Assembly: GCA_013138965.1 (NCBI GenBank)
Contig: WTBT01000022.1
Span: forward strand, 7,459 to 71,458
Length of the DNA stretch: 64,000 nucleotides
Source: Candidatus Aegiribacteria sp.
GTDB taxonomy: Bacteria > Fermentibacterota > Fermentibacteria > Fermentibacterales > JCC-6
Direction of reading: 5' to 3'
Shown: positions 1 through 64,000 of the stretch, piece after piece
How positions within the stretch are numbered: the first letter of the stretch is position 1
How the letters are laid out: the number at the start of each line of letters is the position of its first letter
Notes under the pieces: model-generated
The model's database searches: none
What the model was told of the DNA's origin: nothing
What the model saw: only the letters and a program-made list of their open reading frames with translations
Translations under genes and position numbers: made by a program

Positions 1-310
1 ATGATGATTCTTAACTTGATTTCAGAATTCGATTCTGATCATTTCATGACCAGATATGTGACAAAGCATAATAAAGCTCCTTTTTCCGTTTTCTTGTACT
101 GCTTCTATTCGCCACTATCAGATTTGAAACTCCTTATGTCCTTCTGATAAGACTGTACTTTCTCATTTTCTATGGCAAAAAAAGATGTCGTCCGGACTTC
201 CGATACTATCTCAGACTATTTCACTTTAGCTCTGTATTCCGAAGTTATGTATTTTGTTTATTGCATCTCTCTGCAGGTCTGATTAAATTATCCTAAGAGG
301 TGATTCTTTG

Positions 311-658
311 ATGTTATTCATAATTATACTGTTTACCGTTGTATTGAACCCGATTGTTTCAAGCTCTGAGGAATCAATTACGGGCACTATATGTGGCATC
401 GTAACGACTTACAGAGGGCATCCCCTGGAAGGCGCGACTGTGATGATAGCTGGCACTCCGATAGGTGCAATGACAGGTGTTAATGGTGAATTCATATTTA
501 CTGAAGTCGCTCAAGGTTCATATACTCTGATAGCTGGAATGGTTGGCTTGAGAGATGTCAGTATTGATGTGATTGTAACAGGTGATTCAAGGGTGGCTGT
601 GGAGTTTAAACTCAGGAGAGGATTCAGTGAAGAAATCCCAATCCTCATCGAGATATAA
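311..658 (+). CDS. small secreted protein with carboxypeptidase-regulatory-like (CarbopepD_reg) fold
   Basis: ORF 308..658. The ATG at 311 follows an AAGAGGTGA Shine-Dalgarno. N-terminal hydrophobic signal peptide, then 'GIVTT..G.PLEGATV' beta-sandwich pattern typical of CarboxypepD_reg domains. Confidence 0.5.
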   Translation: MLFIIILFTVVLNPIVSSSEESITGTICGIVTTYRGHPLEGATVMIAGTPIGAMTGVNGEFIFTEVAQGSYTLIAGMVGLRDVSIDVIVTGDSRVAVEFKLRRGFSEEIPILIEI

Positions 659-677
659 CTCGATATTCCCATTCATA

Positions 678-2309
678 TTGTTTTATGCAATAAGGACATC
701 ACTCATTCTTATCGCTGGTGTTCTTAGACCAATTGTTGCTCAGGATACTGCTTTGGGTAGTTCTGCAACACAGACAACATGGGAAGGAGGGGAGATAGAA
801 ATAACAGGTTCGTTTGGATGGTATGACAGGTTCCGTTTAGCATGGGGAATAGACTGGTTTAGCACGCCAGGTTCCCTGCTACTAACCAGCGGATTTGCGA
901 GGGAGCCTATAAGTTTTGAGCAGGATTTCAGGGTCACTAGTTTTTTGCCGTTTGATATCGATTCGGATGGCGATGTTGATTTATTTCTACTGCAGAAAAT
1001 AGACAATAGAATCGGATGGCTGGAGAATGTGGCTGATAACTCTAGCTGGCTGTATCACAATATCCAGGACCCGTTCTACAAACCCAGGATTCCAGCTGTA
1101 TCTGATTTCGATGATAATGGTCTTAACGACCTTGCCGTGATATCCGATGAGGATGGATTGTGCATTTCTTATCAGGAAGAGGAGGATATCTGGGTTACCG
1201 AGAGTATCGATAGGCACTTCTATATTGGAAGTAATTTGCTATGTTTTGATCTCAATGGAGACGGATTGGAAGATATTATTGGCAGATCTCACATCATAGA
1301 TGAGATTCACTGGTGGGAAAATCCCGGTACAGATGATTCAGAGTGGGTGAAGCATATTCTTGATAGAGTTGAGAATACTGTTTTATCTATGGTGATTGAT
1401 GACTACAATGGTGATGGATCCATGGAGATGTATATAGTGACTTCTCATTCGCCTCACGAATTAAGAGTCCACCGGTTCGAAGAGAATGAATACACGCAAT
1501 CCCGATTAGATCTTTCTTCAAGAATCATGATTGGCAGAATGGAATTGATACTTCTACTCAATGGATTAACTATGTCCGATGTTGAAAGCACATTTCCCAG
1601 TTTACTTGTTCTTATAGATTCTAGACAACATCGATATCCCAGAGATGAATTCGTACTGTTTAAGTACCAAGAATCCCGTTGGGTTGCGGATACATTGTTA
1701 CAGAATGAACAAGTATCCAGTATGATGTCGGATCCAGTCTGTTCAGGTGATGTCGACAATGATGGTGATCAAGATATCTGCACACCAAGGTACTGTTTTG
1801 AGAATATTGCAGATGATGGATCATGGATAGTACACAACTATAGGAATGCAGGATCAGAACAGCTCATATTGGTGTGTGATCAGAATGCTGAATATGAACA
1901 GCGTTTAATCATCTCTGAAGAATCATTAGCGAATCTTGTATGTGCCGATATTGATGGAAACGGTACTGAAGAGTTGATCTATATATCTGATTATAACATC
2001 TGGTTTATAGACCATTTTACCAGCGATAGAACAGGAGAACTTCTGTCCGAGGTTTTGATCCTGAATGAATCGACTGTCTGGAAGAGTATAGACTGGTCTT
2101 CTGATGAGCCTGAAGGTACATATATTTCATTTTATGTTCGATTTGATGATATGAATCCAATGGATTGGTTCGGTCCTATAAACGAACCGGGCAGCTTGCT
2201 GGATTATAGAGAATCGAGTTCCAGAACTTTTCAGTACAAGGTGGTTCTGGAGTCCGACCATCCTGATGTAACACCAGTATTGAACAGCGTGACAGCAACC
2301 TGGGAGTAA
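678..2309 (+). CDS. secreted FG-GAP/VCBS-like repeat protein
   Basis: ORF 582..2309. Repeated D-x-D/N-G-D motifs (FDIDSDGDVDLF, DFDDNGLNDL, DLNGDGLEDI, DDYNGDGSME, GDVDNDGDQD, DIDGNGTEEL) as in FG-GAP beta-propeller repeats. A TTG at 678 gives a clean signal peptide (FYAIRTSLILIAGVLRPIVAQD) and avoids overlap with the upstream gene; a GTG at 582 is also possible. Confidence 0.6.
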   Translation: MFYAIRTSLILIAGVLRPIVAQDTALGSSATQTTWEGGEIEITGSFGWYDRFRLAWGIDWFSTPGSLLLTSGFAREPISFEQDFRVTSFLPFDIDSDGDVDLFLLQKIDNRIGWLENVADNSSWLYHNIQDPFYKPRIPAVSDFDDNGLNDLAVISDEDGLCISYQEEEDIWVTESIDRHFYIGSNLLCFDLNGDGLEDIIGRSHIIDEIHWWENPGTDDSEWVKHILDRVENTVLSMVIDDYNGDGSMEMYIVTSHSPHELRVHRFEENEYTQSRLDLSSRIMIGRMELILLLNGLTMSDVESTFPSLLVLIDSRQHRYPRDEFVLFKYQESRWVADTLLQNEQVSSMMSDPVCSGDVDNDGDQDICTPRYCFENIADDGSWIVHNYRNAGSEQLILVCDQNAEYEQRLIISEESLANLVCADIDGNGTEELIYISDYNIWFIDHFTSDRTGELLSEVLILNESTVWKSIDWSSDEPEGTYISFYVRFDDMNPMDWFGPINEPGSLLDYRESSSRTFQYKVVLESDHPDVTPVLNSVTATWE

Positions 2310-3815
2310 CTAGATCCTGGACATTGAGAAAGTTCCGAACTGTTCCATTTCAAAGCTAGTACGATCTAACTTGTAAATCTTGCCCTCAATGCTGTCATGT
2401 TTTAACCAATGATCAATGAGTGCCAATATCAGCATATCATTTGCACCATCAATGTATGTATCCTGACGAACACTTGAAAAATGGAGGAGAAGGTAACAAT
2501 CCCCGTCTCCAGGATAATCGAATACGGCATAGGTGTAGTGTCTTATGGAAGGGTAAATGTTAGACCATGGGAACCTCTGATTCAGGTGTATTCGAGGAAA
2601 AGTTCTGCCGTCATATTCCAGAATGGCAGTGCCAGTATCACTGAACGATAAAGTAACATCATCTATGAATGCATCAAGCGTAGTATCGCAGATCGCTGTA
2701 ATCTCGAAGTTTGGTGTATAAAGGTTTATGGTGCAGTCGGAATATGGTTCTGGTTCTGTATCATCAGATTCAACAAAATACAGGGTTCCGGAGATTGGTC
2801 CATCCTTGAGCACTTCCAACATAGCAGCAAGGAGAGGACGGTTCGATTCCCGGTCCATGTCGTTAATCCTGAGTAGAGTGCTTCTGCTTGAATAACTGGA
2901 ACCACCTGAAGCGAATGCTCTGAAGAAAAGACTGGAATCATCTAAATGTCTTCTTGTATCCTCGGAAACATATCTTTGCCGGCCTTTCAGGTGGAAATCC
3001 CTGCCAGCACTTACCATATATGCCTCATCCGGAAGGCCTATGGCCCAGTAATCAGGGTTCTCCATTTCGATTTTGAATACATAAAAAGGGACAGTGCCAT
3101 ATTCGTAGAAATCTTCAATGGACTGTATTGATCCAAAACAGGGATACTTTGGCCAGACATCAATATAGTAAACACCTTCAGTGTACTTCTGGACATCACC
3201 TGTGAACGTGCCTAATTGAACTCCCAGATAAAGATCTTCGCCAGTCGGTAACATGCTGAATTCCGTCATATAGTTATTACCGGAACAGATTGCACCGAAT
3301 GGATCCATATTATCCCATTCCGAGTAACTTGAACGAGTTCTCCGACCGTATTCCGAGGGGATCACCCTGATATCGATATTTTCCGAGGAAAAAGGAAAGT
3401 GAACAGTAATATATGATTCATGGTTATTAAACTCAGGTCCCAGTCCATTGGAAAGCAATTCCAGATCATCTACCGTAAGGATATTCGGAGAAGTGTTTCC
3501 AACCAAGATGTAGAAGCCATCTCTTGCCGGGCCAAAGCAAAGAAGTGCTCCAGTACTGTCAGCTATGAATAAAGCCTTTTGCCCCTGCTCAAGGAACGTA
3601 CTGAACCGAGTGGAGAAAGCCAGTTCATCACCAGTTTCGGATGACCCGGTCCAGGCTTCAGTGACTCTTAAGTAGACAGAATCAGCACTCTCAGTGATAA
3701 ACATACCCTCAACAACATGCGCATAATGATCATACTCTAGATAGTCAAATGCGCCAGTAGGAATGGTTATCATGGTTGTTCCAAAGAAACTCAGAATGAA
3801 TATCAGTATAAGCAT
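2310..3815 (-). CDS. hypothetical secreted protein (signal peptide, no recognised domain)
   Basis: 501-aa ORF with N-terminal hydrophobic leader. Convergent with the upstream gene (stops abut at 2309/2310). Confidence 0.5.
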   Translation of the reverse strand: MLILIFILSFFGTTMITIPTGAFDYLEYDHYAHVVEGMFITESADSVYLRVTEAWTGSSETGDELAFSTRFSTFLEQGQKALFIADSTGALLCFGPARDGFYILVGNTSPNILTVDDLELLSNGLGPEFNNHESYITVHFPFSSENIDIRVIPSEYGRRTRSSYSEWDNMDPFGAICSGNNYMTEFSMLPTGEDLYLGVQLGTFTGDVQKYTEGVYYIDVWPKYPCFGSIQSIEDFYEYGTVPFYVFKIEMENPDYWAIGLPDEAYMVSAGRDFHLKGRQRYVSEDTRRHLDDSSLFFRAFASGGSSYSSRSTLLRINDMDRESNRPLLAAMLEVLKDGPISGTLYFVESDDTEPEPYSDCTINLYTPNFEITAICDTTLDAFIDDVTLSFSDTGTAILEYDGRTFPRIHLNQRFPWSNIYPSIRHYTYAVFDYPGDGDCYLLLHFSSVRQDTYIDGANDMLILALIDHWLKHDSIEGKIYKLDRTSFEMEQFGTFSMSRI

Positions 3816-4212
3816 AGTAAGTTGATTATCATAAAATCATCACAATTGGTCAAATCAAGTTAGTAGTCTCGAAAACAGGTGAACTCCCTCATAACAATTC
3901 AAGCATATCACTTAAGCTGTCCGGTAGGATTACTTCCGGTTTGACCCCTCTGCTATTTTCACCTCCTTTTCTGATGCTGTACCATGATTTCAGTTACTCC
4001 CCATCTAATTGACATCTCCTCGACTAACGATGATTCTTGAGTATACAAGGGGAGGTCGTCCGGAAAGACATGCATTCCACTACTGCCGAAGCTAACTGAG
4101 GGAGTGGTATTAAAAAGTTGCGGCAGGTCGGCTTTCCGCACCGTTAATATCTGCTTAACAGTACCGTTCCTGTCCTACTAGCTGAGATACTAATTCGATG
4201 AGTTTCAAATAC

Positions 4213-5451
4213 TTACCGAGCACATTTATCTCTCATGACATTTCTGTATACTTCCATTGTGTGCTTCGCTGTAAGATTCCAGGAAAAAAGCTTTGCCTGA
4301 TCAAAGCCTCTGCTTATGAGCCGGGAGCGTGTATCAGTGGAATCGATCATTGCCTTCATCGCTGATGCGATCTCCTCAAGGCTGTGCGGATCAACAAGAA
4401 TTGCCGCATCTCCGGCAATCTCCGGAAGACATGATGCGTTGGATGTAATAACAGGGCAACCGCATTGCATAGCCTCAATAATCGGGAGACCGAATCCCTC
4501 TGCGAAGGATGGGAATACGAAAGCGACGGCAGATGAGTACAACTGGACAAGATCATCCTCTGATATTCCTTCTATCGTATGCACAGACCGGTATTTCAGG
4601 AAAGTTTCGTTCTCCGCCTGGAAGTTCTCTTTATCTTTCTGACTCCCCGACAGGACAAGAACAAGATGCTTCTTCCTGCGAATATCTTCCGGAATGAGTG
4701 AATAGGCTTCCAAAAGATTTGAAAGATTCTTTCTGGGATCAACGCGACCGACAAAGAGGAAGTATGAGTTTTCGGAAAGAGAATACTGCCGGAGGAGTGT
4801 TTCATCCGGCGCAAGAGGTTTGAACGACACGGATGCAGCATCATGAACAGGTACAATATCGAGTGTGCAGGAAGGATACCTGCTGTGAAGAGTATCAGCA
4901 ACGTAACCCGATGGAGTAATTATCGCATCGGCCCTTTTCAGGAGAACAGGAGTCCTGCTTAGATACTGTCTCTCAAGGTACGTGTTTTTGTACTGTTCCT
5001 CAGTAATAGGGAAAATATCGTTGATCGTTGCCACGAAGGAGCCGGACAGCGCTGGAGTTCCGTATGGATCCGTAAGGTGCACAATATCAAGCTTCCGCTC
5101 GTGAAACCTCCATGCCGCTGAACCGGTGAGAATGGTAAGTCGTTTAAGACCGTTGCCCAGCATTCTTGGATGTGGAAGACCTCCGACAATAGTGATATTA
5201 GGGTACTCCCCGAAGAATTGCTGGAGTACGGCCTTTTTTGAAGAACTGAAGGTTGTGTACAGCAGGAATTCATCATCGGGAAACTCAGAAGCTAGCGCCA
5301 GTACCAGCTCACGAGTGTATGTTCTGATCCCACTGTGCCCGAGAATATTGGTTGCGTCAAATCCAACTCTCACTATGCTTCCTTTCGGAGAATAAATAAA
5401 ATTGATCAGTTTCGGAAGCATCAAATTATAGAATTCTAAAATCGAAGTCAA
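4213..5451 (-). CDS. glycosyltransferase family 4 (GT4, Glycos_transf_1)
   Basis: C-terminal motif 'FVFPSFAEGFGLPIIEAMQCGCPVITSNASCLPEIAGDAAILVDP' is the GT4 E-x7-E region. An alternative start MLPKL lies at 5421. Confidence 0.8.
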   Translation of the reverse strand: MTSILEFYNLMLPKLINFIYSPKGSIVRVGFDATNILGHSGIRTYTRELVLALASEFPDDEFLLYTTFSSSKKAVLQQFFGEYPNITIVGGLPHPRMLGNGLKRLTILTGSAAWRFHERKLDIVHLTDPYGTPALSGSFVATINDIFPITEEQYKNTYLERQYLSRTPVLLKRADAIITPSGYVADTLHSRYPSCTLDIVPVHDAASVSFKPLAPDETLLRQYSLSENSYFLFVGRVDPRKNLSNLLEAYSLIPEDIRRKKHLVLVLSGSQKDKENFQAENETFLKYRSVHTIEGISEDDLVQLYSSAVAFVFPSFAEGFGLPIIEAMQCGCPVITSNASCLPEIAGDAAILVDPHSLEEIASAMKAMIDSTDTRSRLISRGFDQAKLFSWNLTAKHTMEVYRNVMRDKCAR

Positions 5452-5515
5452 GAACAGCTGAATTCATTAGCGGATCGGGAATACTGCGGATATCTCAAAC
5501 AGCACTTATTAAATG

Positions 5516-5615
5516 GGGACGGAGGTAATTTATTTGCAAAACGAGAATAATATGCACTTGTAACCCAAAGTTCAGTCATATTATTTCACAATTGCAAATA
5601 AAATACCTCCGTCCC
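5516..5615. repeat. ~100-bp nested imperfect palindrome in a divergent intergenic region
   Basis: GGGACGGAGGTAATTTATTTGCAA (about 5516-5539) and its reverse complement TTGCAAATAAAATACCTCCGTCCC (about 5592-5615) match 23/24. An inner inverted repeat GAATAATATG / CATATTATTT is nested between them. Confidence 0.6.
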
Positions 5616-5791
5616 TCTTTAAGAAAGATTTGACAATAGACAACAAGGGGAAGTATTCTTTTCCCTGCAGTGGTACTTATCAGTTCAGCAGATGCAGGTG
5701 GTATCCTTTTTCTACAACGCTCTTCTTAAGCCTGATCTGCTTTGATAGGGGGTATAGTTTACAACTTGAATTGAACTCTGACAGGAAAATT

Positions 5792-8152
5792 ATGAAAACA
5801 CTTATCTTTTGCGCTGTTCTTGCAATGGCATTCGGTGCCGGTGCAGGTGAAATGACCGTTTCTATACCGATTGATGCCGCAGACATAAATATCACCGAAG
5901 CCGGCATCTATACCAGAATAACCGGCACTGGAATGGGGCTCACGAATGTGGTTGGAGCGCCAAGCCTTCCCGCTTACTCGGCGAAGATAGCACTGCCCAC
6001 AGGCTGCAAGGCGACTGAGATTGAGATCATTGATGCCGAATACACAGTTGTGCGGGGACTGTACAACGTCATGCCGGCTCAAACACCAGTTCCATTATCG
6101 GTTGAGTGGAATGCAGCTCCGGATGAGCCGGATCAGGAAATATACAATTCCAGCTCTTTCTATCCAGCGAATCCCGTTGAATTCACCGGTTCCAGTGTGA
6201 TACTGGGTATACCTGTTGCATACGTGAAGGTATTTCCCGTACGATGGAATCCTTCAAGCAGGACTGTTGATATCCTGACAGAACTTAACCTGCGGGTTAC
6301 TTACGAAAGCAGCACTGAGGCATCTACCGTTTTCAGGAGAAGCATACAGAGCGAGAATCGTTCACAGGAGATTGTAAGAAATACTGTAGTGAACCCCGAA
6401 AAGGTATCGTGCTCGGGTGCTGTAATTGTTGATTCAAAGGATCTGACGTACGGTGAGTACGTAATTATCGCAACCACGGATTACGAAAGCTACGCACAGG
6501 AACTGGCGGACTGGAAAACCTCAAAGGGCGTTCCAGCCAAAGTTTATACAACAACCTGGATTGATGACAATTACAACTGTTATGACCTGCAGCAGGAAAT
6601 CCGCGCGTTCCTGACAGACTGCCGCGACGAAGGGGTTGAATACGTTCTTATCTATGGGGATGACAACATAATAGCAGGCAGGGATGCTAAAATTACTGTC
6701 GGTTCTTATGTGGAATTCCCGCCTGTTGACCTCTACTGGTCAGATATTAACGACATGATTCCGGGAGCCGATCTCTGGGACAGCGACAACGACCATATAT
6801 GGGGCGAGTACGGAATTGACAATGTCGATTACCATCCGGATCTATGGACCGGAAGGGCAAGTGTCAATACAACCAGCGAGTGCACGATCTTCAACGAGAA
6901 AGTGTACGTTTACGAAGGAGTCTCATCCAGAGACTATTTCGAGAGTTCGGAAATTGAAGAGAGAATCGGATACACTACTGAAATGTTGTGGCCCGGGTGT
7001 TACGGCTCCGCCGGCGCAGAGCTGATATCCCTGTACGTTCCATCCGTATGGGAAGAGGAGAAATGCTACGATTCCAGTGCTAACAACAGCGTGGCCATAA
7101 CGAACGGCATGCTCAATGCCGGGCCTCATCATGTATACCACGCAAGCCATGGTTATGCTACAGGATTCTCACTTCCCGGAGGAGCTTACACAACCAGTCA
7201 TTTCAAGAACCTCACCAACATCTCCAGCGGAGGCCTTCCGGCAATATGGAACTCCATCTCGTGTCTCATCGGACATCTGGATGGATACGAATGCATGGGC
7301 GATGCCTGGAACAACTCCCCTGCCGGAGGAGGTTTCGGGGCTTTCAACGCGAGGTACGGCTTCGGGAACCCCGGCAACCCCGGTTATGGAGTAAGTGAGA
7401 TACAATGCAGGTATTTTTACGACGTAATGTGGAACGATGACCTGTACATTCTAGGTGTAACCCATGCAATGGGTGACGATGAAATGTGTCCTCCGTCGAG
7501 TGAAACAGAAGACTGGTGCGTTAAGGAATACAACCTTTTTGGAGATCCGGAACTTCCCATGTGGTTCGTTGACGCCCCGGACATTAACGCTTCACATATC
7601 GCAACCATTTCCGGAGCGACAAATGTGACAGTTGCCGTTACTTCAGATGGGTCACCTGTAAGCGGAGCGAGGGTCTGCCTTCAGAAGGGGGACTGGCAGA
7701 CTGGCGATATTTACAAGGTTGCAGCAACAAATGCTGCCGGAGAGTGTGATTTCTATATCAATCCTTCTTCCACAGGCACCATATCCGTTGTAGCCTGGGC
7801 AAGAGATCATATCTCCTATAAGGGAAGCATAAGCGTTACCGGCACAGGATTTGAGGGGGGGGGGCCTCAGAATTACATCAACGTTCTTGATGCTGTATAC
7901 CCAAGCCCCGCAACTAACAGCGCTACAATACCCTTCAGCCTTGCTTCAGATGGTATTGCCAGGGTTGATGTGTACGATATAACAGGTCGCCTTGTTACAA
8001 ACCTTGCTGCCGAAGAGATGGCTACCGGCGAGCACAGCCTGGTATGGAGACTTGAAGACGCAAATGGAGAAGCTGTACCGTCGGGAGTTTACCATGTAAG
8101 GGTTTCAACCAGCGACTGGTCAGGCACGATAAACCTGGTAGTTATAAGATAG
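5792..8152 (+). CDS. peptidase C25 (gingipain-like) family protein with C-terminal T9SS (Por_Secre_tail) sorting domain
   Basis: ATG at 5792 (MKTLIFCAVLAMAFGAGAG signal peptide) inside ORF 5630..8152. C25-like region (..VLIYGDDN.., HASHGY, SISCL) followed by C-terminal 'YPSPATNSATIPFSL..VDVYDITGRLV..GEHSLVWR..SGVYHVRVST' typical of T9SS CTDs. Confidence 0.6.
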   Translation: MKTLIFCAVLAMAFGAGAGEMTVSIPIDAADINITEAGIYTRITGTGMGLTNVVGAPSLPAYSAKIALPTGCKATEIEIIDAEYTVVRGLYNVMPAQTPVPLSVEWNAAPDEPDQEIYNSSSFYPANPVEFTGSSVILGIPVAYVKVFPVRWNPSSRTVDILTELNLRVTYESSTEASTVFRRSIQSENRSQEIVRNTVVNPEKVSCSGAVIVDSKDLTYGEYVIIATTDYESYAQELADWKTSKGVPAKVYTTTWIDDNYNCYDLQQEIRAFLTDCRDEGVEYVLIYGDDNIIAGRDAKITVGSYVEFPPVDLYWSDINDMIPGADLWDSDNDHIWGEYGIDNVDYHPDLWTGRASVNTTSECTIFNEKVYVYEGVSSRDYFESSEIEERIGYTTEMLWPGCYGSAGAELISLYVPSVWEEEKCYDSSANNSVAITNGMLNAGPHHVYHASHGYATGFSLPGGAYTTSHFKNLTNISSGGLPAIWNSISCLIGHLDGYECMGDAWNNSPAGGGFGAFNARYGFGNPGNPGYGVSEIQCRYFYDVMWNDDLYILGVTHAMGDDEMCPPSSETEDWCVKEYNLFGDPELPMWFVDAPDINASHIATISGATNVTVAVTSDGSPVSGARVCLQKGDWQTGDIYKVAATNAAGECDFYINPSSTGTISVVAWARDHISYKGSISVTGTGFEGGGPQNYINVLDAVYPSPATNSATIPFSLASDGIARVDVYDITGRLVTNLAAEEMATGEHSLVWRLEDANGEAVPSGVYHVRVSTSDWSGTINLVVIR
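7855..7864 (+). repeat. homopolymeric G10 tract inside the C25 protease gene
   Basis: ttgaGGGGGGGGGGcct encodes F-E-G-G-G-P at the junction between the protease body and the T9SS CTD. Confidence 0.7.
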
Positions 8153-8176
8153 ATAGAGATTGGTTGTTTGAGAAGC

Positions 8177-8205
8177 AAGGGCGGGGTGTCCCGCCCTTTG
8201 CGTTT
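8177..8205 (+). terminator. rho-independent terminator between convergent genes
   Basis: AAGGGCGGG-gtgt-CCCGCCCTT perfect 9-bp stem with 4-nt loop, followed by TTTGCGTTTCC. Confidence 0.65.
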
Positions 8206-8254
8206 CCAGATCTGCTCTTATTCGCGTTGTATTCGAGTATTGATCTATAAAAAA

Positions 8255-9904
8255 CTATTGCATCACCGAAACAGTACCATCATTATAATTCACGATATAT
8301 GCAGCCTTACCTGAGGGAAGTGAACAGATACTGGAAGGGTTGCCTCCAACATTTCTGGTTCTAATCACTTTATTGTCTGAAGTGCGGATCAGCGATACAG
8401 TATCATCTGTACTGTTTGCGACGAAAACACACTCTCCTGAAGGATGAGAACAGAGTCCCCAGGGGCCGTTGCCGACATTGACGGTTTTCACCAGCGAATT
8501 ATCGGAGGTACGGATAACTGCTACCACATCGTTGCTGTAATTGGATACGTATACGAAATCTCCTGATGGAAGCGTGCATATGCCTATGGGGTGTGTAAAC
8601 ATGTCAATGGTTTTTACTACTGAGTTGTCTGAGGTGCGGATGACGGAAACGTTGTTGGAATTCCAGTTAGTAACGTATACGTAATTCCCCGAAGGAAGGG
8701 AACAGATGCGATAGGGGGTAGTTCCGACATCGACGGTTGTCACAACGGAGTTGTCGGAAGTACGAATAACAGAAACATTATCATCATCTCGATTCGTAAC
8801 GTAGACATATTCACCCGAAGGAAGGGAACAGATGCCAACAGGCCTGTCTCCCGCAATGATGGTTGCGACGACGGAGTTGCTGGAAGTACGGATGACAGAA
8901 ACGTTATCGGAACCACAGTTAGTCACATACACATATTCACCGGATGGAAGAGAGCAGATGCCATAAGGGATATCTCCCACATTGACTGTAGCTGAGACTG
9001 AATTGTCTGATGTGCGGATAACGGATACGTTATCATCACCGCGGTTTGTCACATAGACGTACTCCCCGGAAGGGAGTGAACAGATACCCCATGGGTTAGA
9101 GCCGACATCCAGGGTTTCTGTAACATTATAAGGTATATATGTCATAGTACTCGAAGTGATCTCATTGCTCCAGCTGGAGATATCCTCGGTGTTCGCAGTA
9201 AGGAGCGCGTAGTAGTAAGTTGATGAAGATAAAACGGTGGTATCGGTATAGGCGGTATCCAATGACCAGGAAAGATCGCATATCAATTCTGCAAGTGTGG
9301 AATCATCTTCAATATTCGGCGTAAGAGATCTGTACAGTCTGTATGAATCGAAATTGGGATTGGGACACTTGGTCCAGGATAGATCAACATAGTACCACGA
9401 AACATCTACTTCGGAGAGCACAGAGGGGGCAGGGGCTTCGATTTCAGGTGTAGTAATCGACACCTCATTGCTCCATACACCATTACCGCCGGAATCAGTG
9501 TTCTTCAGAACGTAGAAATATTCCGTATCCCATGTAATATCAGTGTCTACGTATATCGACGTATTAACCTGAGTGAATTCACCAAGGATCTTTGCGGAGG
9601 AAGGATCGGAGGAGATGTCGTTCGTCTCTGATCTGTAAAGAACATAGCTGTGGAACCCCTGATCGGAACAGATAGTCCAGGAAGCTGTTATTATGCAGCT
9701 GCTCTTCGTGCCTGTTGAATTCCGCCCTAGAGCTGATGCGGAAAGATCCGAAGCAGCGTCTGGCCCAGCTTTGCCGGTATGGCCGGTAAAGCTGACTGAC
9801 AGGGTGGAGGGAGAGAGATCGGATCCGGAAGGACCGGTACTGTCCCCGCATGCAAGTAGAAGAGCAAGTGTGATAGCGATGGTAACATTCATTAAATTAT
9901 TCAT
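8255..9904 (-). CDS. lipoprotein with FN3-like domains and seven YVTN-family beta-propeller repeats
   Basis: Lipobox LALLLAC-GDS. Seven ~41-aa repeats of 'YVYVTN..DNVSVIRTSDNSVV.TV.VG..P.GICSLPSGE' match the 40-residue YVTN beta-propeller repeat. FN3-like 'W..V...W' regions lie upstream. Confidence 0.7.
   Translation of the reverse strand: MNNLMNVTIAITLALLLACGDSTGPSGSDLSPSTLSVSFTGHTGKAGPDAASDLSASALGRNSTGTKSSCIITASWTICSDQGFHSYVLYRSETNDISSDPSSAKILGEFTQVNTSIYVDTDITWDTEYFYVLKNTDSGGNGVWSNEVSITTPEIEAPAPSVLSEVDVSWYYVDLSWTKCPNPNFDSYRLYRSLTPNIEDDSTLAELICDLSWSLDTAYTDTTVLSSSTYYYALLTANTEDISSWSNEITSSTMTYIPYNVTETLDVGSNPWGICSLPSGEYVYVTNRGDDNVSVIRTSDNSVSATVNVGDIPYGICSLPSGEYVYVTNCGSDNVSVIRTSSNSVVATIIAGDRPVGICSLPSGEYVYVTNRDDDNVSVIRTSDNSVVTTVDVGTTPYRICSLPSGNYVYVTNWNSNNVSVIRTSDNSVVKTIDMFTHPIGICTLPSGDFVYVSNYSNDVVAVIRTSDNSLVKTVNVGNGPWGLCSHPSGECVFVANSTDDTVSLIRTSDNKVIRTRNVGGNPSSICSLPSGKAAYIVNYNDGTVSVMQ
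8290..9130 (-). repeat. intragenic ~123-bp tandem DNA repeats (x7) encoding the YVTN repeats
   Basis: Repeated 'gtatacgtaattccccgaaggaagggaacagatgc...' units are visible directly in the sequence. Confidence 0.6.
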
Positions 9905-10043
9905 ATTTATTGTTTCTATGCTTGAGGAATGTTTTTAACTGGAGTACCTGAATAATTGCAGTGAGCCTTGAGCGTGTCAACCAATGAAGTTGCTTGTATT
10001 AAGGTGTTCCTTCGGCTGGAGTTGTTTCCAGATAATAATCCCC

Positions 10044-11063
10044 TCAGGAAGAAATAGATGATGCATCATCAGGTATCATCTTTTCAGGCAGTGAAATTCT
10101 GAACCTGCATACAGGATCTCCAGCCAGAACACTCTGAAGTACCTCTACATGGGTGGATTCACCGAATACGACATCGAACATCAGCTTCTGAAAACCTCCG
10201 CTGCAATAACACCAATCCATGGGTATGTCCGGACCGTTCATTATTATGGCTTCTCTGGCGAGGGGACAGTGGCATGCATAATATCTTTTCATGAGGCTGT
10301 CCGTCTCCTTCAACCAATCCTTGGGAGAATACGGGATCTTGGTGACGTAAAGGTATTTTCCATCGCGGACTGCAGACAGAATTTCCTGATTACCTTTGAC
10401 CAGCTCAATGACTTCCGGTGTGATTTCCTGCTCGAACCATGCCTTTCCATCGTCGAGGTGCTGCTGCAGAATCCTGATCCTTTCCACATGGACTCTCTTG
10501 AGGAAACTATCGATAGAATCGGATTCCTCAAACCATTGCAGATGCTTCTGGAAGCTGTCATGGGGTATTCCATGATGGTTGTCAGCCAGAACCTCATGGC
10601 AGGTGTCCGAGCCAAGTTCCATAAGCCTGTTCGCGAGCAGACAGGTGTTTCCGGGATATGTATCGGGAGGTGAACCCAGGGGGGGAGCCTCAAGACCATC
10701 AAACACCCTGTCTCTGCAGTCAGTATCTTTCTTTGATACAAGTTTCTCCGATATGGATTCGAATACTTCCCTTCCGCTGATGGTAGAAATTATATAGATG
10801 TACACTTCATTCTGTCCCGTCACGTAGAAATATCTGGCAAGGTCCCGGAACCGCTGCATTGTGTTCTTTTCGTCTGCTATAAGAGCGGTGAAATAATCTT
10901 TAACGGAATGAATTTGAACTGAATCGATATCTCTGTCTGTCTTAGTGAGGTATTCCTCGAAATCCTTCACAGTTTCAAGGGCGGAATTCAGTGCGTTATC
11001 ATCTGCATTCCTTGATCGGAGGAATTTGGTGTATTCAGATATTCTCATCTTAACCGCTTTCAT
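10044..11063 (-). CDS. hypothetical cytoplasmic protein with Cys/His cluster (CHCP...WCYCSGGF...C)
   Basis: 339-aa ORF, no signal peptide. The Cys-rich C-terminal region suggests metal binding. No family recognised. Confidence 0.45.
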   Translation of the reverse strand: MKAVKMRISEYTKFLRSRNADDNALNSALETVKDFEEYLTKTDRDIDSVQIHSVKDYFTALIADEKNTMQRFRDLARYFYVTGQNEVYIYIISTISGREVFESISEKLVSKKDTDCRDRVFDGLEAPPLGSPPDTYPGNTCLLANRLMELGSDTCHEVLADNHHGIPHDSFQKHLQWFEESDSIDSFLKRVHVERIRILQQHLDDGKAWFEQEITPEVIELVKGNQEILSAVRDGKYLYVTKIPYSPKDWLKETDSLMKRYYACHCPLAREAIIMNGPDIPMDWCYCSGGFQKLMFDVVFGESTHVEVLQSVLAGDPVCRFRISLPEKMIPDDASSISS

Positions 11064-11364
11064 ACTGATCAGTGAGCATTAAGAACCAGGTACTTTACTC
11101 GTCTAAAACAGGGGATACGAAGATCACCCGCAAATGTGATTATGTAAAGAACATGTGTTCACTGACAACCTGGTATTCTCTGTGCAGTGGTATTCCGCTG
11201 AATCTGAATTGAAGCGGTTTATTTGAATAGTTATACAATCCTTGACATGAATCTGCGTATCTCTATATTACAAACCGTGATTCAGTGTCTTTGAGAATTG
11301 GTTAGGTTCCACTCGACTCATTTCTGAGAATTGTGTTCCCCCTATTATCAGGACATTCTGATAT

Positions 11365-11478
11365 CCATATGCGACCATTCCGGTTGCAGCAGCCGGTTGT
11401 AATACCGGGTAGTAAGCTTCGGATAATCCGAAGCACCGGACCTGAGTGTCCGGGGATGGAGGGTATGAACCCTCAGGA
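11365..11478 (+). promoter_or_regulatory. structured 5' leader upstream of the RRM RNA-binding protein gene
   Basis: Consecutive perfect hairpins: CCGG-ttgcagcag-CCGG, CCGG-ttgtaata-CCGG, GCTTCGG-ataat-CCGAAGC, CCGGAC-ctgagt-GTCCGG. A GGAGGG motif lies immediately before the ATG at 11479. Confidence 0.35.
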
Positions 11479-11742
11479 ATGGAGTTATTCTTGAATAACA
11501 AACTGTTTGTTGGCGGACTTTCGTGGGGAACCACGGATAAAGAACTTATGGAAACCTTCTCACCGTACGGTACCGTTACGGAAGCAAAGGTCATCAAGGA
11601 ACGTGATTCCGGAAGGTCTCGCGGTTTCGGTTTCGTTACTTTTGATACCGAAGCAGAAGCAACCGCAGCCGCGGAAGCTCTGAACGATACAGAACTTGAT
11701 GGACGTAGCCTTAGAGTAGATTTCGCTCACGATAAGCGTTAA
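11479..11742 (+). CDS. RRM-type RNA-binding protein (glycine-poor Rbp-like)
   Basis: RNP-2 motif LFVGGL and RNP-1 motif RGFGFVTF. The ATG at 11479 lies within ORF 11446..11742. Confidence 0.85.
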   Translation: MELFLNNKLFVGGLSWGTTDKELMETFSPYGTVTEAKVIKERDSGRSRGFGFVTFDTEAEATAAAEALNDTELDGRSLRVDFAHDKR

Positions 11743-11765
11743 CGCCGATTATCTCTGTAAAGAGA

Positions 11766-11797
11766 GAAGGGCAGCTCATTGAGCTGCCCTTTTTTGT
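11766..11797 (+). terminator. rho-independent terminator
   Basis: GAAGGGCAGCTC-att-GAGCTGCCCTT followed by TTTTTGTG. Confidence 0.7.
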
Positions 11798-11814
11798 GTA
11801 CTGATTCCAGTTCG

Positions 11815-12263
11815 TTAAGGAAGCAGAACCATACTTTCTGACAGGATTATGCTTCCGGTATCGATCTGAACGAAGTATATACCGGACGGTTCACCGGAAA
11901 TATCCATGTCGATACTGTGCCTGCCAGCAGTGAACTGAGCGGTTTCGGATTCGGATACAATTCTTCCGTCAGCGGAGTATATCCGTAACTGCACATCGCT
12001 GCCTGCCTCAAGAAGAACATTCACAGTGAAGTATCCATATGTCGGACTTCCAGATATGCTCATTTCACAATCGGAGTTAAGCTCGGAGCCTGCTTCATGT
12101 TCGATCCCTGTATAACCGCCGTATCCAAGCCTTCGAAATCACTTACAATGAGATCTAAGTGTCCGTCTGCGTTCCAGTCATTCACCCAGAGTCTTGTCCC
12201 GTAAAGATCAATGTCACTTCCGTTGCTTTGAAGATATTCATAACCGCTGAATACGGAACCCTA
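11815..12263 (-). pseudogene. 3' remnant of a T9SS cargo gene (FG-GAP-like repeat fragment plus intact Por_Secre_tail CTD), frameshifted and 5'-truncated
   Basis: ORF 11815..12063 encodes only a T9SS CTD (..YGYFTVNV..LRIYSADGRIV..GIYFVQIDTGS). Upstream, a different frame encodes '..LWVNDWNADGHLDLIVSDFEG..' bounded by stop codons (TAG near 12264), with a -1 offset relative to the CTD frame. Confidence 0.5.
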
Positions 12264-12389
12264 CATTCGCTATTACTGCGCCTTATCCCGGAGAAAAACT
12301 GATTATGGACATTCGTTCAGAATGTTATTATCTCTGTAAATGTGGCTGTTACAGTGTACATATGGAGTTTGAGAAGGGGGAGGCTGAAA

Positions 12390-14135
12390 ATGGGCTATTA
12401 CGCCAGCGCTTTTCTATTTGCGTTTCTGATTCTGCTTGCTTCTGCCGGAAATGCAGAGGGAAAATACACATGTGAAGATGATCTTATCGAAGTGATGTTC
12501 ACAGAGGATTCCGCCGTAAGGCTCCGATCCGGAACGCTTGTAGATCTTTCTGATAGTGGAGCTCTGGATGGTCTTGAAGAAGTGCTTGAGCTTACGGATG
12601 GTTACCAGTGGGAGAGGATATCAACGATCTCAGAGGAAGCAGTTGATGAAATGGAGTTGAGGGGGGAACAGCTAACAGGCAAAGATATCTACAATCTCAA
12701 CAATATTTACAGGCTCAGATTCCAGGGTGATATAAATGTATGGGAGTTCGCGGTGATACTGCAGGGGCTTCCCGGGATCATCAGCGCAATACCGGTGCCG
12801 CTTCCACAGCTCCCTCCCCAGCCACCGAATTATCAGGGGATGCAGGGTTACCTGAAAGCTGCTTCGTTCACTCCCACCGGAATCGATGCCATTTACGCCT
12901 GGACACAGTCTGGAGGTGACGGCACCGGAGTAACGGTCTGCGACCTGGAATACAGCTGGAACTACAACCATGCAGATCTGACCAAAGCTCCGGGTTCACA
13001 GATAAACAGCTTCGTGCAGGACCCTTTCAGTAATAATAATCATGGCACAGCAGTTATCGGCGAGATGGTATCCGACTTTAACGGCTGGGGCACAACAGGA
13101 ATCTGTCATGCCGCAGGCATTAAAACCTGCGGTACGTATTATGGTAATCCCACACCGGGATGGAACGTGCCCGGGGCGCTCATCGTGGCCATATCAAACC
13201 TGTCCGCAGGAGATGTGATACTGCTGGAACAGCAGTGGGAGTACGTTTCCGGATCAAATGATTATGTGCCGATTGAATGGTGGGGCGCTACTTCTCCCAA
13301 CGCGCAGCAGTATAATGCCGTATACGCCGCCATTCAGAATGCCGTATCCAACGGTATACATGTTGTGGAAGCCGGAGGGAATGCTGTTAACGGCGGCGGC
13401 GTTGATATGGATCCAATGCCATGGTTTGGTGACAGCGGAGCGATAATTGTCGGTGCCGGAGGCGCATACACGAGCGGTGATCTGGTTAGGCTTTATTATT
13501 CAAATTACGGTTCAAGATTTACTTCCCATGGCTGGGGAGAGGATGTAGTGACAACAGGATACGGAACCCTCTACAGCAGTATGGGCGTGAACTACTACTA
13601 CGCCTCGGGGTTTTCGGGCACGTCCAGCGCCTCCCCGATGGTGGCCGGCGCCGCGGCCTGCTGTGTCGGCTACTGGGTGGCCAACGGCAACCCGGTGAAT
13701 ACACTTACACCGGCAATGCTGAGATCAACTCTTTCAAATACAGGAACGCTTCAGATATTTCCTCCTTCCGGGAGCATTGGGACAAGACCGAATCTAATGG
13801 GAGCTTTCGCGTACCTCTATTCTGTTGGTATAGGCACAACGATGGAGCCTTCCGGTTCAGTCGCCATGAGCGTTTTCCCGAATCCGGCATCGGAGTATGT
13901 AACCATCGAGCTCTTCCGCTCTTCGGAGATGACATCTCTTCATGGTCTTGCGATTTACGACATCTCCGGAAGACAGGTGGCAAACTTCGGTAAATCGAGT
14001 GTCATGGCAGGCGAAGCAGTAGTCTGGGACTGCAGGAACATGAGCGGCAGCAGAGTACCAGGGGGACTCTATACAGCAGCAGGAGTTTACGATTCCGGTT
14101 CGGTAACGGTGCCATTCATCATCCTGAGCAGGTAG
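12390..14135 (+). CDS. subtilisin-like serine protease (peptidase S8) with C-terminal T9SS sorting domain
   Basis: Catalytic motifs: Asp (GTGVTVCDLE), His (NNHGTAVIG), Ser (GTSSASPMVAG). CTD '..VFPNPASEYVTIEL..IYDISGRQV..GLYTAAGVYDSGS'. An AAGGGGGAGG Shine-Dalgarno precedes the ATG at 12390. Confidence 0.85.
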   Translation: MGYYASAFLFAFLILLASAGNAEGKYTCEDDLIEVMFTEDSAVRLRSGTLVDLSDSGALDGLEEVLELTDGYQWERISTISEEAVDEMELRGEQLTGKDIYNLNNIYRLRFQGDINVWEFAVILQGLPGIISAIPVPLPQLPPQPPNYQGMQGYLKAASFTPTGIDAIYAWTQSGGDGTGVTVCDLEYSWNYNHADLTKAPGSQINSFVQDPFSNNNHGTAVIGEMVSDFNGWGTTGICHAAGIKTCGTYYGNPTPGWNVPGALIVAISNLSAGDVILLEQQWEYVSGSNDYVPIEWWGATSPNAQQYNAVYAAIQNAVSNGIHVVEAGGNAVNGGGVDMDPMPWFGDSGAIIVGAGGAYTSGDLVRLYYSNYGSRFTSHGWGEDVVTTGYGTLYSSMGVNYYYASGFSGTSSASPMVAGAAACCVGYWVANGNPVNTLTPAMLRSTLSNTGTLQIFPPSGSIGTRPNLMGAFAYLYSVGIGTTMEPSGSVAMSVFPNPASEYVTIELFRSSEMTSLHGLAIYDISGRQVANFGKSSVMAGEAVVWDCRNMSGSRVPGGLYTAAGVYDSGSVTVPFIILSR

Positions 14136-14226
14136 TCACCGCTATGCGGATCTGTTTATACTTGATGGGTTAAGGCAACCGACCGGACTGCAGGATATTT
14201 TCATAAAACAGGATTGAGGAGTTTTC

Positions 14227-15627
14227 ATGGGTGGATTTTTCGGTGTTGTCTCAAAGAACAGCTGTACCTCTGACCTGTTCTACGGAACCGATTATCACTC
14301 TCATCTCGGAACCATGCGCGGGGGGATGGCAGTTAAGAGCGCCGGGGGAATTCAAAGGGTAATCCATGATATCACAAACGCCCAGTTCAGATCCAAATTC
14401 GAGGATGATGTAGCTGATATGAATGGAAATATGGGAATAGGGGTTATCAGCGATTACGAAGATCAGCCGCTGATAATAGGTTCGCATCTCGGTAAATACG
14501 CAATAGTTACAGTAGGCCTGATCAATAACATAAGCGAACTTGTGGAAGGGGTATTCAGGGACAGATCAGGGCATTTCACCGAGATGACAGGCGGCGAAGT
14601 AAACCCCACAGAAGTCGTTGCGATGCTGATAAACCAGGAGGATTCATTCACTGCAGGCCTTGCAAGAGCACAGGAATCAATCGATGGTTCCTCTTCTGTT
14701 CTTCTTCTTACGGATGATGGTATCTACGCATCAAGAGACAGGCTGGGGCGGACGCCGATATCCATCGGGAAAAAGAGTGATGGTATGGCAGTGACGTTTG
14801 AGAGCTGTGCCTTTCCCAACCTTGAGTACGAATTCACAGAAGAACTCGGCCCCGGAGAGATAGTACTGGTTACGGCAGAGGGGGTCGAACGGCAGAAGGA
14901 TCCCGGGGAGAAGATGCGCATATGTTCATTTCTCTGGGTCTACTACGGGTTTCCAGCCTCGCAATACGAAGGAATAAACGTTGAGGATGTGAGGAACCGA
15001 TGCGGAGAGTGTCTCGCCAGGCGTGAAAATATAGAGGTTGATATCGTCGCCGGTATTCCCGATTCAGGAACCGGGCATGCAGTCGGATACGCAAATTATA
15101 CGGGGATATCTTACCGCAGACCATTTGTAAAATATACGCCTACCTGGCCGAGGAGTTTCATGCCTCAGAAACAGGATCAGAGGGATCTTGTTGCCAGAAT
15201 GAAGCTCATTCCTATCCGTGAGTTCATCCAGGACAAGCGCCTCCTCTTCTGTGAAGATTCCATAGTAAGGGGCACACAGCTTCAGGATACCGTTAAGAGA
15301 CTGTTCGATGCCGGAGCAGCTGAGATACACATGAGGCCGGCCTGTCCGCCACTGGTCTTTGGCTGCAAGTATCTCAATTTTTCCAGATCCCGTTCAATTA
15401 TGGACCTTGCAGGCAGAAAGGCCATAAAGGAACTTGAGGGAACCGGGGATGTGGTCCCGCAGGTGTATCTCGATCCCGATTCATCCGAATTCGCGGAGAT
15501 GATAGAGCGAATTAGAAAAAGGCTCCAGCTTACATCTCTTTCCTACCAGAGGCTTGATGATCTCATTGAGGCCATCGGGCTGTCCGCGGATAAACTCTGT
15601 ACATACTGCTTCAACGGCAGAGAGTAG
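14227..15627 (+). CDS. purF: amidophosphoribosyltransferase (PurF) homolog with Gly replacing the Cys1 nucleophile
   Basis: Class-II GATase N-terminal domain plus PRTase motif 'LLFCEDSIVRGTQL' and Fe-S cysteines 'CTYCFNG'. The N-terminus is M-G-G-F-F-G where PurF has M-C-G-(I/V)-(F/V)-G. Confidence 0.7.
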   Translation: MGGFFGVVSKNSCTSDLFYGTDYHSHLGTMRGGMAVKSAGGIQRVIHDITNAQFRSKFEDDVADMNGNMGIGVISDYEDQPLIIGSHLGKYAIVTVGLINNISELVEGVFRDRSGHFTEMTGGEVNPTEVVAMLINQEDSFTAGLARAQESIDGSSSVLLLTDDGIYASRDRLGRTPISIGKKSDGMAVTFESCAFPNLEYEFTEELGPGEIVLVTAEGVERQKDPGEKMRICSFLWVYYGFPASQYEGINVEDVRNRCGECLARRENIEVDIVAGIPDSGTGHAVGYANYTGISYRRPFVKYTPTWPRSFMPQKQDQRDLVARMKLIPIREFIQDKRLLFCEDSIVRGTQLQDTVKRLFDAGAAEIHMRPACPPLVFGCKYLNFSRSRSIMDLAGRKAIKELEGTGDVVPQVYLDPDSSEFAEMIERIRKRLQLTSLSYQRLDDLIEAIGLSADKLCTYCFNGRE

Positions 15628-15663
15628 GATATGCTCCTGAACTTCTTCTGAAAGGAATTCGAA

Positions 15664-16110
15664 TTGCAGGCTGAATTTTACGCAGTGCTTACGGCTGTTT
15701 GCTGGGCAGTCGGCTCATTAATGGAAAAAACAGGCATAAGGCTTGGAAATCTGACTCCCGTTATGGGAACAGCCATCAGAACACTATTCAGCCTTATGCT
15801 GATGACTTTCCTTTCGTATCCCTACTGGGGCGAATTGAAAAGCGCCGGGGCAAAACCAATTATCCTTATCGCGGCTGGAGGGGGTGTGCTTGCAGGAGGT
15901 CTTGGGATAATGTTTCTGTATACCGGACTGAAACACGGACATATTTCCTCCGTCATGACCATTGCCTTCTGCCTTGCCCCTGTGCTCGGTGTCATCCTGG
16001 GCGTTCTGGTACTGAAGGAAAAACTCACTCCCCTTCAAATTACAGGAATAGTATTTTGCATTACAGGAGCAGCAATGACCGTGTACTTCAGGCATCCGGA
16101 GTCTGCTTAA
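15664..16110 (+). CDS. small DMT-superfamily (EamA-like) membrane protein
   Basis: 148 aa with four predicted TM helices and an EamA-like profile. Starts at a TTG. It sits in a different frame from the overlapping long ORF 15699..16574. Confidence 0.55.
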   Translation: MQAEFYAVLTAVCWAVGSLMEKTGIRLGNLTPVMGTAIRTLFSLMLMTFLSYPYWGELKSAGAKPIILIAAGGGVLAGGLGIMFLYTGLKHGHISSVMTIAFCLAPVLGVILGVLVLKEKLTPLQITGIVFCITGAAMTVYFRHPESA

Positions 16111-16160
16111 ACCCCGGCGCCAAGAAGGCCGTAAAGGCACGGCAGAAAGGGAAAAGACGA

Positions 16161-16574
16161 ATGGTTCATGGTAGAACGATAACGGTATCGACAGCGGGGT
16201 TTTCGGATATAGTCGACATTTCAGGTGAGGTTCAGTCCACTGTATCGGCTTCGGGAATAGCGGATGGTCTTGTCGCTGTGACAGTAATCGGCTCAACGGC
16301 TTCCGTTACCACAATTGAGCACGAACCGGCACTGGTTGAGGATATGAAGGAACTGCTTGAAAAGATGGTTCCAAGGAATATCAGATCCCGTCATTCAGAA
16401 ACCTGGGGTGATGACAATGGATTCTCACACATGAGAGCTTCCCTTATGGGTCCCGGCATTACGCTCCCCGTCGTGGATGGCAGAGTATTGACCGGAACAT
16501 GGCAGCAGATAATTGTTGTGGATCATGATAATCGTCCCCGCCGGCGCGATGTAAGGGTACAGGTTACAGGTTGA
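16161..16574 (+). CDS. YjbQ/UPF0047 family protein (secondary thiamine-phosphate synthase-like)
   Basis: C-terminal signature 'HMRASLMGPGITLPVVDGRVLTGTWQQIIVVDHDNRPRRR' matches the YjbQ family. The ATG at 16161 is in frame within ORF 15699..16574. Confidence 0.7.
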   Translation: MVHGRTITVSTAGFSDIVDISGEVQSTVSASGIADGLVAVTVIGSTASVTTIEHEPALVEDMKELLEKMVPRNIRSRHSETWGDDNGFSHMRASLMGPGITLPVVDGRVLTGTWQQIIVVDHDNRPRRRDVRVQVTG

Positions 16575-16603
16575 AGGCAGGAGCATTGAAAAAGGCTGCA
16601 TTG

Positions 16604-17581
16604 ATGATTAGGCGAATCAGACCCTTCTTACGTATTACTATTTTGACAGTTGTATCTTTATGGGCGCTGGCTTCGCTATCATGTATTTTCGATTCTGAGC
16701 CCTCCGTACCTGCTTATCCCGCAGAAATCGATGCCGAGATAGCGTTTGGCAGCATAGGCTCACCCTCCATATGCAAATGCATGATCGATTACGATATTGC
16801 TCTTGTCGCCGCGGGAACCAGCCTTGCCGTGATTGACATCGTTAACGGGAAAAACGAATCCGTTTTTGATCTAGGGCTGGAGATAGATGACATCGCCGAC
16901 AGCGACGTAAATGGTTTCGGATACGTTCTGACGGATTCCCTTCTCTACCCTGTGAAACTTTCAGGCGCGGTCCTTGAAAACCCCATAAATATCGGTACCG
17001 GCTGCAGTTTCGTTTCGGTATCATCAGGGAGCGATGCAGGATGGGTTTCCATGGATAATGACAGTATTGCAATGCTTGACCTGGCAACCGGGAAAGTATC
17101 AGTTGTACAGGATTATGCCGTAAAGGACTGTCAAGGTATCGCTTTGGCTGATAACGGAGCTCTCTACATAGCTGACGGCAGTAACAACCTTATTATCGGA
17201 TACAATACCGACACATGGGCTGAGATAGGACGTGTTACCGTTCCAGGTGATGTGCACGACCTATTTCCCGGGCCTTCAGGCTACATCTGCGCGATTGTTG
17301 ACGGCAGCAATGAACTCTGGTTCATTAAATCCGAAACCTGCACACTTTATAAGATGATCACATTTCCTGCAATCCCAACCGCCGCAGCCGCGATGCCCGA
17401 TGGCAGCTTCGCATATGCCGCATGTCCGGGAACCGGAATGGTCATTGTTGCCGAGAGTGGTCAGATTGAACTGAAAACGATGGATTTCGGTCTGCCCTCC
17501 GGCATTGACGTAAGCAATGACGGACAACGGGCGGTTATCTGTGCTCCTGATAAGGAAGCTGTGTATGTACTTGTGAGATGA
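16604..17581 (+). CDS. lipoprotein, beta-propeller-like (YncE/YVTN-like)
   Basis: Signal peptide with lipobox LASLSC. Repeated 'G...DG..LY.AD' style blades. Confidence 0.5.
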   Translation: MIRRIRPFLRITILTVVSLWALASLSCIFDSEPSVPAYPAEIDAEIAFGSIGSPSICKCMIDYDIALVAAGTSLAVIDIVNGKNESVFDLGLEIDDIADSDVNGFGYVLTDSLLYPVKLSGAVLENPINIGTGCSFVSVSSGSDAGWVSMDNDSIAMLDLATGKVSVVQDYAVKDCQGIALADNGALYIADGSNNLIIGYNTDTWAEIGRVTVPGDVHDLFPGPSGYICAIVDGSNELWFIKSETCTLYKMITFPAIPTAAAAMPDGSFAYAACPGTGMVIVAESGQIELKTMDFGLPSGIDVSNDGQRAVICAPDKEAVYVLVR

Positions 17582-17663
17582 GCTATTATGATAATGACTG
17601 AACCACTCATCTTACCTTATAAGACTCCGCTGATTCCCGGTCAATCTTACAATTCGACCATTT

Positions 17664-18278
17664 TCAAAAGGATGCTTTTATAGCTCCCCAGCTATTTCCT
17701 TCAAGGGCAAGCAAGTCATGCAGCTCGAAGAAAGAATCAAATTCTTGCTGATACAAAAACATCGTAGTCACAAACTGATCCATGTGGTAAACCCACATTG
17801 TTGAACCGAAGACAAGAGGCTGCTGAGCACACCAGAACGAGTTGAACGATGGCATTTTAGCCTCAAGCCAGTAAGTCTCTCCGGCAGAAACTGATGCGGC
17901 GCTCGGAAGAGTACAGGTGGTTTGATAAACAGGATTCCCAAGGCATTCGGTTCCGGTATCAACATGGGTAGCAGGTGAAAGCCCGGAGGTTACCGGAGTT
18001 GCCGTATTCGGGTTATTATCTCCGTTGTCTTTAGTGATGCTCAGAAAGATGTTTGCGGGTGGTCCCTGTGTATGCACCATCCAGAGTACAACATAGTTGA
18101 CATCTCCGGAAAACTCCGGCACGAAATCATCAGCCAATATCTCCGCCGACAGCATACCTCGCATATTTTCAAAAACATAAGTCTGCGAAAATATGGCGTT
18201 ATCGGTCTGAGCGCTGAGGGATACAGCAAAAACAGCCAAACATACAAATATTGTTATATACTTAACCATGTTAATCAA
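17664..18278 (-). CDS. hypothetical secreted protein, paralog pair member ending in ...LALEGNSWGAIKASF
   Basis: Signal peptide MVKYITIFVCLAVFAVSLSAQ. The C-terminal tail is shared with the adjacent gene. Confidence 0.5.
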   Translation of the reverse strand: MINMVKYITIFVCLAVFAVSLSAQTDNAIFSQTYVFENMRGMLSAEILADDFVPEFSGDVNYVVLWMVHTQGPPANIFLSITKDNGDNNPNTATPVTSGLSPATHVDTGTECLGNPVYQTTCTLPSAASVSAGETYWLEAKMPSFNSFWCAQQPLVFGSTMWVYHMDQFVTTMFLYQQEFDSFFELHDLLALEGNSWGAIKASF

Positions 18279-18413
18279 CCTTTCCTAAAAAATTGACCGC
18301 ATATGATTCAATTACAATCTGATTACGTGCCACCATACTCCGATTGAGTATACTGCCCTGCATAGCCGGGGGCGGACACGAAGCCCGGCCCCCTCAATGT
18401 GTCGGACACGCTC

Positions 18414-19046
18414 CTAAAACGAATTCTTTATAGAACCCCAGGTTGAATTATCAAGTGCCGTAAGCGCTCCGAACTGGGCTTTTGTGAAAAATATACCGAA
18501 GAAGCCAGGCTGCGCTTCGAATGCGATCTTTGTGATATCCTCATCGGAGTAAACTCCCCAGAATACACCGGCAGGCGTGCTGGGAGGGACAATCACAACC
18601 GAAGTGCCAAGAGAACCGCTGGCTCCGAACACATTTATATCATAAACGCCGGGCGCAATGGGCATGAGTACAGAAATTCCGAACGCATTTACGGGAACGC
18701 TGAACGAGTACAGGGCTACATCGAGGTGCCGAGGACCCACTGCCACATTGAGCAGCCCCATTATGGGAGGAGTAGCGACAACATTCTCTCTGCCTGTATC
18801 ATTATCAAGGGATATTCCCTCCACAATATCACCGGGGGAGAAACATTTATTATCGGTCAGGCTGTTGAAGGGCCCCGTGACAAATCCCATATCATCCACC
18901 GGCACGTTTGTGTTCGAGTAGTCCTCTTTCGTAAGACCGGGATAGAGGGTTTCGAAGGAAGTCTGATCCGTGTAGAAGGTTATACCAGCCGTAGCCACGC
19001 AGGCTCCTAGCAGAAGAACGGACAGAAGGCAAGCAAGATTTCTCAT
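18414..19046 (-). CDS. hypothetical secreted protein, paralog pair member ending in ...LTALDNSTWGSIKNSF
   Basis: Signal peptide MRNLACLLSVLLLGACVATAG. N-terminal 'ITFYTDQTSFETLYPGLTKEDYSN' resembles N-terminal domains of PEP-CTERM-type exported proteins, but the C-terminus has no transmembrane helix or PEP motif. Confidence 0.5.
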   Translation of the reverse strand: MRNLACLLSVLLLGACVATAGITFYTDQTSFETLYPGLTKEDYSNTNVPVDDMGFVTGPFNSLTDNKCFSPGDIVEGISLDNDTGRENVVATPPIMGLLNVAVGPRHLDVALYSFSVPVNAFGISVLMPIAPGVYDINVFGASGSLGTSVVIVPPSTPAGVFWGVYSDEDITKIAFEAQPGFFGIFFTKAQFGALTALDNSTWGSIKNSF

Positions 19047-19341
19047 AAAGATCCTCCTTAAATTCAGTGTGAAACCAGAATATTGAAGATGAATTCGATA
19101 GTGTCAATGGTGATATTCCAATATATTTCCAATACTGATCTTGCCTGTATAAAATATATATTTTGTATATAGCCTGAACGTTTGATCTTAACGCTCACAC
19201 AAAGGGCATACTGATTTTTCGTAATATTCTATATTATTGTGTTTGCCATGAAGAGTTATGGATGCTTCACATTCTGTATTGGATTGCGTGGAAATGGACA
19301 GACTGATCCGTATCCTTCAGAAAGCTGATTGCAGATTCTGT

Positions 19342-20220
19342 TCAATTCTGTTCAAATGGCGTAATCGGGATGTTTCTCTCGAATGTGCTCCTGAGTACTG
19401 TGGCCTGGAGAGTATCATCTGAGAGGATCAGGAGGCCTCGAAGGGTTTCGGGATGATAAACCGGAGTGCCATTTATATGTGTTATAAGATCACCAGGCCT
19501 CAATCCAGCCTCCCAGGCTATGCTTCCTGTGGAGACAGAGACAATATGAATTCCCGAAGGTCTGGAGCATGTAAGGGATATGCTTGATAGAGCGGTTACA
19601 CCGAAGGAATACTCAGTGTATTCTTCGGACAGAACAACCAGTTTTGACCACATGTACCAGATCTGAGCGGGATAAAGAACAAGATAATCCCTGTTGTCGG
19701 TTTCCTGGAACTGTCGATCCGGCCTTATTATTCCCGTGATGATTCCAACGTACTCTTCGTTGTCGTTGAAGACCGCGGCACCCATAAGACCGTCCCTGAG
19801 ATCGGAAGTTAGAAGAAATGATCCGTCCGGGCACTGTTCCCTTGCTCTGCCCTCCACGGCAAGCACACCGGTTAATCCATGGCCGATTATCGTAAGTGTC
19901 TCTCCTATATCCGGTATTACATCGGAGGGGATCTGATAGCTGTCGAAGATCTCTTCATAAAAAGTCATTATCACCATACCCAGATCCGGTGATACAATGA
20001 AGGAATCAGGATAAAGTATCCCGGAAGATGTTTCTACGGTCACGGAATCATCCGGGGAAAATATACAGAGTGTTACGGCATGGTTGGGTGAAATCGCAAC
20101 CGCTGTGGAGAGTTCTATCGCACCGGATGAGGTCTCGATTCTTACCGGAAGTACCTGATCCATCAGGGAGGCAGGTGCTGCGAGCACTGCAACTGCAATA
20201 AGAAACGGGATCATTATCAC
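19342..20220 (-). CDS. periplasmic HtrA-like trypsin-fold plus PDZ protein, probable pseudo-protease
   Basis: Signal peptide. PDZ-like 'GIHIVSVSTGSIAWEAGLRPGDLITHINGTPV'. The trypsin-like region has 'RDGLMGAAVF' where GDSGGPL is expected, so the catalytic Ser is not evident. Confidence 0.55.
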   Translation of the reverse strand: MIMIPFLIAVAVLAAPASLMDQVLPVRIETSSGAIELSTAVAISPNHAVTLCIFSPDDSVTVETSSGILYPDSFIVSPDLGMVIMTFYEEIFDSYQIPSDVIPDIGETLTIIGHGLTGVLAVEGRAREQCPDGSFLLTSDLRDGLMGAAVFNDNEEYVGIITGIIRPDRQFQETDNRDYLVLYPAQIWYMWSKLVVLSEEYTEYSFGVTALSSISLTCSRPSGIHIVSVSTGSIAWEAGLRPGDLITHINGTPVYHPETLRGLLILSDDTLQATVLRSTFERNIPITPFEQN

Positions 20221-20691
20221 CTAGAAGGAAATCAGGCTCGCCTGCCTGGAATATTCAGAGAAAGGAGCTGTCCTGATGCCCGATTTCGAAGAAAGCCGGA
20301 TGTCAGCGTTCTTGGATTCGTGTATGGCCATTTCGATGCCTGAAGGTTCAGTAATCGATTCCTGATCGCCGGAAAGAGGAAGTATCGCGAGGGCGAAGAT
20401 CAGAAGAGCGGCAACAGCGGGAAGCGCCAGAAATGCGCTGCGGAACCCGTGATCCGAATGCCTGATATCGGCGGTGCTATGAAGCATTTCCCTGATATTC
20501 TTTTCAAGATCCGGAGAAGGGGGCGGAGCGGGTAGTTTTCCGGCTATCTCCGAAATATCCCTGCACATGCTCATAGCTTTTCTGCAGGAACCGCAGCCCA
20601 TCAGATGGAAATCAAGAAGCCTTTTCTGATATTCAGCAGCTTCTCCATCGATAACAAGACTTATTATTTTTACTGCATTTGAACAGTTCAT
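20221..20691 (-). CDS. anti-sigma factor, zf-HC2 type with one TM helix
   Basis: 'HLMGCGSCRKAMSMC' zinc-finger motif plus TM segment FLALPAVAALLIFALAIL. Its ATG overlaps the sigma-factor stop as ATGA (20688-20691). Confidence 0.65.
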   Translation of the reverse strand: MNCSNAVKIISLVIDGEAAEYQKRLLDFHLMGCGSCRKAMSMCRDISEIAGKLPAPPPSPDLEKNIREMLHSTADIRHSDHGFRSAFLALPAVAALLIFALAILPLSGDQESITEPSGIEMAIHESKNADIRLSSKSGIRTAPFSEYSRQASLISF

Positions 20692-21218
20692 TTCCACTCT
20701 TCCCATACATGATCCAGTAGATCCCTCAGTCTTGTCCTGGCGCGGTTAATCCTTGATTTTACAGTTCCAAGGCGGATATTGAGGACATCCGAAATGTCTT
20801 CGTACGACATCTGTTCCTGTTCTCTTAGAATGAACGGCTCTCTGTAATGGGGAGGCAGCTTGTCAACTGCTTCCTCTATCGATGCCCTGAGTTCAATTCT
20901 TCCGGCATTGTAATGCGGCGCAGTCTTGCCTGAACTTGTAAGGTTGACATGTTCAAGCGGGACATTTATCCATCTTGACCTTCTGCGCCATTCCTTCTTT
21001 GCCAGATTGCTGGCGATTGTGAATATCCAGTTTACCAGTTTCCTGTCGGTATCGAATTTGTCTCTGTACCTGTAAACCCTGCAGAACGTGAGCTGGAGCA
21101 TTTCGTGGGCATCTTCCTCGTTTCCGAGCATCCTTATCAGCATTGAGTAAATCGGAGCCTGAAATCTTCTGATTACTTCAGAAAAGGCCTCTTCATCGCC
21201 TTTGCAGAGGTCAATCAT
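20688..21218 (-). CDS. ECF (sigma-70 family, group IV) RNA polymerase sigma factor
   Basis: Region 2 '..EAFSEVIRRFQAPIYSMLIRMLGNEEDAHEMLQLTFCRVY' and region 4 'MSYEDISDVLNIRLGTVKSRINRARTRL'. ORF 20688..21389 is 233 aa; the internal ATG at 21218 gives the usual ~177 aa and leaves room for a promoter. Confidence 0.8.
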   Translation of the reverse strand: MIDLCKGDEEAFSEVIRRFQAPIYSMLIRMLGNEEDAHEMLQLTFCRVYRYRDKFDTDRKLVNWIFTIASNLAKKEWRRRSRWINVPLEHVNLTSSGKTAPHYNAGRIELRASIEEAVDKLPPHYREPFILREQEQMSYEDISDVLNIRLGTVKSRINRARTRLRDLLDHVWEEWK

Positions 21219-21415
21219 AAGTTCGGAATCGGATCTTGAATCTTTTTCCGTACGTTTGGCTGTTATAATTCTTCCAGTCAAAATACACCTTCCTGGAGTC
21301 GGCGCCTGGGGTCGGCAATCAGTATCTTCACAGATAATATACCCGATACCGCCTGTCTTGTTCCAGCCTTCATTACTTGACCTGAACATGATATTTGGTG
21401 AAGATAGTGTCTACC

Positions 21416-23317
21416 ATGAAAAAGAAAAGTACCATATTCAGAATATTATCGTATCTTCGCCCCTACTGGAAGTGGATGACAGGGGCCATGCTATGCATGG
21501 TGCTCTTCGCTATTTTCAGTGGCGCTTCACTGGGTATGATCCTGCCTCTGTTTGATAATGTTTTCGCAAGGAATACCGCAGTTGAGGATATGAGCGATTT
21601 CCTTCCGGCGCTCAGGCAGAATACAGGCGAGGCTTTCAGCAGGATGGGTTCGGAAATGCTCTCATTCAGTCCGGAGGGGGTTATCTCCGCAGGTGGAGAT
21701 GTTGTAGAAGGGGTGAGGGACAGTTTAAGAGAATCGGATCCGCAGCAGGTACTGATAGCTATAGTCCTCGGGCTTATATTCATAGTGCTGATGAAGAACT
21801 TTCTCGGCTTCATGCAGGTATTTTTCCTTTCAAGGGCGGAACAGGGTGTCGTGGCCAGTATAAGAGGCAGTCTCTACAACCATTTGCTGCGACTTGATAT
21901 GGGATTTTACACATCCGCCAGGTCGGGGGATGTAATGGCGAGGTTCACCTCCGATGTGGGGAACATGAACTGGGCGATGACCGAGATGATGATGAGCGTT
22001 CCCAGACAGGTTGTGCTTCTTCTTGTTTACCTGGCGCTCGCGCTCCTGGCTTCATGGCGTCTTGCTCTTATGACTCTTCTTGTTTTCCCTCCTGCAATGC
22101 TTTTCATATTGATACTGAGCAAGAGACTCAGGAAAAAGACCCATTACTCACAGGAAAAACTGTCGGATTTCTCAGCGCTTCTCCAGGAAACGATATTCGG
22201 TATCAGAATTGTCAAAGCCTTTTCGATGGAGAAATTTGAAAGTTCCAGATTTGCCGATATTCTGGATGTTCACAGGAAGACCGAAACATCCCTTCAGCGT
22301 GAGAGAGCGTTCGCAAGCCCGGTTACTGAGATCATGGGCTCAATAGCAAGTGGTTTCATAATGTGGTATGGAGGCAGCGCGATCCTCGCCGGAGGTTCCC
22401 TTTCTACGGGGAGATTTCTTGTTTTCCTCGCTGCGGCTCTCTCTATGATGAAACCGATCAAGACCATAAGCAATGCGAACAGCAGGATACAGACCGGTTT
22501 AGCTTCAGCAGAGCGGGTTTTCGATCTTATGGACAGAGAACCGGCGATAAAACAGCCTCTGAATCCGGTACGCTTCGATTCATTTCATGACAGTATAGAG
22601 TTCAGGGACGTCTGCTTCAGCTACGAAAGCGGGATACCTGTCCTGACAGATGTATCATTCTCTCTCGAGAAAGGTGAAATAATTGCGCTGGTAGGACCAA
22701 GCGGGGGAGGCAAGAGTACGATTGCCGACCTTATTCCCCGGTTCTACGATCCTGATTCCGGTTCAATTCTGATAGACGGCAGTGATCTTAGAACTATCGA
22801 CCTTGAAGGACTGAGAAAGAACCTTGGTGTGGTCACACAGGAGACAGTCCTTTTCAACGATACGGTAAGGAACAACATTGCGTACGGGGAAGAAAGCATC
22901 CCATTGGAGAAAGTAAGGCTGGCAGCAGAGGTAGCTAACGCTCTTGAGTTCATAGAGGAGCTGCCCCTGGGTTTCAGTACGATAATAGGGGAGAGAGGCG
23001 CCAGGTTATCCGGCGGACAGAGACAGCGACTGGCGATTGCAAGGGCAGTTCTGAAGGATCCTGATATTCTTATCTTCGATGAAGCGACCTCCGCTCTGGA
23101 TACTCATTCCGAACGTCAGGTGCAGAAGGCAATTGACGGGCTTATTGAGGGCAGGACTTCGCTGATAATAGCCCACAGGCTCAGCACTATCACAAAAGCG
23201 ACCAGGGTTTTCTATATCGATAAAGGCAGAATTGTTGAAAGCGGAACGCATTCTGAATTACTCAAAATGAATGGCAGATACAGACTACTCTATGACATGC
23301 AGTTCGCAGGTAAATAG
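21416..23317 (+). CDS. msbA: ABC transporter ATP-binding/permease, MsbA-like lipid exporter
   Basis: Six-TM domain plus ABC signature 'LSGGQRQRLAIARAVLKDPDILIFDEATSALD' and Walker A 'GPSGGGKST'. Confidence 0.85.
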   Translation: MKKKSTIFRILSYLRPYWKWMTGAMLCMVLFAIFSGASLGMILPLFDNVFARNTAVEDMSDFLPALRQNTGEAFSRMGSEMLSFSPEGVISAGGDVVEGVRDSLRESDPQQVLIAIVLGLIFIVLMKNFLGFMQVFFLSRAEQGVVASIRGSLYNHLLRLDMGFYTSARSGDVMARFTSDVGNMNWAMTEMMMSVPRQVVLLLVYLALALLASWRLALMTLLVFPPAMLFILILSKRLRKKTHYSQEKLSDFSALLQETIFGIRIVKAFSMEKFESSRFADILDVHRKTETSLQRERAFASPVTEIMGSIASGFIMWYGGSAILAGGSLSTGRFLVFLAAALSMMKPIKTISNANSRIQTGLASAERVFDLMDREPAIKQPLNPVRFDSFHDSIEFRDVCFSYESGIPVLTDVSFSLEKGEIIALVGPSGGGKSTIADLIPRFYDPDSGSILIDGSDLRTIDLEGLRKNLGVVTQETVLFNDTVRNNIAYGEESIPLEKVRLAAEVANALEFIEELPLGFSTIIGERGARLSGGQRQRLAIARAVLKDPDILIFDEATSALDTHSERQVQKAIDGLIEGRTSLIIAHRLSTITKATRVFYIDKGRIVESGTHSELLKMNGRYRLLYDMQFAGK

Positions 23318-24251
23318 CGCGGCAGTTATCCGTCTGCATTCGCTGGGTGATGTTGTTCTTGCCCAGCCTGCAGCTTCGGAACTTAATAAGTATTACGAAG
23401 TCTTCTTTGTTACATCGGAGCAATATGAACCGGTGGTCTCGCGAATGCCGGGTGAGATCCAGCCGGTATTCTTCGGGAAGGATACCGGCCCCCTCGATCT
23501 GAGGAAACTCATTAACAGAATATCACCGGACTTCGTAGTAGATCTTCAGAATAATATCACTTCCAGAATAGCGACCGCCGGAAGACGGGTAAAAGGTAGA
23601 TTCCGGATGGACAGGAAGCTGAGAAAAATGGTAATGGACAAGAGGGCTGAATCAATGCCCTTGCGCAGTTGGGAATTCATGCGATCCGCAGGTTTCGAGA
23701 ACGCCCCGGATCCCAAACTTGAGAAAAGTGGTGATACAGGTTCAGAAGGACTGAGAATCGGAATAGTAACAGGAGGCCGCTGGTACATCAAATCAATACC
23801 CTCCTCTGTCATTTCCGAAACATCAAGGATTCTTGTGGATCTGCACGGCGCTGATATCGTGTTTCTCGGCGGTGCGGAGGATAAGGAAATGATACTGAGA
23901 ACCGCTGAATCAACCGGCAGGGGAAATATCGGTGTTTACTGTGGCGCTAATGGAGTCGAAGGCCTTATAGACACAATTGAAACCCTGGATCTGCTGATCT
24001 CTCCGGATTCAGGTCCTGCACATCTGGCGTCAGCGCTGGGCATTCCGGTTCTGGTGGTATTTACATCCACATCACCCTCGCTGGGTTTCTGGAGAAAGGA
24101 TCGAAAGGGCAACTATATGGTCAGCGACATCGGATGCAGGCCGTGTCACAGGCATGGAGGCAATTCCTGCCCGCTCAGCAGTGAGATATGCAGGAAGAGA
24201 ATACTGCCGCTTGATCTTGCAGAGAGTGCAATGGAACTGCTGGAATCATGA
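23271..24251 (+). CDS. glycosyltransferase family 9 (LPS heptosyltransferase-like)
   Basis: 'AVIRLHSLGDVVLAQPA' and 'LLISPDSGPAHLASALGIPVLVVF' are hallmark GT9 (RfaF/WaaC) motifs. ATGA overlap with mutS. Confidence 0.7.
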   Translation: MADTDYSMTCSSQVNSAAVIRLHSLGDVVLAQPAASELNKYYEVFFVTSEQYEPVVSRMPGEIQPVFFGKDTGPLDLRKLINRISPDFVVDLQNNITSRIATAGRRVKGRFRMDRKLRKMVMDKRAESMPLRSWEFMRSAGFENAPDPKLEKSGDTGSEGLRIGIVTGGRWYIKSIPSSVISETSRILVDLHGADIVFLGGAEDKEMILRTAESTGRGNIGVYCGANGVEGLIDTIETLDLLISPDSGPAHLASALGIPVLVVFTSTSPSLGFWRKDRKGNYMVSDIGCRPCHRHGGNSCPLSSEICRKRILPLDLAESAMELLES

Positions 24252-26806
24252 AAACCCCGATGATGCAGCAGTTTCTGGAGATCAAGGACAAGCACCGGAA
24301 CGAGATACTCCTTTTCAGAATGGGTGATTTCTACGAGACGTTTCTTGAAGACGCAAAAACTGTTTCAAGAGTCCTTGGAATTACGCTTACGGCAAGGGGA
24401 AGAAGCAGGGAGTCCGGTGAAAAGATACCACTTGCAGGATTCCCGTACCACGCTCTGGACGGTTACCTTTCAAAACTCATCAAAGCGGGGCACAGAGTGG
24501 CCATATGCGAACAGACCGAAGATCCCGCAAAGGCGAAGGGTCTTGTGAAACGGGGTGTGATAGAAGTAATAACCCCCGGTACTCTTGTAAGCGGTTCGGC
24601 TCTGGATGAACGCAGAACAATTCTCCTCTGCTCAGCTGTGACCGGTAAAAAGAGGGGAGGTCTCGCATTCTGCGACCTCTCGACCGGCGAGATAGAGGTC
24701 ACTGAAATGAACAGTGATATTCTGCCTGTGGAAATCGCCAGAAAAGCCCCCTCAGAGATACTTCTGCCTGAGGGCGAAAAGATCGAACCGCCTGCCGGTT
24801 GCGAGATTACCGAACTGGAACCATGGAAATTCGATTCGGATACCGCTGAATCCAGCGTAGAGTCCATACTCGATATTTCAGCTCTTGAAGGTCTTGGCAT
24901 GGAAATTGACAGCCCTGCTCTGTCAGCGCTTGGCGCCCTTTTAAACTACGTGAGAGATACCAAGAGAATGGATGTATCCCATCTTTGTTTCAGTGGTATG
25001 TACAGGCGGGAGGACAGCCTCATAATCGACAGGGGCAGCGCGCGTTCGCTGAACATTACAGAAGCGTTACCGGGGGAGGAATCCGGTATACTGTCGAATA
25101 TCACCGATCATACAAAAACACCGGCTGGATCAAGAGAATGGCGCAAATGGCTCTCCTCTCCGATAAGGGACAGAAATGAAATATCTGAGAGATACGACGC
25201 GCTGCAATGGCTTATGGAAACAAAGGGAACCCTTTCGGAACTGATAGAAATCCTTGACGGCACTGCTGACCTGCAGCGTCAGGCCGGAAAACTTGGCACA
25301 CTTCGTTCATCACCCAGGGATCTCAGAGCGGTAGCGGATACAATCGCAAGGCTTCCGGAGATTTCCAGCATTCTGAAAGATTCATCTTCCCGGATGCTGT
25401 CCGGAATGGCATCATCATATCTCCTGGAGGAAACGGGCAGGCTGATAGACTCGGTTGTTGTGGATGAGCCACCGGCGAAGCTTACCGACGGCGGTGCAGT
25501 CAGGGAAGGTGTTTCGAGGGAGCTTGATGAATACCGCTCCATACACGCAGGAGGTCATGACTGGATAGGATCCAGGAGGGACGAGGAGAGGCAGAAGACC
25601 GGTATCCCGAATCTGACCATAGGGAACAACAGGGTCTTCGGTTACTATATAGAAGTGTCGAACAGCCATTTAGAGAAGGTTCCGGAACACTACATAAGGA
25701 AGCAGACACTCGTTAATGCGGAACGTTTCATAACCCCCGACCTGAAAGAGGTCGAATCCAGGATATTCAGAGCCGGAGATGAGATCAAAAGAATTGAACA
25801 GGAGATATTCTCCGATCTGAGGAAGAAAGTCGCCCGGAGTATAGACGGTATAAGGAACGCCGGCAGAATGCTCGCGAGGCTCGATGTGCTGGCCTCGCTC
25901 AGTACGATTGCGATGAATAGAGGTTACGTGAGGCCCGAACTGTCGGACATTCCGGGGATTTCCATCAGGAACGGCAGGCATCCTGTACTGGATGAGATAC
26001 TTCCCCAGGGCGAATGTGTTCCAAACAGCATCGAACTAAACCAGGGGAGACGCATACTTCTTGTGACAGGCCCCAATATGGCCGGAAAATCAACTTACCT
26101 CCGTCAGGCGGCTCTCCTTCTCATCCTGGCGCAGGCAGGTTCCTTCGTTCCGGCCGAATCGATGATTTACTCACCTGTAGACAGAATATTTACAAGGATA
26201 GGGTCATCTGACCGCATAACGAGGGGCCAGTCTACATTTCTGGTCGAGATGGCGGAAGCCGCCGCGCTTCTGAATTCAAGCACCCCCGCAAGCCTTGCCA
26301 TTCTTGATGAAGTCGGCAGAGGAACAAGCACCTACGATGGATTATCACTTGCCTGGGCTATGGTGGAGTATCTGCACAACAGTGAAAAACACAGGCCGCT
26401 TGTTCTATTCGCCACCCACTATCACGAGCTGACAGTTCTGGCGAACCTTCTGGCAGCAGTCGAAAATGTGAACGTGAAAGTGAAGGATTCCGGCGGAAAA
26501 GTAGTATTTCTTTACAGTATTGAAGAGGGAAGCACCGATGAATCCTACGGAATACACGTCGCTTCGATGGCCGGGGTGCCTTCAAAGGTCGTTAGAAGGG
26601 CAAGAAAGGTTCTTTCTGATCTTGAGGCCGGCAAACATCTTATGTCGGGAGGAGCAGGAGAAGGCCAGCTTGAACTCCGTTTTGAAGAGCCTGAGGTCGA
26701 AGAAAGCAATCCGGTGCTTGAGCATATCAGGGAGATAGATCCGGATTCACTGACACCAAGGAGGGCTCTGGAAATCCTTTACGAACTCCGCGACAGGCTG
26801 GAATAG
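24248..26806 (+). CDS. mutS: DNA mismatch repair protein MutS
   Basis: N-terminus 'TPMMQQFLEIKDKH..ILLFRMGDFYETF', Walker A 'GPNMAGKSTYLRQ'. 852 aa, full domain order. Confidence 0.95.
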   Translation: MKTPMMQQFLEIKDKHRNEILLFRMGDFYETFLEDAKTVSRVLGITLTARGRSRESGEKIPLAGFPYHALDGYLSKLIKAGHRVAICEQTEDPAKAKGLVKRGVIEVITPGTLVSGSALDERRTILLCSAVTGKKRGGLAFCDLSTGEIEVTEMNSDILPVEIARKAPSEILLPEGEKIEPPAGCEITELEPWKFDSDTAESSVESILDISALEGLGMEIDSPALSALGALLNYVRDTKRMDVSHLCFSGMYRREDSLIIDRGSARSLNITEALPGEESGILSNITDHTKTPAGSREWRKWLSSPIRDRNEISERYDALQWLMETKGTLSELIEILDGTADLQRQAGKLGTLRSSPRDLRAVADTIARLPEISSILKDSSSRMLSGMASSYLLEETGRLIDSVVVDEPPAKLTDGGAVREGVSRELDEYRSIHAGGHDWIGSRRDEERQKTGIPNLTIGNNRVFGYYIEVSNSHLEKVPEHYIRKQTLVNAERFITPDLKEVESRIFRAGDEIKRIEQEIFSDLRKKVARSIDGIRNAGRMLARLDVLASLSTIAMNRGYVRPELSDIPGISIRNGRHPVLDEILPQGECVPNSIELNQGRRILLVTGPNMAGKSTYLRQAALLLILAQAGSFVPAESMIYSPVDRIFTRIGSSDRITRGQSTFLVEMAEAAALLNSSTPASLAILDEVGRGTSTYDGLSLAWAMVEYLHNSEKHRPLVLFATHYHELTVLANLLAAVENVNVKVKDSGGKVVFLYSIEEGSTDESYGIHVASMAGVPSKVVRRARKVLSDLEAGKHLMSGGAGEGQLELRFEEPEVEESNPVLEHIREIDPDSLTPRRALEILYELRDRLE

Positions 26807-26911
26807 AGGCTTTCACACTGGTCATCCAATCAGTAGACTTCCTGCTCCTCCCGGGGTATTTTCTATCTTCTTGATTATTTTGTTCACAAAATTCAGCGGG
26901 GGGAGCTATTC

Positions 26912-27655
26912 ATTAAAGATCAGCATCCGGAAGGCATTTCGGTAGTATTTCCCGCATTCAACGAAGAAGAAAACGTGGAGTACATGGTTGAAACGGCCAT
27001 TGAAGTTCTATCAGGTCTTGGAGTTGAATGGGAGATAATCGTTATTGATGACGGGTCTTCCGACAGAACAGCTTTGATCGCGGAAGAACTCACACGGATA
27101 CATCAGGGTGTAAAACTTGTAAGGCACACTGAAAACAGAGGAATCGGAAGCGCTGTAAGAACAGGTATATCCTCATCTTCAAAAACATGGATATTCTACA
27201 CCGACTGTGACGGACAGTTTGACCTTGGTGAGCTTGAAAAGCTCTGGCTCGTTCGCGAAAATTCAGATGTCGTCTCCGGTTTCAGGCGAAGGAGAAAGGA
27301 CCCTCTGATGAGGCTCATCTATTCCTTCGCGTACAATACCCTTGCATATATATTCTTTTTCGGCGGATTCAAGGATGTGGACGCGTCTTTCAAACTTTTC
27401 AGACGTGAGATCTTCGACAGGATAAGCTTAAGATCATCTTCCAGTGTTGCTGACCTTGAACTTCTTCTCTTGCCGCGAATGTGCGGTTACAGAGTCCGCC
27501 AGCTTCCGGTATCCCACTTTCCCCGCAGGGCAGGCATAGTATCATGTGAGAGCTACAGGAAGGGGATTTTCGCGTGGGTCAGGATAGCTCCCATAATGGA
27601 AATGTTTCTTCAGCTCGTTCAGCTGCGGTTAAGAGTATGGAGGGGAGATGTCTGA
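26912..27655 (+). CDS. glycosyltransferase family 2 (DPM1-like); conserved N-terminus lies upstream of the first canonical start
   Basis: GT2 motifs 'ISVVFPAFNEEEN', 'IIVIDDGSSDRT', 'YTDCDGQFD'. The first ATG/GTG/TTG is the GTG at 26975, inside the conserved first beta-strand. An in-frame ATT at 26912 lies 6 nt after a GGGGGGAG Shine-Dalgarno. Confidence 0.6.
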   Translation: MKDQHPEGISVVFPAFNEEENVEYMVETAIEVLSGLGVEWEIIVIDDGSSDRTALIAEELTRIHQGVKLVRHTENRGIGSAVRTGISSSSKTWIFYTDCDGQFDLGELEKLWLVRENSDVVSGFRRRRKDPLMRLIYSFAYNTLAYIFFFGGFKDVDASFKLFRREIFDRISLRSSSSVADLELLLLPRMCGYRVRQLPVSHFPRRAGIVSCESYRKGIFAWVRIAPIMEMFLQLVQLRLRVWRGDV

Positions 27656-29069
27656 GGAGAGGAACGAAGCGCTTCTGGCAACACCTTTGCCCCCGATGGA
27701 AACCGGGCTGGCCACGTATGCTCTGAGAGTGCTCGAAAGCACAATCGATTTCGTAGACTGGACGGTGGCCTGTACACCTGGAAGTGACCCTTCATCCCTT
27801 CCCGCGAGTGTAAGAACCGTGCCAATTGACCGTCTTGAGGAGGGCAATCTGCCCGTTGCCAGAATATTCCAGATCGGCAATTCACCGCATTGCTTCCCGG
27901 TGCTCCAGGCATTGTACAGATTTGGCGGAACCGCTCTCTTTCATGAGACGGTCATTCATCATATGCTAAGACACTGCTATCTGGCGAGTAACCGGATGCA
28001 GGACTACAGGAGGGAACTTGTATTCTGCTACGGGCCGGCTGCGGAAGCTGTGGAAAATGACCTTTCGGTCGGGAATATCCCTGCCGCTGAATACGACAGA
28101 AAGCTTAAGCGCTACCCTCTGCTGGGAAGAGCCCTGCATGCGTCGCATTCCGCCGTATGTCTTAATTCATACGCGGCTTCCAAGGTGAGGATGTCTTATC
28201 CGGAAGGCAGAGTTCTGGCCATCGGCCATCCACTCAGCCCACTTCCTGAGCTGGAAATACACTCGAAACCCTTTCCCCTCTGTTTCGGAATGCTGGGAAC
28301 CAATCATCCCGGCAGGAATCTTGAGAGCCTTATTGAGGCTGTCGAGCTTCTGAGGAATGATTTTCCGGACGCGGGTCTTGTTCTGATAGGCGCAGGATAT
28401 CCCGATGAACTGCCGGAATGGATAAGGAGAACGGGAAGGCTTAACGAGAGGGAATATCAGGGCTGGATAAGAACGCTGGATTACGTGTTTGACCTGAGGC
28501 ATCCGACATGCGGTGAAACATCCGGCAGCCTTCTTGAAGGGATGAGGGCCGGTATACCATCCATCGTAACAGCAACCGGATCGTTCAATAACCTCCCATC
28601 CGATGCGGTGATAAGGGTTCCTCCTGAGAGCATTGTTCAGGGTGTCCGTGAAGCGGTATTCATGCTGGAGAGGAGACCCGATCTGAGGAATACCCTCTCG
28701 AACAAGGGAGCTTCCTACGCAGGGGATACAGGTTCTGAAGAAAGGCTTTTAAGTGACTGGAAAAGAGTTCTTCGCCTTGCGCGAAAACCTCCTGTGGATG
28801 TGGATAACCGTATTTCTATTTCTCCGGCCTGGAACGAACCCCCCGAGGGTTTCACGAGGGATCTGAACACTTTGCCGGTAACATGGGTATTCTCCGGAAC
28901 GGCAGAGCTTGAAGGCCCGGAATTCTCCTCGGGAGCGCTGGTAACGGTATGGGGAGAAGGTACCCTCGGCCGTATCGAGCTTGAGAGTGAGCCAGCCGTT
29001 ATAAACCATGATGGCAGAACACTGTGTTTCAGCGGTAATGGATATGTCTCGAATGTTATCTGGAAATAA
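27648..29069 (+). CDS. glycosyltransferase family 4-like protein (divergent)
   Basis: 'ETSGSLLEGMRAGIPSIVTATGSFNNLPSDAVIRV' is a GT4 C-domain motif. The ATG at 27648 follows a GGAGGGGAG Shine-Dalgarno. Confidence 0.6.
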   Translation: MSEERNEALLATPLPPMETGLATYALRVLESTIDFVDWTVACTPGSDPSSLPASVRTVPIDRLEEGNLPVARIFQIGNSPHCFPVLQALYRFGGTALFHETVIHHMLRHCYLASNRMQDYRRELVFCYGPAAEAVENDLSVGNIPAAEYDRKLKRYPLLGRALHASHSAVCLNSYAASKVRMSYPEGRVLAIGHPLSPLPELEIHSKPFPLCFGMLGTNHPGRNLESLIEAVELLRNDFPDAGLVLIGAGYPDELPEWIRRTGRLNEREYQGWIRTLDYVFDLRHPTCGETSGSLLEGMRAGIPSIVTATGSFNNLPSDAVIRVPPESIVQGVREAVFMLERRPDLRNTLSNKGASYAGDTGSEERLLSDWKRVLRLARKPPVDVDNRISISPAWNEPPEGFTRDLNTLPVTWVFSGTAELEGPEFSSGALVTVWGEGTLGRIELESEPAVINHDGRTLCFSGNGYVSNVIWK

Positions 29070-30648
29070 AGACTGCCACGGTCTTCGAAGAACTCTGTTT
29101 CCGCTTCTTCTTATTGCCGCTGTTCCGGCGCTCCTTCTTCCTTACATGCTGGTTCTCCTGTCCGATACCCCTGGAATAATCGGAATTCCTCACAGGGAAT
29201 CCGCGATTACGGAAGATTCCGATGTATATGAACAGGCATGGCATTTCTGGTGGGTTTCCAGCGCCCTTCAGAACGGTCAGGACCCCCGTTTCTGTCCCCT
29301 TATCTATTCACCGGAAGGAGTGTCGCTTGTATACGACCATATAGGGTGGCATGACACTCTTATTTTCGCGATTATCGGGATTGGAAAAGAGCATCCCGCC
29401 CTCTCTCATACACTATCGCTGCTGCTTGGCACAATGCTTACCGCGATTTTCGGATGGCTTCTCGCGAGATCGTGGGGAGCGGACAGATACGGAGCTCTCT
29501 TCACAGCTCTCGCGCTGGCATGGCTCCCTTCCAGAACAGCGCATTTGCTTCAGCACTATCAGTTAGCGAACTGCTGGACACTTCCGGCTTCGCTGTGGCT
29601 CTGCAGAGAGTATCTGAGAAAAGGAAAACTCAAAACCCTTGCTGCTTTCGCGGCAATTGTTATGCTGGCAGCTGTTCAGAGCCCGTTTATCGCCATATTC
29701 GCGGTACTCGGTCTCCCTGCAACATGTTTCATAATAGGTGGGAACTGGAAGAGAACCGCAATTCTTGCGGGAGGCGCCGGCCTGGCGGCCGCGGTGGTTG
29801 GAATTCTCATCCTTACAGCTCCCGGGCATATCACTTCGCCTTCAACACATTGGAGGGAAGCGATATACTGGGCAGCCGAACCCCAGTCATTCATCCTGCC
29901 TTCCCCGTTTGGCCCCGCAGGCTACTTATTCGGGATTCCCGCGAGATTCTCCTGGATGTCGAACACTGCGGAGGGTGTTGTTTCGCCCGGCCTTACTGTT
30001 CTGGCAGCTTTTGTTATTCTTATCTGGAGAAGAAGAAAATGGAGATTGCCGGTTGTCATTCTGGGCCTTGGGCTGCTTGCCCTGGGGCCTGAACTGCGGA
30101 TTCTCGGTCGCCCTCTGGGAATACCTCTGCCATTCAGGATTCTGCAGCTGTTTCCTGTACTGGATGGAATAAGAACCCCGTCCAGGTTTGCCATACTCGC
30201 CGGGCTGTTCACCGCTGTCGGGGCTGGAATGGGGATAACTCTTGTGAAGCGAAGATGGAAACTGCTGTTTCTTTCGCTTCTCATGTTCGAACTATGGATT
30301 CCTGTTTTTAGCGTGCTGTCCACCAGGATCCCATCGGCCTGCATGAGCATACCCGCGGGCAGTACCGTTCTGGAGGTTCCTGTCGATAACAATGTTAGAA
30401 GGTATGCCTGGTTCCAAACAGGAAATTCCTGCTCCCGCAGGTACGCTTTTCTGGCAAGGCTGCCCGAAACAGGCAACGAAGATTATCTTCTGCAGGAATC
30501 ATTGGAGAGGGGAGATGTGGTAGTTTATCATAGATGGCTCTTTGATGAGGAGGATAGAAACCGTTACGATACTCTCTATGCGGAACTATTCCCCGAAGGC
30601 TCAAACGCAGATTCAGTCTGGATACTCATGAACGGTGGTTCGCAATAG
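29008..30648 (+). CDS. polytopic integral membrane protein (about 12 TM), possible GT-C-type glycosyltransferase or polymerase
   Basis: Hydropathy shows many TM helices. It sits within the glycosyltransferase cluster. Alternative starts at 29038 or 29053. Confidence 0.5.
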   Translation: MMAEHCVSAVMDMSRMLSGNKDCHGLRRTLFPLLLIAAVPALLLPYMLVLLSDTPGIIGIPHRESAITEDSDVYEQAWHFWWVSSALQNGQDPRFCPLIYSPEGVSLVYDHIGWHDTLIFAIIGIGKEHPALSHTLSLLLGTMLTAIFGWLLARSWGADRYGALFTALALAWLPSRTAHLLQHYQLANCWTLPASLWLCREYLRKGKLKTLAAFAAIVMLAAVQSPFIAIFAVLGLPATCFIIGGNWKRTAILAGGAGLAAAVVGILILTAPGHITSPSTHWREAIYWAAEPQSFILPSPFGPAGYLFGIPARFSWMSNTAEGVVSPGLTVLAAFVILIWRRRKWRLPVVILGLGLLALGPELRILGRPLGIPLPFRILQLFPVLDGIRTPSRFAILAGLFTAVGAGMGITLVKRRWKLLFLSLLMFELWIPVFSVLSTRIPSACMSIPAGSTVLEVPVDNNVRRYAWFQTGNSCSRRYAFLARLPETGNEDYLLQESLERGDVVVYHRWLFDEEDRNRYDTLYAELFPEGSNADSVWILMNGGSQ

Positions 30649-30653
30649 GAGAT

Positions 30654-31769
30654 ATTCGTGTCCTTTTCGATCTCAGCATAGTTCCCCATGCGCTCGGTGG
30701 AGTAGCCCGGTACCTTCTATCAGTTGCGGGAGCCATTTCAGAAGTCGCCGGGCAGTTCGGAATCGAATTTATCCCCCTGGACGTTCCTGCGGCACATCCC
30801 GGTGTTCCCGGACCTGAAATGGTCGATCTTGTCCTTGAAACTCCTTTTTATCTTAAAATCCCTTTTTTCAGAAGAATTCCCATTCGAAAACGATGGGAAG
30901 AGAGATCACGGGCCGAAAGGCTCCGCGCATATGCCGGAGGAAGATCGGTATTTCACCACAGTGGCGTGCAGACTGAGTATCCCGCCGGAAGCGTATCCGT
31001 AGTAACTGTATACGATCTATCAGCTCTTGAAAATCCCCAATGGCATACGAAGGAAACGGTTTTATTTGCCGAAAGGGAAGCCCGGCTTATAGAGGGTGGT
31101 TCCTCGGTTATGGCAATATCGGAATGGACCAGGCAGCGGGTTATTGATTATTTTGACCTGCCGCAGGAGAGGGTATTCTGCGCTGGAGGAGCTGCGGACA
31201 GTATTTTTTCACCGGGGTCGCCCTCCTCAGGAGTAATGGAAAAGCTGGACCTTGAACCCGGAAGATATTTCCTTCATGTGGGCAACTTCGTTCCAAGAAA
31301 GAACATTCCATTTCTCCTGGATGTGTACGGAATATCCAGAGATAAGGGCGTTAAAATCCCTCTTGTTTTGGTTGGAGCGGGTGGATGGGGGGATGTGGCG
31401 GTTGATGAGGGACCGGGAGTACGGGTACTGAGGAACCTTTCCAACAGAACTGTAGTTGAGTTGTACCGCGGAGCCAGAGCGCTTCTTTGCCCCAGCAGTT
31501 TCGAGGGACTCGGCCTTCCCGTGCTTGAGGCATTCGCATGCGGCACTCCGGTTATTTCAAGCAGCGCCGCCGCTCTTTCGGATACGGTAGGGAATGACGG
31601 GGTTCAACTTGATCCCGGCGATCATGAAGGCTGGGTCAGGGAAATTACAGCGCTTGAGGAACCGGAAAGGGTAGATGATCTTCGGAGAATGTCCTCCTCA
31701 GCCGTGAGGAAGGACTGGCAGGATATAGCGAGAGGCATCTGCGGATTCTACAGGAGGATATCGGAATAA
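30654..31769 (+). CDS. glycosyltransferase family 4 (GT4-A); conserved N-terminus upstream of the first ATG
   Basis: 'GLGLPVLEAFACGTPVISSSAAALSDTVGNDGVQLDP' is a GT4 motif. The frame is open from 30649 and encodes canonical 'IRVLFDLSIVPHALGGVARYLL', but the first ATG is at 30819. A candidate ATT at 30654 follows an AGGAG at 30647-30651. Confidence 0.7.
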   Translation: MRVLFDLSIVPHALGGVARYLLSVAGAISEVAGQFGIEFIPLDVPAAHPGVPGPEMVDLVLETPFYLKIPFFRRIPIRKRWEERSRAERLRAYAGGRSVFHHSGVQTEYPAGSVSVVTVYDLSALENPQWHTKETVLFAEREARLIEGGSSVMAISEWTRQRVIDYFDLPQERVFCAGGAADSIFSPGSPSSGVMEKLDLEPGRYFLHVGNFVPRKNIPFLLDVYGISRDKGVKIPLVLVGAGGWGDVAVDEGPGVRVLRNLSNRTVVELYRGARALLCPSSFEGLGLPVLEAFACGTPVISSSAAALSDTVGNDGVQLDPGDHEGWVREITALEEPERVDDLRRMSSSAVRKDWQDIARGICGFYRRISE

Positions 31770-31847
31770 TGAAGATACTGCATCCACAGATCCTGGCCCT
31801 ATCATGGAGGCGCGGAACGTTACGTTCTGGAACATGCACTGTGGCGG
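31731..31847 (+). repeat. direct repeat copy 1 (GT4-A 3' end / GT4-B 5' start junction)
   Basis: agaggcatctgcggattctacaggaggatatcggaataatgaagatactgcatc...ctggaacatgc is near-identical to 33490-33601 apart from a 5-bp indel (tggtc). Confidence 0.75.
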
Positions 31848-31879
31848 TTGGGAAACCTGAAACAGGATTCTGTTGAATC
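31769..31879 (+). pseudogene. frameshifted 5' remnant of the downstream GT4-B gene
   Basis: ATG AAG ATA CTG CAT... copies the start of the gene at 33528 but lacks 'tggtc', shifts frame and terminates after 36 codons. Confidence 0.55.
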
Positions 31880-31965
31880 GATCATCCTTATCAGTGGATT
31901 GAACCTTGATGGTGGCATTGATCGCAGGAAAGTCTATGAGTATTGCTATTCCTGGTGAGATTATA

Positions 31966-32430
31966 TCATATTCTTCTGCGTAGTTTGTGTTTAAATATAT
32001 TCATAATTCTTTCTGTTTCAGTTTTCATTCTCGATACTCCAAGAAGTCCACCTGAGAAACCTGTCATGCCGCTTGAAAATACCAGCGTAGTATTCTGTGC
32101 ATTTGAGTAGATATTAATATTGAATTTATAGCGTTTCGCAAAACCACCCAACAGGAACCGACATAGAGAACTACCTGTTGCGTAGACACCATTGACTGGT
32201 GTACCACTATCGAGTTGATACCCTTCTTCAAAGAAGATATTAGCAACATTTCGAGCAGTTTCGTCAATAGATACACTGATTATTGTAACTTTAAAACCTG
32301 ACCCCAGATTTACGTAGGAGATAAACTTATTCGATGTCTGATTATGCTTTTCCGATAAAGCTTTTCCACAGAATGTGCAAAATGCCGTAGTATTCTCTGG
32401 AAGCTTTTGACCACATCTGGAACAATACAT
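31966..32430 (-). CDS. zinc-ribbon domain protein (N-terminal CxxC...CxxC) with uncharacterised soluble C-terminal domain
   Basis: 'MYCSRCGQKLPENTTAFCTFCGKAL'. Opposite strand to all neighbours, AT-rich context. ORF 31966..32451 with ATG at 32430. Confidence 0.5.
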   Translation of the reverse strand: MYCSRCGQKLPENTTAFCTFCGKALSEKHNQTSNKFISYVNLGSGFKVTIISVSIDETARNVANIFFEEGYQLDSGTPVNGVYATGSSLCRFLLGGFAKRYKFNINIYSNAQNTTLVFSSGMTGFSGGLLGVSRMKTETERIMNIFKHKLRRRI

Positions 32431-32566
32431 TGCAACCTCCTGGAAAACCATACTGTACCATATCGGTTATTAATCTCATGTGTATTCAGTAGATCTGTAT
32501 ATTTTATATACTTCTATACTCAAATATTACGCTATTTGAATAGTGGCATCCATCCACAACTTTTAG

Positions 32567-32959
32567 TTATAACTCGGCCATGAGTGGCAGGAAAAATAAG
32601 AAGAAAAAGACCAAATCAATCACACCCAGTACAATAGCTGCTGTTCCCATTCCTTCTCCGGTATAAAATTCCGGTCGTTCTTTTACTTTCTTTTTCGCGC
32701 CGTTACCCAATATGATAGCGATTATCCCAAAAATGATACCAAAGAAAAATATGCCGATCAAGCCGCATACAAGTCCTGCTACTGCTCCCGGGGCGTTCTT
32801 TCTGATAATTTGAACTCCTTGTGCATAAGGTATGGATGAAGCCGTATTATATACCTGAGTTCCTCCAGATGTATCTTTTATACTGTCTCCACAGTACGGA
32901 CAGAAGGCTTCAACTTTATTTTCATCAAGCTGTTTTCCGCATTTTGAACAGAACATCAT
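32567..32959 (-). CDS. zinc-ribbon plus two-TM (DUF4190-like) membrane protein
   Basis: 'MFCSKCGKQLDENKVEAFCPYCGDSI', then 'APGAVAGLVCGLIGIFFFGIIFGIIAIILGNGAKKK' and a second TM helix. Paralogous N-terminus to the adjacent gene. Confidence 0.55.
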   Translation of the reverse strand: MMFCSKCGKQLDENKVEAFCPYCGDSIKDTSGGTQVYNTASSIPYAQGVQIIRKNAPGAVAGLVCGLIGIFFFGIIFGIIAIILGNGAKKKVKERPEFYTGEGMGTAAIVLGVIDLVFFFLFFLPLMAEL

Positions 32960-33412
32960 TACCTCCTATTTGTGAATGCAGCCGATAATTGAAAATTGAT
33001 TTCCAGAATATTGGATTTTCGAGCAAGATAACTGCTCAGAAAAACCTCAACATCTTTTTTCCAGCCGTAATTTATTTAAAGTAATAATACCGATGCCAGC
33101 ACTTCCCTGTCAATGATATGAAGAGCTGATTAACGATCAGAATAGTATTCAAGTATTGAAGCATCTGAAGAAAGCTAACCCGTATTCCCCGCACAACTGC
33201 AAAGCTTAAATAATAGACTCCGGTTATCCGGGAATTGAAGCCTGAGTATCTTTGAAATATTGATTTATGGAGATTATGATTACATCAACAACAATAATAC
33301 ATAATCTGGTTCTTGTGACAAACAATGAGAAACATTTCCGAAGAGAAGATGGTTCGAAGAAGGAACGAAGCCCGGCTGAGATGTGCTACCTGGTTGCATG
33401 ATTTGAAGAAAG

Positions 33413-33527
33413 AACTATGGTTGAGTTGTACCGTGGTGACAGGGCGCTTCTCTGCCCCGGCAGGGAGGAAGGAGTAGCGTAATATAGAAAGAGGCATCTG
33501 CGGATTCTACAGGAGGATATCGGAATA
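33413..33527 (+). pseudogene. decayed 3' remnant of GT4-A (internal deletion) ahead of intact GT4-B
   Basis: aactatggttgagttgtaccgtggtgacagggcgcttctctgccccggcag matches 31447-31498. It then jumps to agaggcatctgcggattctacaggaggatatcggaataATG. Confidence 0.5.
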
Positions 33528-33601
33528 ATGAAGATACTGCATCTGGTCCACAGATCCTGGCCCTATCATGGAGGCGCGGAACGTTACGTTCTGGAACATG
33601 C
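33490..33601 (+). repeat. direct repeat copy 2
   Basis: See copy 1 at 31731-31847. Confidence 0.75.
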
Positions 33602-34772
33602 CATCGCAGGGAATAGATGGGGGCACGAGTCGGTCATCTGCACAACCGACGCATGGGATATGTCATTGTTCGTTTCCAGGTCAGGAACCCGCATATTGAA
33701 GCGCGATGATCTGATTGACGGTGTAAGAATAAAACGTTTCCCCGTTTTCCACCCTCCGTTTCAGAATTTATTCCGAGCTGTACTTAGACGGTTAAGTGAA
33801 TGCGGCCCCGACAGGTACTATTATCCCAATCCTTTCATTCCCTCGCTGCACCGCTGGCTTTCAGCGGAGAGGGGATTCGACCTGGTTCATGCCAACGCGA
33901 TGCCATTCATGCTTTACGAAGGATGGCGCTATAGCAGAGATCATGGAAAAGGCCTTGTTTCAGTACCACACGCAAACGTTGGCGAGAAATACAGAAGAGT
34001 AAAGGCGCTGCGCTACTTCAGCGGCTGTCAGAAGAAGATTCTGCGGAACAGCACTTTTGTCGTAGCGCAGAGCAGATTTGAGAAAGAGCTTTACTCGGGT
34101 ATGGGAATCCCGGAGGAAAGGGTTCACATCTCGGGCAGCGGGATAGATCCTGCCGAATTCGCCGGTAGCAGCCGGGAAAGAGGATTGGAACGGCTTGGAG
34201 TGACTGGACCGGTTATTCTATGTCTGACAGCGCACTCACTGGATAGAGGAACGGCGAATATCATTCAGGCGTGCAGGATCCTTCTGAAAAAGGAACGTGA
34301 TTTTACCCTGGTCCTTGCCGGTCCCGTTCTTCCGGATGTGGAAGAATACATAAATTCCGAAAAGAAACTTGCGGAGGAGTTCGGTGACAGGCTGGTATTA
34401 ACGGGATATGTAAGCAGGGAAGAGAGAATTGATTTGCTTTCGGCAGCGGATATCGTCCTTCTTCCTTCAAGGCTGGACTGCTTTGGAATCGTGGTACTGG
34501 AAGCCTGGATATCCGGAAAACCGGTTATCGGGTGCTGGTCAGGAGCAATGCCTGATATCATCAGCGACGGCAACAACGGATTCCTCGTGTCATGGGGTGA
34601 TACCACTTCGCTTATGAACAGGATAGAGATACTGCTGGACAACGAAGAGCTTGGACGAGCCATGGGCTCAAGGGGCCGGAAGGATGTGCTTGAGAGATGG
34701 ACCTGGGAGAAGGTTACTGACAGGTTCTACCGGCGTCTTTCACAATGCTGCCCGGAATCAAGCAGCCTATGA
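33528..34772 (+). CDS. glycosyltransferase family 4 (GT4-B)
   Basis: 'MKILHLVHRSWPYHGGAERYVLEHA' N-terminus and 'LLPSRLDCFGIVVLEAWISGKPVIGCWSGAMPDIISDGNNGFLV' C-domain. Confidence 0.85.
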   Translation: MKILHLVHRSWPYHGGAERYVLEHAIAGNRWGHESVICTTDAWDMSLFVSRSGTRILKRDDLIDGVRIKRFPVFHPPFQNLFRAVLRRLSECGPDRYYYPNPFIPSLHRWLSAERGFDLVHANAMPFMLYEGWRYSRDHGKGLVSVPHANVGEKYRRVKALRYFSGCQKKILRNSTFVVAQSRFEKELYSGMGIPEERVHISGSGIDPAEFAGSSRERGLERLGVTGPVILCLTAHSLDRGTANIIQACRILLKKERDFTLVLAGPVLPDVEEYINSEKKLAEEFGDRLVLTGYVSREERIDLLSAADIVLLPSRLDCFGIVVLEAWISGKPVIGCWSGAMPDIISDGNNGFLVSWGDTTSLMNRIEILLDNEELGRAMGSRGRKDVLERWTWEKVTDRFYRRLSQCCPESSSL

Positions 34773-36025
34773 AGAAGAATATCACAGCCATTGTGGTTAC
34801 ATGGAATTCTCTGAGATTGATCAAAAGCCTCGCCAGAACGATCAGAGGTATTGAACCCCTATGCAATATCGTAATATCCGATAACGCCTCAAGTGATTCT
34901 ACAGTTGATGCTGTGAGGGAAATGCTTCCCCGAGCGAAGATCGTAAGAAATGGAATGAACGGCGGTTTCGGGTACGCTAACAACAGGGCTCTTTCGATCT
35001 GCGACTCGGAGTATGTTCTCCTTCTGAATTCCGATGCTTCCATCACGCGATCATCCCTTGAAAAGCTTCTCAGCACTCTTGAGAATGACACTGGCGCAGC
35101 AGGGGTGCAGCCTCTTGTGAGGCTGTGGGGCTGGCCGCTCATCACTCTAAGCGCCGGCGCAGCCATGACGGAATACGGGAGAGGTTACGATTTTGATTTC
35201 ATGCATTTCCAGCCCTGCCCTGAAAGGGAAACAACCGAAGTTCCCTGCATAACTGCAGCACTCTCCCTTTTTAGAAAGGATGCTTTACAGAACGTCGGGG
35301 GGTTCGATGAAAACATCTTCATGTATTACGAAGATGTCGATCTTTGCCTTCGACTCAGAGGAATGGGGTATTCATTTCTTCTTGACCCCGAGTCCGTTGG
35401 AAAACATATGATGGGTGCCTCAAGCAGCAGAAGACGGGCAGAACAGTGGGAACTGCACTCATCCGCCTACATAACAAGAAAGTTCCTGGGCGGAAGGAAC
35501 TGCATCCTGCCGGATTACTGGAGAAGAACCGAGTTCAGGACAAGGATATCATGTATGCTGAATGGCAGATCCTGGCTATGGAGGCTGTCAGCTCTCCTGC
35601 GAGTCGGAAAAATGAGAATTGAGCATGTATCCCTTCCCCCTGAATTCCTTATGCGGCTGCTTGCCCCAAGGCCACTGAGAATGCCTTATCCGAGATCGAA
35701 TGACCGGCCTCTGGAATCTTTTCCGGAAAGTAATGTTATGGCGGGTCCGGGATGGCAGGGCATGAAAACAGGGAGTTGCGGTTTCGGCTGCCTTTGCGTA
35801 CCTGATAAAGAGGGAATACTTACATTGTTAATTCGATCATGCAATATTCCTGGATCCGTCGCCTTGTGGTCGAAGAGCGGATCTCCCTCAAGAGTATTTC
35901 TGAATGCCGGGCGGAAGCGTGAAATAACCGCTGTGGTTGCCGCTGGAGTAAAAGAACTCTATCTGGTGCCTGACAGGAGTGAACAGATCATCGAGTTGAA
36001 AAATGTCACATATACGTACAGGTAA
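34769..36025 (+). CDS. glycosyltransferase family 2 with ~130-aa C-terminal extension
   Basis: 'ITAIVVTWNS', 'VISDNASSDST', 'LLLNSDA', 'MYYEDVDLCLRLRGMGY' GT2 motifs. ATGA overlap with the upstream GT4. Confidence 0.75.
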   Translation: MKKNITAIVVTWNSLRLIKSLARTIRGIEPLCNIVISDNASSDSTVDAVREMLPRAKIVRNGMNGGFGYANNRALSICDSEYVLLLNSDASITRSSLEKLLSTLENDTGAAGVQPLVRLWGWPLITLSAGAAMTEYGRGYDFDFMHFQPCPERETTEVPCITAALSLFRKDALQNVGGFDENIFMYYEDVDLCLRLRGMGYSFLLDPESVGKHMMGASSSRRRAEQWELHSSAYITRKFLGGRNCILPDYWRRTEFRTRISCMLNGRSWLWRLSALLRVGKMRIEHVSLPPEFLMRLLAPRPLRMPYPRSNDRPLESFPESNVMAGPGWQGMKTGSCGFGCLCVPDKEGILTLLIRSCNIPGSVALWSKSGSPSRVFLNAGRKREITAVVAAGVKELYLVPDRSEQIIELKNVTYTYR

Positions 36026-36782
36026 CCTCGTTTTCGCGTTATCTGTATCTGTCGGAGTACTTATTTTACATGGTTTTTCATTCTTAGCGATGGCAGTTTG
36101 CCTGTACGCTGCCGCGGCAGCCCTCATAAAAGGCCCTCGGGCCGTTACTGTCATAGTGGTTTTTCTTGGAGGCCTTTCATTACTGTCCTTCGGCGGCAGT
36201 CTGGGACCTCTGCCGCTAACAGCGGGTATCGCGTTCGCAGCCGTTTTTTCACTTTCCGTCGCTTCAAGGTATCTTTTCTTCCTTTCGGCAGCCGCCGTTC
36301 TGATCGAAGGAGCAATCGAGGGAATGGTTCCGCTTACAGCAGCCGTACTAGCCGCTTCACCTGTAAAAAATGATAAGTGGCGAGCTATTATCCTTGCGGG
36401 GGGGCTTTCCGCAGTACTGATAATCTCCGGCCTTCCTTCAACGAAGGCGTGTCGTTCTCTTGTATTGCAGGAAGCTCTGTCTGAGGAGGGAGTTGTATGG
36501 AAGGAGCCGGCTGAGCTGAATCTGGGCATGCCGGAGTTACTTCTGCAGGCTCCCGGGATAGATGTTGCCTGTATGACGCTCAGGGTTTCCGCAGGGGGAG
36601 TACGGGACACCAGCCCGGTCGGGTACGTCACTTCCGCTGACAGGACGTTTCCTGTTTATCCCGGAGAGAATACATTGATCATAGAAGAACCTGAATTCCC
36701 GGTATCAATACGGATATCCCGCTCATGGAAACCCTTTTACCATCCCGTTGTCCATTTTCATTTTGCGGAGGGTTTACTTTGA
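36003..36782 (+). CDS. membrane protein (4-5 TM) with C-terminal soluble region, function unknown
   Basis: Hydrophobic helices in the first 150 aa. Embedded in the glycosyltransferase cluster. Confidence 0.45.
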   Translation: MSHIRTGNLVFALSVSVGVLILHGFSFLAMAVCLYAAAAALIKGPRAVTVIVVFLGGLSLLSFGGSLGPLPLTAGIAFAAVFSLSVASRYLFFLSAAAVLIEGAIEGMVPLTAAVLAASPVKNDKWRAIILAGGLSAVLIISGLPSTKACRSLVLQEALSEEGVVWKEPAELNLGMPELLLQAPGIDVACMTLRVSAGGVRDTSPVGYVTSADRTFPVYPGENTLIIEEPEFPVSIRISRSWKPFYHPVVHFHFAEGLL

Positions 36783-36817
36783 ACGGCCTGCGGAGGTTCG
36801 CTTCAGACAGATCAGGG

Positions 36818-38854
36818 ATGATCTTCCACGCGATTTCTTCAATACTGATATTCTTCATCTGGCGGATCACCGGCATGCCTTCTCCGGGACTTTTAGGAAG
36901 GCTCGTACCTCTATCCTGGATGATAACAGCCTTGGTGTACGGAAGGGGGGGAATTCCCCGGTTATCCGTTTATCTTCTGGCGGTTTTCACAGTATCTTCG
37001 CTGTTCTGGACAGCAGACCCGGGATTTGAGGTTATCTCAGCCGCATGCGGTCTGATGGGAATATTTCCCGGGTTGCAGGCCATTTCCTCCAGAAAATTCG
37101 GAATAGTGCTGGCTGTATTGCCATTGATTCCGATGATACTCCTTCTGGTTCCATTTACCGGTGACGAACCCCATTACGCCTCCATAACAGAAGATCTGAT
37201 CAGTACCGGAACAGGCAGGTTCAGTGCTTTTTCCACTCAGGCAGGTGATCCGCTGGAGAATTTCTCCCATCATCAGAGCCTGTATCCGGCACTGATGATA
37301 CCAGGATACGTCCTCTCAGTACCGGGTTTAAGGGGCATGAACATTCTATTCGCCATGGCGGCACTCCTGTTGATATCGATGATATTCAGGGATTCAGGTT
37401 TAAAGAACTGGAGACAGCTTACCGTACTCGGTTTTCTCCTTGTGCCGGGTTGCGGCATACTCGGGCTTGTATATCCGGGCTGGTTGGCTATGGCTGTTTT
37501 CCTCGCAGCTGTTTATGCCTCCATACGATCGAAAAGAAGTATCTGGGTAATTGCTGCTGCGATCATTCTAATACTTATTAAAATCCGTTTCATCGGTATC
37601 TCAATAGGACTACTTGCGGCGCTCGTAATTGAATCGAAAGGCAGAAGAAAACTCATACTCCCGGTAGCACTTGTCTGCCTTGCGGTTGCGGGATTACTCT
37701 TCGACCTTGTGATACTTGACGGACGGATATTCTGGGTTCGATACGGGAATATGGATTTTGTAAAAGTGATACTCCTGCAACCGCTGTACAGAACACCGGA
37801 AATACTCATAGCTGCCGCTTCATCACTTGTGGATATTGAAAGCGGCCTGCTCTGGAAGGCGCCATGGGTACTTGCCGGACTTGCCGGATTACCTCTTCTG
37901 AAAAAGGAGAACAGTAAACTTTTCATCTGGCTCGGTCTCCCGGCCCTGATTTATTTTCTTGTACTTATTTACTGGACCACAGCAAACTGGAGCGGTATGC
38001 CGACACCGGCTGGAAGGATGCTTCTACCACTCCTTCCGGTTTTACTCGCTTCCCTCGCGATTATGATGAAGAGAAAAGGTGTACGGATACTTGTCTGGGC
38101 ATCTCTTGCCATTTCCGCTGTATTATTTACTTATCCGCTGCTCAGGTTCAATCACGCTGACGGTACCGACGCGCTTGTAAGCCGGATATTCGGACACTTC
38201 AGCAATGTAACTGAATGGGTTCCCAGTGCGGTCAGGTTTTGCATTCCACTATTCGCCGGATGGATTGTAGTTGCAGTGGTCATGATCATCCTCCTTGCGC
38301 GGAAAAGCAGATATACGGAATACTTCTTTGCTTCAGCCTTCCTGGTGTTCTGCCTCTTTGGAGGGCTGGAGAAGAAATCATGGGAGGCTGAAGACCTTCC
38401 TTCGGAATACAGAAACTTCTGCAGCATATACCCGGATGAAACGGACCCTGAATCAAGGGTCTTCTGGTTCTTTTCGAGGGAGCGGATGCTCAGGATGTCA
38501 AGTCCGGATGATGCAGTTATCCTGCCTTTGCCGGAAACTGAGCAAGATTCGCTGAAACTGACAATACTCCACCGTTCGTTTCGCTCCGGACCGCCAGCGG
38601 GTATCGAAGTATCCTGCGGAGAGTGGCGTGATTCAGTGTACGCATCATCTGAAGTAATGGAAGCGCCCCAATGGGCGGTCATCATGAAGGATATCCAGCT
38701 TTCTTCAAGACCCGAGAACCTGCGGGAAATACGCACTGAATTCATTATCCCCGTCAGTGACTGCGCGGACAGCATCCGGATAGCGCCCCTTGGGGTGGAA
38801 GGCGGCAATTCAAGGTTTCGCGGAATCTATCTTGACAGGATACTTTTTAGGTAA
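36818..38854 (+). CDS. large polytopic membrane protein, possible GT-C-fold glycosyltransferase (ArnT/PMT-like)
   Basis: More than 12 predicted TM helices followed by a ~200-aa soluble C-terminal domain. ATG at 36818 within ORF 36725..38854. Confidence 0.45.
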   Translation: MIFHAISSILIFFIWRITGMPSPGLLGRLVPLSWMITALVYGRGGIPRLSVYLLAVFTVSSLFWTADPGFEVISAACGLMGIFPGLQAISSRKFGIVLAVLPLIPMILLLVPFTGDEPHYASITEDLISTGTGRFSAFSTQAGDPLENFSHHQSLYPALMIPGYVLSVPGLRGMNILFAMAALLLISMIFRDSGLKNWRQLTVLGFLLVPGCGILGLVYPGWLAMAVFLAAVYASIRSKRSIWVIAAAIILILIKIRFIGISIGLLAALVIESKGRRKLILPVALVCLAVAGLLFDLVILDGRIFWVRYGNMDFVKVILLQPLYRTPEILIAAASSLVDIESGLLWKAPWVLAGLAGLPLLKKENSKLFIWLGLPALIYFLVLIYWTTANWSGMPTPAGRMLLPLLPVLLASLAIMMKRKGVRILVWASLAISAVLFTYPLLRFNHADGTDALVSRIFGHFSNVTEWVPSAVRFCIPLFAGWIVVAVVMIILLARKSRYTEYFFASAFLVFCLFGGLEKKSWEAEDLPSEYRNFCSIYPDETDPESRVFWFFSRERMLRMSSPDDAVILPLPETEQDSLKLTILHRSFRSGPPAGIEVSCGEWRDSVYASSEVMEAPQWAVIMKDIQLSSRPENLREIRTEFIIPVSDCADSIRIAPLGVEGGNSRFRGIYLDRILFR

Positions 38855-38937
38855 ACACCTACGTACTTGCGAATATACCGGTACTTCTGCAATGTTTATC
38901 AGGACGCTGTTTAATAGGAGAAGTTGAAGGAGTTCAA

Positions 38938-40614
38938 TTGTCGAAGAAATTCATCATAGGTGTTGAGCTTCTGACAGGGCTTGTTATCGGAGCCGCTGCG
39001 GCGGTCGCGGCAGTATCCTTCATAATAGTATTTCTTGTAGATAAGAACCTTGCAGCTGAATCAGGTCATATGGCTACGGTAACAGCCTATGCAATAAGCA
39101 GATCGATCGATTCGTACGATACTGCGGGCGAGTTTGGAAATATTGTTGGCCCCCTCGTGCGAAGCGGAAGCCTTGAAGCTGCAGTGATAATTGATTCTTC
39201 AGGGAACATTATCGCCGAATCCGGACTTTCATCTGAGGACATGCCCGTACCGGGGGAGACCCGGGACTGGTACTTCGTACGGCAGGCCGGAAGTGATCTC
39301 CTTATAGGTGTCAGAGCAGGCAAGTCGTCGATTTCAATAATACACAGGACACTTTTAATCGGTCTCGCAGCGCTTACCGCAGCTCTGGCAGTTCTGGCTT
39401 TCTTCACACCCAGATACCTGGCCAGAACTGTAATTTCCCCGCTGAGGAAGATTCTGGTTGAGGCTGACCGCTTCAGCAGCGGAAGCGGAACCGATCCGGA
39501 AGCCGCTGGAGCCTCCTTTCACCGTCTTGTGGAACTTCTTCACGAAAGGGAACGGCAGCTTAACGAACTGAGGGAAAAGGCCGAACAGAGGGCTGAAATG
39601 GTGGAAGAAAGATCAGGCGCAATTCTATCGGTACTCGGATCGGCCGTATTAGCTATTGACGGAACAGGTAAGCTGTCACTCTTTAACAGGCAGTCAAAGG
39701 AGCTGTTCAGCCTTGGCGATGATGATATAAGGAAAGAATTTCCATGGGAGAGAACACCGGCGGGGCGTCAGCTGGAACTCATACTCCTTTCCATGACCAG
39801 GACGGGGAATACATCATCCGAATTCCAGATACTGGATGACGTTTCTAAATCCAATAGAATGTACAGTGTAGAAATTTCCCGATCAAGAGCTGATGAGATC
39901 GCTATCCTGGTTATCGATGTTACGAGAATAAGTGAACTGGAAAAAAGAATAGCAGACGAGACAGCCATGGCTGATATCGGAGCCGCGTCTGCCGGCATAT
40001 CGCATGAAATGGGAAACACACTCTGTGCTCTATCCGGATTTGTAGATCTTCTTGCCAGAGGGCATTCGGACGAAAGGACACTGAATATCCTGTCAGAAGT
40101 AAAAAGGGAAGTTGATTCAGCCCAGGACAGGATAAATTCCCTGGGAAATTTCGCCAGATCCCCCGAACCTGTTTCCTCTAACCTGGGCAGGGATGATATT
40201 CTCTCCATATGCAGGGAAGCCTGCAGGCTGGATACTGACAGATGCTCCGTAGAAGCCTCAGTTGATGATCTGTCAATCAAAGCTGACAGAAGGCTTCTGG
40301 GATCATGTATCTGCAATGTCCTGAAGAACGCGATCGAAGCTGATTCATCTTCAGCTGTGGAGATATCAATAGGAAGGAATGATAAAAATCTCATAATATC
40401 AGTTGCGGATACGGGGCCAGGTCTTTCCCTGGACAGGGAAGAGGTATTCAGACCCTTCAGAACGACAAAGAACAGAAGCAGCGGCAATATGGGGCTCGGT
40501 CTTTCCGTCAGCAGGAGAATTATAAGATCCATGGGCGGCGAACTCAGCGGTGAGAACAGAACAGAAGGCGGTGCCCTGTTCGCGATTATGCTCCCGCTTC
40601 AGCGAAGGAGGTAA
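38938..40614 (+). CDS. sensor histidine kinase (TM sensor, PAS-like, HisKA, HATPase_c)
   Basis: H-box 'ISHEMGNTLCAL' and G-boxes 'DTGPGLS..', 'GLGLSVSRRII'. TTG start preceded by an AAGGAG Shine-Dalgarno. Confidence 0.85.
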   Translation: MSKKFIIGVELLTGLVIGAAAAVAAVSFIIVFLVDKNLAAESGHMATVTAYAISRSIDSYDTAGEFGNIVGPLVRSGSLEAAVIIDSSGNIIAESGLSSEDMPVPGETRDWYFVRQAGSDLLIGVRAGKSSISIIHRTLLIGLAALTAALAVLAFFTPRYLARTVISPLRKILVEADRFSSGSGTDPEAAGASFHRLVELLHERERQLNELREKAEQRAEMVEERSGAILSVLGSAVLAIDGTGKLSLFNRQSKELFSLGDDDIRKEFPWERTPAGRQLELILLSMTRTGNTSSEFQILDDVSKSNRMYSVEISRSRADEIAILVIDVTRISELEKRIADETAMADIGAASAGISHEMGNTLCALSGFVDLLARGHSDERTLNILSEVKREVDSAQDRINSLGNFARSPEPVSSNLGRDDILSICREACRLDTDRCSVEASVDDLSIKADRRLLGSCICNVLKNAIEADSSSAVEISIGRNDKNLIISVADTGPGLSLDREEVFRPFRTTKNRSSGNMGLGLSVSRRIIRSMGGELSGENRTEGGALFAIMLPLQRRR

Positions 40615-40619
40615 ATGAT

Positions 40620-41891
40620 ATAGAAAGAATTCTGCTTATCGAAGACAAACGGGCCATGCGTAATATGCTCACAACAGCCCTTCAGGAAGATGGGTGGGAT
40701 GTAACCGCTGTATCTTCGGGAACGGAAGCCCTGAAGAAGATCGAGGGTGGCGGTTTCGATATTCTGCTGAGTGATATATGTCTTCCCGGAAATACAGGCG
40801 GGATGGATATCCTCAGAAAATCCAGGGAATTCAGTCACTGGACACCTGTGATTCTCATGACAGCCTTCGGTACTGTTAACCTTGCGGTTGAGGCAATGAA
40901 GGAGGGGGCAAGGGATTTTATAACCAAACCCTTCGATCTTGATGAACTCCTTTCACTGCTCCGAAGGTTTGTGCATTCGTCAGGTACCGATATCATAGGG
41001 TCTTCTTCGTCACTGCTTTACACATTAAGGAGGGCTTCAAAGGGCTCTGAGACCGACCTGAATATTCTTGTGCTGGGCGAAAGCGGAACCGGAAAGGAAC
41101 TTCTGGCGAGAATGATCCATCGGGAAAGCAGATGTTCGGATGGACCCTTTGTGCCTGTTAATTGCGCCGCGATACCGGCTGACCTGATGGAGAGTGAACT
41201 CTTCGGAGCTGAAAAGGGCGCCTACACAGGTGCAGACCGAAAAAGGGCCGGCAGGTTCGAGCATGCTCAGGGAGGAACCATCTTCCTTGATGAGGTTGGA
41301 GACCTTAACACTTCACTGCAGGGTAAACTTCTCAGAGTACTTCAGGAAAGGGAGTATACCAGAGTCGGAGGGGCAGAAATCTTACATACCAATGCCAGGG
41401 TCATCTCAGCAAGCAACAGAGAACTCAAGGAGGAAACCGAAGCGGGCAGATTCAGAAAGGATCTCTACTTCAGAATAGGGGAGTTTCCGGTTACCCTTTC
41501 CCCTCTTCGCGAAAGGGTGGAAGACATACCCGATCTGGTCATGCACTTTCTAAGACAGTCCGGTCACCGCGAAGTAATCGTTACAGAGGATGCGATGATC
41601 AAGCTTAAGGGATACCGTTGGCCGGGAAATATCAGACAATTGAGAAGCATCGTGCTAAGGGCGGCGGCCCTTACGGATGACAGGATCATCGATGCCGCGA
41701 TACTTGAGATCGATGATGCGGCATCCGCTGAGGGGCTCCTTGAGGAATCCGCGAGGGCAGCGAAGCTTCGCGAAACGGAAATGATAAGAAGAGCGCTGAA
41801 GGAAACCGGTGGAAACAGGAAAAAGGCCGCTTTGATACTGAAGGTCAGCTACAGAACTCTGCTTTCGAGGCTTAAGGAACTGGATATCTGA
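40620..41891 (+). CDS. sigma-54-dependent response regulator (NtrC family: REC, AAA+, HTH_8)
   Basis: REC 'RILLIEDKRAMRNML..DILLSDICLPG', AAA+ 'VLGESGTGKELLAR', 'ESELFGAEKGAYTGA', GAFTGA-like 'GAYTGA', C-terminal HTH 'TGGNRKKAALILKVSYRTLLSRL'. The first ATG at 40656 is after the first REC beta-strand. The frame is open from ATA at 40620, preceded by a GAAGGAGG Shine-Dalgarno. Confidence 0.8.
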   Translation: MERILLIEDKRAMRNMLTTALQEDGWDVTAVSSGTEALKKIEGGGFDILLSDICLPGNTGGMDILRKSREFSHWTPVILMTAFGTVNLAVEAMKEGARDFITKPFDLDELLSLLRRFVHSSGTDIIGSSSSLLYTLRRASKGSETDLNILVLGESGTGKELLARMIHRESRCSDGPFVPVNCAAIPADLMESELFGAEKGAYTGADRKRAGRFEHAQGGTIFLDEVGDLNTSLQGKLLRVLQEREYTRVGGAEILHTNARVISASNRELKEETEAGRFRKDLYFRIGEFPVTLSPLRERVEDIPDLVMHFLRQSGHREVIVTEDAMIKLKGYRWPGNIRQLRSIVLRAAALTDDRIIDAAILEIDDAASAEGLLEESARAAKLRETEMIRRALKETGGNRKKAALILKVSYRTLLSRLKELDI

Positions 41892-42027
41892 GGCCCCCTT
41901 CGCGGCTGTTGTTTTGCGGAATCCCATGAAATATAATTGAGCGCTGTTCAGGCAATATTTTGAATTCATCTTTATGATGCACATTCCTTAATCCGAGTAT
42001 GAACAGGTAAAGGAGATCTCTCTTACA

Positions 42028-43953
42028 GTGACAAGAAAAATGGAGGAGATGACAGCCTCCGATTATGAAGCAATCGGACTTCGCAGCGGGCTGGAGATAC
42101 ATCAGCAGATAGATACTGAAAAGAAACTCTTCTGCCGCTGCCCGGTACTCCCGTACTCTGACGTTTACGATGCTCAGATACTCCGCCATATGAGGCCGAC
42201 CCTTTCAGAACTTGGTGAATACGACGGTACCGCTCTTATGGAGTTCAAAACAAGAAAGAATATTACATATCAGATAAACAGTGATACTATATGTACTTAC
42301 GAAATGGATGATAACCCTCCTTTTGAATTGAACCCACAGGCTCTGGATATTGCCCTTGAGATAACGATGCTGCTTAATTGCAAGCTTGTGAGTGAGGCTC
42401 ACATATTAAGGAAGCAGTACCTTGACGGATCAATACCTGCCGGCTTTCAGAGAACCACACTTCTGGGAGTGGACGGCTGGGTTCCCTTTGGGAACAGGCG
42501 CATAAACATCATCCAGCTTGGACTGGAGGAGGATGCCTGCCGGGAAGTGAGCGATTCTGGGCACGAACGTGTCTACCTGACGGACAGGCTTGGAATACCT
42601 CTGATAGAGACGGTAACAGCTCCCGATATGACTACACCGCATGAAGTGGCTCAGGTAGCCGTTATCCTGAGCAATCTGGCTCGTGCTTCCGGCAAAGTCC
42701 GCAGAGGGATCGGCGCCGCGAGACAGGACGTGAACGTCTCTGTAACGGGCGGGTGCCGTGTGGAGATAAAAGGTGTTTCACGGATTCCCGCGATACCGCT
42801 GCTTGTCCATAACGAAGCCTTCAGACAGGTGTCTCTGCTTGAAATAAAGCGGGAGCTGTCCAGGAGGGGAATAACCGATTCAACCTTCAGTTCAGAGTAC
42901 TTCGATGTAACACGGGAAATCGCGGGAACTTCCTCCAGATACGCTGTAACAGCGTTGAAGAGGGGGTTTGAACTGCGGGCAGTTGTACTGAGGGGATATC
43001 GGGGATTGCTCTCCACGGTTACCCAGCCCGGTCATACTTTTGCCCGCGAGATATCCGACAGAGTCCGTGTGGTCGCATGTCTGGACGACCTTCCAAATAT
43101 CGTTCACGATGGAGAAGAAGGTGACAGTTTCTCTGATAACGAGTGGGAGATTATAAGAAAGAAAACCGGCGCAGATTCGGAAGATGCCATTGTTGTTGTC
43201 TGGGGATCCGCTGAAGATATTGAAACTGCGGTCAGTGAAATAACCCTGCGGGCAAAAGATGCCATTGATGGAGTCTGCAGTGAAACAAGGCAGTCGCTTC
43301 CCGATGGTACGAACGGATTCGAGAGAATACTGCCCGGGCCGAACAGAATGTATCCTGACACTGACCTCCCGCCCATCGTCATTACAGAGGAAATGATAGA
43401 ACGTATCGGATCTGCGCTCCCTGAAAGACCCTGGGAACGCGCGGAGCGGTACGTTGCCGCAGGTGTGCCTAATGAAACCGCCCGCCAGATGAGCATTTCT
43501 GATATGAGATTCCTGTACGATTCCGCCGCTGCGAAGTGTAACTATTCTCCACGGGTTCTCATGCACTTTTTCTTGAGCACCCTGCAGCATCTTAAGAAGA
43601 GTGGAAGGATTCCCGGATTGACAGAAGAGAGTTTGATAGAAGTACTCGAAAAAGCCGGAAAGCAGAACCTTTCAATCGAAGCTGCAGCTTTCATTATTGA
43701 GAGAGTATGCGGATACGATCGAACCGGGATTGATATCGTGATAAAGAACCTGAAAATTCCCGGCAGGAAAGAACTGGAAGATGCTGCCGGCAGCCTGATG
43801 GAGGCGGCGGGTAACTTCGATTCCCTTCTGCTGGAGCAATATCTTACCGGGAAGGTAAGGGGCAGGTTCAATGGCATAGCCGGTGGCAAAGATGTAATAG
43901 AAGTGGTTCGCAACGTAATCCTTTCACGAGCTGGTAATTCTGGCAGGAGGTGA
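42028..43953 (+). CDS. gatE: archaeal-type Glu-tRNA(Gln) amidotransferase subunit E (GatE)
   Basis: 'GLEIHQQIDTEKKLFCRCP...MRPTLSELGEYDGTAL' and overall length of about 640 aa match GatE, not bacterial GatB. Confidence 0.8.
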   Translation: MTRKMEEMTASDYEAIGLRSGLEIHQQIDTEKKLFCRCPVLPYSDVYDAQILRHMRPTLSELGEYDGTALMEFKTRKNITYQINSDTICTYEMDDNPPFELNPQALDIALEITMLLNCKLVSEAHILRKQYLDGSIPAGFQRTTLLGVDGWVPFGNRRINIIQLGLEEDACREVSDSGHERVYLTDRLGIPLIETVTAPDMTTPHEVAQVAVILSNLARASGKVRRGIGAARQDVNVSVTGGCRVEIKGVSRIPAIPLLVHNEAFRQVSLLEIKRELSRRGITDSTFSSEYFDVTREIAGTSSRYAVTALKRGFELRAVVLRGYRGLLSTVTQPGHTFAREISDRVRVVACLDDLPNIVHDGEEGDSFSDNEWEIIRKKTGADSEDAIVVVWGSAEDIETAVSEITLRAKDAIDGVCSETRQSLPDGTNGFERILPGPNRMYPDTDLPPIVITEEMIERIGSALPERPWERAERYVAAGVPNETARQMSISDMRFLYDSAAAKCNYSPRVLMHFFLSTLQHLKKSGRIPGLTEESLIEVLEKAGKQNLSIEAAAFIIERVCGYDRTGIDIVIKNLKIPGRKELEDAAGSLMEAAGNFDSLLLEQYLTGKVRGRFNGIAGGKDVIEVVRNVILSRAGNSGRR

Positions 43954-43959
43954 TCCAAA

Positions 43960-45345
43960 CTGTCTTCCGATCTTTACAAAGGCTATAGGGGCAAAAGCCT
44001 GGAATGCCTGAAGAAATTCTGTGTCGGCGTATGGTCAGACGTTGATATCAAATCAACCAGAGGGGGCTTCAAGGGTGTCATTCTCCCCAGGTCGGAAACT
44101 GCAGATGATACTCACATAGTATTGAAGATCCACAACGGTTACAATGTAGGCCTGGGCGTAGATACCATAGAGTCCATTACAGAATTGGGAAGAAATGAAG
44201 CCCATTACAAGATCCCTGAGAAGGAATTCCCATTCGATCCTTCCAAGCCGAATGTAAAACTCTTTGGAACGGGGGGCACCATAGCTTCAAGGCTGGATTA
44301 CAGGACCGGTGCGGTAATCCCCGCCTTTTCTCCCGGAGAGCTTTACGGTTCGGTACCTGAACTGGCAGACATATGCAACCTTAAAACGGAGAAGCTCTAT
44401 GGAGTCTTCAGTGAGAATATGGGGCCTGATCAGTGGAAGGGAACGGCAGAAGCGATAGGGGAAGAAATAGCAAACGGTGTTGACGGTATCGTCATTGGGC
44501 ATGGAACCGATACTATGCACCATACAGCCGCTGTTCTTTCATTCATGGTTCAGGATTCACCGGTTCCTATCGTAATGGTCGGTTCCCAGAGATCAAGCGA
44601 CCGGCCTTCCAGCGATGCGGCAATAAACCTCATGAATGCCACTTATGCCGCTTCCCATAGCGATATTGCAGAAGTTATGGTCTGTATGTTCGGGCCCACA
44701 AGTGATCAGTACGGACTTCTTCACAGGGGAACAAGGGTCAGAAAGATGCACTCCTCCTACAGATCCACATTCAGGACTATCGGAGATATACCGCTGGCAA
44801 TGGTTGAAAATGGAAAAATCACACATCTGAAAAATGACTATAAAAAGAGAAGAAAAGACCGAAAGGTGAATATCAATACCGCTTTCGATCCAAGGGTATC
44901 AATCGTGTATTACTACCCTGACATGAAACCCGATATCATAGAATCGCTTATCGATAACGGGTACAAGGGAATAGTTATCGCAGGTACGGGATTAGGACAT
45001 GTTAACAAGCCTCTCTATCCTGTTCTTAAGAAGGCCTGTGAACAGGGTATACACATATACATGACAGTTCAGACACTTTGGGGATACGTACAGATGTTCG
45101 TGTACGACACCGGGCGTGATATCATGGAACTTGGCGTAATCCCGGCATCGAACATGCTTCCTGAAGTAGCATACGTGAAACTGTGCTGGGCACTTGGACA
45201 GAGTCATGACAGCGAAGAAGTCAAGAAGATCATGCTTACCCCGATAGCCGGCGAGATCACGGAGAGGGAGCCACACAACGGGTATCTTATACTCCAGGGC
45301 GGTATTCCCGAAGTTGAAGAGTTCATAAGCAGGTACAAAAGATAG
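43960..45345 (+). CDS. gatD: archaeal-type Glu-tRNA(Gln) amidotransferase subunit D (GatD, asparaginase-like)
   Basis: Asparaginase-fold 'LFGTGGTIAS', 'GIVIGHGTDTM'. The GatD-specific N-domain '..GVILP..DDTHIVLKIHNGYNVGLGVDTIESI' is encoded upstream of the TTG at 44122, in frame from a CTG at 43960 right after AGGAGGTGATCC. Confidence 0.75.
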   Translation: MSSDLYKGYRGKSLECLKKFCVGVWSDVDIKSTRGGFKGVILPRSETADDTHIVLKIHNGYNVGLGVDTIESITELGRNEAHYKIPEKEFPFDPSKPNVKLFGTGGTIASRLDYRTGAVIPAFSPGELYGSVPELADICNLKTEKLYGVFSENMGPDQWKGTAEAIGEEIANGVDGIVIGHGTDTMHHTAAVLSFMVQDSPVPIVMVGSQRSSDRPSSDAAINLMNATYAASHSDIAEVMVCMFGPTSDQYGLLHRGTRVRKMHSSYRSTFRTIGDIPLAMVENGKITHLKNDYKKRRKDRKVNINTAFDPRVSIVYYYPDMKPDIIESLIDNGYKGIVIAGTGLGHVNKPLYPVLKKACEQGIHIYMTVQTLWGYVQMFVYDTGRDIMELGVIPASNMLPEVAYVKLCWALGQSHDSEEVKKIMLTPIAGEITEREPHNGYLILQGGIPEVEEFISRYKR

Positions 45346-45548
45346 GTAAGAAGATCGGAACGGAGGATGCTGCGCTTAATCTGCGGTTGACCCGACCCTT
45401 CTGGAACAATATTATTGTTTTGTGATAAATATTTTTGTTATTGCTTCGCTGTTCAGGATATGCCCAAATCGCATATGCGGAACAGTATTTTTTGTACATG
45501 TTCATCCTTGCAATTGAAAAATTGATACCTACCCGAAGGGAGTTCCAA

Positions 45549-46091
45549 ATGAACATTGAAATCAGTGGAAGACACTTTGACCTGACAGATGCTCTTAAAC
45601 AGCATGTTGAACATAAATTAAGAACCATAGACAGGTTCTATGATGGTATAAAGGATGTCCACGTGATACTGGAAGTAACCTCGGGAACCAATCACGTTCA
45701 TATACAGATGAGAGGAAATCACATCAAACTTGATTCCAAGTCGAAATCCCATGATATCTATTCGGCTTTCGACGACGCATTTGACTCACTTGAGAGCCAG
45801 GTCAGGAAATTCAAGGACAAGATGCATAATCATCCTCACAGGAATAATTCAAACGGCACCTCTCTGAGTTACTACCATGCTGCTGAGGAATCGGAGTTTC
45901 AGGACGGTATTCTGATTGATGACGCAAAAAGAATACCGAGGTTGAAAACTGAAAACGCTATAATGAATTACGAGATTGAGCAGAAAGGTAATTATGTGTT
46001 CCAGAACACGGAAACCGGTAAACTCAGTGTTGTATATTCAACATCCAGCGGCACAACACAGGTTGTAGAACTGGTAAGAGAACAGAAATAA
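45549..46091 (+). CDS. hpf: ribosome hibernation promoting factor (long HPF)
   Basis: 'MNIEISGRHFDLTDALKQHVEHKL' S30AE/HPF N-domain plus C-terminal dimerisation domain. Confidence 0.85.
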   Translation: MNIEISGRHFDLTDALKQHVEHKLRTIDRFYDGIKDVHVILEVTSGTNHVHIQMRGNHIKLDSKSKSHDIYSAFDDAFDSLESQVRKFKDKMHNHPHRNNSNGTSLSYYHAAEESEFQDGILIDDAKRIPRLKTENAIMNYEIEQKGNYVFQNTETGKLSVVYSTSSGTTQVVELVREQK

Positions 46092-46105
46092 CGGAGTAAA
46101 TCCTG

Positions 46106-47104
46106 ATGAAAGACATCCCTGAAAGGGAGGAGCTTACGGTCGGTAAACTCTTCGAGATACTGGGTGACCGGCTTGAATTGAAAAGAATGAACGGAGATAT
46201 CGGTTACGGGAGGATGATCGGATCTGAGGACATCAGCCGCCCCGGAATGGCCCTGACCGGATACCTCCATAAATTCCTTCACGACAGGTTGCAGATCTTC
46301 GGTGAAACGGAGATATCATATCTTGATTCTCTTCCCGCGTCGCGAAGGAAGTCTTCAATTGAATCACTATTCCAATTTCCGATCTACTGCTGCATTGTAA
46401 CCAAGGGACTTGAACCTCCGGATGAACTTCTCAAACTCTCCGAATCCAATTCTTCTGCTCTGTTCCGTTCAACAATGGATACTACTCCACTGATACATGA
46501 ACTGCACAGTTTTCTTGATCTCGTGTTCGCACCTCGAACGAACGTATACGGAAGCCTTGTTGAGGTATTCGGCGCAGGAGTCCTGTGTACCGGAAGAAGC
46601 GCTATCGGCAAAAGTGAAACGGTGCTCGGTCTTATCGAGAGGGGACACAGATTGATAGCGGACGACAGGGTTCACGTAAGAAAAATAGGCAATGCGCTTT
46701 TCGGCACAGGCGATTCAAAAATAGCGCATCACATGGAGATCAGAGGACTTGGCCTGATTGATGTCTCCGCATTCTACGGTATCAGATCGATTAAGGACAG
46801 GCAGCAGATCCATCTGGAAGTAAAACTGGAGGAATGGTCCAGGGACAACCAGGATTTCGACAGAACCGGCCTTATTCAGAAGATCAGTACGATACTGGAT
46901 CTGCCGATCCCAAGAACTATCATACCTGTTCTTCCAGGCAGGAACCTTACGCTTCTTCTTGAGGTGGCAGTCATGAACTACCTGCTTCTCAAGAAGGGAA
47001 GGAATGTCCCCGAGGAAGTTGAAAAAGACCTTATCGAGAGAATAATCAGAAAAGAGATGAAATCAGGAAGAAAAAAAGACCTGGAGAACCTTATTGAAAA
47101 CTGA
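46106..47104 (+). CDS. hprK: HPr kinase/phosphorylase
   Basis: 'VFGAGVLCTGRSAIGKSETVLGLIERGHRLIADD' P-loop region of HprK. Confidence 0.9.
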   Translation: MKDIPEREELTVGKLFEILGDRLELKRMNGDIGYGRMIGSEDISRPGMALTGYLHKFLHDRLQIFGETEISYLDSLPASRRKSSIESLFQFPIYCCIVTKGLEPPDELLKLSESNSSALFRSTMDTTPLIHELHSFLDLVFAPRTNVYGSLVEVFGAGVLCTGRSAIGKSETVLGLIERGHRLIADDRVHVRKIGNALFGTGDSKIAHHMEIRGLGLIDVSAFYGIRSIKDRQQIHLEVKLEEWSRDNQDFDRTGLIQKISTILDLPIPRTIIPVLPGRNLTLLLEVAVMNYLLLKKGRNVPEEVEKDLIERIIRKEMKSGRKKDLENLIEN

Positions 47105-47360
47105 AAATACTGAAGTAGTGAACAGGCTTGGTATTCATGCCAGGCCGGCTGCTCAGATAGTCAAGGCCGCTTCACTGTTTGACTGCAATGTAACCTTGAC
47201 GGTTGATGGCGATTCGGTTAACGCAAAGAGTATTATGGGCGTAATGACACTTGCGGCATGCAGAGGCAGCATCATCGAGGTCACGGCTGACGGCGATGAT
47301 GAAAATGAGGCGCTTCAATCAATCACCGAGATTATCAGAAATGGATTCGGAGAGGAGTAG
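47094..47360 (+). CDS. ptsH: phosphocarrier protein HPr
   Basis: His15 motif 'GIHARPA' and Ser46 region 'AKSIMGVM'. TTG start overlapping the hprK end. Confidence 0.85.
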   Translation: MKTENTEVVNRLGIHARPAAQIVKAASLFDCNVTLTVDGDSVNAKSIMGVMTLAACRGSIIEVTADGDDENEALQSITEIIRNGFGEE

Positions 47361-47365
47361 AGCGA

Positions 47366-49144
47366 GTGAGCATTAGACTCAGCGGCACACCTGCGTCTCC
47401 AGGAGTATCCATAGGGCCGGCATTTCTTCTGAACGTTGAAGAGCTGAGAGTGAAGAAGAAAACCCTGAGAACCGCCGAAGAGGTTGAAATTGAACTGGAA
47501 CGCTTCACTAACGCGATTACAAAAACGCGGGGGGAACTCGAACTAATATCTGATAGGTTAAGCGATATCATCGAGGGAAAGCAGCTCATGGAGGTTCACA
47601 TTCTGCTTCTTAACGATCCATCCATGATCGCCGATGTACAGAACCGGATAGAGAATGAACATGTCTGCGCCGAGTACGCTGTAAGCACGGTTCTAAACAA
47701 TGTGCTTGAACGCTTCCGCGCGATGAAGGATCCGTACCTTCGGAACAGGGCAGCTGATATAAGGGATGTGGGCAGAAGGGTACTGGCTAATCTGCTGGGT
47801 ACCGAGGAGGAAGTGCTCTCCAGCCTGAACAGCCCGGTAATTCTTGTGTCAAAGGATCTTGACCCATCGCAGACCGCGGGGCTTTCAAGAAGGCAGCTTC
47901 TTGGAATAGCAACCGATCTCGGCGGTTCGACCTCACATACCGCGATACTTGCCAGGAGCATGGGGATTCCGGCTGTTGTTGCCCTGAAAGATGTAGCCGA
48001 ATCCGCTGTCCCGGGACAGTGTGTAATAATAGACGGCATCCACGGGAATGTAATCCTCGATCCCGATGATGATGAACTCCGGTACTATTCCGAGCTCAAG
48101 AAGCGTTACAATGCCGCCGAGGCTGAGATTGCGCTGAACGCGGATACTCCCGCCGCGACCGCGGATGGAAAGTCTATAGAGCTTTCGGCGAATATTGAAT
48201 TCTCCCAGGAGGCGGATCAGGTCAACCGTTTCGGAGGCTATGGAATCGGCCTGTTCAGGACTGAGTTCATAAGGCTTCTCTCGCCGGAAGTCGAAGATAA
48301 TGAGGAGATGCATTACCGAGCCTACAGGCATGTAGTGGAGACCATGAACCCTGAACCTGTAATAATAAGGACGCTTGATCTGGGAGGGGACAAATTCCTT
48401 GATTCAATCCCCACAGTTGAGAAGAATCCGTTCCTCGGATGGAGAGGCATCAGGATCTGTCTGGACCGCCCGGAGAAGTTCAAAAAGCAGCTGAGTGCGC
48501 TGCTGAGGGCTGCAAGACATGGCAACGCAAAGATTATGCTTCCGATGATCACCGGTTACGACCAGGTTGTTCAGGTCAGGGGCATGCTGGATAATATTGC
48601 GGCCCAACTGGACAGAGATGGGATCCCCAGGGGAGATATCCCCCCTCTCGGCATCATGATAGAAACTCCCGCGGCCGTTCTCGGCATTGATCTTCTGCTC
48701 CCTCATACCGATTTCGTATCCATAGGCTCAAATGATCTTACACAGTACACTCTGGCGGTTGACAGAGGCAGCCCGTACGTATCAAACCTCTTTGATTCTC
48801 TGCACCCTGCAGTTGTCAGGCAGATCGAAATCGTTGCCAGGAAATGCAGGGAAGTCGGGCAGTGGGTTGGTATCTGCGGACAGATGGCCAGCAATCCATT
48901 GGCTATTCCTCTGCTCCTTGGATTCGGCCTGAACGAACTCAGCGTACCTCTGACACTGATTCCTGATGTAAAGGAGATGATCAGTGTCATCCGCATGAGT
49001 GAAGTTGAATCCCTTGCTGAAAGTACGCTCAAAATGAAATCTTCTGAGGAGATCAGAAAATGTGTTCTCGATTACGTTAAATCCAGATATCCCGAAATCC
49101 TGCTGGATGAGATAGATCGGGAGAATAACGATCGGGGGAATTAA
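47366..49144 (+). CDS. ptsI: phosphoenolpyruvate-protein phosphotransferase (PTS enzyme I)
   Basis: 'GGSTSHTAILARSMGIPAVVAL' (phospho-His) and PEP-utilising domains. 592 aa. Confidence 0.9.
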   Translation: MSIRLSGTPASPGVSIGPAFLLNVEELRVKKKTLRTAEEVEIELERFTNAITKTRGELELISDRLSDIIEGKQLMEVHILLLNDPSMIADVQNRIENEHVCAEYAVSTVLNNVLERFRAMKDPYLRNRAADIRDVGRRVLANLLGTEEEVLSSLNSPVILVSKDLDPSQTAGLSRRQLLGIATDLGGSTSHTAILARSMGIPAVVALKDVAESAVPGQCVIIDGIHGNVILDPDDDELRYYSELKKRYNAAEAEIALNADTPAATADGKSIELSANIEFSQEADQVNRFGGYGIGLFRTEFIRLLSPEVEDNEEMHYRAYRHVVETMNPEPVIIRTLDLGGDKFLDSIPTVEKNPFLGWRGIRICLDRPEKFKKQLSALLRAARHGNAKIMLPMITGYDQVVQVRGMLDNIAAQLDRDGIPRGDIPPLGIMIETPAAVLGIDLLLPHTDFVSIGSNDLTQYTLAVDRGSPYVSNLFDSLHPAVVRQIEIVARKCREVGQWVGICGQMASNPLAIPLLLGFGLNELSVPLTLIPDVKEMISVIRMSEVESLAESTLKMKSSEEIRKCVLDYVKSRYPEILLDEIDRENNDRGN

Positions 49145-50125
49145 ATGCACGCCATAATCCCGGTTGCGGGAAAAGGCACAAGAATGCGACCTCTGACGTG
49201 GTCTGTACCCAAAGTTCTCATTCGTCTGGCTGGTAACACTGTCCTTGGGCATATCATAAATGAACTGAAAGCTTACGGAGTAGATCATATAACGCTGATC
49301 GTTGGATATCTCGGTGATGAGATCGTGAAATGGACCAGAGCGAACTATCCTGACATCAAGGTGGATTACGCTGTTCAGGAAAGAATGGACGGACTCGCAT
49401 CCGCCGTTCATCTCGCGTCACGCATGACCGATGACGGACAGACCCTGGTCGTCCTTGGTGATACTCTCTTCAGGGCTGACCTTTCACTCGCGTTAAGCGA
49501 TGAATCGAATATGATCGCGGTGAAAAGGGTGGAGGATCCACGCAGATTCGGCGTCGTCGTTCTTGATGGCCGCATTGTTACAAGACTCGTGGAGAAACCT
49601 TCTGAATTTGTCAGCGACATGGCGATCGTGGGAATTTACGGATTCTCATCAGGATCGATTCTTATGAACGCCGTTTCCCGGCTTATCAGCAGCGGCATCA
49701 AAACCAGGGGGGAATTCCAGCTGACAGACGCTATGCAGCTTATGCTTGAAGAGGGACACTCATTCGGGTGTTTTGAGGTGGAAGGCTGGTACGATTGCGG
49801 TAAACCTGAAACCGTTCTGGAAACAAACCGTATTCTACTTGATCTGGGAAAAGGCTCATCGGTCGGAGAACACGAAAACGCTGTAATAGTACCGCCTGTA
49901 AGCATAGACGATGGTGTTGAGATCATTTCTTCAATAGTGGGTCCTTATGTATCAATCGCTTCGGGTTCGAAGATAAGAGGATCCATCCTCAGGAACACCA
50001 TAATCGGGTCCGGGACATGCCTCAGGAATGTGCATATCCACGATTCCATAATCGGTAACGAAGCGGATTTATCCGGTACGGCTGTCAGCATTAACGCAGG
50101 CAGTTCATGCATAATTGAAATATAA
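49145..50125 (+). CDS. sugar-phosphate nucleotidyltransferase with C-terminal left-handed beta-helix
   Basis: 'IIPVAGKGTRMRPLT..PKVLI' NTP_transferase signature plus hexapeptide-like repeats in the C-terminus. Confidence 0.75.
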   Translation: MHAIIPVAGKGTRMRPLTWSVPKVLIRLAGNTVLGHIINELKAYGVDHITLIVGYLGDEIVKWTRANYPDIKVDYAVQERMDGLASAVHLASRMTDDGQTLVVLGDTLFRADLSLALSDESNMIAVKRVEDPRRFGVVVLDGRIVTRLVEKPSEFVSDMAIVGIYGFSSGSILMNAVSRLISSGIKTRGEFQLTDAMQLMLEEGHSFGCFEVEGWYDCGKPETVLETNRILLDLGKGSSVGEHENAVIVPPVSIDDGVEIISSIVGPYVSIASGSKIRGSILRNTIIGSGTCLRNVHIHDSIIGNEADLSGTAVSINAGSSCIIEI

Positions 50126-51206
50126 AAATACTGAACCGCAAGCCTGCCCCGCGACACCTCTAATCTACGCTGATTCCCTTTCCAACAGAGGCGGAACAGG
50201 CATTTATCTGAAGAGACTTCTTGAAGGTTTCTCTCAGTGTGATGCCCGGGTTATCGCTGCTGTGGGCAGGAAACTCATGACTCCCGCCGCGGCGCTTTCT
50301 TATCAGCACTATCCTGGAAGCATCCGGAAAGTTATCAATGAAAACACTATCCTGCCTTCCATCACCGCTTCCCTTTCTCCCTCGATAGCTCATCTTCCCG
50401 CCTTCTCCGGCAGATCGCCTCGAAGTGTTCCATGCGCGGTTACTCTTCATGATCTTGCATTCTGCAGGAACCCCTCATGGTTTCCATTATTGAGATCGAT
50501 CTATTACCGTCTTCACTTCAGAGCGGTCGCGGCAAAAGCGGATGTAGTTATGGTTGACAGCGAATCAACGGGTAATGAAGCCCGCACGCTTCTTGGAATT
50601 GAAGAGAGCAGAATCAGGAGGATCTACCTTTCAACCGACTCATTCCTGGCCGATCCCGCTGCTTTCAGGAAAAGATTCTCCATGCAAAAGGGAAGATATA
50701 TTGTGTTTGCGGGTACCATCGAACCTAGAAAGAATATTTCAGCGCTGCTTGATTCCTGGGAGATCGTAAACAGAACCCATACCGATCTCAAGCTTGTAAT
50801 CGCGGGAAGATGGGGGTGGGGAACCGAAGCGCTCAGGAGAAAGCTGCATCAGACTGAAGGTGTTATTCTGGCCGGTCCCCTTTCGGAAACCATGCTTAAA
50901 AGTTGCATTTCTGGCGCTGCGCTTCTTGTCTATCCATCTTTGTACGAGGGTTTCGGGCTGCCTCCCCTTGAAGCCGCTTCAGCTGGAGTTCCTTCGGTGG
51001 TTACTCCGGCATCCGCGCTGAAGGAGATCTATTCAGGGATCTCGATCATTGCTGAGGGGTTTGATCCTGACTCAATTGCGATGTCAATCCTCTGTTCGAT
51101 TGACAGTGAGCATGACACGGAAGCACTTATGAGCTTCGCATCGGGTTTTTCAACTGAACGGATGGCCAAAGAGGTACTGAAGGTGTATGAAGAGTTTGGA
51201 ACATGA
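50115..51206 (+). CDS. glycosyltransferase family 4
   Basis: 'YPSLYEGFGLPPLEAASAGVPSVVTPASALKEIY'. TTG start. N-terminus 'LIYADSLSNRGGTGIYL'. Confidence 0.8.
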   Translation: MKYKNTEPQACPATPLIYADSLSNRGGTGIYLKRLLEGFSQCDARVIAAVGRKLMTPAAALSYQHYPGSIRKVINENTILPSITASLSPSIAHLPAFSGRSPRSVPCAVTLHDLAFCRNPSWFPLLRSIYYRLHFRAVAAKADVVMVDSESTGNEARTLLGIEESRIRRIYLSTDSFLADPAAFRKRFSMQKGRYIVFAGTIEPRKNISALLDSWEIVNRTHTDLKLVIAGRWGWGTEALRRKLHQTEGVILAGPLSETMLKSCISGAALLVYPSLYEGFGLPPLEAASAGVPSVVTPASALKEIYSGISIIAEGFDPDSIAMSILCSIDSEHDTEALMSFASGFSTERMAKEVLKVYEEFGT

Positions 51207-52282
51207 GAATCCTGCAGGTTTACAAAGACATCCATCCATTCGTGCGGGGCGGAATCGAAAGATACATTCATGATCTCTCCAGATATCTCTCCGGGAAGGG
51301 ACATGAGGTAGATGTGCTTGTGGCCGGAAGTGGAGGTTCCTCCGATAAGATTTCAGGGTTCAATGTCATAAAGTATCCCTGTATATGCAGAATTCTCTCA
51401 AATCCAATATCTCCGCGTCTGCGCAGGATACTGAAAACAACTCCCGCGGATGTTCTGCACTTTCACCTTCCTCTTCCTTCAGCAGTTGCGGCCTGGCTGC
51501 TGTCCGGGCGTGATACTCCCTACGTGGTAACTTATCACAGTGATATAGTCAGGCAGGCATTTATTCTTCCTCTGTACGGCCCGCTTCTCAGAAGATTCTT
51601 AAAAGGCGCTTTCAGAGTAATAGCCACATCGCCCATCTACCGCGACACATCAAATTACCTCTCTGATCTTGAGAATACCGAAGTAATACCTATCGGTTCA
51701 GACCTTGATCTGTTCAAACCGCCCGATAGCGTACAAACGGGAGATTATGTACTGTTTGTAGGCAGATTTCGGATGTACAAAGGTATCGAAGTCCTTCTTG
51801 ACGCATGGAACGAATTCCCTGAGCGAAGGCTTATTATGGTTGGTGGAGGCCCGCTGGAGAACCTTGTACGTAAGAGAATCCTGGATGAGAACCTCAACAT
51901 CGAAATTGTAAGCGACCCGGATGATCAGGAACTTGTTGAACTCTATCAGAAGGCCAGATGTCTTGTTCTCCCATCCACACTCAGAAGCGAAGCCTTCGGC
52001 ATGGTGCAGACCGAAGCGATGGCATGCGGTATTCCCGTTATAAGCACAGCCCTGTCTACGGGAGTTCCCTGGGTAAACACTGACGGCGTATCCGGTCTGG
52101 TCATCCCCCCGGCTGATCACAGTGCGCTTTCAGAGGCTGTACGAAAGCTTGACGATCATCATCTTCATTCTTTCCTCGCGGCAGGGGCTCGGAAGAGGGC
52201 GGAACGCTGCTTCAATGCCTTACATTTATTTACGCACGTGGAATCTCTTCTCGAAGAAGCAGCTGATGTGGAAATCAACTGA
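51203..52282 (+). CDS. glycosyltransferase family 4
   Basis: 'MRILQVYKD..GGIERYIHDL' and 'EAFGMVQTEAMACGIPVISTAL'. Confidence 0.85.
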   Translation: MRILQVYKDIHPFVRGGIERYIHDLSRYLSGKGHEVDVLVAGSGGSSDKISGFNVIKYPCICRILSNPISPRLRRILKTTPADVLHFHLPLPSAVAAWLLSGRDTPYVVTYHSDIVRQAFILPLYGPLLRRFLKGAFRVIATSPIYRDTSNYLSDLENTEVIPIGSDLDLFKPPDSVQTGDYVLFVGRFRMYKGIEVLLDAWNEFPERRLIMVGGGPLENLVRKRILDENLNIEIVSDPDDQELVELYQKARCLVLPSTLRSEAFGMVQTEAMACGIPVISTALSTGVPWVNTDGVSGLVIPPADHSALSEAVRKLDDHHLHSFLAAGARKRAERCFNALHLFTHVESLLEEAADVEIN

Positions 52283-52805
52283 GGAGAAGGGGAACCGGGT
52301 TAGAATTGAAGTTCTGCTTGTAGTGCTGGCAACAGGCGCCGGTGTTATAGAGAACATTATCCCCAGACCCATTCCTTTTATAAAGCCGGGGCTGGCAAAT
52401 ATAATTACTGTTGCCGCTATCGTTAAATACGGTTTCTGGACAGGTCTGAGAGTAAATATTCTCAGGTCAACAGGCGCAGCATTATTCATAGGTACCCTCG
52501 CGACACCCACGTATCTCCTTTCTCTTTCCGGCGGAATCGTATCGGCCCTGGTAATGGGGAGTGTTAAAAGGGTATTTTCCGTTACAGGAATGTCAGTTGC
52601 CGGAAGCCTGGGAAGTCTTCTGATCCAGCTCTTGACAGCTTCGGTACTTCTTCCGGGGCTTCCTGTTGCCGGACTTCTGCTGCCACTGTCAATATGGGGT
52701 ACCCTTTCAGGAACCATAACTGGTATTGTAGCTATTGTATTATTGAGGAGGGGGTTTCCCTGGATTCATGATTCAGGGGTTGATTCAGCAACTTTACAGG
52801 AATAG
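52266..52805 (+). CDS. Gx transporter family membrane protein (HepS component I-like)
   Basis: 'ATGAGVIENIIPRPIPFIKPGLANIITVAAI' resembles the Gx/Hpre_diP_synt_I family. ATG at 52266 within ORF 52122..52805. Confidence 0.5.
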   Translation: MWKSTEEKGNRVRIEVLLVVLATGAGVIENIIPRPIPFIKPGLANIITVAAIVKYGFWTGLRVNILRSTGAALFIGTLATPTYLLSLSGGIVSALVMGSVKRVFSVTGMSVAGSLGSLLIQLLTASVLLPGLPVAGLLLPLSIWGTLSGTITGIVAIVLLRRGFPWIHDSGVDSATLQE

Positions 52806-52826
52806 ATTACAATCGCTGGAGGAGAT

Positions 52827-53099
52827 TTGCTTCACAATCGTTCGACCGCATTCTGGATAACTATTTCATTCTTCGGAATGATGACAGGTACTATATTCGG
52901 CGAAGCAATAGCAGCTCTTCTCCCTGAATCATCCACGGCTCTGCGGTCGTTTTTCGGAGGAGCTCTGGAATTTTCATTAGGGCCGGTCGGGTTCGATCTG
53001 ATCGTCTTCAGGTTCGCTCTGGAGGAGATTGCTTTCAAGCTTAATCTCATGAGTTTTGCGGGACTGATGTTTGTAGGTTATCTTTACCGATGGTTCTGA
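52827..53099 (+). CDS. small membrane protein, unknown
   Basis: 90 aa with two hydrophobic helices. Confidence 0.4.
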   Translation: MLHNRSTAFWITISFFGMMTGTIFGEAIAALLPESSTALRSFFGGALEFSLGPVGFDLIVFRFALEEIAFKLNLMSFAGLMFVGYLYRWF

Positions 53100-53124
53100 T
53101 ACGGCACTGCAGGCAGGAGATATT

Positions 53125-53331
53125 ATGATGTTTCGTCCAGGTACCGGTGAAATAATACTGATAGTCGTTGTTCTCCTACTCCTTTTCGGGGCAAAAAGAA
53201 TTCCGGATCTGGCCAGGTCAATTGGTCAGGCGCTCCATATGTTCAAAAAAGGAATGAAAGAAGGTATTTTGGATATAGATAAGGATGAAGACGATTCTGG
53301 AAACGGGGAAAATACGGATGGCCACAGTTAG
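53125..53331 (+). CDS. tatA: twin-arginine translocase subunit TatA/E
   Basis: 'GEIILIVVVLLLLFGAKRIPDLARSIGQA' TM plus amphipathic helix, acidic tail. Confidence 0.8.
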   Translation: MMFRPGTGEIILIVVVLLLLFGAKRIPDLARSIGQALHMFKKGMKEGILDIDKDEDDSGNGENTDGHS

Positions 53332-53926
53332 CTACAGTTCAAGAGAGATCGACTGCAAACTGGTATACGCCGGACCTGGATTGTCCGGCAAGACGACTAA
53401 CGTCAAGTTCATTCATAGTCAGATACCTTCCAGTGACAGGGGGAAGCTGATCTCTTTAGCTACAGGTAACGAACGTACCCTGTTTTTTGATTTCCTTCCT
53501 ATAAACACAGGCACGATCTACGGATTCAAAGTAAGGCTACATCTGTACAGTGTACCGGGACAGGCGATGTATACGGACAGCCGCCAGCTGATTCTTCAGG
53601 GAGTTGACGGTATTATCTTCGTAGCTGATTCCCAGAGGGCCAGAATGGACGCTAACATAGCAAGTCTGCACGATCTGAAGGATAATCTCAAGGGTACGAA
53701 AAGAAAAGGACTCAGCCTTGTGCTCCAGACCAACAAAAGAGACCTTCCGGATATTCATCCCACTGATGTTATAAGAAAGCGACTTGGCCTTGAAAGAGTC
53801 CCCTGTATCGAATCAGTTGCCACGGATGGCACAGGTGTGTTCGAAACCCTCAGAAAAGCAAGCCGCATCGTTATGCGCAGACTGCACCGTCAGTTCTCTC
53901 TTGCCCTTGACCAGAAGAGAGGTTGA
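53318..53926 (+). CDS. mglA: MglA-type small Ras-like GTPase
   Basis: 'YSSREIDCKLVYAGPGLSGKTT', 'TLFFDFLP', 'RLHLYSVPGQ', 'FVADSQ', 'NKRDL' closely match Myxococcus MglA. Confidence 0.85.
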   Translation: MATVSYSSREIDCKLVYAGPGLSGKTTNVKFIHSQIPSSDRGKLISLATGNERTLFFDFLPINTGTIYGFKVRLHLYSVPGQAMYTDSRQLILQGVDGIIFVADSQRARMDANIASLHDLKDNLKGTKRKGLSLVLQTNKRDLPDIHPTDVIRKRLGLERVPCIESVATDGTGVFETLRKASRIVMRRLHRQFSLALDQKRG

Positions 53927-53942
53927 ATTGAACAGCCGCAGG

Positions 53943-55412
53943 ATGGTTGACCTTCTTCTTGTAAGACTTACAAGTGAAGATGAAAAAAATAAAGTAGTGA
54001 ACCTGCTCATGAGCGAACTTGGCATGTCCCGGGAAGAGGCAAGGGATAAGGTCGATAATTCCCCCAATATTCTCAGCGAAGGCGTTGAAATGGAGCAGGG
54101 CAGAATACTTCAGGACAGGATGTATCCATTCGTAGACCTCCTCCCGAGGCATTACGATGCTAAATCCACCGTGAAAGCCGCGAAAGATAATGAACCTGAA
54201 GAGTCACCCTATGAATTGATTACGGATGATATCGCTCCCCTGAATGAAGAGAAGGGAAAACAGCATCCTGATAGCGGGGAATCAAATGACATCTACCATA
54301 ACCCGAGCGCCATAACTGAAGAGGATTATGCGCCCAAGTCGTTTGATGATAAGGATGACGATTCTCTTATCATTACCTCAGCTTCCGAGGAGATGCTTAG
54401 TATTGAACGGTGCCACATCTGCGGCAGAACTCCCACAGGCGATCAGAAACTTGCTCCCTGTCAAACATGCGGAGACCTTACATGCGCAAACTGTTACAAC
54501 AGAAAACACCACGTCTGCAATAAGTGCGCTGCTGCGGGAAGAGTTGTGGATCGCCCGCTGGACTCCGTGCCCGAAAAAAGGGAAGAAATCCCTGATGAAG
54601 ACCGCAATATAGAGGCGAAATATGACTCGTCAAAAAGAATATCCAGACCTGTAAGAACCGGGACACTATCCAGGAATTTGCCCCTGGCTATCATTTTAAC
54701 ATCCCTGATTCTGGTTGCAGCCTTCATCATAATCGATCCGATGAATCTCTTTACTTCCCCGGATAACAGTACGGATGGCACTGCAGTCTTACCTGTGGAT
54801 ACCTGCAATGAGGCCGATTCGGTCGAGGTCCCTGATACAACCCTTATTCCGGAAGCTGATATGACTGTTACTCCGGATGACTCCCTCTTTGCGGATTCCG
54901 TGGTGTCCATCAAATACATTTCACTCAGAGATATCTCCGTGCCCGATTCACTTGGAATCGGCGAGGGATATTCACTGCCCAGAATTCTTAACTCCTCACC
55001 TGTTGCCGGTATAGAGATTCAAACGGATTCCCTGCCCTTTATTGCGGATATTCTGGGTCAGCTGGCATCAGTTTATTCCATCGAGTTCGACGGCATTTCG
55101 CTTATACGCACACATGACGGATTTGACATTCTTTTAATGTCCATACTCCATCCTGAACCGGCGGAAAAAAGAACAGCTCTGCTGGGCAATCTCGGCACAG
55201 CGCTCGATTCAACAATAGTTGACCAGATGGTTCTGTACTACAGAGAAAACCAGTATTACGAGGCGGAGATGTTCACTTTCACAGCTGACAGTTTCTCTAT
55301 CCTTGCAAGATCCAACAGCCCGAATTTCCTTCAGAGGAAACAGGCGGTAATACACGAAACAACGGAACTTATCACCGGTAGAATCCTTGACTGGATGACA
55401 GATCTGAACTGA
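53943..55412 (+). CDS. membrane protein: N-terminal ribosomal L7/L12-CTD-like domain, acidic linker, double Cys4 zinc ribbon, one TM helix, periplasmic domain
   Basis: 'NKVVNLLMSELGMSREEARDKVDNSPNILSEGVEMEQGRIL' parallels bL12 CTD '[35 protein letters not shown]'. 'CHICGR..CQTCGD..CANC..CNKC'. TM 'LPLAIILTSLILVAAFIII'. Confidence 0.5.
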   Translation: MVDLLLVRLTSEDEKNKVVNLLMSELGMSREEARDKVDNSPNILSEGVEMEQGRILQDRMYPFVDLLPRHYDAKSTVKAAKDNEPEESPYELITDDIAPLNEEKGKQHPDSGESNDIYHNPSAITEEDYAPKSFDDKDDDSLIITSASEEMLSIERCHICGRTPTGDQKLAPCQTCGDLTCANCYNRKHHVCNKCAAAGRVVDRPLDSVPEKREEIPDEDRNIEAKYDSSKRISRPVRTGTLSRNLPLAIILTSLILVAAFIIIDPMNLFTSPDNSTDGTAVLPVDTCNEADSVEVPDTTLIPEADMTVTPDDSLFADSVVSIKYISLRDISVPDSLGIGEGYSLPRILNSSPVAGIEIQTDSLPFIADILGQLASVYSIEFDGISLIRTHDGFDILLMSILHPEPAEKRTALLGNLGTALDSTIVDQMVLYYRENQYYEAEMFTFTADSFSILARSNSPNFLQRKQAVIHETTELITGRILDWMTDLN

Positions 55413-55481
55413 TCATGCACCCTTTCGGAATACTCTCCGATAAGGTAGTATTCCCGGAACAATTACAATCATGAAAGACGT

Positions 55482-57692
55482 ATGAGTAAGAAGAAAATCC
55501 TTGTAATCATAGAATCACCGGCAAAGGCCAGAAGCCTTCGTGGCTATCTGGGTGACAGCTACGAGATAATAGCTTCAAACGGCCATGTCAGAGATCTTCC
55601 GAGGAACTATCTGGGAGTTGATGAGACTGACGACTTCAAACCCACCTATTCGATACTGCCGGAGAAAAGAAAAACCGTAGCCCGGCTCAAGAAGATGGCA
55701 CAAGGATACTCCAGGATATATCTCGCTGCTGACCCTGACCGCGAGGGAGAAGCTATCTGCTGGCACCTGTCGCAGATATTGGAGAGAAAAGGTGTAAATT
55801 TCAGCAGGCTCAGATTCAACGCGATAACTAAAGATACCATTCTGGGATCGCTTAAAAAACCGAGTTCCATAGACATGCGGCTCGTGGACGCTCAGCAGGC
55901 AAGACGGGTTATGGATCGGCTTGTAGGCTACAAGGTCTCATCCTGGCTCCAGAGGATAATGGGGAAGGGCAAGAGTGCCGGAAGAGTTCAATCTGTAGCT
56001 CTGAGGATGATTCAGGAGCGCGAGGATATTATCAGCAGCTTTCTGCCGGTTGAATACTGGCTGATTGACGCGAAATTTATCCAGGAGAACATTCCCTTCA
56101 CTGCTTCACTTTGCAGGATCGATGAGAAACCATCAGGAAAACCGGGGAAGAATCCAGGTTCCGAAATTGAGGCTGAACGCATCATCAAAAGGATGAAGGA
56201 GACAGCAACAAACTGGAAGATCTCGAAGGTCATTTCCAGAGAGAAATCCATTACACCTCCTCCACCGTTTATCACCAGCACACTTCAGCAGACCGCCTCA
56301 AACAGACTTGCCTTCTCCCCGTCAAGGACCATGTCGATCGCACAGCAGCTTTACGAGGGAATATCCCTGGGCAGTGCTGAAAGAACGGGACTCATCACAT
56401 ACATGCGTACTGATTCTGTCAGGATGAGCCCGGAAAGCCTGAAAAGCTGCAGGGAATACCTCGCGGATAAGTATGGCTCGGATGCGCTGCCCGCGAAAGC
56501 AAGAAGGTACAGAAGTTCAAAGGGTTCACAGGATGCCCATGAAGCCATAAGACCTGTGGATATCAGGCTCACTCCGGGGGAGCTTGAATCTATCCTGACG
56601 CCTTCTCAGTCTTCATTGTACAGGCTTATCTGGAATCGCTTCGCTGCCACCCAGCTCAATGAGGCAAAAATCAGCAATACTTCGGTAACAGTATCCGGCG
56701 CGGGGCTTGAGTTCAGCGCCATAGGGGAGATACTCCTGGAGCGTGGTTTTTCTATTATCGATCCGGCATTCATTAAGACAAAGAACCGGTTGCCTGAACT
56801 TTCGGCGGGAAAGGTTCTGCTTGAATCCTTCGATAAGGAGCAGAAATTCACATCTCCACCTCCGAGGTTCTCGGAGGCAAGACTTGTGGCGGAAATGAAG
56901 AAAGTCGGTATAGGAAGGCCATCAACATACGTAAGCACAATAAAAACACTCAGAAAAAGAGAATATGTTGAAAAGGATGGAAAAGTCCTCAAGCCTACTG
57001 AGCTTGGAACCACCAGCATACGTCTGCTGGTCAGGATGTTTCCCCACATCTTCAAGGTGGATTTCACCGCGAGAATGGAAGAACTCCTTGATTCGGTAGC
57101 AAAGGGTACTGAAACCTATTCCGACGTTTTGAAGCAGCTGAGCCTTCCGCTTGAATCCTCCCTGCAAATGGCAATGAAGAATACTGAAAATTTCAGGAAT
57201 GAACTGCAGGAGGAAACGGGAGAGACATGCCCTGAATGCGGCGCCCCTATTATCATCCGATGGGGTAGATATGGGAAATTCAAAGCCTGCACATCCTTTC
57301 CAAGATGCAGATACTCCAAACCCGTTGAGGAAGATAATTCATCAGAATACGAGGGCAGGAAATGCCCTGAATGCGGCAGCAGCCTGTTACTGAAAACCGG
57401 AAGGTATGGAAAATACCTCAGCTGCTCGAACCACCCCAAATGCAAGCATACAGAACCTGTTCCAACAGGTGTTCCATGTCCTGCTTCAGGATGCACCGGG
57501 GAACTTGTTGAGAAAAAGTCTCGCAGAGGAAGGCTTTTCTATGCCTGTAACAGATATCCTGAATGCAAATACGCCGTCTGGAACATGCCGCTTGACAGAG
57601 CCTGCCCGAGGTGCGGTTTTCCTATCCTGGTCGAGAAGAATAATAAGAAAGGTATCTGGTGTCCCGAATGCAGGAAGAAAATAGTGATCTGA
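55482..57692 (+). CDS. topA: DNA topoisomerase I with C-terminal zinc ribbons
   Basis: TOPRIM 'KKILVIIESPAKA', active site region, four 'CPECG/CPRCG' zinc ribbons. Confidence 0.95.
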   Translation: MSKKKILVIIESPAKARSLRGYLGDSYEIIASNGHVRDLPRNYLGVDETDDFKPTYSILPEKRKTVARLKKMAQGYSRIYLAADPDREGEAICWHLSQILERKGVNFSRLRFNAITKDTILGSLKKPSSIDMRLVDAQQARRVMDRLVGYKVSSWLQRIMGKGKSAGRVQSVALRMIQEREDIISSFLPVEYWLIDAKFIQENIPFTASLCRIDEKPSGKPGKNPGSEIEAERIIKRMKETATNWKISKVISREKSITPPPPFITSTLQQTASNRLAFSPSRTMSIAQQLYEGISLGSAERTGLITYMRTDSVRMSPESLKSCREYLADKYGSDALPAKARRYRSSKGSQDAHEAIRPVDIRLTPGELESILTPSQSSLYRLIWNRFAATQLNEAKISNTSVTVSGAGLEFSAIGEILLERGFSIIDPAFIKTKNRLPELSAGKVLLESFDKEQKFTSPPPRFSEARLVAEMKKVGIGRPSTYVSTIKTLRKREYVEKDGKVLKPTELGTTSIRLLVRMFPHIFKVDFTARMEELLDSVAKGTETYSDVLKQLSLPLESSLQMAMKNTENFRNELQEETGETCPECGAPIIIRWGRYGKFKACTSFPRCRYSKPVEEDNSSEYEGRKCPECGSSLLLKTGRYGKYLSCSNHPKCKHTEPVPTGVPCPASGCTGELVEKKSRRGRLFYACNRYPECKYAVWNMPLDRACPRCGFPILVEKNNKKGIWCPECRKKIVI

Positions 57693-58573
57693 TCGAGGAT
57701 TTCTGCGGAGAGCTGCTTTACGGCCGGAAATTCTCGAATAATACGGTAAGGGCCTACAAGGCCGATCTTTATAGATTTACTAACTGGCAGCATGCAGGCT
57801 GTATTCTTGATGGATTCACACTAACTGAGCTAAGAGGATTTCTTCGACATGAAGCGTCAAGGGGGCTGGATTCAAAGTCTCTGGCCCGGGAGGTATCATC
57901 GCTGAGGACATTCGGGAACTGGCTGCTTGAAACAGAAAGACTGCACGCCAATAATCCTGCGAAACTGATAGCCATGCCTAGAACACCGATCAGCCTTCCG
58001 GGATTTCTAAGTGTTTCTGAGGTTCGCCAGGTCATCGACAGTTACGATGAATCCACTGTTCTTGGCAGGCGGAACCGGGCTATAGTCGAGTTACTGTACG
58101 GAGCCGGGCTCAGAGCATCGGAAACCGCGTCGGCTACACTGAGCGGGCTGAATCTGAATACAGGAGAGATAAGGGTTATTGGCAAAGGCAAGAGAGAGAG
58201 GATCGTTCCGCTTCCTGAGCTGACCTGCAGATCGCTCCGATCATGGATTAACTGCAGAGGCGAGCTTACTGCTGATTTCGCTGATGAGCCTGAAACTGTT
58301 TTTATAAGTATCCGTGGAAGAAAGCTTGACCCCAGAGATATCCGGCGTATTGTTGCATTCGGAGTGAAAAATGCTGCACGGGCAGCGGGAGCAACGCCGC
58401 ATACTTTCCGCCACAGCTTCGCGACTCATCTCCTTGATAATGGAGCCGACCTTAGAGCTGTTCAGGAAATGCTCGGGCACGCAAGCCTTTCTACAACTCA
58501 GGTGTATACTCACCTGACGATGGAGAGATTGAGGGAAGCATACAGGAAAGCACATCCCAGGGGGGAAGAGTGA
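57668..58573 (+). CDS. xerC: tyrosine recombinase XerC/XerD family
   Basis: 'HTFRHSFATHLLDNGADLRAVQEMLGHASLSTTQVYTH' catalytic box with terminal Tyr. Confidence 0.8.
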   Translation: MQEENSDLIEDFCGELLYGRKFSNNTVRAYKADLYRFTNWQHAGCILDGFTLTELRGFLRHEASRGLDSKSLAREVSSLRTFGNWLLETERLHANNPAKLIAMPRTPISLPGFLSVSEVRQVIDSYDESTVLGRRNRAIVELLYGAGLRASETASATLSGLNLNTGEIRVIGKGKRERIVPLPELTCRSLRSWINCRGELTADFADEPETVFISIRGRKLDPRDIRRIVAFGVKNAARAAGATPHTFRHSFATHLLDNGADLRAVQEMLGHASLSTTQVYTHLTMERLREAYRKAHPRGEE

Positions 58574-61500
58574 CATACAACATTGAAGATATGAAAAGAA
58601 TAAGGATCGACAGAACCATTTCCGTGTTGGTAGGGTTTGCAGCCCTGCTGACCTATCTGGTCACACTCGCTCCCAGTGTGAGTTTCTGGGACAGCGGGGA
58701 GTACTTGACATGTTCCTGGACAGCCGGGGTCCCGCACCCTCCTGGTGTTCCACTCTTCGTCCTGCTTGGGAGATTCAGCACTATTCTCTTCTCCTTTATT
58801 CCTGCAATTGCGGTACGTGTCAATCTCCTCTGCGCTTTTGCCGGCGCATCCACACTTGCTATTCTGACCCGTCTCGTTCAGCGATGGGGGAACAGAATGG
58901 GATTCACACCCTCCTGGTACAGGCCCATGTCCGTTCTCGCGGGGCTTATCGCTGCTTTCAGTTACTCTATCTGGCGCAACAGCAATGCCACCGAGACATA
59001 CGCTACAGCGCTGCTCCTGACATTCATCATCATGTGGTCATTTGATTGCTGGATAGAGAAATACGCTGAGAAAAAACACGAGAAGGGAAAGAAAGATCAC
59101 GGCGGATGGGGAGAGGCAAGGTACCTTCTTCTCATATCTTACCTCTTGATTCTTGCAATTGGAAATCACGGCAGCGTACCCTTCGTCGCCGGCCCTCCCA
59201 TACTCCTTATGTACCTTATCTACGCTTTCAGGAAAAAGACGGATATATGGAAACGGTCATGGTTCGTTCTTACCATACTCGGTCTGGTGGTTCTGGCTTT
59301 CAGCATTCATCTATATATGCCCATCCGCGCGCTTCAGAATCCGGAGATAAACGAAACGGATGCTGAGCACTGGTCCAATTTCGAGAAGGCCTTCACGCGG
59401 GAGCAGTACGGAAGCACTTCGATACTCGACAGGAAGGGACCGTTCTTAGACCAGATGAAGCTGTACATGAAATACCTCTCCTGGCAGTCAGGCAGGGTGA
59501 ACGACGGATGGGATCGTTATCTGGGTGAGACAGCGGGTTCCGCCGCTTCAATGGTAATGAAGATAATACTTATTTTCGGAGCAATTTACGGCCTGGTGGT
59601 GCTTGGCATAAAGAGGCCCAAACTGCTTTTATATCTCGGTTTACTATTCCTGATGTCATCAATCCTCTTCATTTTCTTTATACTCAATTTCAAGACAGGG
59701 CTTGAGGGCACAACTTTGGGAGAAGTAAGGGAGAGGGACTACTTCTTCGGTGCATCTTTCGCGCTGTTCGCCGTATTCTCTGGAATAGGGCTGGTTTCCG
59801 TATTCAGGGATTTCCTTTCGGAGAGATCCGGACTGGTCTGGGTTACATTGCTGATACCTATGGCATCCTTCGGAGTTAATTTCTACAGATGTGACAGATC
59901 GGAATCACTGCTTGCTCACGATTACGGCATAAATCTCCTTGAAAGCTGCCCTGAAAACGCAGTTCTCATAACCAACGGTGACAACGATACATTTCCCCTC
60001 TGGTTCGCCCAGGGAGTGCTGGGGGTACGCAGGGATGTTATAGTAAGCAACCTGAGCCTGATGAACACGAACTGGTACGTTCAGCAGCTTGTGGATAGAG
60101 ACCCACTGCTTCTTGATTATGATGACTATGGACTTGTGGATTCACTGCGTCCAATCTACATATGGGGTCCGCACTACTTCCATCAGAACAGGAACGGGAG
60201 TGTTGAGTCATCGCCCCTTGACGGGGAGATCCTCCGCGTTACTTTCAATCAGGTATGGCCGTGGGCAATAATTGATGGTGAGATGGCCATAGCTATTCCC
60301 ACAGAAGGCCTCTCCAACCAGGGCGTGCTTACAATGCAGGATCTTGTTCTACTGAATATGATTAAGAATAAACCTGTTCATGGTCGTGAGATCTATTTCG
60401 CGGGTACTGTCGCGCCTGAAAGCCGGCGGTTTCTTGAAGATTACCAGGAGATGCAGGGCATCACATTCAGGATAACGGATCACCCGGTTGTCGATGCCGT
60501 CAACAGCGCCAGGGGCTGGCAGCTGATGGAAAGCTACAGGTTCACCGGAGTAACTGATCCCTCCATATACAAATGTGACCAGGCCGTGCAGCTACTGAAG
60601 AATTACGTTTCAGCATATCACAGGCTTGCCTATCATTACCTGGCAGCGGGAGAACCGGATAGTGTACGACTGGTTCTTGACAGGGCAGAGCAGCTTTTTT
60701 CTACACTGCCTAACGACTGGGCAGAGATAATGCCGTCCAGAGCAATGATAGTGGCTAAACTTATCGATGGTCTCTACGGGCCGAAGGCTGCCGCGGATAC
60801 TCTTCTGGTTCTTGCTGAAGAGTCGCTGGAAGCTGCGCGAAGTACGGGGAATCAGGAGCTTATGCGGCTTTCTCTTTCGATAGCCGGTATGGCCACCAGT
60901 TCGGATGATACTTTCGGGTACAGGCGGAAGATGGTCTACGGAAACTTTTTCGATACTCTTGATAATCGTTCCATACCGTTAGCTTGGTTGAAGATAGAGG
61001 TATCTCTGATGTTCTCCGATTTTATTGGAGCATGGAGCATACTGGACAGCATGGAGATAACGGAGGATCCAACTACGGTGAAGCTGGCTGAGCTGGCCCG
61101 GAATACTCTCGAGAATATTATGGAGAGCTCCAGGACAGGCTCCAGGGTGAATTATTTTGAAACCGGCTTATCTATATTCTTTGAATCCATTGATCAGAAT
61201 ATTTCCACTGATCTTGATCTGAACGAAAACGCAAACCTGGGAGATATAATCGACGATATGATCAGGCTGGCATCCAGGGGACATATCATGTCATCGATCT
61301 CAACGGGTCTTGTTCTCTCGGATTATTTTGACGATCAGGCCGAAGCCCGCATGATAGCCGAATTTGCATACAGACTGATGCGGGACAGCACTGAAGAAAC
61401 CCGTAAATGGCTGGAATGGTACGTAACTGAAAGCAACAGGGTTTCCCCGGAAGCCCTTGCATGGATGGCTGCGAAAGGCTCGAGACCCTTCCTTATGTAT

Positions 61501-61647
61501 GCCGCGCTCAGCAGAAGCAGCCTTGTTTCAGAATCGATTCTTTCCGAGATATTCTTTGATCCCGCGTTGTACGCAGGATCCGTACCTGATCCCGGTAGCG
61601 GTGCCGGCAGATACTCGTGGGTCAATTCACTTGATGGAGGACAATGA
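58570..61647 (+). CDS. DUF2723-family large membrane protein (putative GT-C glycosyltransferase) with C-terminal helical-repeat region
   Basis: 'SFWDSGEYLTCSWTAGVPHPPGVPLFVLLG' is the DUF2723 hallmark. Multiple TM helices. 1025 aa. Confidence 0.6.
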   Translation: MTYNIEDMKRIRIDRTISVLVGFAALLTYLVTLAPSVSFWDSGEYLTCSWTAGVPHPPGVPLFVLLGRFSTILFSFIPAIAVRVNLLCAFAGASTLAILTRLVQRWGNRMGFTPSWYRPMSVLAGLIAAFSYSIWRNSNATETYATALLLTFIIMWSFDCWIEKYAEKKHEKGKKDHGGWGEARYLLLISYLLILAIGNHGSVPFVAGPPILLMYLIYAFRKKTDIWKRSWFVLTILGLVVLAFSIHLYMPIRALQNPEINETDAEHWSNFEKAFTREQYGSTSILDRKGPFLDQMKLYMKYLSWQSGRVNDGWDRYLGETAGSAASMVMKIILIFGAIYGLVVLGIKRPKLLLYLGLLFLMSSILFIFFILNFKTGLEGTTLGEVRERDYFFGASFALFAVFSGIGLVSVFRDFLSERSGLVWVTLLIPMASFGVNFYRCDRSESLLAHDYGINLLESCPENAVLITNGDNDTFPLWFAQGVLGVRRDVIVSNLSLMNTNWYVQQLVDRDPLLLDYDDYGLVDSLRPIYIWGPHYFHQNRNGSVESSPLDGEILRVTFNQVWPWAIIDGEMAIAIPTEGLSNQGVLTMQDLVLLNMIKNKPVHGREIYFAGTVAPESRRFLEDYQEMQGITFRITDHPVVDAVNSARGWQLMESYRFTGVTDPSIYKCDQAVQLLKNYVSAYHRLAYHYLAAGEPDSVRLVLDRAEQLFSTLPNDWAEIMPSRAMIVAKLIDGLYGPKAAADTLLVLAEESLEAARSTGNQELMRLSLSIAGMATSSDDTFGYRRKMVYGNFFDTLDNRSIPLAWLKIEVSLMFSDFIGAWSILDSMEITEDPTTVKLAELARNTLENIMESSRTGSRVNYFETGLSIFFESIDQNISTDLDLNENANLGDIIDDMIRLASRGHIMSSISTGLVLSDYFDDQAEARMIAEFAYRLMRDSTEETRKWLEWYVTESNRVSPEALAWMAAKGSRPFLMYAALSRSSLVSESILSEIFFDPALYAGSVPDPGSGAGRYSWVNSLDGGQ

Positions 61648-62183
61648 TCGAAGATATTCACGCAACAACTGTAGTGGGGATAGTCCGTAACGGTAAGGCA
61701 GCAATGGCGGCGGATGGTCAGGTAACCCTTGGTGAAACCGTAATTAAAAACACGGCAAGAAAGATAAGAAAACTCTATTCCGGTACTGTTCTTGTTGGTT
61801 TCTCCGGTACCGGGGCCGATGCTTTTGCTCTTGTTGAAAGGCTTGAGGAGAAACTCGAGACGGCCAGAGGCAATCTTCCGAGGGCAGCTGTAGACCTGGC
61901 ACGTGAATGGAGAGCTGATAAGTACCTTAGACAGCTTCAGGCTCTTATTGCCGCCGTTGACAGAGAGCATGCCCTGCTTATTGGCGGCTCCGGCGAGATC
62001 GTTGAAGCGGAAGATGGAATTGTCGCGGTAGGTTCCGGACAACCATACGCCCTGGCAGCCGCCAGGGCTCTTGATGCCCATACGAAAATGGGACCCGCGA
62101 GAATTGCAGGTGAGAGTATTAGAATCGCATCCGGGATATGCATCTATACCGGCGGCGATATACAGGTTGAGGAACTCCTCTGA
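61644..62183 (+). CDS. hslV: ATP-dependent protease subunit HslV (CodW-like N-terminal extension ending HATT)
   Basis: 'TTVVGIVRNGKAAMAADGQVTLG...GFSGTGADAF..GSGQPYALAAARAL'. Preceded by MIEDIHA as in B. subtilis CodW (MSSFHATT). Confidence 0.9.
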   Translation: MIEDIHATTVVGIVRNGKAAMAADGQVTLGETVIKNTARKIRKLYSGTVLVGFSGTGADAFALVERLEEKLETARGNLPRAAVDLAREWRADKYLRQLQALIAAVDREHALLIGGSGEIVEAEDGIVAVGSGQPYALAAARALDAHTKMGPARIAGESIRIASGICIYTGGDIQVEELL

Positions 62184-63496
62184 TGGAAAGAGATCTAACA
62201 CCGTCTCAGATCGTGCAATGGCTTGATCGCCATGTAATTGGCCAGGACAACGCAAAACGTGCTGTTGCAATAGCCCTTCGAAATCGCTACAGAAGAAGGA
62301 AAGCATCCTTCGATATGAGGTCGGAGATATATCCCAGCAATCTTATAATGATGGGACCTACAGGCATAGGTAAAACAGAGATCGCCAGAAGGCTTGCCAA
62401 TCTTACAGGCGCTCCATTTGTAAAAGTAGAAGCAACCAAGTATACGGAAACCGGTTACGTCGGCAGAGATGTTGAATCAATGGTCAGATCTCTTGTCCGT
62501 CATGCGGTGAACATCGAGGCGGAAATAGCAGCTAAAGAACGTGAAGGACAGCTCAAAGACGCTGTAAACAACAAACTGGCTGAAGCGCTGAGGAAAACCG
62601 GTTGCGATTCGATGACCAGCAGTGAGATAATTCGAATGATTGATAAGGGACTCCTTGATGATACTGAAATTGAACTTATCCTCCCTGAGCATATGGCGCA
62701 TATGGAGATACTGCCACTTATGCCTGGAGGTGGTTTCGACAATCCGGCCGGGGAGAACCTGAAAAAGCTCATGCAGAAAATGGTTGGCAGCAGGCGGAAA
62801 AGAAAGAAGCTAACCGTTAAAGAGGCAAGGGAGCGGCTCCAGGAAGAAGAAATGAGAAGGCTTCTGGAGAACAGTGATCATATTTCAAGAGGCCTCTGGC
62901 TTGCTCAGGAGGAAGGTATAATCTTCATTGATGAGATCGATAAGATCATTGGCGGCAGCGAAAGCAAGGGGCCTGAGGTTTCCAGAATGGGGGTTCAGAG
63001 GGATCTGCTTCCTATTGTTGAAGGCTGTACGGTTCAGACCAGGTACGGTCCGGTCAATACAGATCATATACTGTTTATCGCCGCAGGAGCATTTCATGGA
63101 TCCAGCCCTTCAGATCTGATACCTGAACTTCAGGGACGTTTCCCGATGAGGGTTGAACTTGATTCCCTTTCTGAACAGGACCTGTTCCGGGTACTTACAG
63201 AACCGGAAAATTCCCTTCTCAAACAGTATTCAGCTTTACTGGAAGCAGACGGTGTTAAACTAAAACTGTACAGAAAGGCGGCACTCGAAGTTGCAAGAGT
63301 CGCAAACTATCTTAACGAAGAAACAGAAGATATAGGGGCAAGAAGACTCAGGCCGGTATTGAGTTATCTTCTGGATGAACAGCTATTTGGAGCACCTGAC
63401 CTTGTCCGGGGTGATGTGAATATTACAGGTGTCAAGGCTTCAGCAATACTGCTTGACCTTGCTGATCGTAGAGAAGATGGTAATTATATCCTTTAA
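62183..63496 (+). CDS. hslU: ATP-dependent protease ATPase subunit HslU
   Basis: 'TPSQIVQWLDRHVIGQDNAKRAVAIALRNRYRR', Walker A 'GPTGIGKTEIARRLA'. Confidence 0.95.
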   Translation: MERDLTPSQIVQWLDRHVIGQDNAKRAVAIALRNRYRRRKASFDMRSEIYPSNLIMMGPTGIGKTEIARRLANLTGAPFVKVEATKYTETGYVGRDVESMVRSLVRHAVNIEAEIAAKEREGQLKDAVNNKLAEALRKTGCDSMTSSEIIRMIDKGLLDDTEIELILPEHMAHMEILPLMPGGGFDNPAGENLKKLMQKMVGSRRKRKKLTVKEARERLQEEEMRRLLENSDHISRGLWLAQEEGIIFIDEIDKIIGGSESKGPEVSRMGVQRDLLPIVEGCTVQTRYGPVNTDHILFIAAGAFHGSSPSDLIPELQGRFPMRVELDSLSEQDLFRVLTEPENSLLKQYSALLEADGVKLKLYRKAALEVARVANYLNEETEDIGARRLRPVLSYLLDEQLFGAPDLVRGDVNITGVKASAILLDLADRREDGNYIL

Positions 63497-63529
63497 GTCA
63501 ATTAGAAAAACATCTGAAACGGAGATAAA

Positions 63530-64000
63530 TGCATCGATCTGTAAATGAGGTAGCCTACAAAATTGTATACTACGGCCCCGGGCTTTCAGGAAAAACCACT
63601 AATTTGAGAAGGATCAGAGACATAATTGGTCCTGAACACCGTGGAAGGCTCGTAACGCTCTGCACCAGAGGCGAAAGAACCGTATTTTTCGATTTTCTCC
63701 CGATTAATTTCGCCTCTATCGGAAATGACAGGGTAAGGCTGCATCTCTATTCAGTACCCGGACAGGCCTATTACTCCCTTAGCAGAAGGGTAATTCTCGA
63801 CGGCGTTGATGGTATTGTTTTCGTGGCGGACAGCCAGACAGAACGTATGGATGCGAGTGTGGACAGTATTGAAGATCTCGAGAGCAATCTTGAATCCTAC
63901 GGGCTTGAGCTTTCCGCGATCCCGACCGTACTTCAGTTCAACAAGCGCGATCTCCCTTCAATCGCATCGACTGTGCAAATGGAGAAGCTTCTCAATCGCT
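63530..64000 (+). CDS. second MglA-like small GTPase (3'-partial at window edge)
   Basis: 'YKIVYYGPGLSGKTTNL', 'TVFFDFLP', 'RLHLYSVPGQ', 'FVADSQ', 'NKRDLP'. Not in the ORF track because there is no stop codon before the window end. Confidence 0.8.

Follow-up and report, generated by a model that had tools for sequence, protein, structure and literature searches.

What links two neighbouring genes whose products resemble each other only in their last few residues? The question is posed by a 64,000-nucleotide stretch of a Candidatus Aegiribacteria contig (WTBT01000022.1), hereafter the window, in which two minus-strand genes, at positions 17664–18278 (protein 1) and 18414–19046 (protein 2), had been described in a sequence-only reading as adjacent paralogs of 204 and 210 amino acids, each with a signal peptide, that diverge along most of their length and end in a nearly identical tail. 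This tail was proposed to be a sorting or anchoring signal, for example an outer-membrane beta-signal, or a novel C-terminal recognition tag. Both open reading frames were found at these positions. The 204 residues of protein 1 are counted from a TTG at 18278, as in the open reading frame list; a likelier start is the ATG at 18269, which is preceded by the Shine-Dalgarno-like sequence AGGAAAGG and yields 201 residues, as in the NCBI record GQ565_04185 from Ca. Aegiribacteria, with which protein 1 shares 100% identity. Protein 2, of 210 residues in the same list, is 100% identical to NCBI GQ565_04190, and its gene has a Shine-Dalgarno sequence, AAGGAGG, on its 5′ side. A sigma-70-like promoter match (TTGACA, a 17-nt spacer and AATATT) also lies 5′ of this gene at 19079–19107 on the minus strand; it agrees with 10 of 12 consensus positions in a consensus scan and is to be read as a consensus match only, not as evidence of function.

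The signal peptides of both proteins were recognised from translation, a hydrophobicity heuristic and an N-terminal helix in the AlphaFold models, and their cleavage sites are predicted. That of protein 1 occupies 18210–18278 on the minus strand ((LIN)MVKYITIFVCLAVFAVSLSA, then QT), its modelled helix having low pLDDT, and that of protein 2 occupies 18987–19046 on the minus strand (MRNLACLLSVLLLGACVATA, then G). The cysteine in this second signal peptide is not shared across the family, and protein 2 is therefore not considered a lipoprotein. Between signal peptide and C-terminal tail, protein 1 is predicted to have a beta-sandwich body and protein 2 a CBM-like beta-sandwich domain.

In protein 1 the tail, ALEGNSWGAIKASF, is encoded at 17667–17708 on the minus strand and is followed by a stop codon at 17664–17666 (DNA-pattern match at 17664–17705); in protein 2 it reads ALDNSTWGSIKNSF, is encoded at 18417–18458 on the minus strand and is followed by a stop codon at 18414–18416 (DNA-pattern match at 18414–18455). 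The translated products thus close with ...DLLALEGNSWGAIKASF and ...GALTALDNSTWGSIKNSF, respectively. At full length the two proteins are 25% identical by BLASTP (E = 7e-5), and once the last 16 residues are cut, the best E value rises to 6.3, which corresponds to no detectable similarity; the similarity is therefore confined to the tail, as the sequence-only reading had maintained. Its term “paralogs” does not stand, since neither the proteins nor their families show any detectable relation outside the tail and paralogy is not demonstrable. The tail is absent from every other open reading frame of the window, and a degenerate DNA pattern representing it gives two matches there against 0.00 in 100 shuffled sequences.

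A scan with this DNA pattern over 185,579 species genomes returned at least 117 loci, among whose listed matches 125 open reading frames end in the tail. A tandem duplication of uniform similarity, with a tail occurring nowhere else, is at odds with this number of loci and with the lack of similarity between the bodies. Among the matches listed, the tail is specific to Fermentibacterota plus at least one Eisenbacteria genome: of the 117 loci, 86 carry the label Fermentibacterota and 25 the label “uncultured bacterium”, and a further one belongs to an Eisenbacteria contig of 2.3 Mb. The same scan of a viral collection gave one match only, by chance. The source metagenome-assembled genome (MAG) contains at least five copies, another single MAG at least eight loci, and two or more tail genes stand in tandem at 18 of 108 loci. 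A 16-column tail profile searched against 1.84 billion representatives at E ≤ 0.001 was uninformative on breadth: of its five matches, three are terminal tails and the other two are artefacts of repeats. A signal-peptide-like start was detected by the hydrophobicity heuristic in 91 of the 103 complete open reading frames that end in the tail.

As delimited by its conservation, the tag is the last ~14 residues of these proteins, with the consensus [A/S]-L-[E/D/Q]-x-x-[T/S]-W-G-x-I-K-x-x-F-COOH. Within 424,000 aa of open reading frames, WG.IK..F forms the exact C-terminus in all 118 cases among the matches listed, and 17 tail variants that fall outside the selection imposed by the pattern are terminal as well. 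The W, I, K, S and F of the tag are invariant in relatives of protein 1 down to 40% identity, and the tag of protein 2 is kept in 25 relatives. Positions that the pattern leaves unconstrained are also conserved (A/S at −13, R/Q at −10, small residues at −5 and −2), conservation of the residues N-terminal to the tag being at background level. With Phe taken as position 0, position −2 is occupied by A, S, T, V and N in 12, 6, 4, 3 and 2 cases, respectively. One sub-lineage carries 1–3 residues beyond the Phe, and a free Phe carboxylate is therefore not strictly required. The tag is written in varied synonymous codons, with all three stop codons, at loci of 40–67% GC; synonymous sites vary freely, and the tag is under selection as a peptide. 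A DNA-level repeat was considered and ruled out by this variation of synonymous sites and stop codons, the two window tails matching at only 29 of 54 nucleotides.

The bodies that carry this peptide are diverse. They fall into at least 27 BLAST-unrelated clusters, of which 15–17 groups remain in profile-profile comparison after removal of signal peptide and tag. Most of the proteins have 190–330 aa and a signal peptide, and the domains matched in Pfam and NCBIfam include DNRLRE, choice-of-anchor J, CBM96, LTD, DUF7901, F5/8-C and the DUF4350 family, the last of which we take to be an alpha/beta fold. Protein 1 matches choice_anch_R (NF041539) and DUF7901 weakly (18.1 bits against a cutoff of 30, E = 0.002, and 13.7 bits against a cutoff of 24, E = 0.061), and two other tail proteins match DUF7901 at E = 4e-6. 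The passenger domain of protein 2 (residues 22–193, ending ...AQFG; 18468–18983, minus strand) was delimited by its alignment with a domain inside a 784-aa metagenomic protein (34% identity, E = 5e-23), which ends immediately before the tag; the domain is also internal in giant proteins that have no tag. PDB sequence searches gave no relatives, and a profile search of the protein 1 family for distant relatives with other anchors gave only relatives that bear the tail. A fusion of protein 1 and protein 2 domains in a Rosetta-stone protein (L125) was rejected, the protein 1 match being non-significant and DUF7901 unmatched.

The cargo is unusually uniform, namely small (median 239 aa), mostly beta-rich and with few enzymes, and this uniformity would suit an explanation in which the tail is no tag but a structural or oligomerisation element of one fast-evolving beta-sandwich superfamily, for example a strand donated between tandem-encoded subunits. 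Both window bodies are lectin-like beta-sandwiches, tail genes occur in tandem as described above, and 54 of the proteins chain into a single cluster at BLAST E ≤ 1e-3. The persistence of 15–17 separate groups in profile comparison and the matches to distinct Pfam families, DUF4350 among them, argue against a single superfamily, as does the occurrence of the protein 2 domain elsewhere without the tag and, in one homologue (P0026), with IPTL-CTERM in its stead; the tag also lies, at low confidence, outside the predicted fold. This explanation is accordingly judged improbable, and the shallow cluster profiles together with the uniform cargo make it possible that there is more hidden common ancestry than the 15–17 groups indicate.

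The predicted structures bear directly on the beta-signal that had been offered as an example, and on the beta-barrel that it implies. AlphaFold gives protein 1 a beta-sandwich body (pLDDT 81, pTM 0.76) in which residues 190–204 fall below pLDDT 50, and protein 2 a beta-sandwich (pLDDT 82, pTM 0.79) whose last 20 residues lie at pLDDT 50–69; in both window proteins the tag, at pLDDT 40–69 against ~90 for the body, lies outside the fold. Foldseek relates protein 1 to lectin/CBM-like and phage-fibre beta-sandwiches and protein 2 to CBM6/11/29-like jelly rolls. The tail resembles a beta-signal, which forms the last strand of a barrel recognised by BamA/BamD, in that it ends in Phe and belongs to a Sec-exported protein with an N-terminal signal peptide. 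However, both bodies are confident soluble CBM-like beta-sandwiches, and the barrel reading is rejected because AlphaFold sets the tail outside the confident body, where it forms no strand of the fold. The residue register differs as well: the beta-signal consensus places hydrophobic residues at every second position (−2, −4 and −6) and Gly near −5, whereas the tag has Gly at −6, hydrophobic residues at −4 and −7 and A/S/T at −2. That the tail is a beta-signal is thus extremely improbable.

A different possibility is that the tag binds lipid or LPS directly as an interfacial anchor, with no protein receptor, in the manner of the amphipathic C-terminal peptides of PBP5/6 or MinD. Like these peptides it is short and C-terminal, with many interfacial residues (W, I, F, K), and in the AlphaFold models a short helix of low confidence spans WGxIKx. 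Its bearers are neither lipoproteins (a lipobox-like motif occurs in only 2 of the 103) nor proteins with a transmembrane helix, and they therefore have no other anchor. Against direct lipid binding, the tag is shorter than known anchors, its hydrophobic part spans just 8–9 residues, and helical periodicity gives it no greater hydrophobic moment than strand periodicity does, the helical value being low (0.30); an argument from an amphipathic helix was dropped for this reason. Conservation in the tag is moreover strongly position-specific (invariant G and K, T/S before W, L at −12, an acidic residue or Gln at −11) across unrelated families at 40–67% GC, which is atypical of membrane peptides driven by composition. 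A receptor-free lipid anchor is consequently regarded as unlikely.

The surroundings of the two genes suggest a further reading, in which the tag is the ligand of a PDZ/HtrA-type envelope protein and serves quality control, degradation or stress signalling, with no role in localisation. Genes for an ECF sigma factor, a zf-HC2 anti-sigma factor and an HtrA/DegP-like PDZ protein lie directly upstream on the same strand; the PDZ protein (19342–20220, same strand as the tail genes) has Met at the position of the catalytic Ser. In the sigma-E pathway, a C-terminal YxF of outer-membrane proteins activates DegS. The tag shares with such tails, and with Prc/Ctp substrates, a terminal aromatic residue and small or hydroxyl residues at −2, class-I-like PDZ ligands having the form [S/T]-x-hydrophobic-COOH with a free carboxylate; to judge from its periodicity, the tag could bind as a beta-strand. 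The link between the trio and the tail is not conserved: at other loci the trio is not found again next to tail genes, and only a remnant of it accompanies an 80% orthologue. Furthermore, the 14 conserved residues far exceed the 3–5 read by a PDZ groove, some members continue beyond the Phe, and a dedicated stress or degron tag on dozens of unrelated small proteins in each genome is hard to explain. A PDZ ligand is therefore rated unlikely. Clustering of the neighbourhoods, comprising 1,972 open reading frames, gave no universal or conserved neighbour gene and no candidate reader, none being found because the gene neighbourhoods are uninformative. The most recurrent neighbour “family” in this clustering holds together only through a shared T9SS CTD.

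The same peptide closes dozens of unrelated secreted proteins across a phylum, and a previously undescribed sorting or anchoring tag is for this reason the probable explanation. The tail would then be a lineage-specific C-terminal tag that acts with no transmembrane helix and is read by a putative partner, and the two window genes would probably encode two unrelated cargo proteins of this proposed system that happen to lie side by side. Of the interpretation given in the sequence-only reading, the novel recognition tag is strongly supported (portable, terminal, lineage-restricted, selected at the peptide level and, in one homologue, matched in position by an IPTL-CTERM sorting signal), the beta-signal example is set aside, and a role in sorting or anchoring is what these properties suggest. 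In the mechanism envisaged, the N-terminal signal peptide, to judge from its sequence features, would direct export through Sec; the passenger, usually one lectin-like beta-sandwich of 190–330 aa, is predicted to fold in the envelope; and the flexible tag, placed behind a short Pro/Thr/Gly linker, would be recognised through its sequence by a single envelope partner shared by all cargo. This partner might deliver its cargo to the cell surface or outer membrane, or keep it in place there, and could possibly cleave the tag or attach the protein via the invariant Lys. The system would run parallel to the T9SS CTD, which the same genome places on larger proteins. More tentatively, and with less confidence than the tag itself, the peptide may be the address label of an unrecognised system for protein sorting or surface attachment in Fermentibacterota and some Eisenbacteria. 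Its dedicated putative machinery would be separate from T9SS, exosortase, sortase and BAM, and would serve a large repertoire of small lectin-like surface proteins.

C-terminal sorting signals are the main handle for predicting surface proteomes in uncultured bacteria, and a dedicated machine for secretion or attachment was discovered through each of LPXTG, PEP-CTERM, the T9SS CTD and GlyGly-CTERM. Fermentibacterota, which abound in anaerobic digesters and sulfidic sediments, have to our knowledge no cultured representative. If the proposed reading is true, the tag on dozens of small lectin-like proteins in each genome would mark the likely surface or adhesin repertoire of the phylum, and it would offer annotators a new model as well as a bait for the cognate machinery through phylogenetic profiling. 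As it involves neither a helix nor a folded domain nor a barrel, the architecture of the tag lies outside the established signal classes, and a role in localisation, if confirmed, would broaden the range of sorting signals known in diderm bacteria.

Among known systems, no Pfam or NCBIfam model covers the tail, and literature searches returned no paper describing it. Of the LPXTG-like motif, transmembrane helix and basic tail that mark sortase substrates, the tails contain neither the motif nor the helix. No C-terminal hydrophobic segment was found in the tag proteins, a transmembrane-like segment somewhere beyond residue 60 being flagged in 4 of 111, and the tails gave no HMM match. One likeness is to IPTL-CTERM/PEP-CTERM (PF18203, TIGR04174, PF07589), which likewise lie at the extreme C-terminus of unrelated Sec-exported proteins, are lineage-restricted and occur in multiple copies per genome; some tag cargo also carries “choice-of-anchor” or DNRLRE domains. 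In P0026, which is distantly homologous to protein 2 (34% identity, E = 5.6e-19), IPTL-CTERM (PF18203, E = 1e-9) occupies the position of the tag, and the cores look similar, S-T-W-G-S-I against S-E-W-G-L-I. The tag differs in having no transmembrane helix or Arg/basic cluster, its chain ending 7 residues past the Trp, and the window proteins match none of PF18203, PF07589 and TIGR04174 at E ≤ 10. The idea of a truncated IPTL-CTERM was given up except as a lead, the positions being equivalent but hhalign assigning the tail profile and the IPTL tail of P0026 a probability of 2% over 7 columns. The T9SS type A CTD (TIGR04183/PF18962) is likewise a C-terminal signal of Sec-exported proteins in FCB-group bacteria and is present in the same window and at the same loci as the tag. 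As the sequence-only reading had noted, it is used elsewhere in the window (5630–8152, TIGR04183, 28.5 bits against a cutoff of 23), and its HMM matches neither window protein at E ≤ 10 nor any of 57 tail representatives. The T9SS CTD folds as a domain of ~70–100 aa and ends in …V/I-I-R, whereas the tag comprises ~14 residues modelled at low confidence and ends in …x-x-F, and T9SS cargo at these loci measures 450–740 aa, against the much smaller median of the tag cargo.

The two genes lie head-to-tail on the minus strand (protein 1, 17664-18278, an ORF of 204 aa when read from TTG; protein 2, 18414-19046, 210 aa, GQ565_04190) in a Candidatus Aegiribacteria MAG (Fermentibacterota, formerly Hyd24-12). 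Protein 1 is annotated by NCBI as GQ565_04185, a 201-aa protein starting at ATG 18269, which is probably the correct start rather than TTG 18278; a Shine-Dalgarno-like AGGAAAGG is located ~9 nt upstream of this ATG (minus strand). The 135-bp gap between the genes contains a G+C-rich inverted repeat lacking a T-run (GGGGGCCGGGC…GCCCCCGG; ~18334-18413, minus strand), immediately past the stop codon of protein 2, and no intrinsic terminator was called in the gap. Both proteins begin with a signal-peptide-like segment, identified heuristically, and their translations end in ALEGNSWGAIKASF and ALDNSTWGSIKNSF, respectively. The sequence-only reading described them as paralogs resembling each other only in this tail, and this observation proved correct and even understated: the full-length proteins match by BLASTP at E=7e-5, whereas after removal of the last 16 residues the best E-value is 6.3, and profile-profile comparison revealed no family link between them. 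The label “paralogs” is therefore unjustified, because the tail is their sole detectable similarity. A degenerate DNA pattern encoding the tail matched twice in the window (0.00 in 100 shuffles), and no third tail-bearing ORF was found among the window ORFs.

The tail is more general than was evident from the sequence. A scan of one genome per species (185,579 species) for L-[EDQH]-x-x-[S/T…]-W-G-x-I-K-x-x-F-stop identified at least 117 stretches; at ~35 bits, by our own estimate, roughly 25 chance matches would be expected in the whole 596-Gb collection. Among the matches listed, record titles assign 86 loci to Fermentibacterota lineages, 25 to “uncultured bacterium” MAGs and six to other labels. 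The last include two obvious chance matches (Chryseobacterium, 9-aa ORF; Massilimicrobiota, 17-aa ORF) and three short contigs (L024, L041 and L077, in Victivallales, Deltaproteobacteria and Syntrophaceae bins) that encode typical tail proteins and are probably mis-binned Fermentibacterota contigs; L077 has one gene in common with the window. The sixth, a 2.3-Mb Ca. Eisenbacteria contig of 67% GC (CAWGMA010000001.1, 1,312,001-1,320,000), carries two adjacent tail-bearing genes adjoining a T9SS-CTD protein, and the tag therefore extends beyond Fermentibacterota. A control scan of 2.9 million viral contigs yielded a single match, a 10-aa ORF. At least five tail genes are present in the source MAG (GQ565_04185, _04190, _08130, _09285 and _11325), and we found no published description of the tail in the literature, as far as searchable.

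In ~424,000 residues of tail-locus ORFs, WG.IK..F occurs 118 times, each time at the exact C-terminus, and 17 further variant tails not selected by the pattern (W-A, I to V, F for L at -12, counting back from the terminal Phe as 0) are also terminal; six ORFs have tails with 1-4 extra residues, and the only two internal matches are weak and chance-like. Some sub-lineages carry 1-3 residues beyond Phe (…IKNSFN, …NSFSVN) or variant endings (…IKTILQ, …IKAFVQ), as in the protein 1 homologues P0038, P0057, P0058, P0061, P0067 and P0072 and at loci L033, L034, L048, L100 and L111, so that a free Phe carboxylate is not universally required. With one representative per cluster, positions that the pattern left unconstrained are also conserved (-13 A/S, -10 R/Q, -5 S/A/G, -2 A/S/T); a P/T/G-rich linker precedes the tail, and positions further upstream are at background. 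A DNA repeat was rejected, since synonymous codons and stops vary (Gly GGA/GGC/GGT/GGG, 43/40/35/9; Leu CTT, CTG and CTC; each of the three stops in use) and the tails of the two window genes are identical at only 29 of 54 nt; across tail-encoding loci, GC content varies between 40 and 67%. The tail thus appears, from these patterns, to be under selection as a peptide. By a crude heuristic, 91 of 103 complete ORFs among the matches listed have a signal-peptide-like N-terminus, several of the others being start-codon artefacts, and a lipobox-like motif occurs in only two of the 103.

The 125 ORFs ending at listed matches are mostly 190-330 aa (median 239), and among these matches the bodies, minus the last 16 residues, form 27 BLASTP clusters at E<=1e-5 and 23 at 1e-3; hhalign of the 19 multi-member clusters, stripped of signal peptide and tail, still separated them into 15 groups with a probability threshold of >=50% and into 17 with one of >=80%. 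Scans of 57 representatives against Pfam/NCBIfam detected domains with no relation to one another (DNRLRE, choice-of-anchor J, CBM96 and lamin-tail, as well as DUF7901, F5/8 type C and DUF4350) and no model for the tail, which is a portable module on unrelated proteins; it is very improbable that the tail is instead a structural or oligomerisation element conserved within a single hidden superfamily. Protein 1 has 49 relatives (identity down to ~38%), with the tail W, I, K, S and F invariant in the first aligned set, and protein 2 has 25 close relatives (54-100% identity), all with ALDNSTWGSIKNSF-like ends and labelled Aegiribacteria or Sabulitectum where a source is named. The two genes are also adjacent in an 80%-identical relative (L118), and at L120 a solitary protein 1 paralogue lies amid queuosine and TCA-cycle genes. 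Residues 22-193 of protein 2, which end in …FG, form a domain that defines a new, unannotated family of ~170 aa. This domain occurs internally, with no tail, in two giant multidomain metagenomic proteins, one of 784 aa (L125:291-2642) and one of >1,668 aa with MAM-like and cleaved-adhesin domains (L126:3449-8452).

AlphaFold predicted a confident beta-sandwich body for both window proteins (pLDDT ~90; overall pLDDT 81 and pTM 0.76 for protein 1, 82 and 0.79 for protein 2), with CBM-like or lectin-like jelly rolls and phage-fibre domains as Foldseek neighbours, followed by a low-confidence linker and short helix comprising the tail (pLDDT 40-69). The outer-membrane beta-signal suggested earlier is hardly credible: the cargo does not form a barrel, the tail lies outside the predicted fold and is not one of its strands, and Gly and the hydrophobic residues fall in a different register. 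The tail's behaviour is that of a signal rather than a fold element. The hydrophobic moment calculated for the tail reaches 0.30 at 100 degrees and 0.39 at 170 degrees, and a receptor-independent interfacial lipid anchor seems an unlikely description of it.

Directly upstream of the tail genes, on the same strand, are genes for an ECF sigma factor (20688-21389), a zf-HC2 anti-sigma factor (20221-20706) and a 292-aa HtrA/DegP-like PDZ protein (19342-20220), a layout (19342-21389) recalling sigma-E/RseA/DegS, although the protease of this trio looks inactive from its residues, the catalytic Ser being replaced by Met (GLMGAA versus GNSGGA). Their proximity would fit a tail that binds a PDZ/HtrA-type protein in envelope quality control or signalling; however, the trio is not conserved beside tail genes at other loci, and this role is doubtful. 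The region is flanked by genes for beta-propeller (NHL/YVTN-repeat) proteins, which have signal-peptide or lipoprotein-like N-termini, at 16571-17581 (plus strand, convergent with protein 1) and 8255-9904 (minus strand); a homologue of the former adjoins a tail gene at one other locus (L061). No shared neighbour gene dedicated to the tail was found at the tail loci.

The earlier suggestion of a C-terminal sorting, anchoring or recognition tag stood in that the tail is portable, always terminal and lineage-wide; its function is what we infer. The comparisons show a high-information, obligatorily C-terminal peptide of ~14 residues, present in many copies per genome in one bacterial lineage, and the two window genes are adjacent cargo of this tag. 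Because such a peptide terminates many unrelated exported passengers and has no dedicated neighbour gene, it is somewhat probable that the tail serves as an address tag, which a single common envelope component would recognize by its sequence. Joined by a flexible linker to Sec-exported, non-lipoprotein passengers, the tag would let this component route these proteins to the outer membrane or cell surface, or tether them there, in parallel to T9SS; speculatively, attachment or cleavage might take place at the invariant Lys and the small-residue linker.

The tail fits none of the established signal classes. As the sequence-only reading had noted, it lacks a transmembrane helix; it has no basic cluster either and is not a tripartite exosortase or sortase signal. 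Its S-T-W-G-S-I resembles the IPTL signature S-E-W-G-L-I, a likeness without statistical support (hhalign probability 2%); in P0026, a distant protein 2 homologue (34% identity, E 5.6e-19), the shared domain is followed by a genuine IPTL-CTERM sorting signal (PF18203, E 1e-9), which sits exactly where the tail would. The tail also differs, as proposed, from the T9SS CTD, having no HMM match, while a true type A CTD (TIGR04183, 28.5 bits versus a cutoff of 23) is present in the cargo-like protein at 5630-8152 (plus strand), which also has a weak PorU/C25-like region. In a second such protein (12342-14135, plus strand), the CTD match falls below threshold, and there is a weak resemblance to a subtilisin-like (mycosin) protease. 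Larger proteins encoded at the tail loci commonly carry T9SS CTDs, and the cargo-like proteins in the window confirm T9SS use by the organism in addition to the short tag.

Follow-up and report, generated by a model that had tools for sequence, protein, structure and literature searches.

The 64,000-nt stretch of Candidatus Aegiribacteria DNA analysed here (the window) carries an array of conserved glycan-synthesis genes on its plus strand, among them two glycosyltransferase genes that in the ancestral state are translationally coupled through a TAATG stop/start overlap. The upstream gene, GT4-A (30819-31769, plus strand), is intact and keeps its native C-terminus and the TAATG overlap. Its product aligns with orthologues over its full length at 76-84% (tblastn) and carries a GT4 C-terminal domain (Pfam Glycos_transf_1, PF00534; E=2e-21, 76.8 bits, gathering cutoff 26.4); no N-terminal domain was detected with Pfam, the upstream extension of the reading frame included. 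That frame is open and conserved to about 30645, and the true start of GT4-A probably lies upstream of 30819. The downstream gene, GT4-B (33528-34772, plus strand; NOQ21850.1), is also intact, with both Glyco_transf_4 (PF13439, 68.3 bits) and Glycos_transf_1 (PF00534, 90.5 bits) detected and residues 1-414 alignable to orthologues. Two small genes, encoding the proteins ZR161 and ZR130, lie on the minus strand between them. They had been described in the initial annotation as the only minus-strand genes from 21.4 kb to the end of the window, which holds at a resolution of ORFs of at least 150 aa: each minus-strand ORF of that size is nested in a longer plus-strand ORF, the longest four nested ORFs (232-323 aa) have no Pfam match, whereas Pfam matches were found in five of six overlapping plus-strand ORFs that were scanned.

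Two copies of the GT4-A/GT4-B junction

A repeat search and blastn (E=1e-47) matched 31731-31837 with 33490-33601, both on the plus strand, with identity at 107 of 107 positions and one 5-bp indel. The junction had been proposed to occur twice, in copies nearly identical save for that indel, and this was confirmed except for the left end point, which had been placed at 31847 and overshoots by 10 nt the end of homology at 31837. The 107-nt left core lacks TGGTC, with a 2-nt TC repeat flanking the site, and is made up of exact blocks of 54 and 55 nt that overlap by 2 nt at the deletion. The 112-nt right core, as defined by the repeat search and alignment, runs from the last 38 nt of GT4-A, which include an AGGAGG ribosome-binding site, across the TAATG overlap into GT4-B, of which it holds the first 74 nt.

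Duplication extends upstream of these cores, to 392 nt in the left copy (31446-31837, plus strand; 324 nt from the GT4-A 3′ end and the first 69 nt of GT4-B) and 191 nt in the right copy (33411-33601). As the initial annotation had also noted, a fragment at the start of the right copy matches GT4-A internally (33411-33463 to 31446-31498; 85%, E=3e-5). This match continues in register, with 33464-33489 corresponding to 31705-31730, so the right copy represents the 3′ part of GT4-A from which about 206 bp have been lost internally, between the 9-nt near-repeats CCCCAGCAG and CCTCAGCCG. The right copy is accordingly what had been described, a decayed GT4-A fragment (33411-33489, plus strand; 16 mismatches in 79 nt, one of them a Trp-to-stop change) followed by an intact GT4-B. 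The left copy likewise consists of an intact GT4-A and a frameshifted GT4-B stub (31769-31876, plus strand), which comprises ATG, 34 further codons and TGA, that is, 35 codons and a stop, with the 5-bp deletion falling after codon 5. Homology of the stub to GT4-B stops at 31837. In all seven close orthologues aligned at the stub site, TGGTC is present either as such or with one base changed, and none has the deletion.

The two parts of the repeat differ in age. Mismatches number 16 of 79 in 33411-33489 and 0 of 107 in the adjoining core (Fisher p=4e-7), with the in-register homology boundary at 33489/33490, and of the 16 differences, nine are found in the fragment alone, at sites invariant or nearly invariant among 12 orthologues. 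This distribution ruled out uniform neutral decay of a single duplication. Conservation alone was also rejected as the cause of the identity of the two cores, since the nearest orthologue differs from this region at 8 or more of 107 positions.

Composition and content of the inserted DNA

The DNA between the two copies (the payload; 31838-33410, 1573 bp, no strand assigned) resembles neither the remainder of the window nor any glycosyltransferase locus of relatives. Its GC content of 0.383 is the minimum of the window (mean 0.484, sd 0.028, in 1.5-kb windows), and GC3 is 0.32 and 0.37 in the small genes versus 0.48-0.55 in the operon genes, so the greater AT-richness reported for this region was borne out by both composition and codon usage.

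ZR161 (31966-32451, minus strand; NOQ21848.1) combines a Zn ribbon at the N-terminus with a C-terminal domain of some 110 aa; its start is likely Met8 at 32430, giving a protein of 154 aa. The C-terminal family has no Pfam model. An AF2 model built with 49 sequences (pLDDT 86) suggests that this domain resembles the KA1 (kinase-associated-1) fold; an earlier model from 3 sequences (pLDDT 53) was discarded. A KA1 domain is recognised by the KA1 fold together with KA1 family sequence membership and acidic phospholipid binding, and the domain is referred to here as KA1-like; the family of small proteins that share it has about 340 representatives. ZR130 (32567-32959, minus strand; NOQ21849.1) also has an N-terminal Zn ribbon, followed at residues 59-121 by a DUF4190 two-helix membrane domain (PF13828, E=1.3e-15, 57.3 bits, cutoff 35), and its homologues are 62-80% identical. 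The Zn ribbons of the two proteins are paralogous, with 42% mutual identity. Both genes are intact members of a small conserved family, for which dN/dS is about 0.45-0.49. Neither protein matches the PADLOC anti-phage defence models at E≤0.1.

Upstream of ZR130, a putative sigma-70-like promoter (33084-33113, minus strand; TTGACA-18-TATTAT) matches the consensus at 11 of 12 positions, and a consensus scan placed another, TTGAAA-17-TATGAT, at 33252-33280 on the plus strand, facing GT4-B. The latter is a candidate replacement promoter for the genes downstream, although a weak one, since the scan returned 7 sites where 5.2 were expected. No intrinsic terminator was predicted 3′ of ZR161 by either a consensus scan or RNA folding (z-score -0.3). 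At the right edge of the payload lies a pseudogene fragment of a VapC/PIN toxin (33270-33350, plus strand), of which approximately the last 27 residues are left. It matches NCBIfam VapC at profile positions 95-121 of 130 (E=4e-4, far under the 140-bit cutoff), PHROG 13721 at positions 102-128 of 136 and the VapC of PDB 3zvk at residues 99-123 of 134. A complete VapC would comprise a PIN domain of some 130 aa, with the conserved acidic residues of the catalytic site, and be preceded by its cognate vapB; here the PIN match is partial and the upstream frames are rich in stops.

Profile scans found no transposase, integrase or recombinase domain in any payload ORF, and the payload ends have no terminal inverted repeats. 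No tRNA was found in the related loci that bear the gene pair, and no Rfam family scored above its gathering threshold across 31000-34500 (a sub-threshold L31-leader match, E=0.08, was dismissed). The payload had no match in phage, plasmid and viral collections, nor did viral contigs searched with an alignment of ZR130/DUF4190 proteins yield a relative. For the segments 31838-31948 and 32987-33410, no donor was found by blastn and tblastx against related loci or in the phage and plasmid collections.

The locus in relatives and in an independent assembly

About 30 Aegiribacteria and Fermentibacteria loci have GT4-A and GT4-B uninterrupted, and none carries the small genes or a second copy of the junction. 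These loci came from 17 species-representative genomes, 14 metagenome contigs (one of which is a contig already counted in the genome set) and another 3 contigs, and span 52-88% GT4-B identity, distant Fermentibacteria included. The uninterrupted arrangement expected in related genomes is thus present in all those compared; since none of these loci carries the payload genes, the insertion is a derived feature, specific to this lineage. Genome contigs, metagenome contigs, an index of 5.8 billion proteins and cluster members yielded no conspecific genome, the best GT4-B relative being 86-88% identical at the amino acid level. The locus is mosaic among relatives, in that a TM546 gene is present or absent beside GT4-A and the nearest relative varies by gene. 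Metagenome contig ends seemed to cluster near the A/B junction, but the enrichment is not convincing.

The only close homologues of ZR161 and ZR130 came from other Aegiribacteria or from metagenome contigs without a label. An exact-protein look-up with four window ORFs gave no match; the public calls of ZR161 and ZR130 use other starts and were recovered through homology searches. In GCA_021108005.1, also an Aegiribacteria genome, the pair is found with a Por_Secre_tail protein gene on one side and a methyltransferase gene on the other; it is equally AT-rich there and has no flanking repeats. As the pair is just as AT-rich at this different locus, its low GC belongs to the module itself and does not prove that the donor was distant. 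This alternative home locus is absent from the window, in which the flanking proteins of the GCA_021108005.1 locus gave only a weak Por_Secre_tail domain match.

An independent Logan assembly of SRR10375098 (k=31) contains a 1712-bp contig that is 100% identical to 31808-33519 and whose two ends each lie exactly 30 nt (k-1) into an exact repeat block. Its match and end positions indicate that all four junction contexts, including both new junctions, are present in the reads, and the suspicion that the two junctions might be assembly artefacts was not borne out. The connection between the left-specific GT4-A sequence and the core with the 5-bp deletion, and on to the payload, is as given by the MAG assembler. 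The Logan contig also passes without a break through each edge of the payload, which means that no second copy with different flanks is present in SRR10375098.

Origin and meaning of the arrangement

The arrangement was probably produced by insertion-duplication of an AT-rich module at the GT4-A/GT4-B junction through host recombination, followed by decay and by gene conversion of the core. In this reconstruction a 1.57-kb accessory module, made up of the two minus-strand genes, their upstream region and the vapC scrap, would have entered the TAATG junction in the lineage of this MAG by means of neither a transposase nor an integrase, duplicating about 392 bp of target (the GT4-A 3′ end and GT4-B 5′ start). 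The route may have been integration of a circularised fragment by a single crossover (Campbell-type), or a replication template switch or tandem duplication capturing DNA at the joint. Because the junction is duplicated, GT4-A keeps its native C-terminus and stop and GT4-B its ribosome-binding site and N-terminus, which probably accounts for the survival of this event where two genes overlap; a candidate promoter within the payload may now drive GT4-B and the genes downstream. The redundant halves would then have decayed, the right GT4-A fragment gaining substitutions, a stop codon and the 206-bp deletion between near-repeats and the left GT4-B stub losing 5 bp, while the 107-112-nt core beside functional genes may have been re-homogenised by conversion or homologous recombination, with a tract edge at 33489/33490. 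The initial annotation had proposed a duplicative insertion of foreign DNA into an ancestral A-B pair. Insertion with duplication of the junction is supported by the uninterrupted relatives, and 'foreign' is established only with respect to the locus; one duplicative event leaves a 20%-diverged part beside 107 identical nucleotides unexplained, requiring a later gene-conversion or recombination tract. Gene conversion would be an ad hoc addition to account for the two ages, and the tract would need to reach the very end of homology, which counts against this explanation.

Among the known systems that come closest to the structure is Campbell-type insertion-duplication, in which a homologous segment is duplicated directly around the insert, no element recombinase is needed and the flanking genes stay intact. 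Here the copies at 31446-31837 and 33411-33601 share orientation and register and bracket the payload, and the 112-392-bp duplication lies within the 109-950 bp that bracketed inserts after single-crossover integration of circularised DNA in E. coli (PMC3240628). The two ages of the copies are not predicted by simple integration, and this is a natural event rather than a plasmid construct; no circular donor with a GT4-A/B junction segment was found in the sequence collections searched. A copy-type template switch would be expected to leave a second identical payload copy elsewhere. As with homology-facilitated illegitimate recombination (HFIR) and the orphan 3′ fragments of T6SS/Rhs loci, DNA has entered beside a conserved gene end in a recombination-prone accessory locus and left a decaying 3′ fragment downstream (PMC5361080). 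HFIR typically deletes a target of about the size of the insert, with 3-10-bp microhomology at one end (PMC3240628), whereas here, despite the homology boundary at 33489/33490, recipient DNA was duplicated rather than deleted, and the upstream gene was not swapped for a variant. Transposons and insertion sequences share the direct target repeat around a compositionally distinct insert and the interrupted operon; the lack of a transposase and of payload-terminal inverted repeats, and a repeat of 112-392 bp in place of 2-15 bp, with copies unequal at 392 and 191 nt, set the present case apart.

The contrast in age between the copies would arise naturally if the payload had first entered GT4-A at about 31445/31446, inactivating it, and the orphan 3′ part had decayed before a later allele was patched in. 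The patch, an intact GT4-A plus the first 69-74 nt of GT4-B from a close relative, would be homologous on the left and joined illegitimately at 31837/31838 on the right, as in HFIR, so that the right fragment would be old and decayed and the left stub young and undiverged. The mosaic locus of relatives (the TM546 gene, the differing nearest relatives) and the documentation of HFIR in several bacteria (PMC3240628, PMC5361080) favour such a sequence of events. It is nevertheless unlikely, as 33490-33601 would have to remain identical to the donor at 107 of 107 positions, where several synonymous differences are expected given about 20% divergence in the adjacent neutral sequence and 8 of 107 in the nearest orthologue; moreover, HFIR normally gives deletions rather than duplications (PMC3240628), and two rare events with an interval lacking GT4-A function are required. 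It is more doubtful still that the true locus is uninterrupted, with the payload and one repeat, from another strain or a circular pop-out, threaded in by the assembler through the 54- and 55-nt blocks. The ends of the Logan contig imply a de Bruijn graph that also fits A-J-B (J being the core) plus a 1.76-kb loop, and the exact ZR161 and ZR130 proteins were found only on the 91-kb MAG contig and that single 1712-bp contig. However, the copies are distinguishable by the 5-bp indel, 16 SNPs and the 206-bp deletion, the shared blocks are shorter than the reads, and the payload-stub and payload-fragment junctions recur in the independent assembly. A 1.76-kb circle would have no replication gene, and the right GT4-A pseudogene fragment makes sense only beside a displaced junction.

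Phage-like islands that integrate into gene 3′ ends carry their own copy of the target's end, and the cores could by analogy be attL and attR of a site-specific islet that brought the diverged GT4-A fragment and the GT4-B stub with it. Direct repeats in which the core is identical and the element-side arm diverged, the distinct composition of the payload and the toxin-antitoxin remnant at one edge would all fit, although direct repeats of this size are not specific to islands or prophage remnants. This origin is very improbable: integrase and recombinase genes, a phage match and a tRNA or another known att target are all lacking, the same pair lies in GCA_021108005.1 without flanking repeats, and the core sequence is absent beside the pair at the other loci compared. 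Nor would a stub diverged at 0 of 55 positions be expected next to a 20%-diverged fragment if one element had carried both arms. Least credible of all is that the two-copy arrangement is ancestral and was cleanly lost from every sampled relative through repeat recombination. Loss would be mechanistically easy, as recombination in the 54-nt block should restore a perfect A-B junction, but the arrangement is absent from about 30 loci at 52-88% GT4-B identity, distant Fermentibacteria among them, and many independent precise losses would be needed where one gain on a terminal branch is far more parsimonious.

Under the preferred reading, insertion-duplication by host recombination, the locus is a real and fairly ordinary recombination scar and not a new kind of mobile element, and it does not overturn existing understanding. 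A far more speculative suggestion, which we consider decidedly improbable, is that a recombinase-less AT-rich module circulates in Aegiribacteria, perhaps as a membrane-acting addiction or defence pair (an idea prompted by the adjoining vapC scrap), and that its insertion is a reversible, population-level switch of surface glycans, as the perfect 54/55-nt flanking repeats might allow. If this is true, excision via the 54-nt block would restore the coupled GT4-A/GT4-B pair, and excision via the 55-nt block would frameshift GT4-B. The locus offers a natural example of DNA slipped between coupled, overlapping genes with damage to neither, through duplication of their junction, and illustrates how such a scar ages, its redundant halves decaying unequally while the core is homogenised. 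It also cautions that low GC does not prove a distant donor, the module being equally AT-rich at its sites within the phylum. As a by-product, a family of small proteins with a predicted KA1-like fold was identified that lacks a Pfam model, and structural plasticity is documented in a glycan-synthesis locus of the little-studied, uncultured Fermentibacterota.

Structure and age of the duplicated junction

The initial annotation held that the junction between GT4-A and GT4-B, two glycosyltransferase genes, occurs twice in copies near-identical but for a 5-bp indel, and this was borne out by sequence reading and repeat detection. All aligned bases of the core copies, 31731-31837 and 33490-33601, are identical; their sole difference is the 5-bp sequence TGGTC, bounded by a 2-nt TC repeat and missing from the left copy. 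By gapped alignment the right copy extends leftward in register, with 33464-33489 corresponding to 31705-31730 and 33411-33463 to 31446-31498; about 206 bp are missing from it between the near-repeats CCCCAGCAG and CCTCAGCCG. In blastn the core matched at E=1e-47 and the outlying 53-nt segment at E=3e-5. Given this extension, the duplicated target is 31446-31837 (392 nt) and the right copy a 191-nt derivative. In outline as annotated, the left copy (31446-31837, plus strand) has an intact GT4-A upstream and carries a frameshifted GT4-B stub of 35 codons (31769-31876, plus strand), and the right copy (33411-33601, plus strand) is a decayed GT4-A 3′ fragment, with its match to 31446-31498, that leads seamlessly into the intact GT4-B beginning within it (33528-34772, plus strand). 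Both copies retain the TAATG stop/start overlap and the AGGAGG ribosome-binding site. Both GT4-A and GT4-B are full-length relative to their orthologues, and GT4-B is identical to NOQ21850.1 (NCBI; Candidatus Aegiribacteria sp. MAG, locus tags GQ565_, on a 91-kb contig). The native GT4-B frame of the left stub stays open for 40 further codons into the insert, to 31958 (31800-31958, plus strand); a 63-aa chimeric peptide is predicted from the stub before the 5-bp deletion, and 35 codons after it.

An independent Logan assembly of SRR10375098 yielded a 1712-bp contig identical to 31808-33519, spanning the 31837/31838 and 33410/33411 junctions and the entire decayed fragment. This contig ends exactly 30 nt into exact blocks of 55 nt at the left and 54 nt at the right. 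Such ends are expected of the k=31 graph used by Logan when two different contexts enter or leave each block, and all four junction types are therefore present in the reads. A mixture of uninterrupted chromosomes and a 1.76-kb loop would be expected to give the same graph; such an artefact is improbable, because a single read easily tells the repeat copies apart and the loop would lack any replication function.

Mismatches between the right and left copies are distributed unevenly, with 16 in the 79 positions of 33411-33489 and none in the 107 of 33490-33601 (Fisher p=4e-7). Of the 16 differences, nine occur in the right fragment alone, at sites that vary little or not at all among 12 orthologues. 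First- and second-codon positions are among them, as is a Trp-to-stop change; this is pseudogene decay. The fragment is identical at 63/79 positions to GT4-A of its own genome and at 63/79 to that of the nearest other species, an equal distance that shows the fragment to be old. The left GT4-B stub, though just as functionless, carries zero substitutions. Since the core differs from its closest orthologue at 8 of 107 positions, its identity is not explicable by conservation. The boundary of divergence lies in register, beside a mismatch cluster that would block heteroduplex extension. These observations suggest a recent gene-conversion or homologous-recombination tract over the core, with the 5-bp deletion in the left copy arising later. 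Of the single duplicative insertion originally proposed, the insertion with a duplicated junction stands; the single event does not, since the uneven mismatches need an added later tract. The main rival explanation is that the locus was disrupted and then repaired, an intact GT4-A allele having been patched in by one-sided homologous recombination. That sequence of events would account for the young left stub, but it still requires the unexpectedly identical core and needs two rare events, and a duplication is seen here, whereas homology-facilitated illegitimate recombination (HFIR) normally yields a deletion (PMC3240628); on balance it appears unlikely.

Composition and contents of the insert

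The spacer between the copies (31838-33410, 1573 bp) has a GC of 0.383, the lowest value in the window (mean 0.484, sd 0.028 for 1.5-kb windows), and GC3 is 0.32 and 0.37 in its two small genes versus 0.48-0.55 in neighbouring genes, in agreement with the AT-richness first noted. The second-lowest stretch, 1201-2700 (0.402), is mostly inside a gene for a 575-aa FG-GAP-repeat protein (582-2309). The two small genes were also described as the only minus-strand genes from 21.4 kb to the window end, which holds for ORFs of at least 150 aa: each minus-strand ORF of this size is contained in a longer plus-strand ORF, and Pfam matched none of the four longest, versus five of the six overlapping plus-strand ORFs scanned.

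Both small genes encode Zn-ribbon proteins, identical to NOQ21848.1 and NOQ21849.1 (NCBI; Candidatus Aegiribacteria sp. MAG, tags GQ565_), and their ribbons are paralogous (42% identity). ZR130 (32567-32959, minus strand) combines its ribbon with a DUF4190 two-helix membrane domain (57 bits, cutoff 35). ZR161 (31966-32451, minus strand; probable start 32430) carries a C-terminal domain of about 110 aa with no sequence match in Pfam, NCBIfam or PDB. A full HMMER scan gave 341 representatives of this domain family, mostly stand-alone proteins of about 120 aa, with a few fused to Zn ribbons, HEAT repeats or DUF4013, and AF2 modelling with 49 representatives as the alignment (pLDDT 86) confidently predicted a KA1-like alpha/beta fold. 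PADLOC models matched neither ZR130 nor ZR161, and phage, plasmid and viral collections gave no match to the insert. At its right edge, three libraries identified, at the same C-terminal profile positions, the last ∼27 residues of a VapC/PIN toxin (33270-33350, plus strand); the remainder of that gene is gone and the remnant adjoins the decayed GT4-A fragment, which suggests that the source region once held a toxin-antitoxin module.

Among 5.8 billion proteins, close homologues numbered three for ZR161 and five for ZR130, and every one came from an Aegiribacteria MAG or an unlabelled metagenome contig. GCA_021108005.1 carries the pair, its relative order unchanged, between genes for a Por_Secre_tail protein and a UbiE-type methyltransferase; no repeats flank the pair there, and its GC is 0.37-0.43 versus 0.45-0.54 in the flanks. 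Short contigs with other homologues have a GC of 0.39-0.41. This gene module is AT-rich as a standing trait, so its low GC marks the insert as foreign to the locus but does not establish a distant donor; the earlier term "foreign DNA" is kept in the first sense alone, the pair being equally AT-rich elsewhere in Aegiribacteria. Nucleotide homology with the other loci is limited to 31949-32986, the insert edges outside it being unmatched there. Relative to the GCA_021108005.1 pair, dN/dS is 0.45-0.49 (dS ∼0.45), indicating that both genes are maintained, and the divergence is about that of surrounding genes between such genomes. Two metagenome contigs with ZR130 homologues (L027:1-700 and L028:1-480) share conserved non-coding sequence several hundred bases 5′ of the gene; it is absent from the insert and from L022, another locus with the pair. 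A tRNA search was negative there, as it was across the related loci with the gene pair.

The glycosyltransferase locus in related genomes

The Aegiribacteria fall within the Fermentibacteria, a lineage of the FCB superphylum (PMC4846661). Scanning a single representative genome for each species returned 20 related loci, and in all 17 having both genes GT4-A is directly followed by GT4-B, the small Zn-ribbon genes being absent. The same uninterrupted arrangement was found in 14 metagenome contigs, one of them the same contig as a genome-set locus, and in three contigs retrieved through a protein index, for a non-redundant total of about 30 loci with GT4-B identities of 52%-88%. The two-copy structure occurs in none of them, so that the interrupted state is derived and confined to this lineage; the reading as an insertion into an ancestral GT4-A/GT4-B pair was thus essentially right, save for the qualifications on "foreign" and "single event". 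No conspecific genome was found to date the event more closely. Several independent metagenome contigs (L007, L008, L016/L034, L020, L031, L035) start or stop within ∼180 nt of the GT4-A/GT4-B junction, a pattern that may stem from strain-level differences there or from chance.

Sequence comparison depicts the locus as a mosaic, the nearest relatives varying by gene. TM546 (29008-30648), which encodes a 546-aa multi-pass membrane protein and separates a 473-aa glycosyltransferase gene from GT4-A, occurs in the window, L001, L002, L006, L038 and distant relatives. Several close relatives (L048:8793-10004, L049, L050) lack it and have GT4-A directly after the 473-aa glycosyltransferase gene, and a missing or residual match points to its absence from L004, L005 and L032. 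Within 30600-30830 the GT4-A frame is open and strongly conserved for ∼58 codons 5′ of its first ATG at 30819 (AIGDIRVLFDLSIVPHALGG...), a stretch with no ATG, GTG or TTG in the window, L001, L002 or L006. The TM546 stop codon TAG (30646-30648) shares bases with an ATA codon, and an ATT comes next at 30654. The 316-aa GT4-A ORF is probably an under-call, and the true start may be non-canonical or re-initiated.

Route of insertion and its consequences

No transposase, integrase, terminal inverted repeat or Rfam family was found in the region searched, and without mobility genes the duplicative insertion must be due to host recombination. In E. coli, single-crossover integration of circularised fragments left inserts bracketed by 109-950-bp duplications, and such integrations outnumbered true HFIR events (PMC3240628). 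Integration by single crossover of a circle sharing a short chromosomal segment is the closest experimentally documented product to this repeat-bracketed insert. Tandem duplication or a replication template switch that traps DNA at the joint would give the same architecture. The Logan contig speaks against a copy-type template switch from another site in this genome: it runs through both insert edges, so that the sample has no further identical copy in a different setting.

It seems robust that any simple insertion in a TAATG-coupled pair would cost either GT4-A its end or GT4-B its ribosome-binding site and start. Duplication of the junction spares both, which is probably why the event survived. 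Ahead of GT4-B and the tightly packed genes downstream there is now 1.76 kb of sequence antisense to two genes. Facing GT4-B, at 33252-33280, is a sigma-70-like match that is a candidate promoter; the scan gave 7 sites versus 5.2 expected, and sigma-70 rules may not fit this phylum. Excision could occur through the identical 54- and 55-nt blocks. From the repeat alignment, recombination in the first (54-nt) block would restore the ancestral junction, and recombination in the second (55-nt) would leave a 5-bp frameshift in GT4-B. The locus adds a new case of a known type of rearrangement, from a phylum that has been poorly studied, and is instructive rather than surprising.

Follow-up and report, generated by a model that had tools for sequence, protein, structure and literature searches.

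A predicted GatDE-type tRNA-dependent amidotransferase operon resident in Fermentibacterota and its relationship to the GatDE of Asgard archaea

Results and Discussion

In a stretch of 64,000 nucleotides from Candidatus Aegiribacteria sp. (contig WTBT01000022.1; this whole stretch is called the window below) we found two adjacent genes, gatE and gatD, that very probably form a two-gene operon encoding a predicted heterodimer-type (GatD2-GatE2) tRNA-dependent amidotransferase. The operon is native to the phylum and long resident in it, and in our trees all bacterial GatDE, from about 20 bacterial lineages, form one clade with the GatDE of Asgard archaea of the Loki/Hermod/Hod/Sigyn type as its sister. 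Reviews from 2008 to 2022 describe GatDE as present only in archaea and regard it as a signature protein of archaea whose evolution went together with that of archaeal tRNA-Gln (PMC2330236, PMC2811023, PMC8007984, PMC8762117, PMC9499178). The GenBank annotation already names these bacterial genes, and what is new is the recognition of the pattern rather than the annotation of the locus.

Identity of the two subunits

The first gene, gatE (42028..43953, forward strand), would encode the tRNA-dependent kinase/transamidase subunit, with 641 aa from GTG 42028; the public gene call P0001 has 637 aa, which would fit ATG 42040 as start. Its product scores 518 bits against NF003107, the NCBIfam equivalog for GatE (cut-off 456), and 471 bits against the equivalog TIGR00134 (cut-off 320), and it covers positions 2–624 of 630 and thus the full length of the equivalog profile. 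GatB was considered as an identity for this reading frame and rejected, as the top GatB model gave 143 bits against a cut-off of 338; taken together, the GatB models reached 64–143 bits against cut-offs of 315–680 and covered only residues ~100–280. The product of the second gene, gatD, passes both GatD equivalogs with 500 bits for NF003217 of NCBIfam (cut-off 310) and 498 bits for TIGR02153 (cut-off 324), and in the PDB it matches best the GatD chains of 2D6F and 1ZQ1 (408 and 401 bits). The identity of a plain asparaginase was discarded for it, since asparaginases in the PDB reached at most 146 bits compared with the 401–408 bits of the GatD chains. The assignment of the two reading frames to GatE and GatD in the initial annotation is borne out by these scores, and the profile comparison proposed there came out for GatE and GatD and not for GatB and asparaginase.

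In the PDB, GatE finds archaeal GatE as its top match, well ahead of GatB. It aligns with the Methanothermobacter thermautotrophicus GatE of 2D6F over residues 12–633 against 2–617 and is composed of the catalytic cradle, an AspRS-like insertion, a helical domain and a putative C-terminal tail. Its Mg ligands H25, E167 and E194 are invariant in 76/76 bacterial homologues and are the counterparts of His15, Glu157 and Glu184 in the Mg2+/kinase site of the M. thermautotrophicus enzyme (PMC2330236). Positions 4–277 of Pfam GatB_N are spread over residues 21–458, which implies an insertion of ~160 aa, and the AspRS-like (GAD) insertion is indeed present in the cradle, with the 2D6F alignment running unbroken across it. 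The insertion is divergent, with 28% identity to the archaeal proteins, and neither the Pfam GAD model nor GatB_Yqey, the model for the YqeY-like tail, was matched in the window GatE. The alignments with the equivalog profiles and with 2D6F extend to the C-terminus, and in the tail GRFNGIAGGK aligns with GRLRGRADGK of M. thermautotrophicus, although the identity of the tail is only 15–21%. The helical and tail domains, which read the tRNA D-loop in archaeal GatE, are poorly conserved also among bacteria (15–23% identity of the window protein to other GatEs from bacteria).

A CTG start for gatD

The gene gatD (43960..45345, forward strand) encodes 461 aa of the predicted glutaminase subunit with GatD_N and two asparaginase domains, and its real start, as judged from the sequence, is the non-canonical CTG 43960 and not TTG 44122. 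If only ATG, GTG and TTG are allowed as starts, a 407-aa ORF from TTG 44122 results and the N-terminal 54 codons (43960..44121, forward strand) are missed, so that the seemingly 'intergenic' 168 nt between the two ORFs in fact encode most of the GatD-specific N-domain. The missed part, which lies in the gatD frame, codes for the conserved sequence LSSDLYKGYRGKSLECLKKF..., and in comparison with five relatives it carries 15–23 substitutions at third codon positions versus 3–7 at positions 1 and 2, corresponding to 16–23 synonymous and 2–6 non-synonymous codons. An extended Shine-Dalgarno sequence AGGAGGTGATC (43945..43955, forward strand), read in the sequence, overlaps the gatE stop TGA at 43951–43953 and would serve the gatD start. 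Loci of Fermentibacterota and Krumholzibacteriota, also those in which gatE has another stop or frame, have conserved the motif GGAGGTGATC with an NTG codon 4–5 nt further on, and the codon equivalent to CTG 43960 is GTG, TTG or ATG in other species. Because this layout is conserved, because the extension evolves as coding sequence and because GenBank NOQ21857.1 is exactly the same 461-aa protein, we assign the start to CTG 43960 and correct the start of the 407-aa ORF accordingly. We propose that gatD is translationally coupled to gatE, with the 11-nt perfect Shine-Dalgarno over the gatE stop leading to initiation at the CTG 4 nt later. Wherever a bacterial locus was found to contain both genes, they stood on the same strand in the order gatE→gatD, and in most cases they overlapped by 4 nt or were a short distance apart.

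The GatD-specific N-domain that had been claimed for the second ORF is present, but it only appears after the gene has been extended upstream: with the CTG start, Pfam GatD_N (PF18195) matches residues 27–73 with 46.6 bits (cut-off 25.7), besides the Pfam matches to Asparaginase and Asparaginase_C. The alignment with the GatD of 2D6F then covers residues 8–437 against 2–428, beginning at residue 2 of the M. thermautotrophicus protein. T104, T183, D184 and K262 align with the archaeal residues and are invariant in 66/66 bacterial homologues, giving GatD the asparaginase-type Thr nucleophile and the Thr-Lys-Asp triad.

Comparison with known enzymes

The archaeal GatDE of M. thermautotrophicus (2D6F) and Pyrococcus abyssi (1ZQ1) consist of the same two subunits with the same domain order and length, GatE aligning end to end with chain C of 2D6F and GatD, including its N-domain, with chain A. 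The Mg ligands, the Thr nucleophile and the triad are identical, while the overall identity to the archaeal proteins is 35–37% for GatE and 46–48% for GatD. Where bacterial GatB has a 3_10 turn, the window GatE has the short basic loop of the GatE type (GKVRRGIG compared with TRVKRGLG and KKVKRGLG in archaea), and it also has the G-x-A-x-G-K motif of the tail (GIAGGK compared with GRADGK; PMC2811023). In this loop most bacterial GatEs have a Thr (KVRTG) in place of the archaeal Arg (KVKRG), which the window GatE keeps. The archaeal systems differ in their archaeal host and in the helical and tail domains, from which those of the window GatE are highly divergent.

Asgard GatDE (Loki-/Prometh-, Hermod-, Hod- and Sigynarchaeota) likewise have gatE ahead of gatD, with the genes overlapping or only slightly apart, and show ~35% (GatE) and ~47% (GatD) identity to the window pair. 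They differ in that Pfam finds a GAD-like insertion and the GatB_Yqey tail in Asgard but not in bacterial GatEs, and in that their loci have an archaeal genomic context (TFIIB, Arf-type GTPase, Pelota). With bacterial GatCAB, whose GatB is a paralogue of GatE, the overall chemistry and the fold family of the catalytic cradle (Pfam GatB_N) are common, and both enzymes presumably act on the same bacterial U1-A72 tRNA-Gln. The glutaminase of GatCAB is the amidase GatA, whereas GatDE uses the asparaginase-type GatD and needs no GatC. Furthermore, GatB lacks the AspRS-like insertion, and the window GatE has neither the 3_10 turn of bacterial GatB nor its Lys-rich tail motif (PMC2811023). Type I L-asparaginase is similar to the GatD core, which likewise comprises the two asparaginase domains with all residues for catalysis and passes the subfamily cut-off of TIGR00519; GatD adds the GatD_N domain, and gatD stands beside gatE in every bacterial locus where both were found.

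Genomic context and evolutionary origin

The host genome is bacterial (Candidatus Aegiribacteria/Fermentibacterota), and the bacterial gene neighbourhood described initially was confirmed: the window carries MutS1 (947 bits), bacterial TopA (671 bits), an MsbA-like ABC transporter, HPF, HprK, HPr and PtsI, HslV and HslU, a T9SS sorting domain and an NtrC-type response regulator, the latter recognised by the motifs GESGTGKE and GAYTGA in the translation. A joining or binning of an archaeal fragment with bacterial sequence might be suspected, as the literature calls GatDE exclusively archaeal (PMC8762117, PMC2811023, PMC8007984) and as the window comes from a metagenome-type assembly whose proteins match MAG records. 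Against such a chimera, a block of 12 genes around gatED, in which bacterial genes flank the pair on either side, recurs in the same arrangement in at least nine related Fermentibacterota species, the MAGs of which come from different studies and were assembled independently. Chimerism was also excluded by the composition check suggested initially, as GC, GC3, codon usage and 4-mer profile of gatED are typical of the window (with codon-usage distances of 0.065 and 0.083, where the mean of the window is 0.109 ± 0.031, the pair ranks among its most typical genes). In addition, the closest relatives of both proteins are bacterial (56–94% identity), whereas archaeal ones are only 28–50% identical. 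Chimerism is thus refuted in practice, and we regard its probability as negligible. A recent acquisition from an archaeon by this genome alone, as implied by the initial description of the pair as 'embedded', would agree with a family that is otherwise characteristic of archaea according to HMM model names and the same three reviews, but it is nearly as improbable. At least nine Fermentibacterota species have the pair at this place, between the two-component system and hpf-hprK-ptsH-ptsI, though in one of these species it is inverted at the same site, and the divergence of the neighbours is as large as that of GatE itself (in one related locus, L016, GatE is 62%, the HK 56%, the RR 69% and PtsI 70% identical). 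The lack of a compositional anomaly, the single clade of all bacterial sequences and the distance to the closest archaeal sequence (no closer than ~50% identity for GatD and ~39% for GatE) likewise speak against a recent foreign insert.

Phylogenies of both subunits, as recommended in the initial annotation, identified the Loki/Hermod/Hod/Sigyn-type Asgard archaea as the nearest archaeal clade. In the GatE tree, which is an unrooted neighbour-joining tree with few non-Asgard archaea, bacteria, the Asgard clade and the union of both versus other archaea each have a bootstrap of 100, and Ranarchaeia, TACK and Euryarchaeota fall outside. In the GatD tree, likewise a neighbour-joining tree with few non-Asgard archaea and with poorly resolved deep nodes (bootstrap 0–3), the bacterial clade has a bootstrap of 89, or 94 when four divergent sequences are included, of which one was checked and is bacterial, and Asgard is the nearest named group (bootstrap 64). 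All four Asgard loci of the Loki/Sigyn type show the order E→D, in contrast to D→E in the four remaining adjacent pairs sampled from archaea. A vertical relic, with GatDE already in the last common ancestor and the bacterial clade being ancestral (the scenario of Sheppard and Söll 2008, as summarised in PMC9499178), would fit a bacterial clade that is deep, monophyletic, spread over many phyla and roughly equidistant (43–50% for GatD) from all sampled archaeal groups. We consider it very unlikely, since the GatE tree joins bacteria to one subset of Asgard and this subset and the bacteria have the derived E→D order in common, which puts the bacteria within the diversity of archaea, except with a root on exactly this branch. 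The patchy bacterial distribution, with major well-studied phyla not among the matches listed, also argues against it. The horizontal acquisition claimed initially therefore stands in so far as an interdomain transfer involving archaea looks supported by the trees, though not as a recent or lineage-specific event: with the conserved synteny, the typical codon usage and the monophyletic bacterial clade it appears to be a single ancient transfer common to all bacterial GatDE, the direction of which we infer.

Distribution among bacteria

GatDE is not restricted to Archaea: besides the bacterial window, all of the best 80 GTDB loci, which represent about 20 lineages, belong to bacteria, and the GatDE-bearing bacteria include cultured Clostridia whose genomes are complete. 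In the searches with GatE and with GatD all 8000 scored candidates passed the E-value threshold, and among the best 120 of at least 8000 matches every named sequence is bacterial, giving at least thousands of bacterial GatDE sequences. The archaeal restriction is a statement on taxonomic distribution and not a structural criterion, and it is no bar to membership in GatDE. Bacterial GatD is 61–98% identical across phyla, which indicates strong purifying selection. In several phyla glnA neighbours gatED: of the 15 loci concerned, 14 have a type I glnA (502 bits against a cut-off of 429) immediately upstream of the pair and in the same orientation. Only three tRNA genes are present in the 80 loci, two of them being tRNA-Gln just upstream of gatE, at a distance of ~110 nt in L079 and ~1.2 kb in L042. 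Both come from genomes other than that of the window and carry U1-A72 and G73. No GatB-type gene was found in the 64-kb window or in 1.39 Mb of related loci.

Proposed function

By analogy to the solved archaeal enzymes, a non-discriminating GluRS would charge tRNA-Gln with glutamate, and the resulting Glu-tRNA-Gln would be bound by GatE and phosphorylated at its γ-carboxyl group with ATP and Mg2+ held by H25, E167 and E194. GatD would hydrolyse Gln or Asn via its Thr nucleophile and triad, and the ammonia would pass through an intersubunit tunnel to GatE to give Gln-tRNA-Gln. This predicted conversion fits the glnA genes that precede the pair in several phyla and the two loci with tRNA-Gln ahead of gatE. 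We infer the enzymatic activity, the U1-A72 tRNA-Gln as substrate and the role relative to GatCAB. In archaea the A1-U72 pair of tRNA-Gln is an identity element for GatDE (PMC2330236, PMC9499178), in contrast to U1-A72 in the only tRNA-Gln genes found beside bacterial gatE, and thus recognition would have to differ from the archaeal reading or be relaxed.

It is also conceivable that bacterial GatDE is no housekeeping Glu-tRNA-Gln amidotransferase and coexists with GatCAB and/or GlnRS in another or additional role, such as the amidation of Asp-tRNA-Asn, a dual specificity like that of bacterial GatCAB, a back-up for nitrogen or stress conditions, or the tRNA-dependent supply of amino acids for a non-ribosomal product. 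The U1-A72 pair in place of the archaeal determinant (PMC2330236) would agree with this, as would the very divergent D-loop-reading tail of GatE, a relative (P0122) that is a GatE-GatD fusion without any tail, and the regulatory and stress-related genes hpf-hprK-ptsH-ptsI adjoining the operon in this phylum. We nevertheless consider such a role improbable, though less so than the alternatives on the origin of the pair, as glnA and tRNA-Gln in the vicinity speak for glutamine and not for asparagine, the residues for the canonical chemistry are all invariant, GatD is as conserved between phyla as an essential translation factor typically is and no biosynthetic gene cluster flanks the pair within the window. 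Going beyond a Glu-tRNA-Gln amidotransferase as such, we tentatively suggest, as a possibility that may well turn out otherwise, that in Fermentibacterota and several other phyla GatDE took the place of GatCAB and became the sole way of making Gln-tRNA-Gln, with AsnRS serving asparagine, and that the enzyme was re-tuned from A1-U72 to U1-A72 via its divergent loop and tail after one transfer of the cassette from an Asgard lineage to bacteria.

Conclusion

Bacterial GatDE contradicts the archaea-only picture and revises the textbook distribution of this enzyme, and it would represent an interdomain transfer of a core translation component, dated by topology, in which an Asgard lineage was involved. 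For genome annotation it is of practical relevance that gene callers restricted to ATG, GTG and TTG shorten GatD by 54 residues in this clade and halve its GatD_N domain. It also brings into bacteria the question why some organisms have a dedicated Glu-amidotransferase, and it allows the study of how recognition of the first base pair, A1-U72 versus U1-A72, is encoded (PMC2330236, PMC2811023). If GatDE has indeed replaced GatCAB and been re-tuned, it would no longer be an archaeal signature protein, and bacteria would offer a natural experiment in which an essential enzyme of translation has had its rules of tRNA identity swapped between domains.

Family identity of GatE and GatD

The gatE ORF (42028–43953, 641 aa) lies on the same strand as gatD, where the initial annotation had placed it, and curated GatE equivalog profiles match it over the whole model length with 518 bits for NF003107 (cut-off 456) and 471 bits for TIGR00134 (cut-off 320). 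All GatB models stayed far under their cut-offs and spanned residues ~100–280 only. The gatD ORF (43960–45345, 461 aa) reached 500 and 498 bits with the GatD equivalogs (cut-offs 310 and 324). In the PDB comparison the top matches were the GatE chains (341–358 bits) and the GatD chains (401–408 bits) of the structures from Pyrococcus abyssi (1ZQ1) and Methanothermobacter thermautotrophicus (2D6F), whereas GatB chains gave at most 91 bits against GatE and asparaginases at most 146 bits against GatD. Mutagenesis of M. thermautotrophicus GatE had identified His15, Glu157 and Glu184 as essential Mg2+ ligands (PMC2330236). Their equivalents in the window GatE, H25, E167 and E194, are invariant in 76 of 76 bacterial homologues examined, and the nucleophilic Thr and the Thr-Asp-Lys residues of GatD (T104, T183, D184 and K262) are invariant in 66 of 66. 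As equivalog profiles, PDB matches and catalytic residues agree, the initial annotation was correct in naming the two ORFs GatE and GatD; a GatB and a plain asparaginase, the pair that would have spoken against it, were the best matches in neither profile nor PDB comparison. By every structural and sequence criterion tested both proteins are members of these families, and the enzymatic activity and tRNA specificity of the window GatDE are predictions. No second GatB- or GatE-type gene was found in the window and 81 related loci (1.39 Mb).

The start of gatE is ambiguous between GTG 42028 (641 aa) and ATG 42040 four codons downstream, the latter fitting the 637-aa public gene call P0001, and a Shine-Dalgarno-like AAAGGAG is located ahead of the gene at 42009–42015. 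A natural single-chain GatE-GatD fusion was also observed outside the window: the 943-aa protein P0122, encoded on a 12.8-kb Logan contig, consists of the GatE catalytic core (residues 17–474, profile positions 5–457 of 630) followed by a complete GatD (510–920), lacks the helical and tail domains of GatE and falls with the bacterial clade in the GatD tree.

Host genome and gene neighbourhood

Among the neighbours of the gatED pair are genes for MutS1, a bacterial TopA, an MsbA-like transporter, HPF, HprK, HPr, PtsI, HslVU, XerC, an ECF-type sigma factor and a protein with a T9SS sorting domain, which confirms the bacterial neighbourhood that had been proposed. Close relatives of both proteins carry the labels Candidatus Aegiribacteria or Fermentibacteria, a lineage in the FCB group.

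An archaeal pair of genes in such surroundings could be explained by an archaeal–bacterial assembly chimera, named as a possible pitfall in the initial annotation, or by a recent acquisition. Both explanations were rejected on the same body of evidence. A block of 12 genes (membrane protein, histidine kinase, NtrC-type regulator, gatE, gatD, hpf, hprK, ptsH, ptsI, nucleotidyltransferase and two glycosyltransferases) recurs in at least nine species-level genomes of Fermentibacterota that different studies had assembled, and parts of it are found on shorter contigs. The divergence of the block neighbours is about that of GatE. The codon-usage distance to the window average is 0.065 for gatE and 0.083 for gatD compared to 0.109 ± 0.031, closer than for most genes, and GC3 and 4-mer profile of gatED are unremarkable within the window. 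Because the block is conserved, its genes are similarly diverged and the composition is typical, neither a chimera nor a recent acquisition is tenable: the host is a bacterium and the gatED operon is native to it. In one of these genomes, from an Aegiribacteria species (locus L014, 9989–13297), gatE-gatD is inverted in place with the rest of the block as elsewhere.

A sigma54 promoter linking gatE to the adjacent NtrC-type regulator was not detected in 41892–42027, and sigma54 matches across the window are at or below chance (19 vs 25.9 expected). Simple sigma70 and terminator scans around gatED did not exceed the shuffled expectation, and the window contains no tRNA genes or Rfam matches. The paper describing Candidatus Aegiribacteria does not mention GatCAB, GlnRS, AsnRS or GluRS. 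Downstream of gatD, the HPF ORF (45435–46091, 218 aa, TTG start) probably reaches too far at the 5' side, with the HPF/YfiA profile starting at residue 39. A sequence that matches a sigma70-like promoter well (TTGACC-17-TATTAT) is located near this ORF at 45387–45415. Two stretches, 1–3000 and 31000–34000, show a markedly lower GC content (0.40–0.44 vs ~0.49 elsewhere), and the second, which lies among consecutive glycosyltransferase genes, may represent a variable segment of a polysaccharide locus.

A probable CTG start codon for gatD

The mechanically called gatD ORF begins at TTG 44122 and encodes 407 aa. Homologues are ~460 aa long and match this ORF only from their own residue ~54. From the gatE stop to TTG 44122 there are 168 nt, which are in frame, contain no ATG, GTG or TTG and code for the conserved N-terminus SKLSSDLYKGYRGKSLECLKKF. 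The DNA at the junction reads AGGAGG-TGA-TCC-AAA-CTG, in which CTG 43960 stands 4 nt behind a perfect 11-nt Shine-Dalgarno sequence, AGGAGGTGATC (43945–43955), that overlaps the stop codon of gatE. The layout SD-N4/5-CTG-TCN-TCN-GAT is common to the five closest species, five more Fermentibacterota species and Krumholzibacteriota, and in other species the codon equivalent to CTG 43960 is GTG, TTG or ATG. Substitutions in the N-terminal 54 codons are mostly third-position and synonymous (16–23 synonymous vs 2–6 non-synonymous codons per pair). With the CTG start the GatD_N domain (PF18195) is detected at residues 27–73 with 46.6 bits (cut-off 25.7), and the alignment to M. thermautotrophicus GatD starts from residue 2 of the latter. 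A start at TTG 44122 would split this domain, half of which would be lost to gene callers limited to ATG, GTG and TTG. We infer that gatD initiates at the non-canonical CTG 43960, correcting the TTG 44122 start. GenBank contains the exact 461-aa sequence under NOQ21857.1, titled "GatD [Candidatus Aegiribacteria sp.]". The Logan source has the 407-aa form, and cluster mates of 395–411 aa in Logan, ENA and NCBI records seem to be truncated in a similar way.

Two other ways of translating the junction were considered and rejected. In the window gatE and gatD share a frame with a TGA between them. A stop-codon readthrough producing a GatE-GatD fusion was rejected because in five related loci (L002, L005, L009, L010 and L012) gatE ends at another stop or in another frame and the Shine-Dalgarno sequence and CTG are kept. 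A +1 frameshift from the GTG inside GGAGGTGA need not be invoked: this GTG directly adjoins the Shine-Dalgarno sequence, and 8–9 nt downstream stands an NTG codon that varies like a start codon (CTG, GTG, TTG, ATG).

Distribution of GatDE in bacteria and probable link to glutamine

When one genome was scanned for each GTDB species, 100 loci were returned, and the 80 best of them are all bacterial. According to their record titles these 80 belong to Fermentibacterota, Krumholzibacteriota, Latescibacterota, Planctomycetota, Elusimicrobiota, Myxococcota, Delongbacteria, UBP1, Aminicenantes/Acidobacteriota, Gemmatimonadota, Chrysiogenetes, Zixibacteria, Ignavibacteria, Calditrichota, Chloroflexia, Thermotogae, Bacteriovoracaceae and Desulfuromonas, and also include Clostridia with isolates and complete genomes (Oceanirhabdus sp. 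W0125-5, Clostridiales oral taxon 876). A further search added GN15 and Marinimicrobia. The order gatE→gatD was observed in every bacterial locus in which both genes were found, mostly with a 4-nt overlap or a short gap. GatD identity is 61–98% (median 73%) among bacteria and 43–50% between bacteria and the solved archaeal GatDs; the corresponding values for GatE are 37–96% and 28–39%. The window locus belongs to a very large group of GatDE operons in bacteria. In some high-GC loci (L062 at 8867–11890, and also L037, L034 and L052) the stop-to-stop gatE ORFs are much longer than 640 aa, for instance 1007 aa in a Chloroflexia MAG, which may reflect over-extension by the ORF finder or real N-terminal fusions, and locus L064 gave a tblastn match with no intact gatE ORF.

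Outside Fermentibacterota the commonest neighbour of gatED is a type I glutamine synthetase (TIGR00653, 502 bits, cut-off 429). Its gene glnA adjoins gatED in 15 loci (L017–L020, L022, L024–L028, L030–L032, L043 and L048) from Krumholzibacteriota/Latescibacterota, Planctomycetota, UBP1, Gemmatimonadota and unclassified MAGs, and in 14 of these loci it immediately precedes gatE in the same orientation, suggesting a glnA-gatE-gatD unit that ties the synthesis of the amide donor to tRNA amidation. Only three tRNA genes were found in the 80 loci, one for tRNA-Glu and two for tRNA-Gln upstream of gatE: one with a UUG anticodon ~110 nt upstream in a Bacteriovoracaceae MAG (L079, 9815–9889) and one with a CUG anticodon ~1.2 kb upstream in a Delongbacteria MAG (L042, 8756–8827). 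Both tRNA-Gln have the bacterial-type U1-A72 first pair and G73. This genomic context supports a glutamine- and tRNA-Gln-related function of bacterial GatDE.

The A1-U72 pair and the D-loop of tRNA-Gln serve archaeal GatDE as identity elements (PMC2330236, PMC9499178). Bacterial GatB reads U1-A72 with a 3_10 turn (PMC2811023). At the position of this turn the window GatE carries a GatE-type short basic loop, GKVRRGIG, compared to TRVKRGLG and KKVKRGLG in archaeal GatE and KVRTG in most bacterial GatEs. The catalytic cradle is well conserved. Strong divergence is seen in the helical and tail domains, which in the archaeal structure 2D6F come close to the D-loop; even among bacterial GatEs their identity is 15–23%. 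Presumably the bacterial GatDE clade works on U1-A72 tRNA-Gln.

Phylogeny and origin

To place the bacterial proteins we reconstructed neighbour-joining trees of both subunits, with a small sample of non-Asgard archaea. The GatD tree comprised 191 sequences, 50%-identity representatives from 1.84 billion proteins, with asparaginases as outgroup. The bacterial sequences derived from the loci, 66 in all, are monophyletic (bootstrap 89). Their clade is joined by four divergent sequences (bootstrap 94), one of which, P0121, was checked and has a bacterial context. The next group outward includes a Sigynarchaeota protein (bootstrap 64), and the deep nodes of this asparaginase-rooted tree have bootstrap values of 0–3. 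Close relatives were found in numerous Asgard MAGs that had been binned independently, and the contigs concerned carry archaeal marker genes. For GatE, partner sequences gathered from the archaeal loci led to an unrooted tree of 97 sequences. Here the bacteria form one clade and the Loki-/Prometh-, Hermod-, Hod- and Sigynarchaeota another, and the union of bacteria and Loki-type Asgard is split from Ranarchaeia, Nitrososphaerota, Desulfurococcaceae-type, Methanothermobacter and Pyrococcus sequences, each with bootstrap 100.

The gene order agrees with the trees. All four Loki/Sigyn-type Asgard loci (L082, L089, L090 and L091, from Sigyn-, Loki- and Promethearchaeota) share the order gatE→gatD with bacteria, and their contigs carry markers such as TFIIB, an Arf-type GTPase, Pelota, ELP3 or ribosomal protein L2. 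The order gatD→gatE is found in loci L083, L084, L085 and L088, belonging to Ranarchaeia (an Asgard class), Nitrososphaerota, a Desulfurococcaceae-type archaeon and, for L088, a further archaeon; L086 has gatD without adjoining gatE. The simplest reading of trees and gene order would be that a gatE-gatD cassette was transferred once, in ancient times, between the ancestor of the Loki-type Asgard and bacteria, and was then inherited vertically and also spread further among bacteria. Since GatDE is general in archaea but occurs only patchily in bacteria, a transfer from the former to the latter is the favoured direction.

GatDE has been called exclusive to archaea in reviews and papers from 2008 to 2022 (PMC2330236, PMC2811023, PMC8007984, PMC8762117, PMC9499178), and this taxonomic exclusivity is the only "defining" statement that the window GatE and GatD violate. 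In GenBank the bacterial proteins already bear the names GatD and GatE, and a full-text literature search, with thin coverage of subscription papers, found no paper describing a bacterial GatDE. One widespread bacterial clade that is sister to the Asgard GatDE is of real interest for the aminoacyl-tRNA field.
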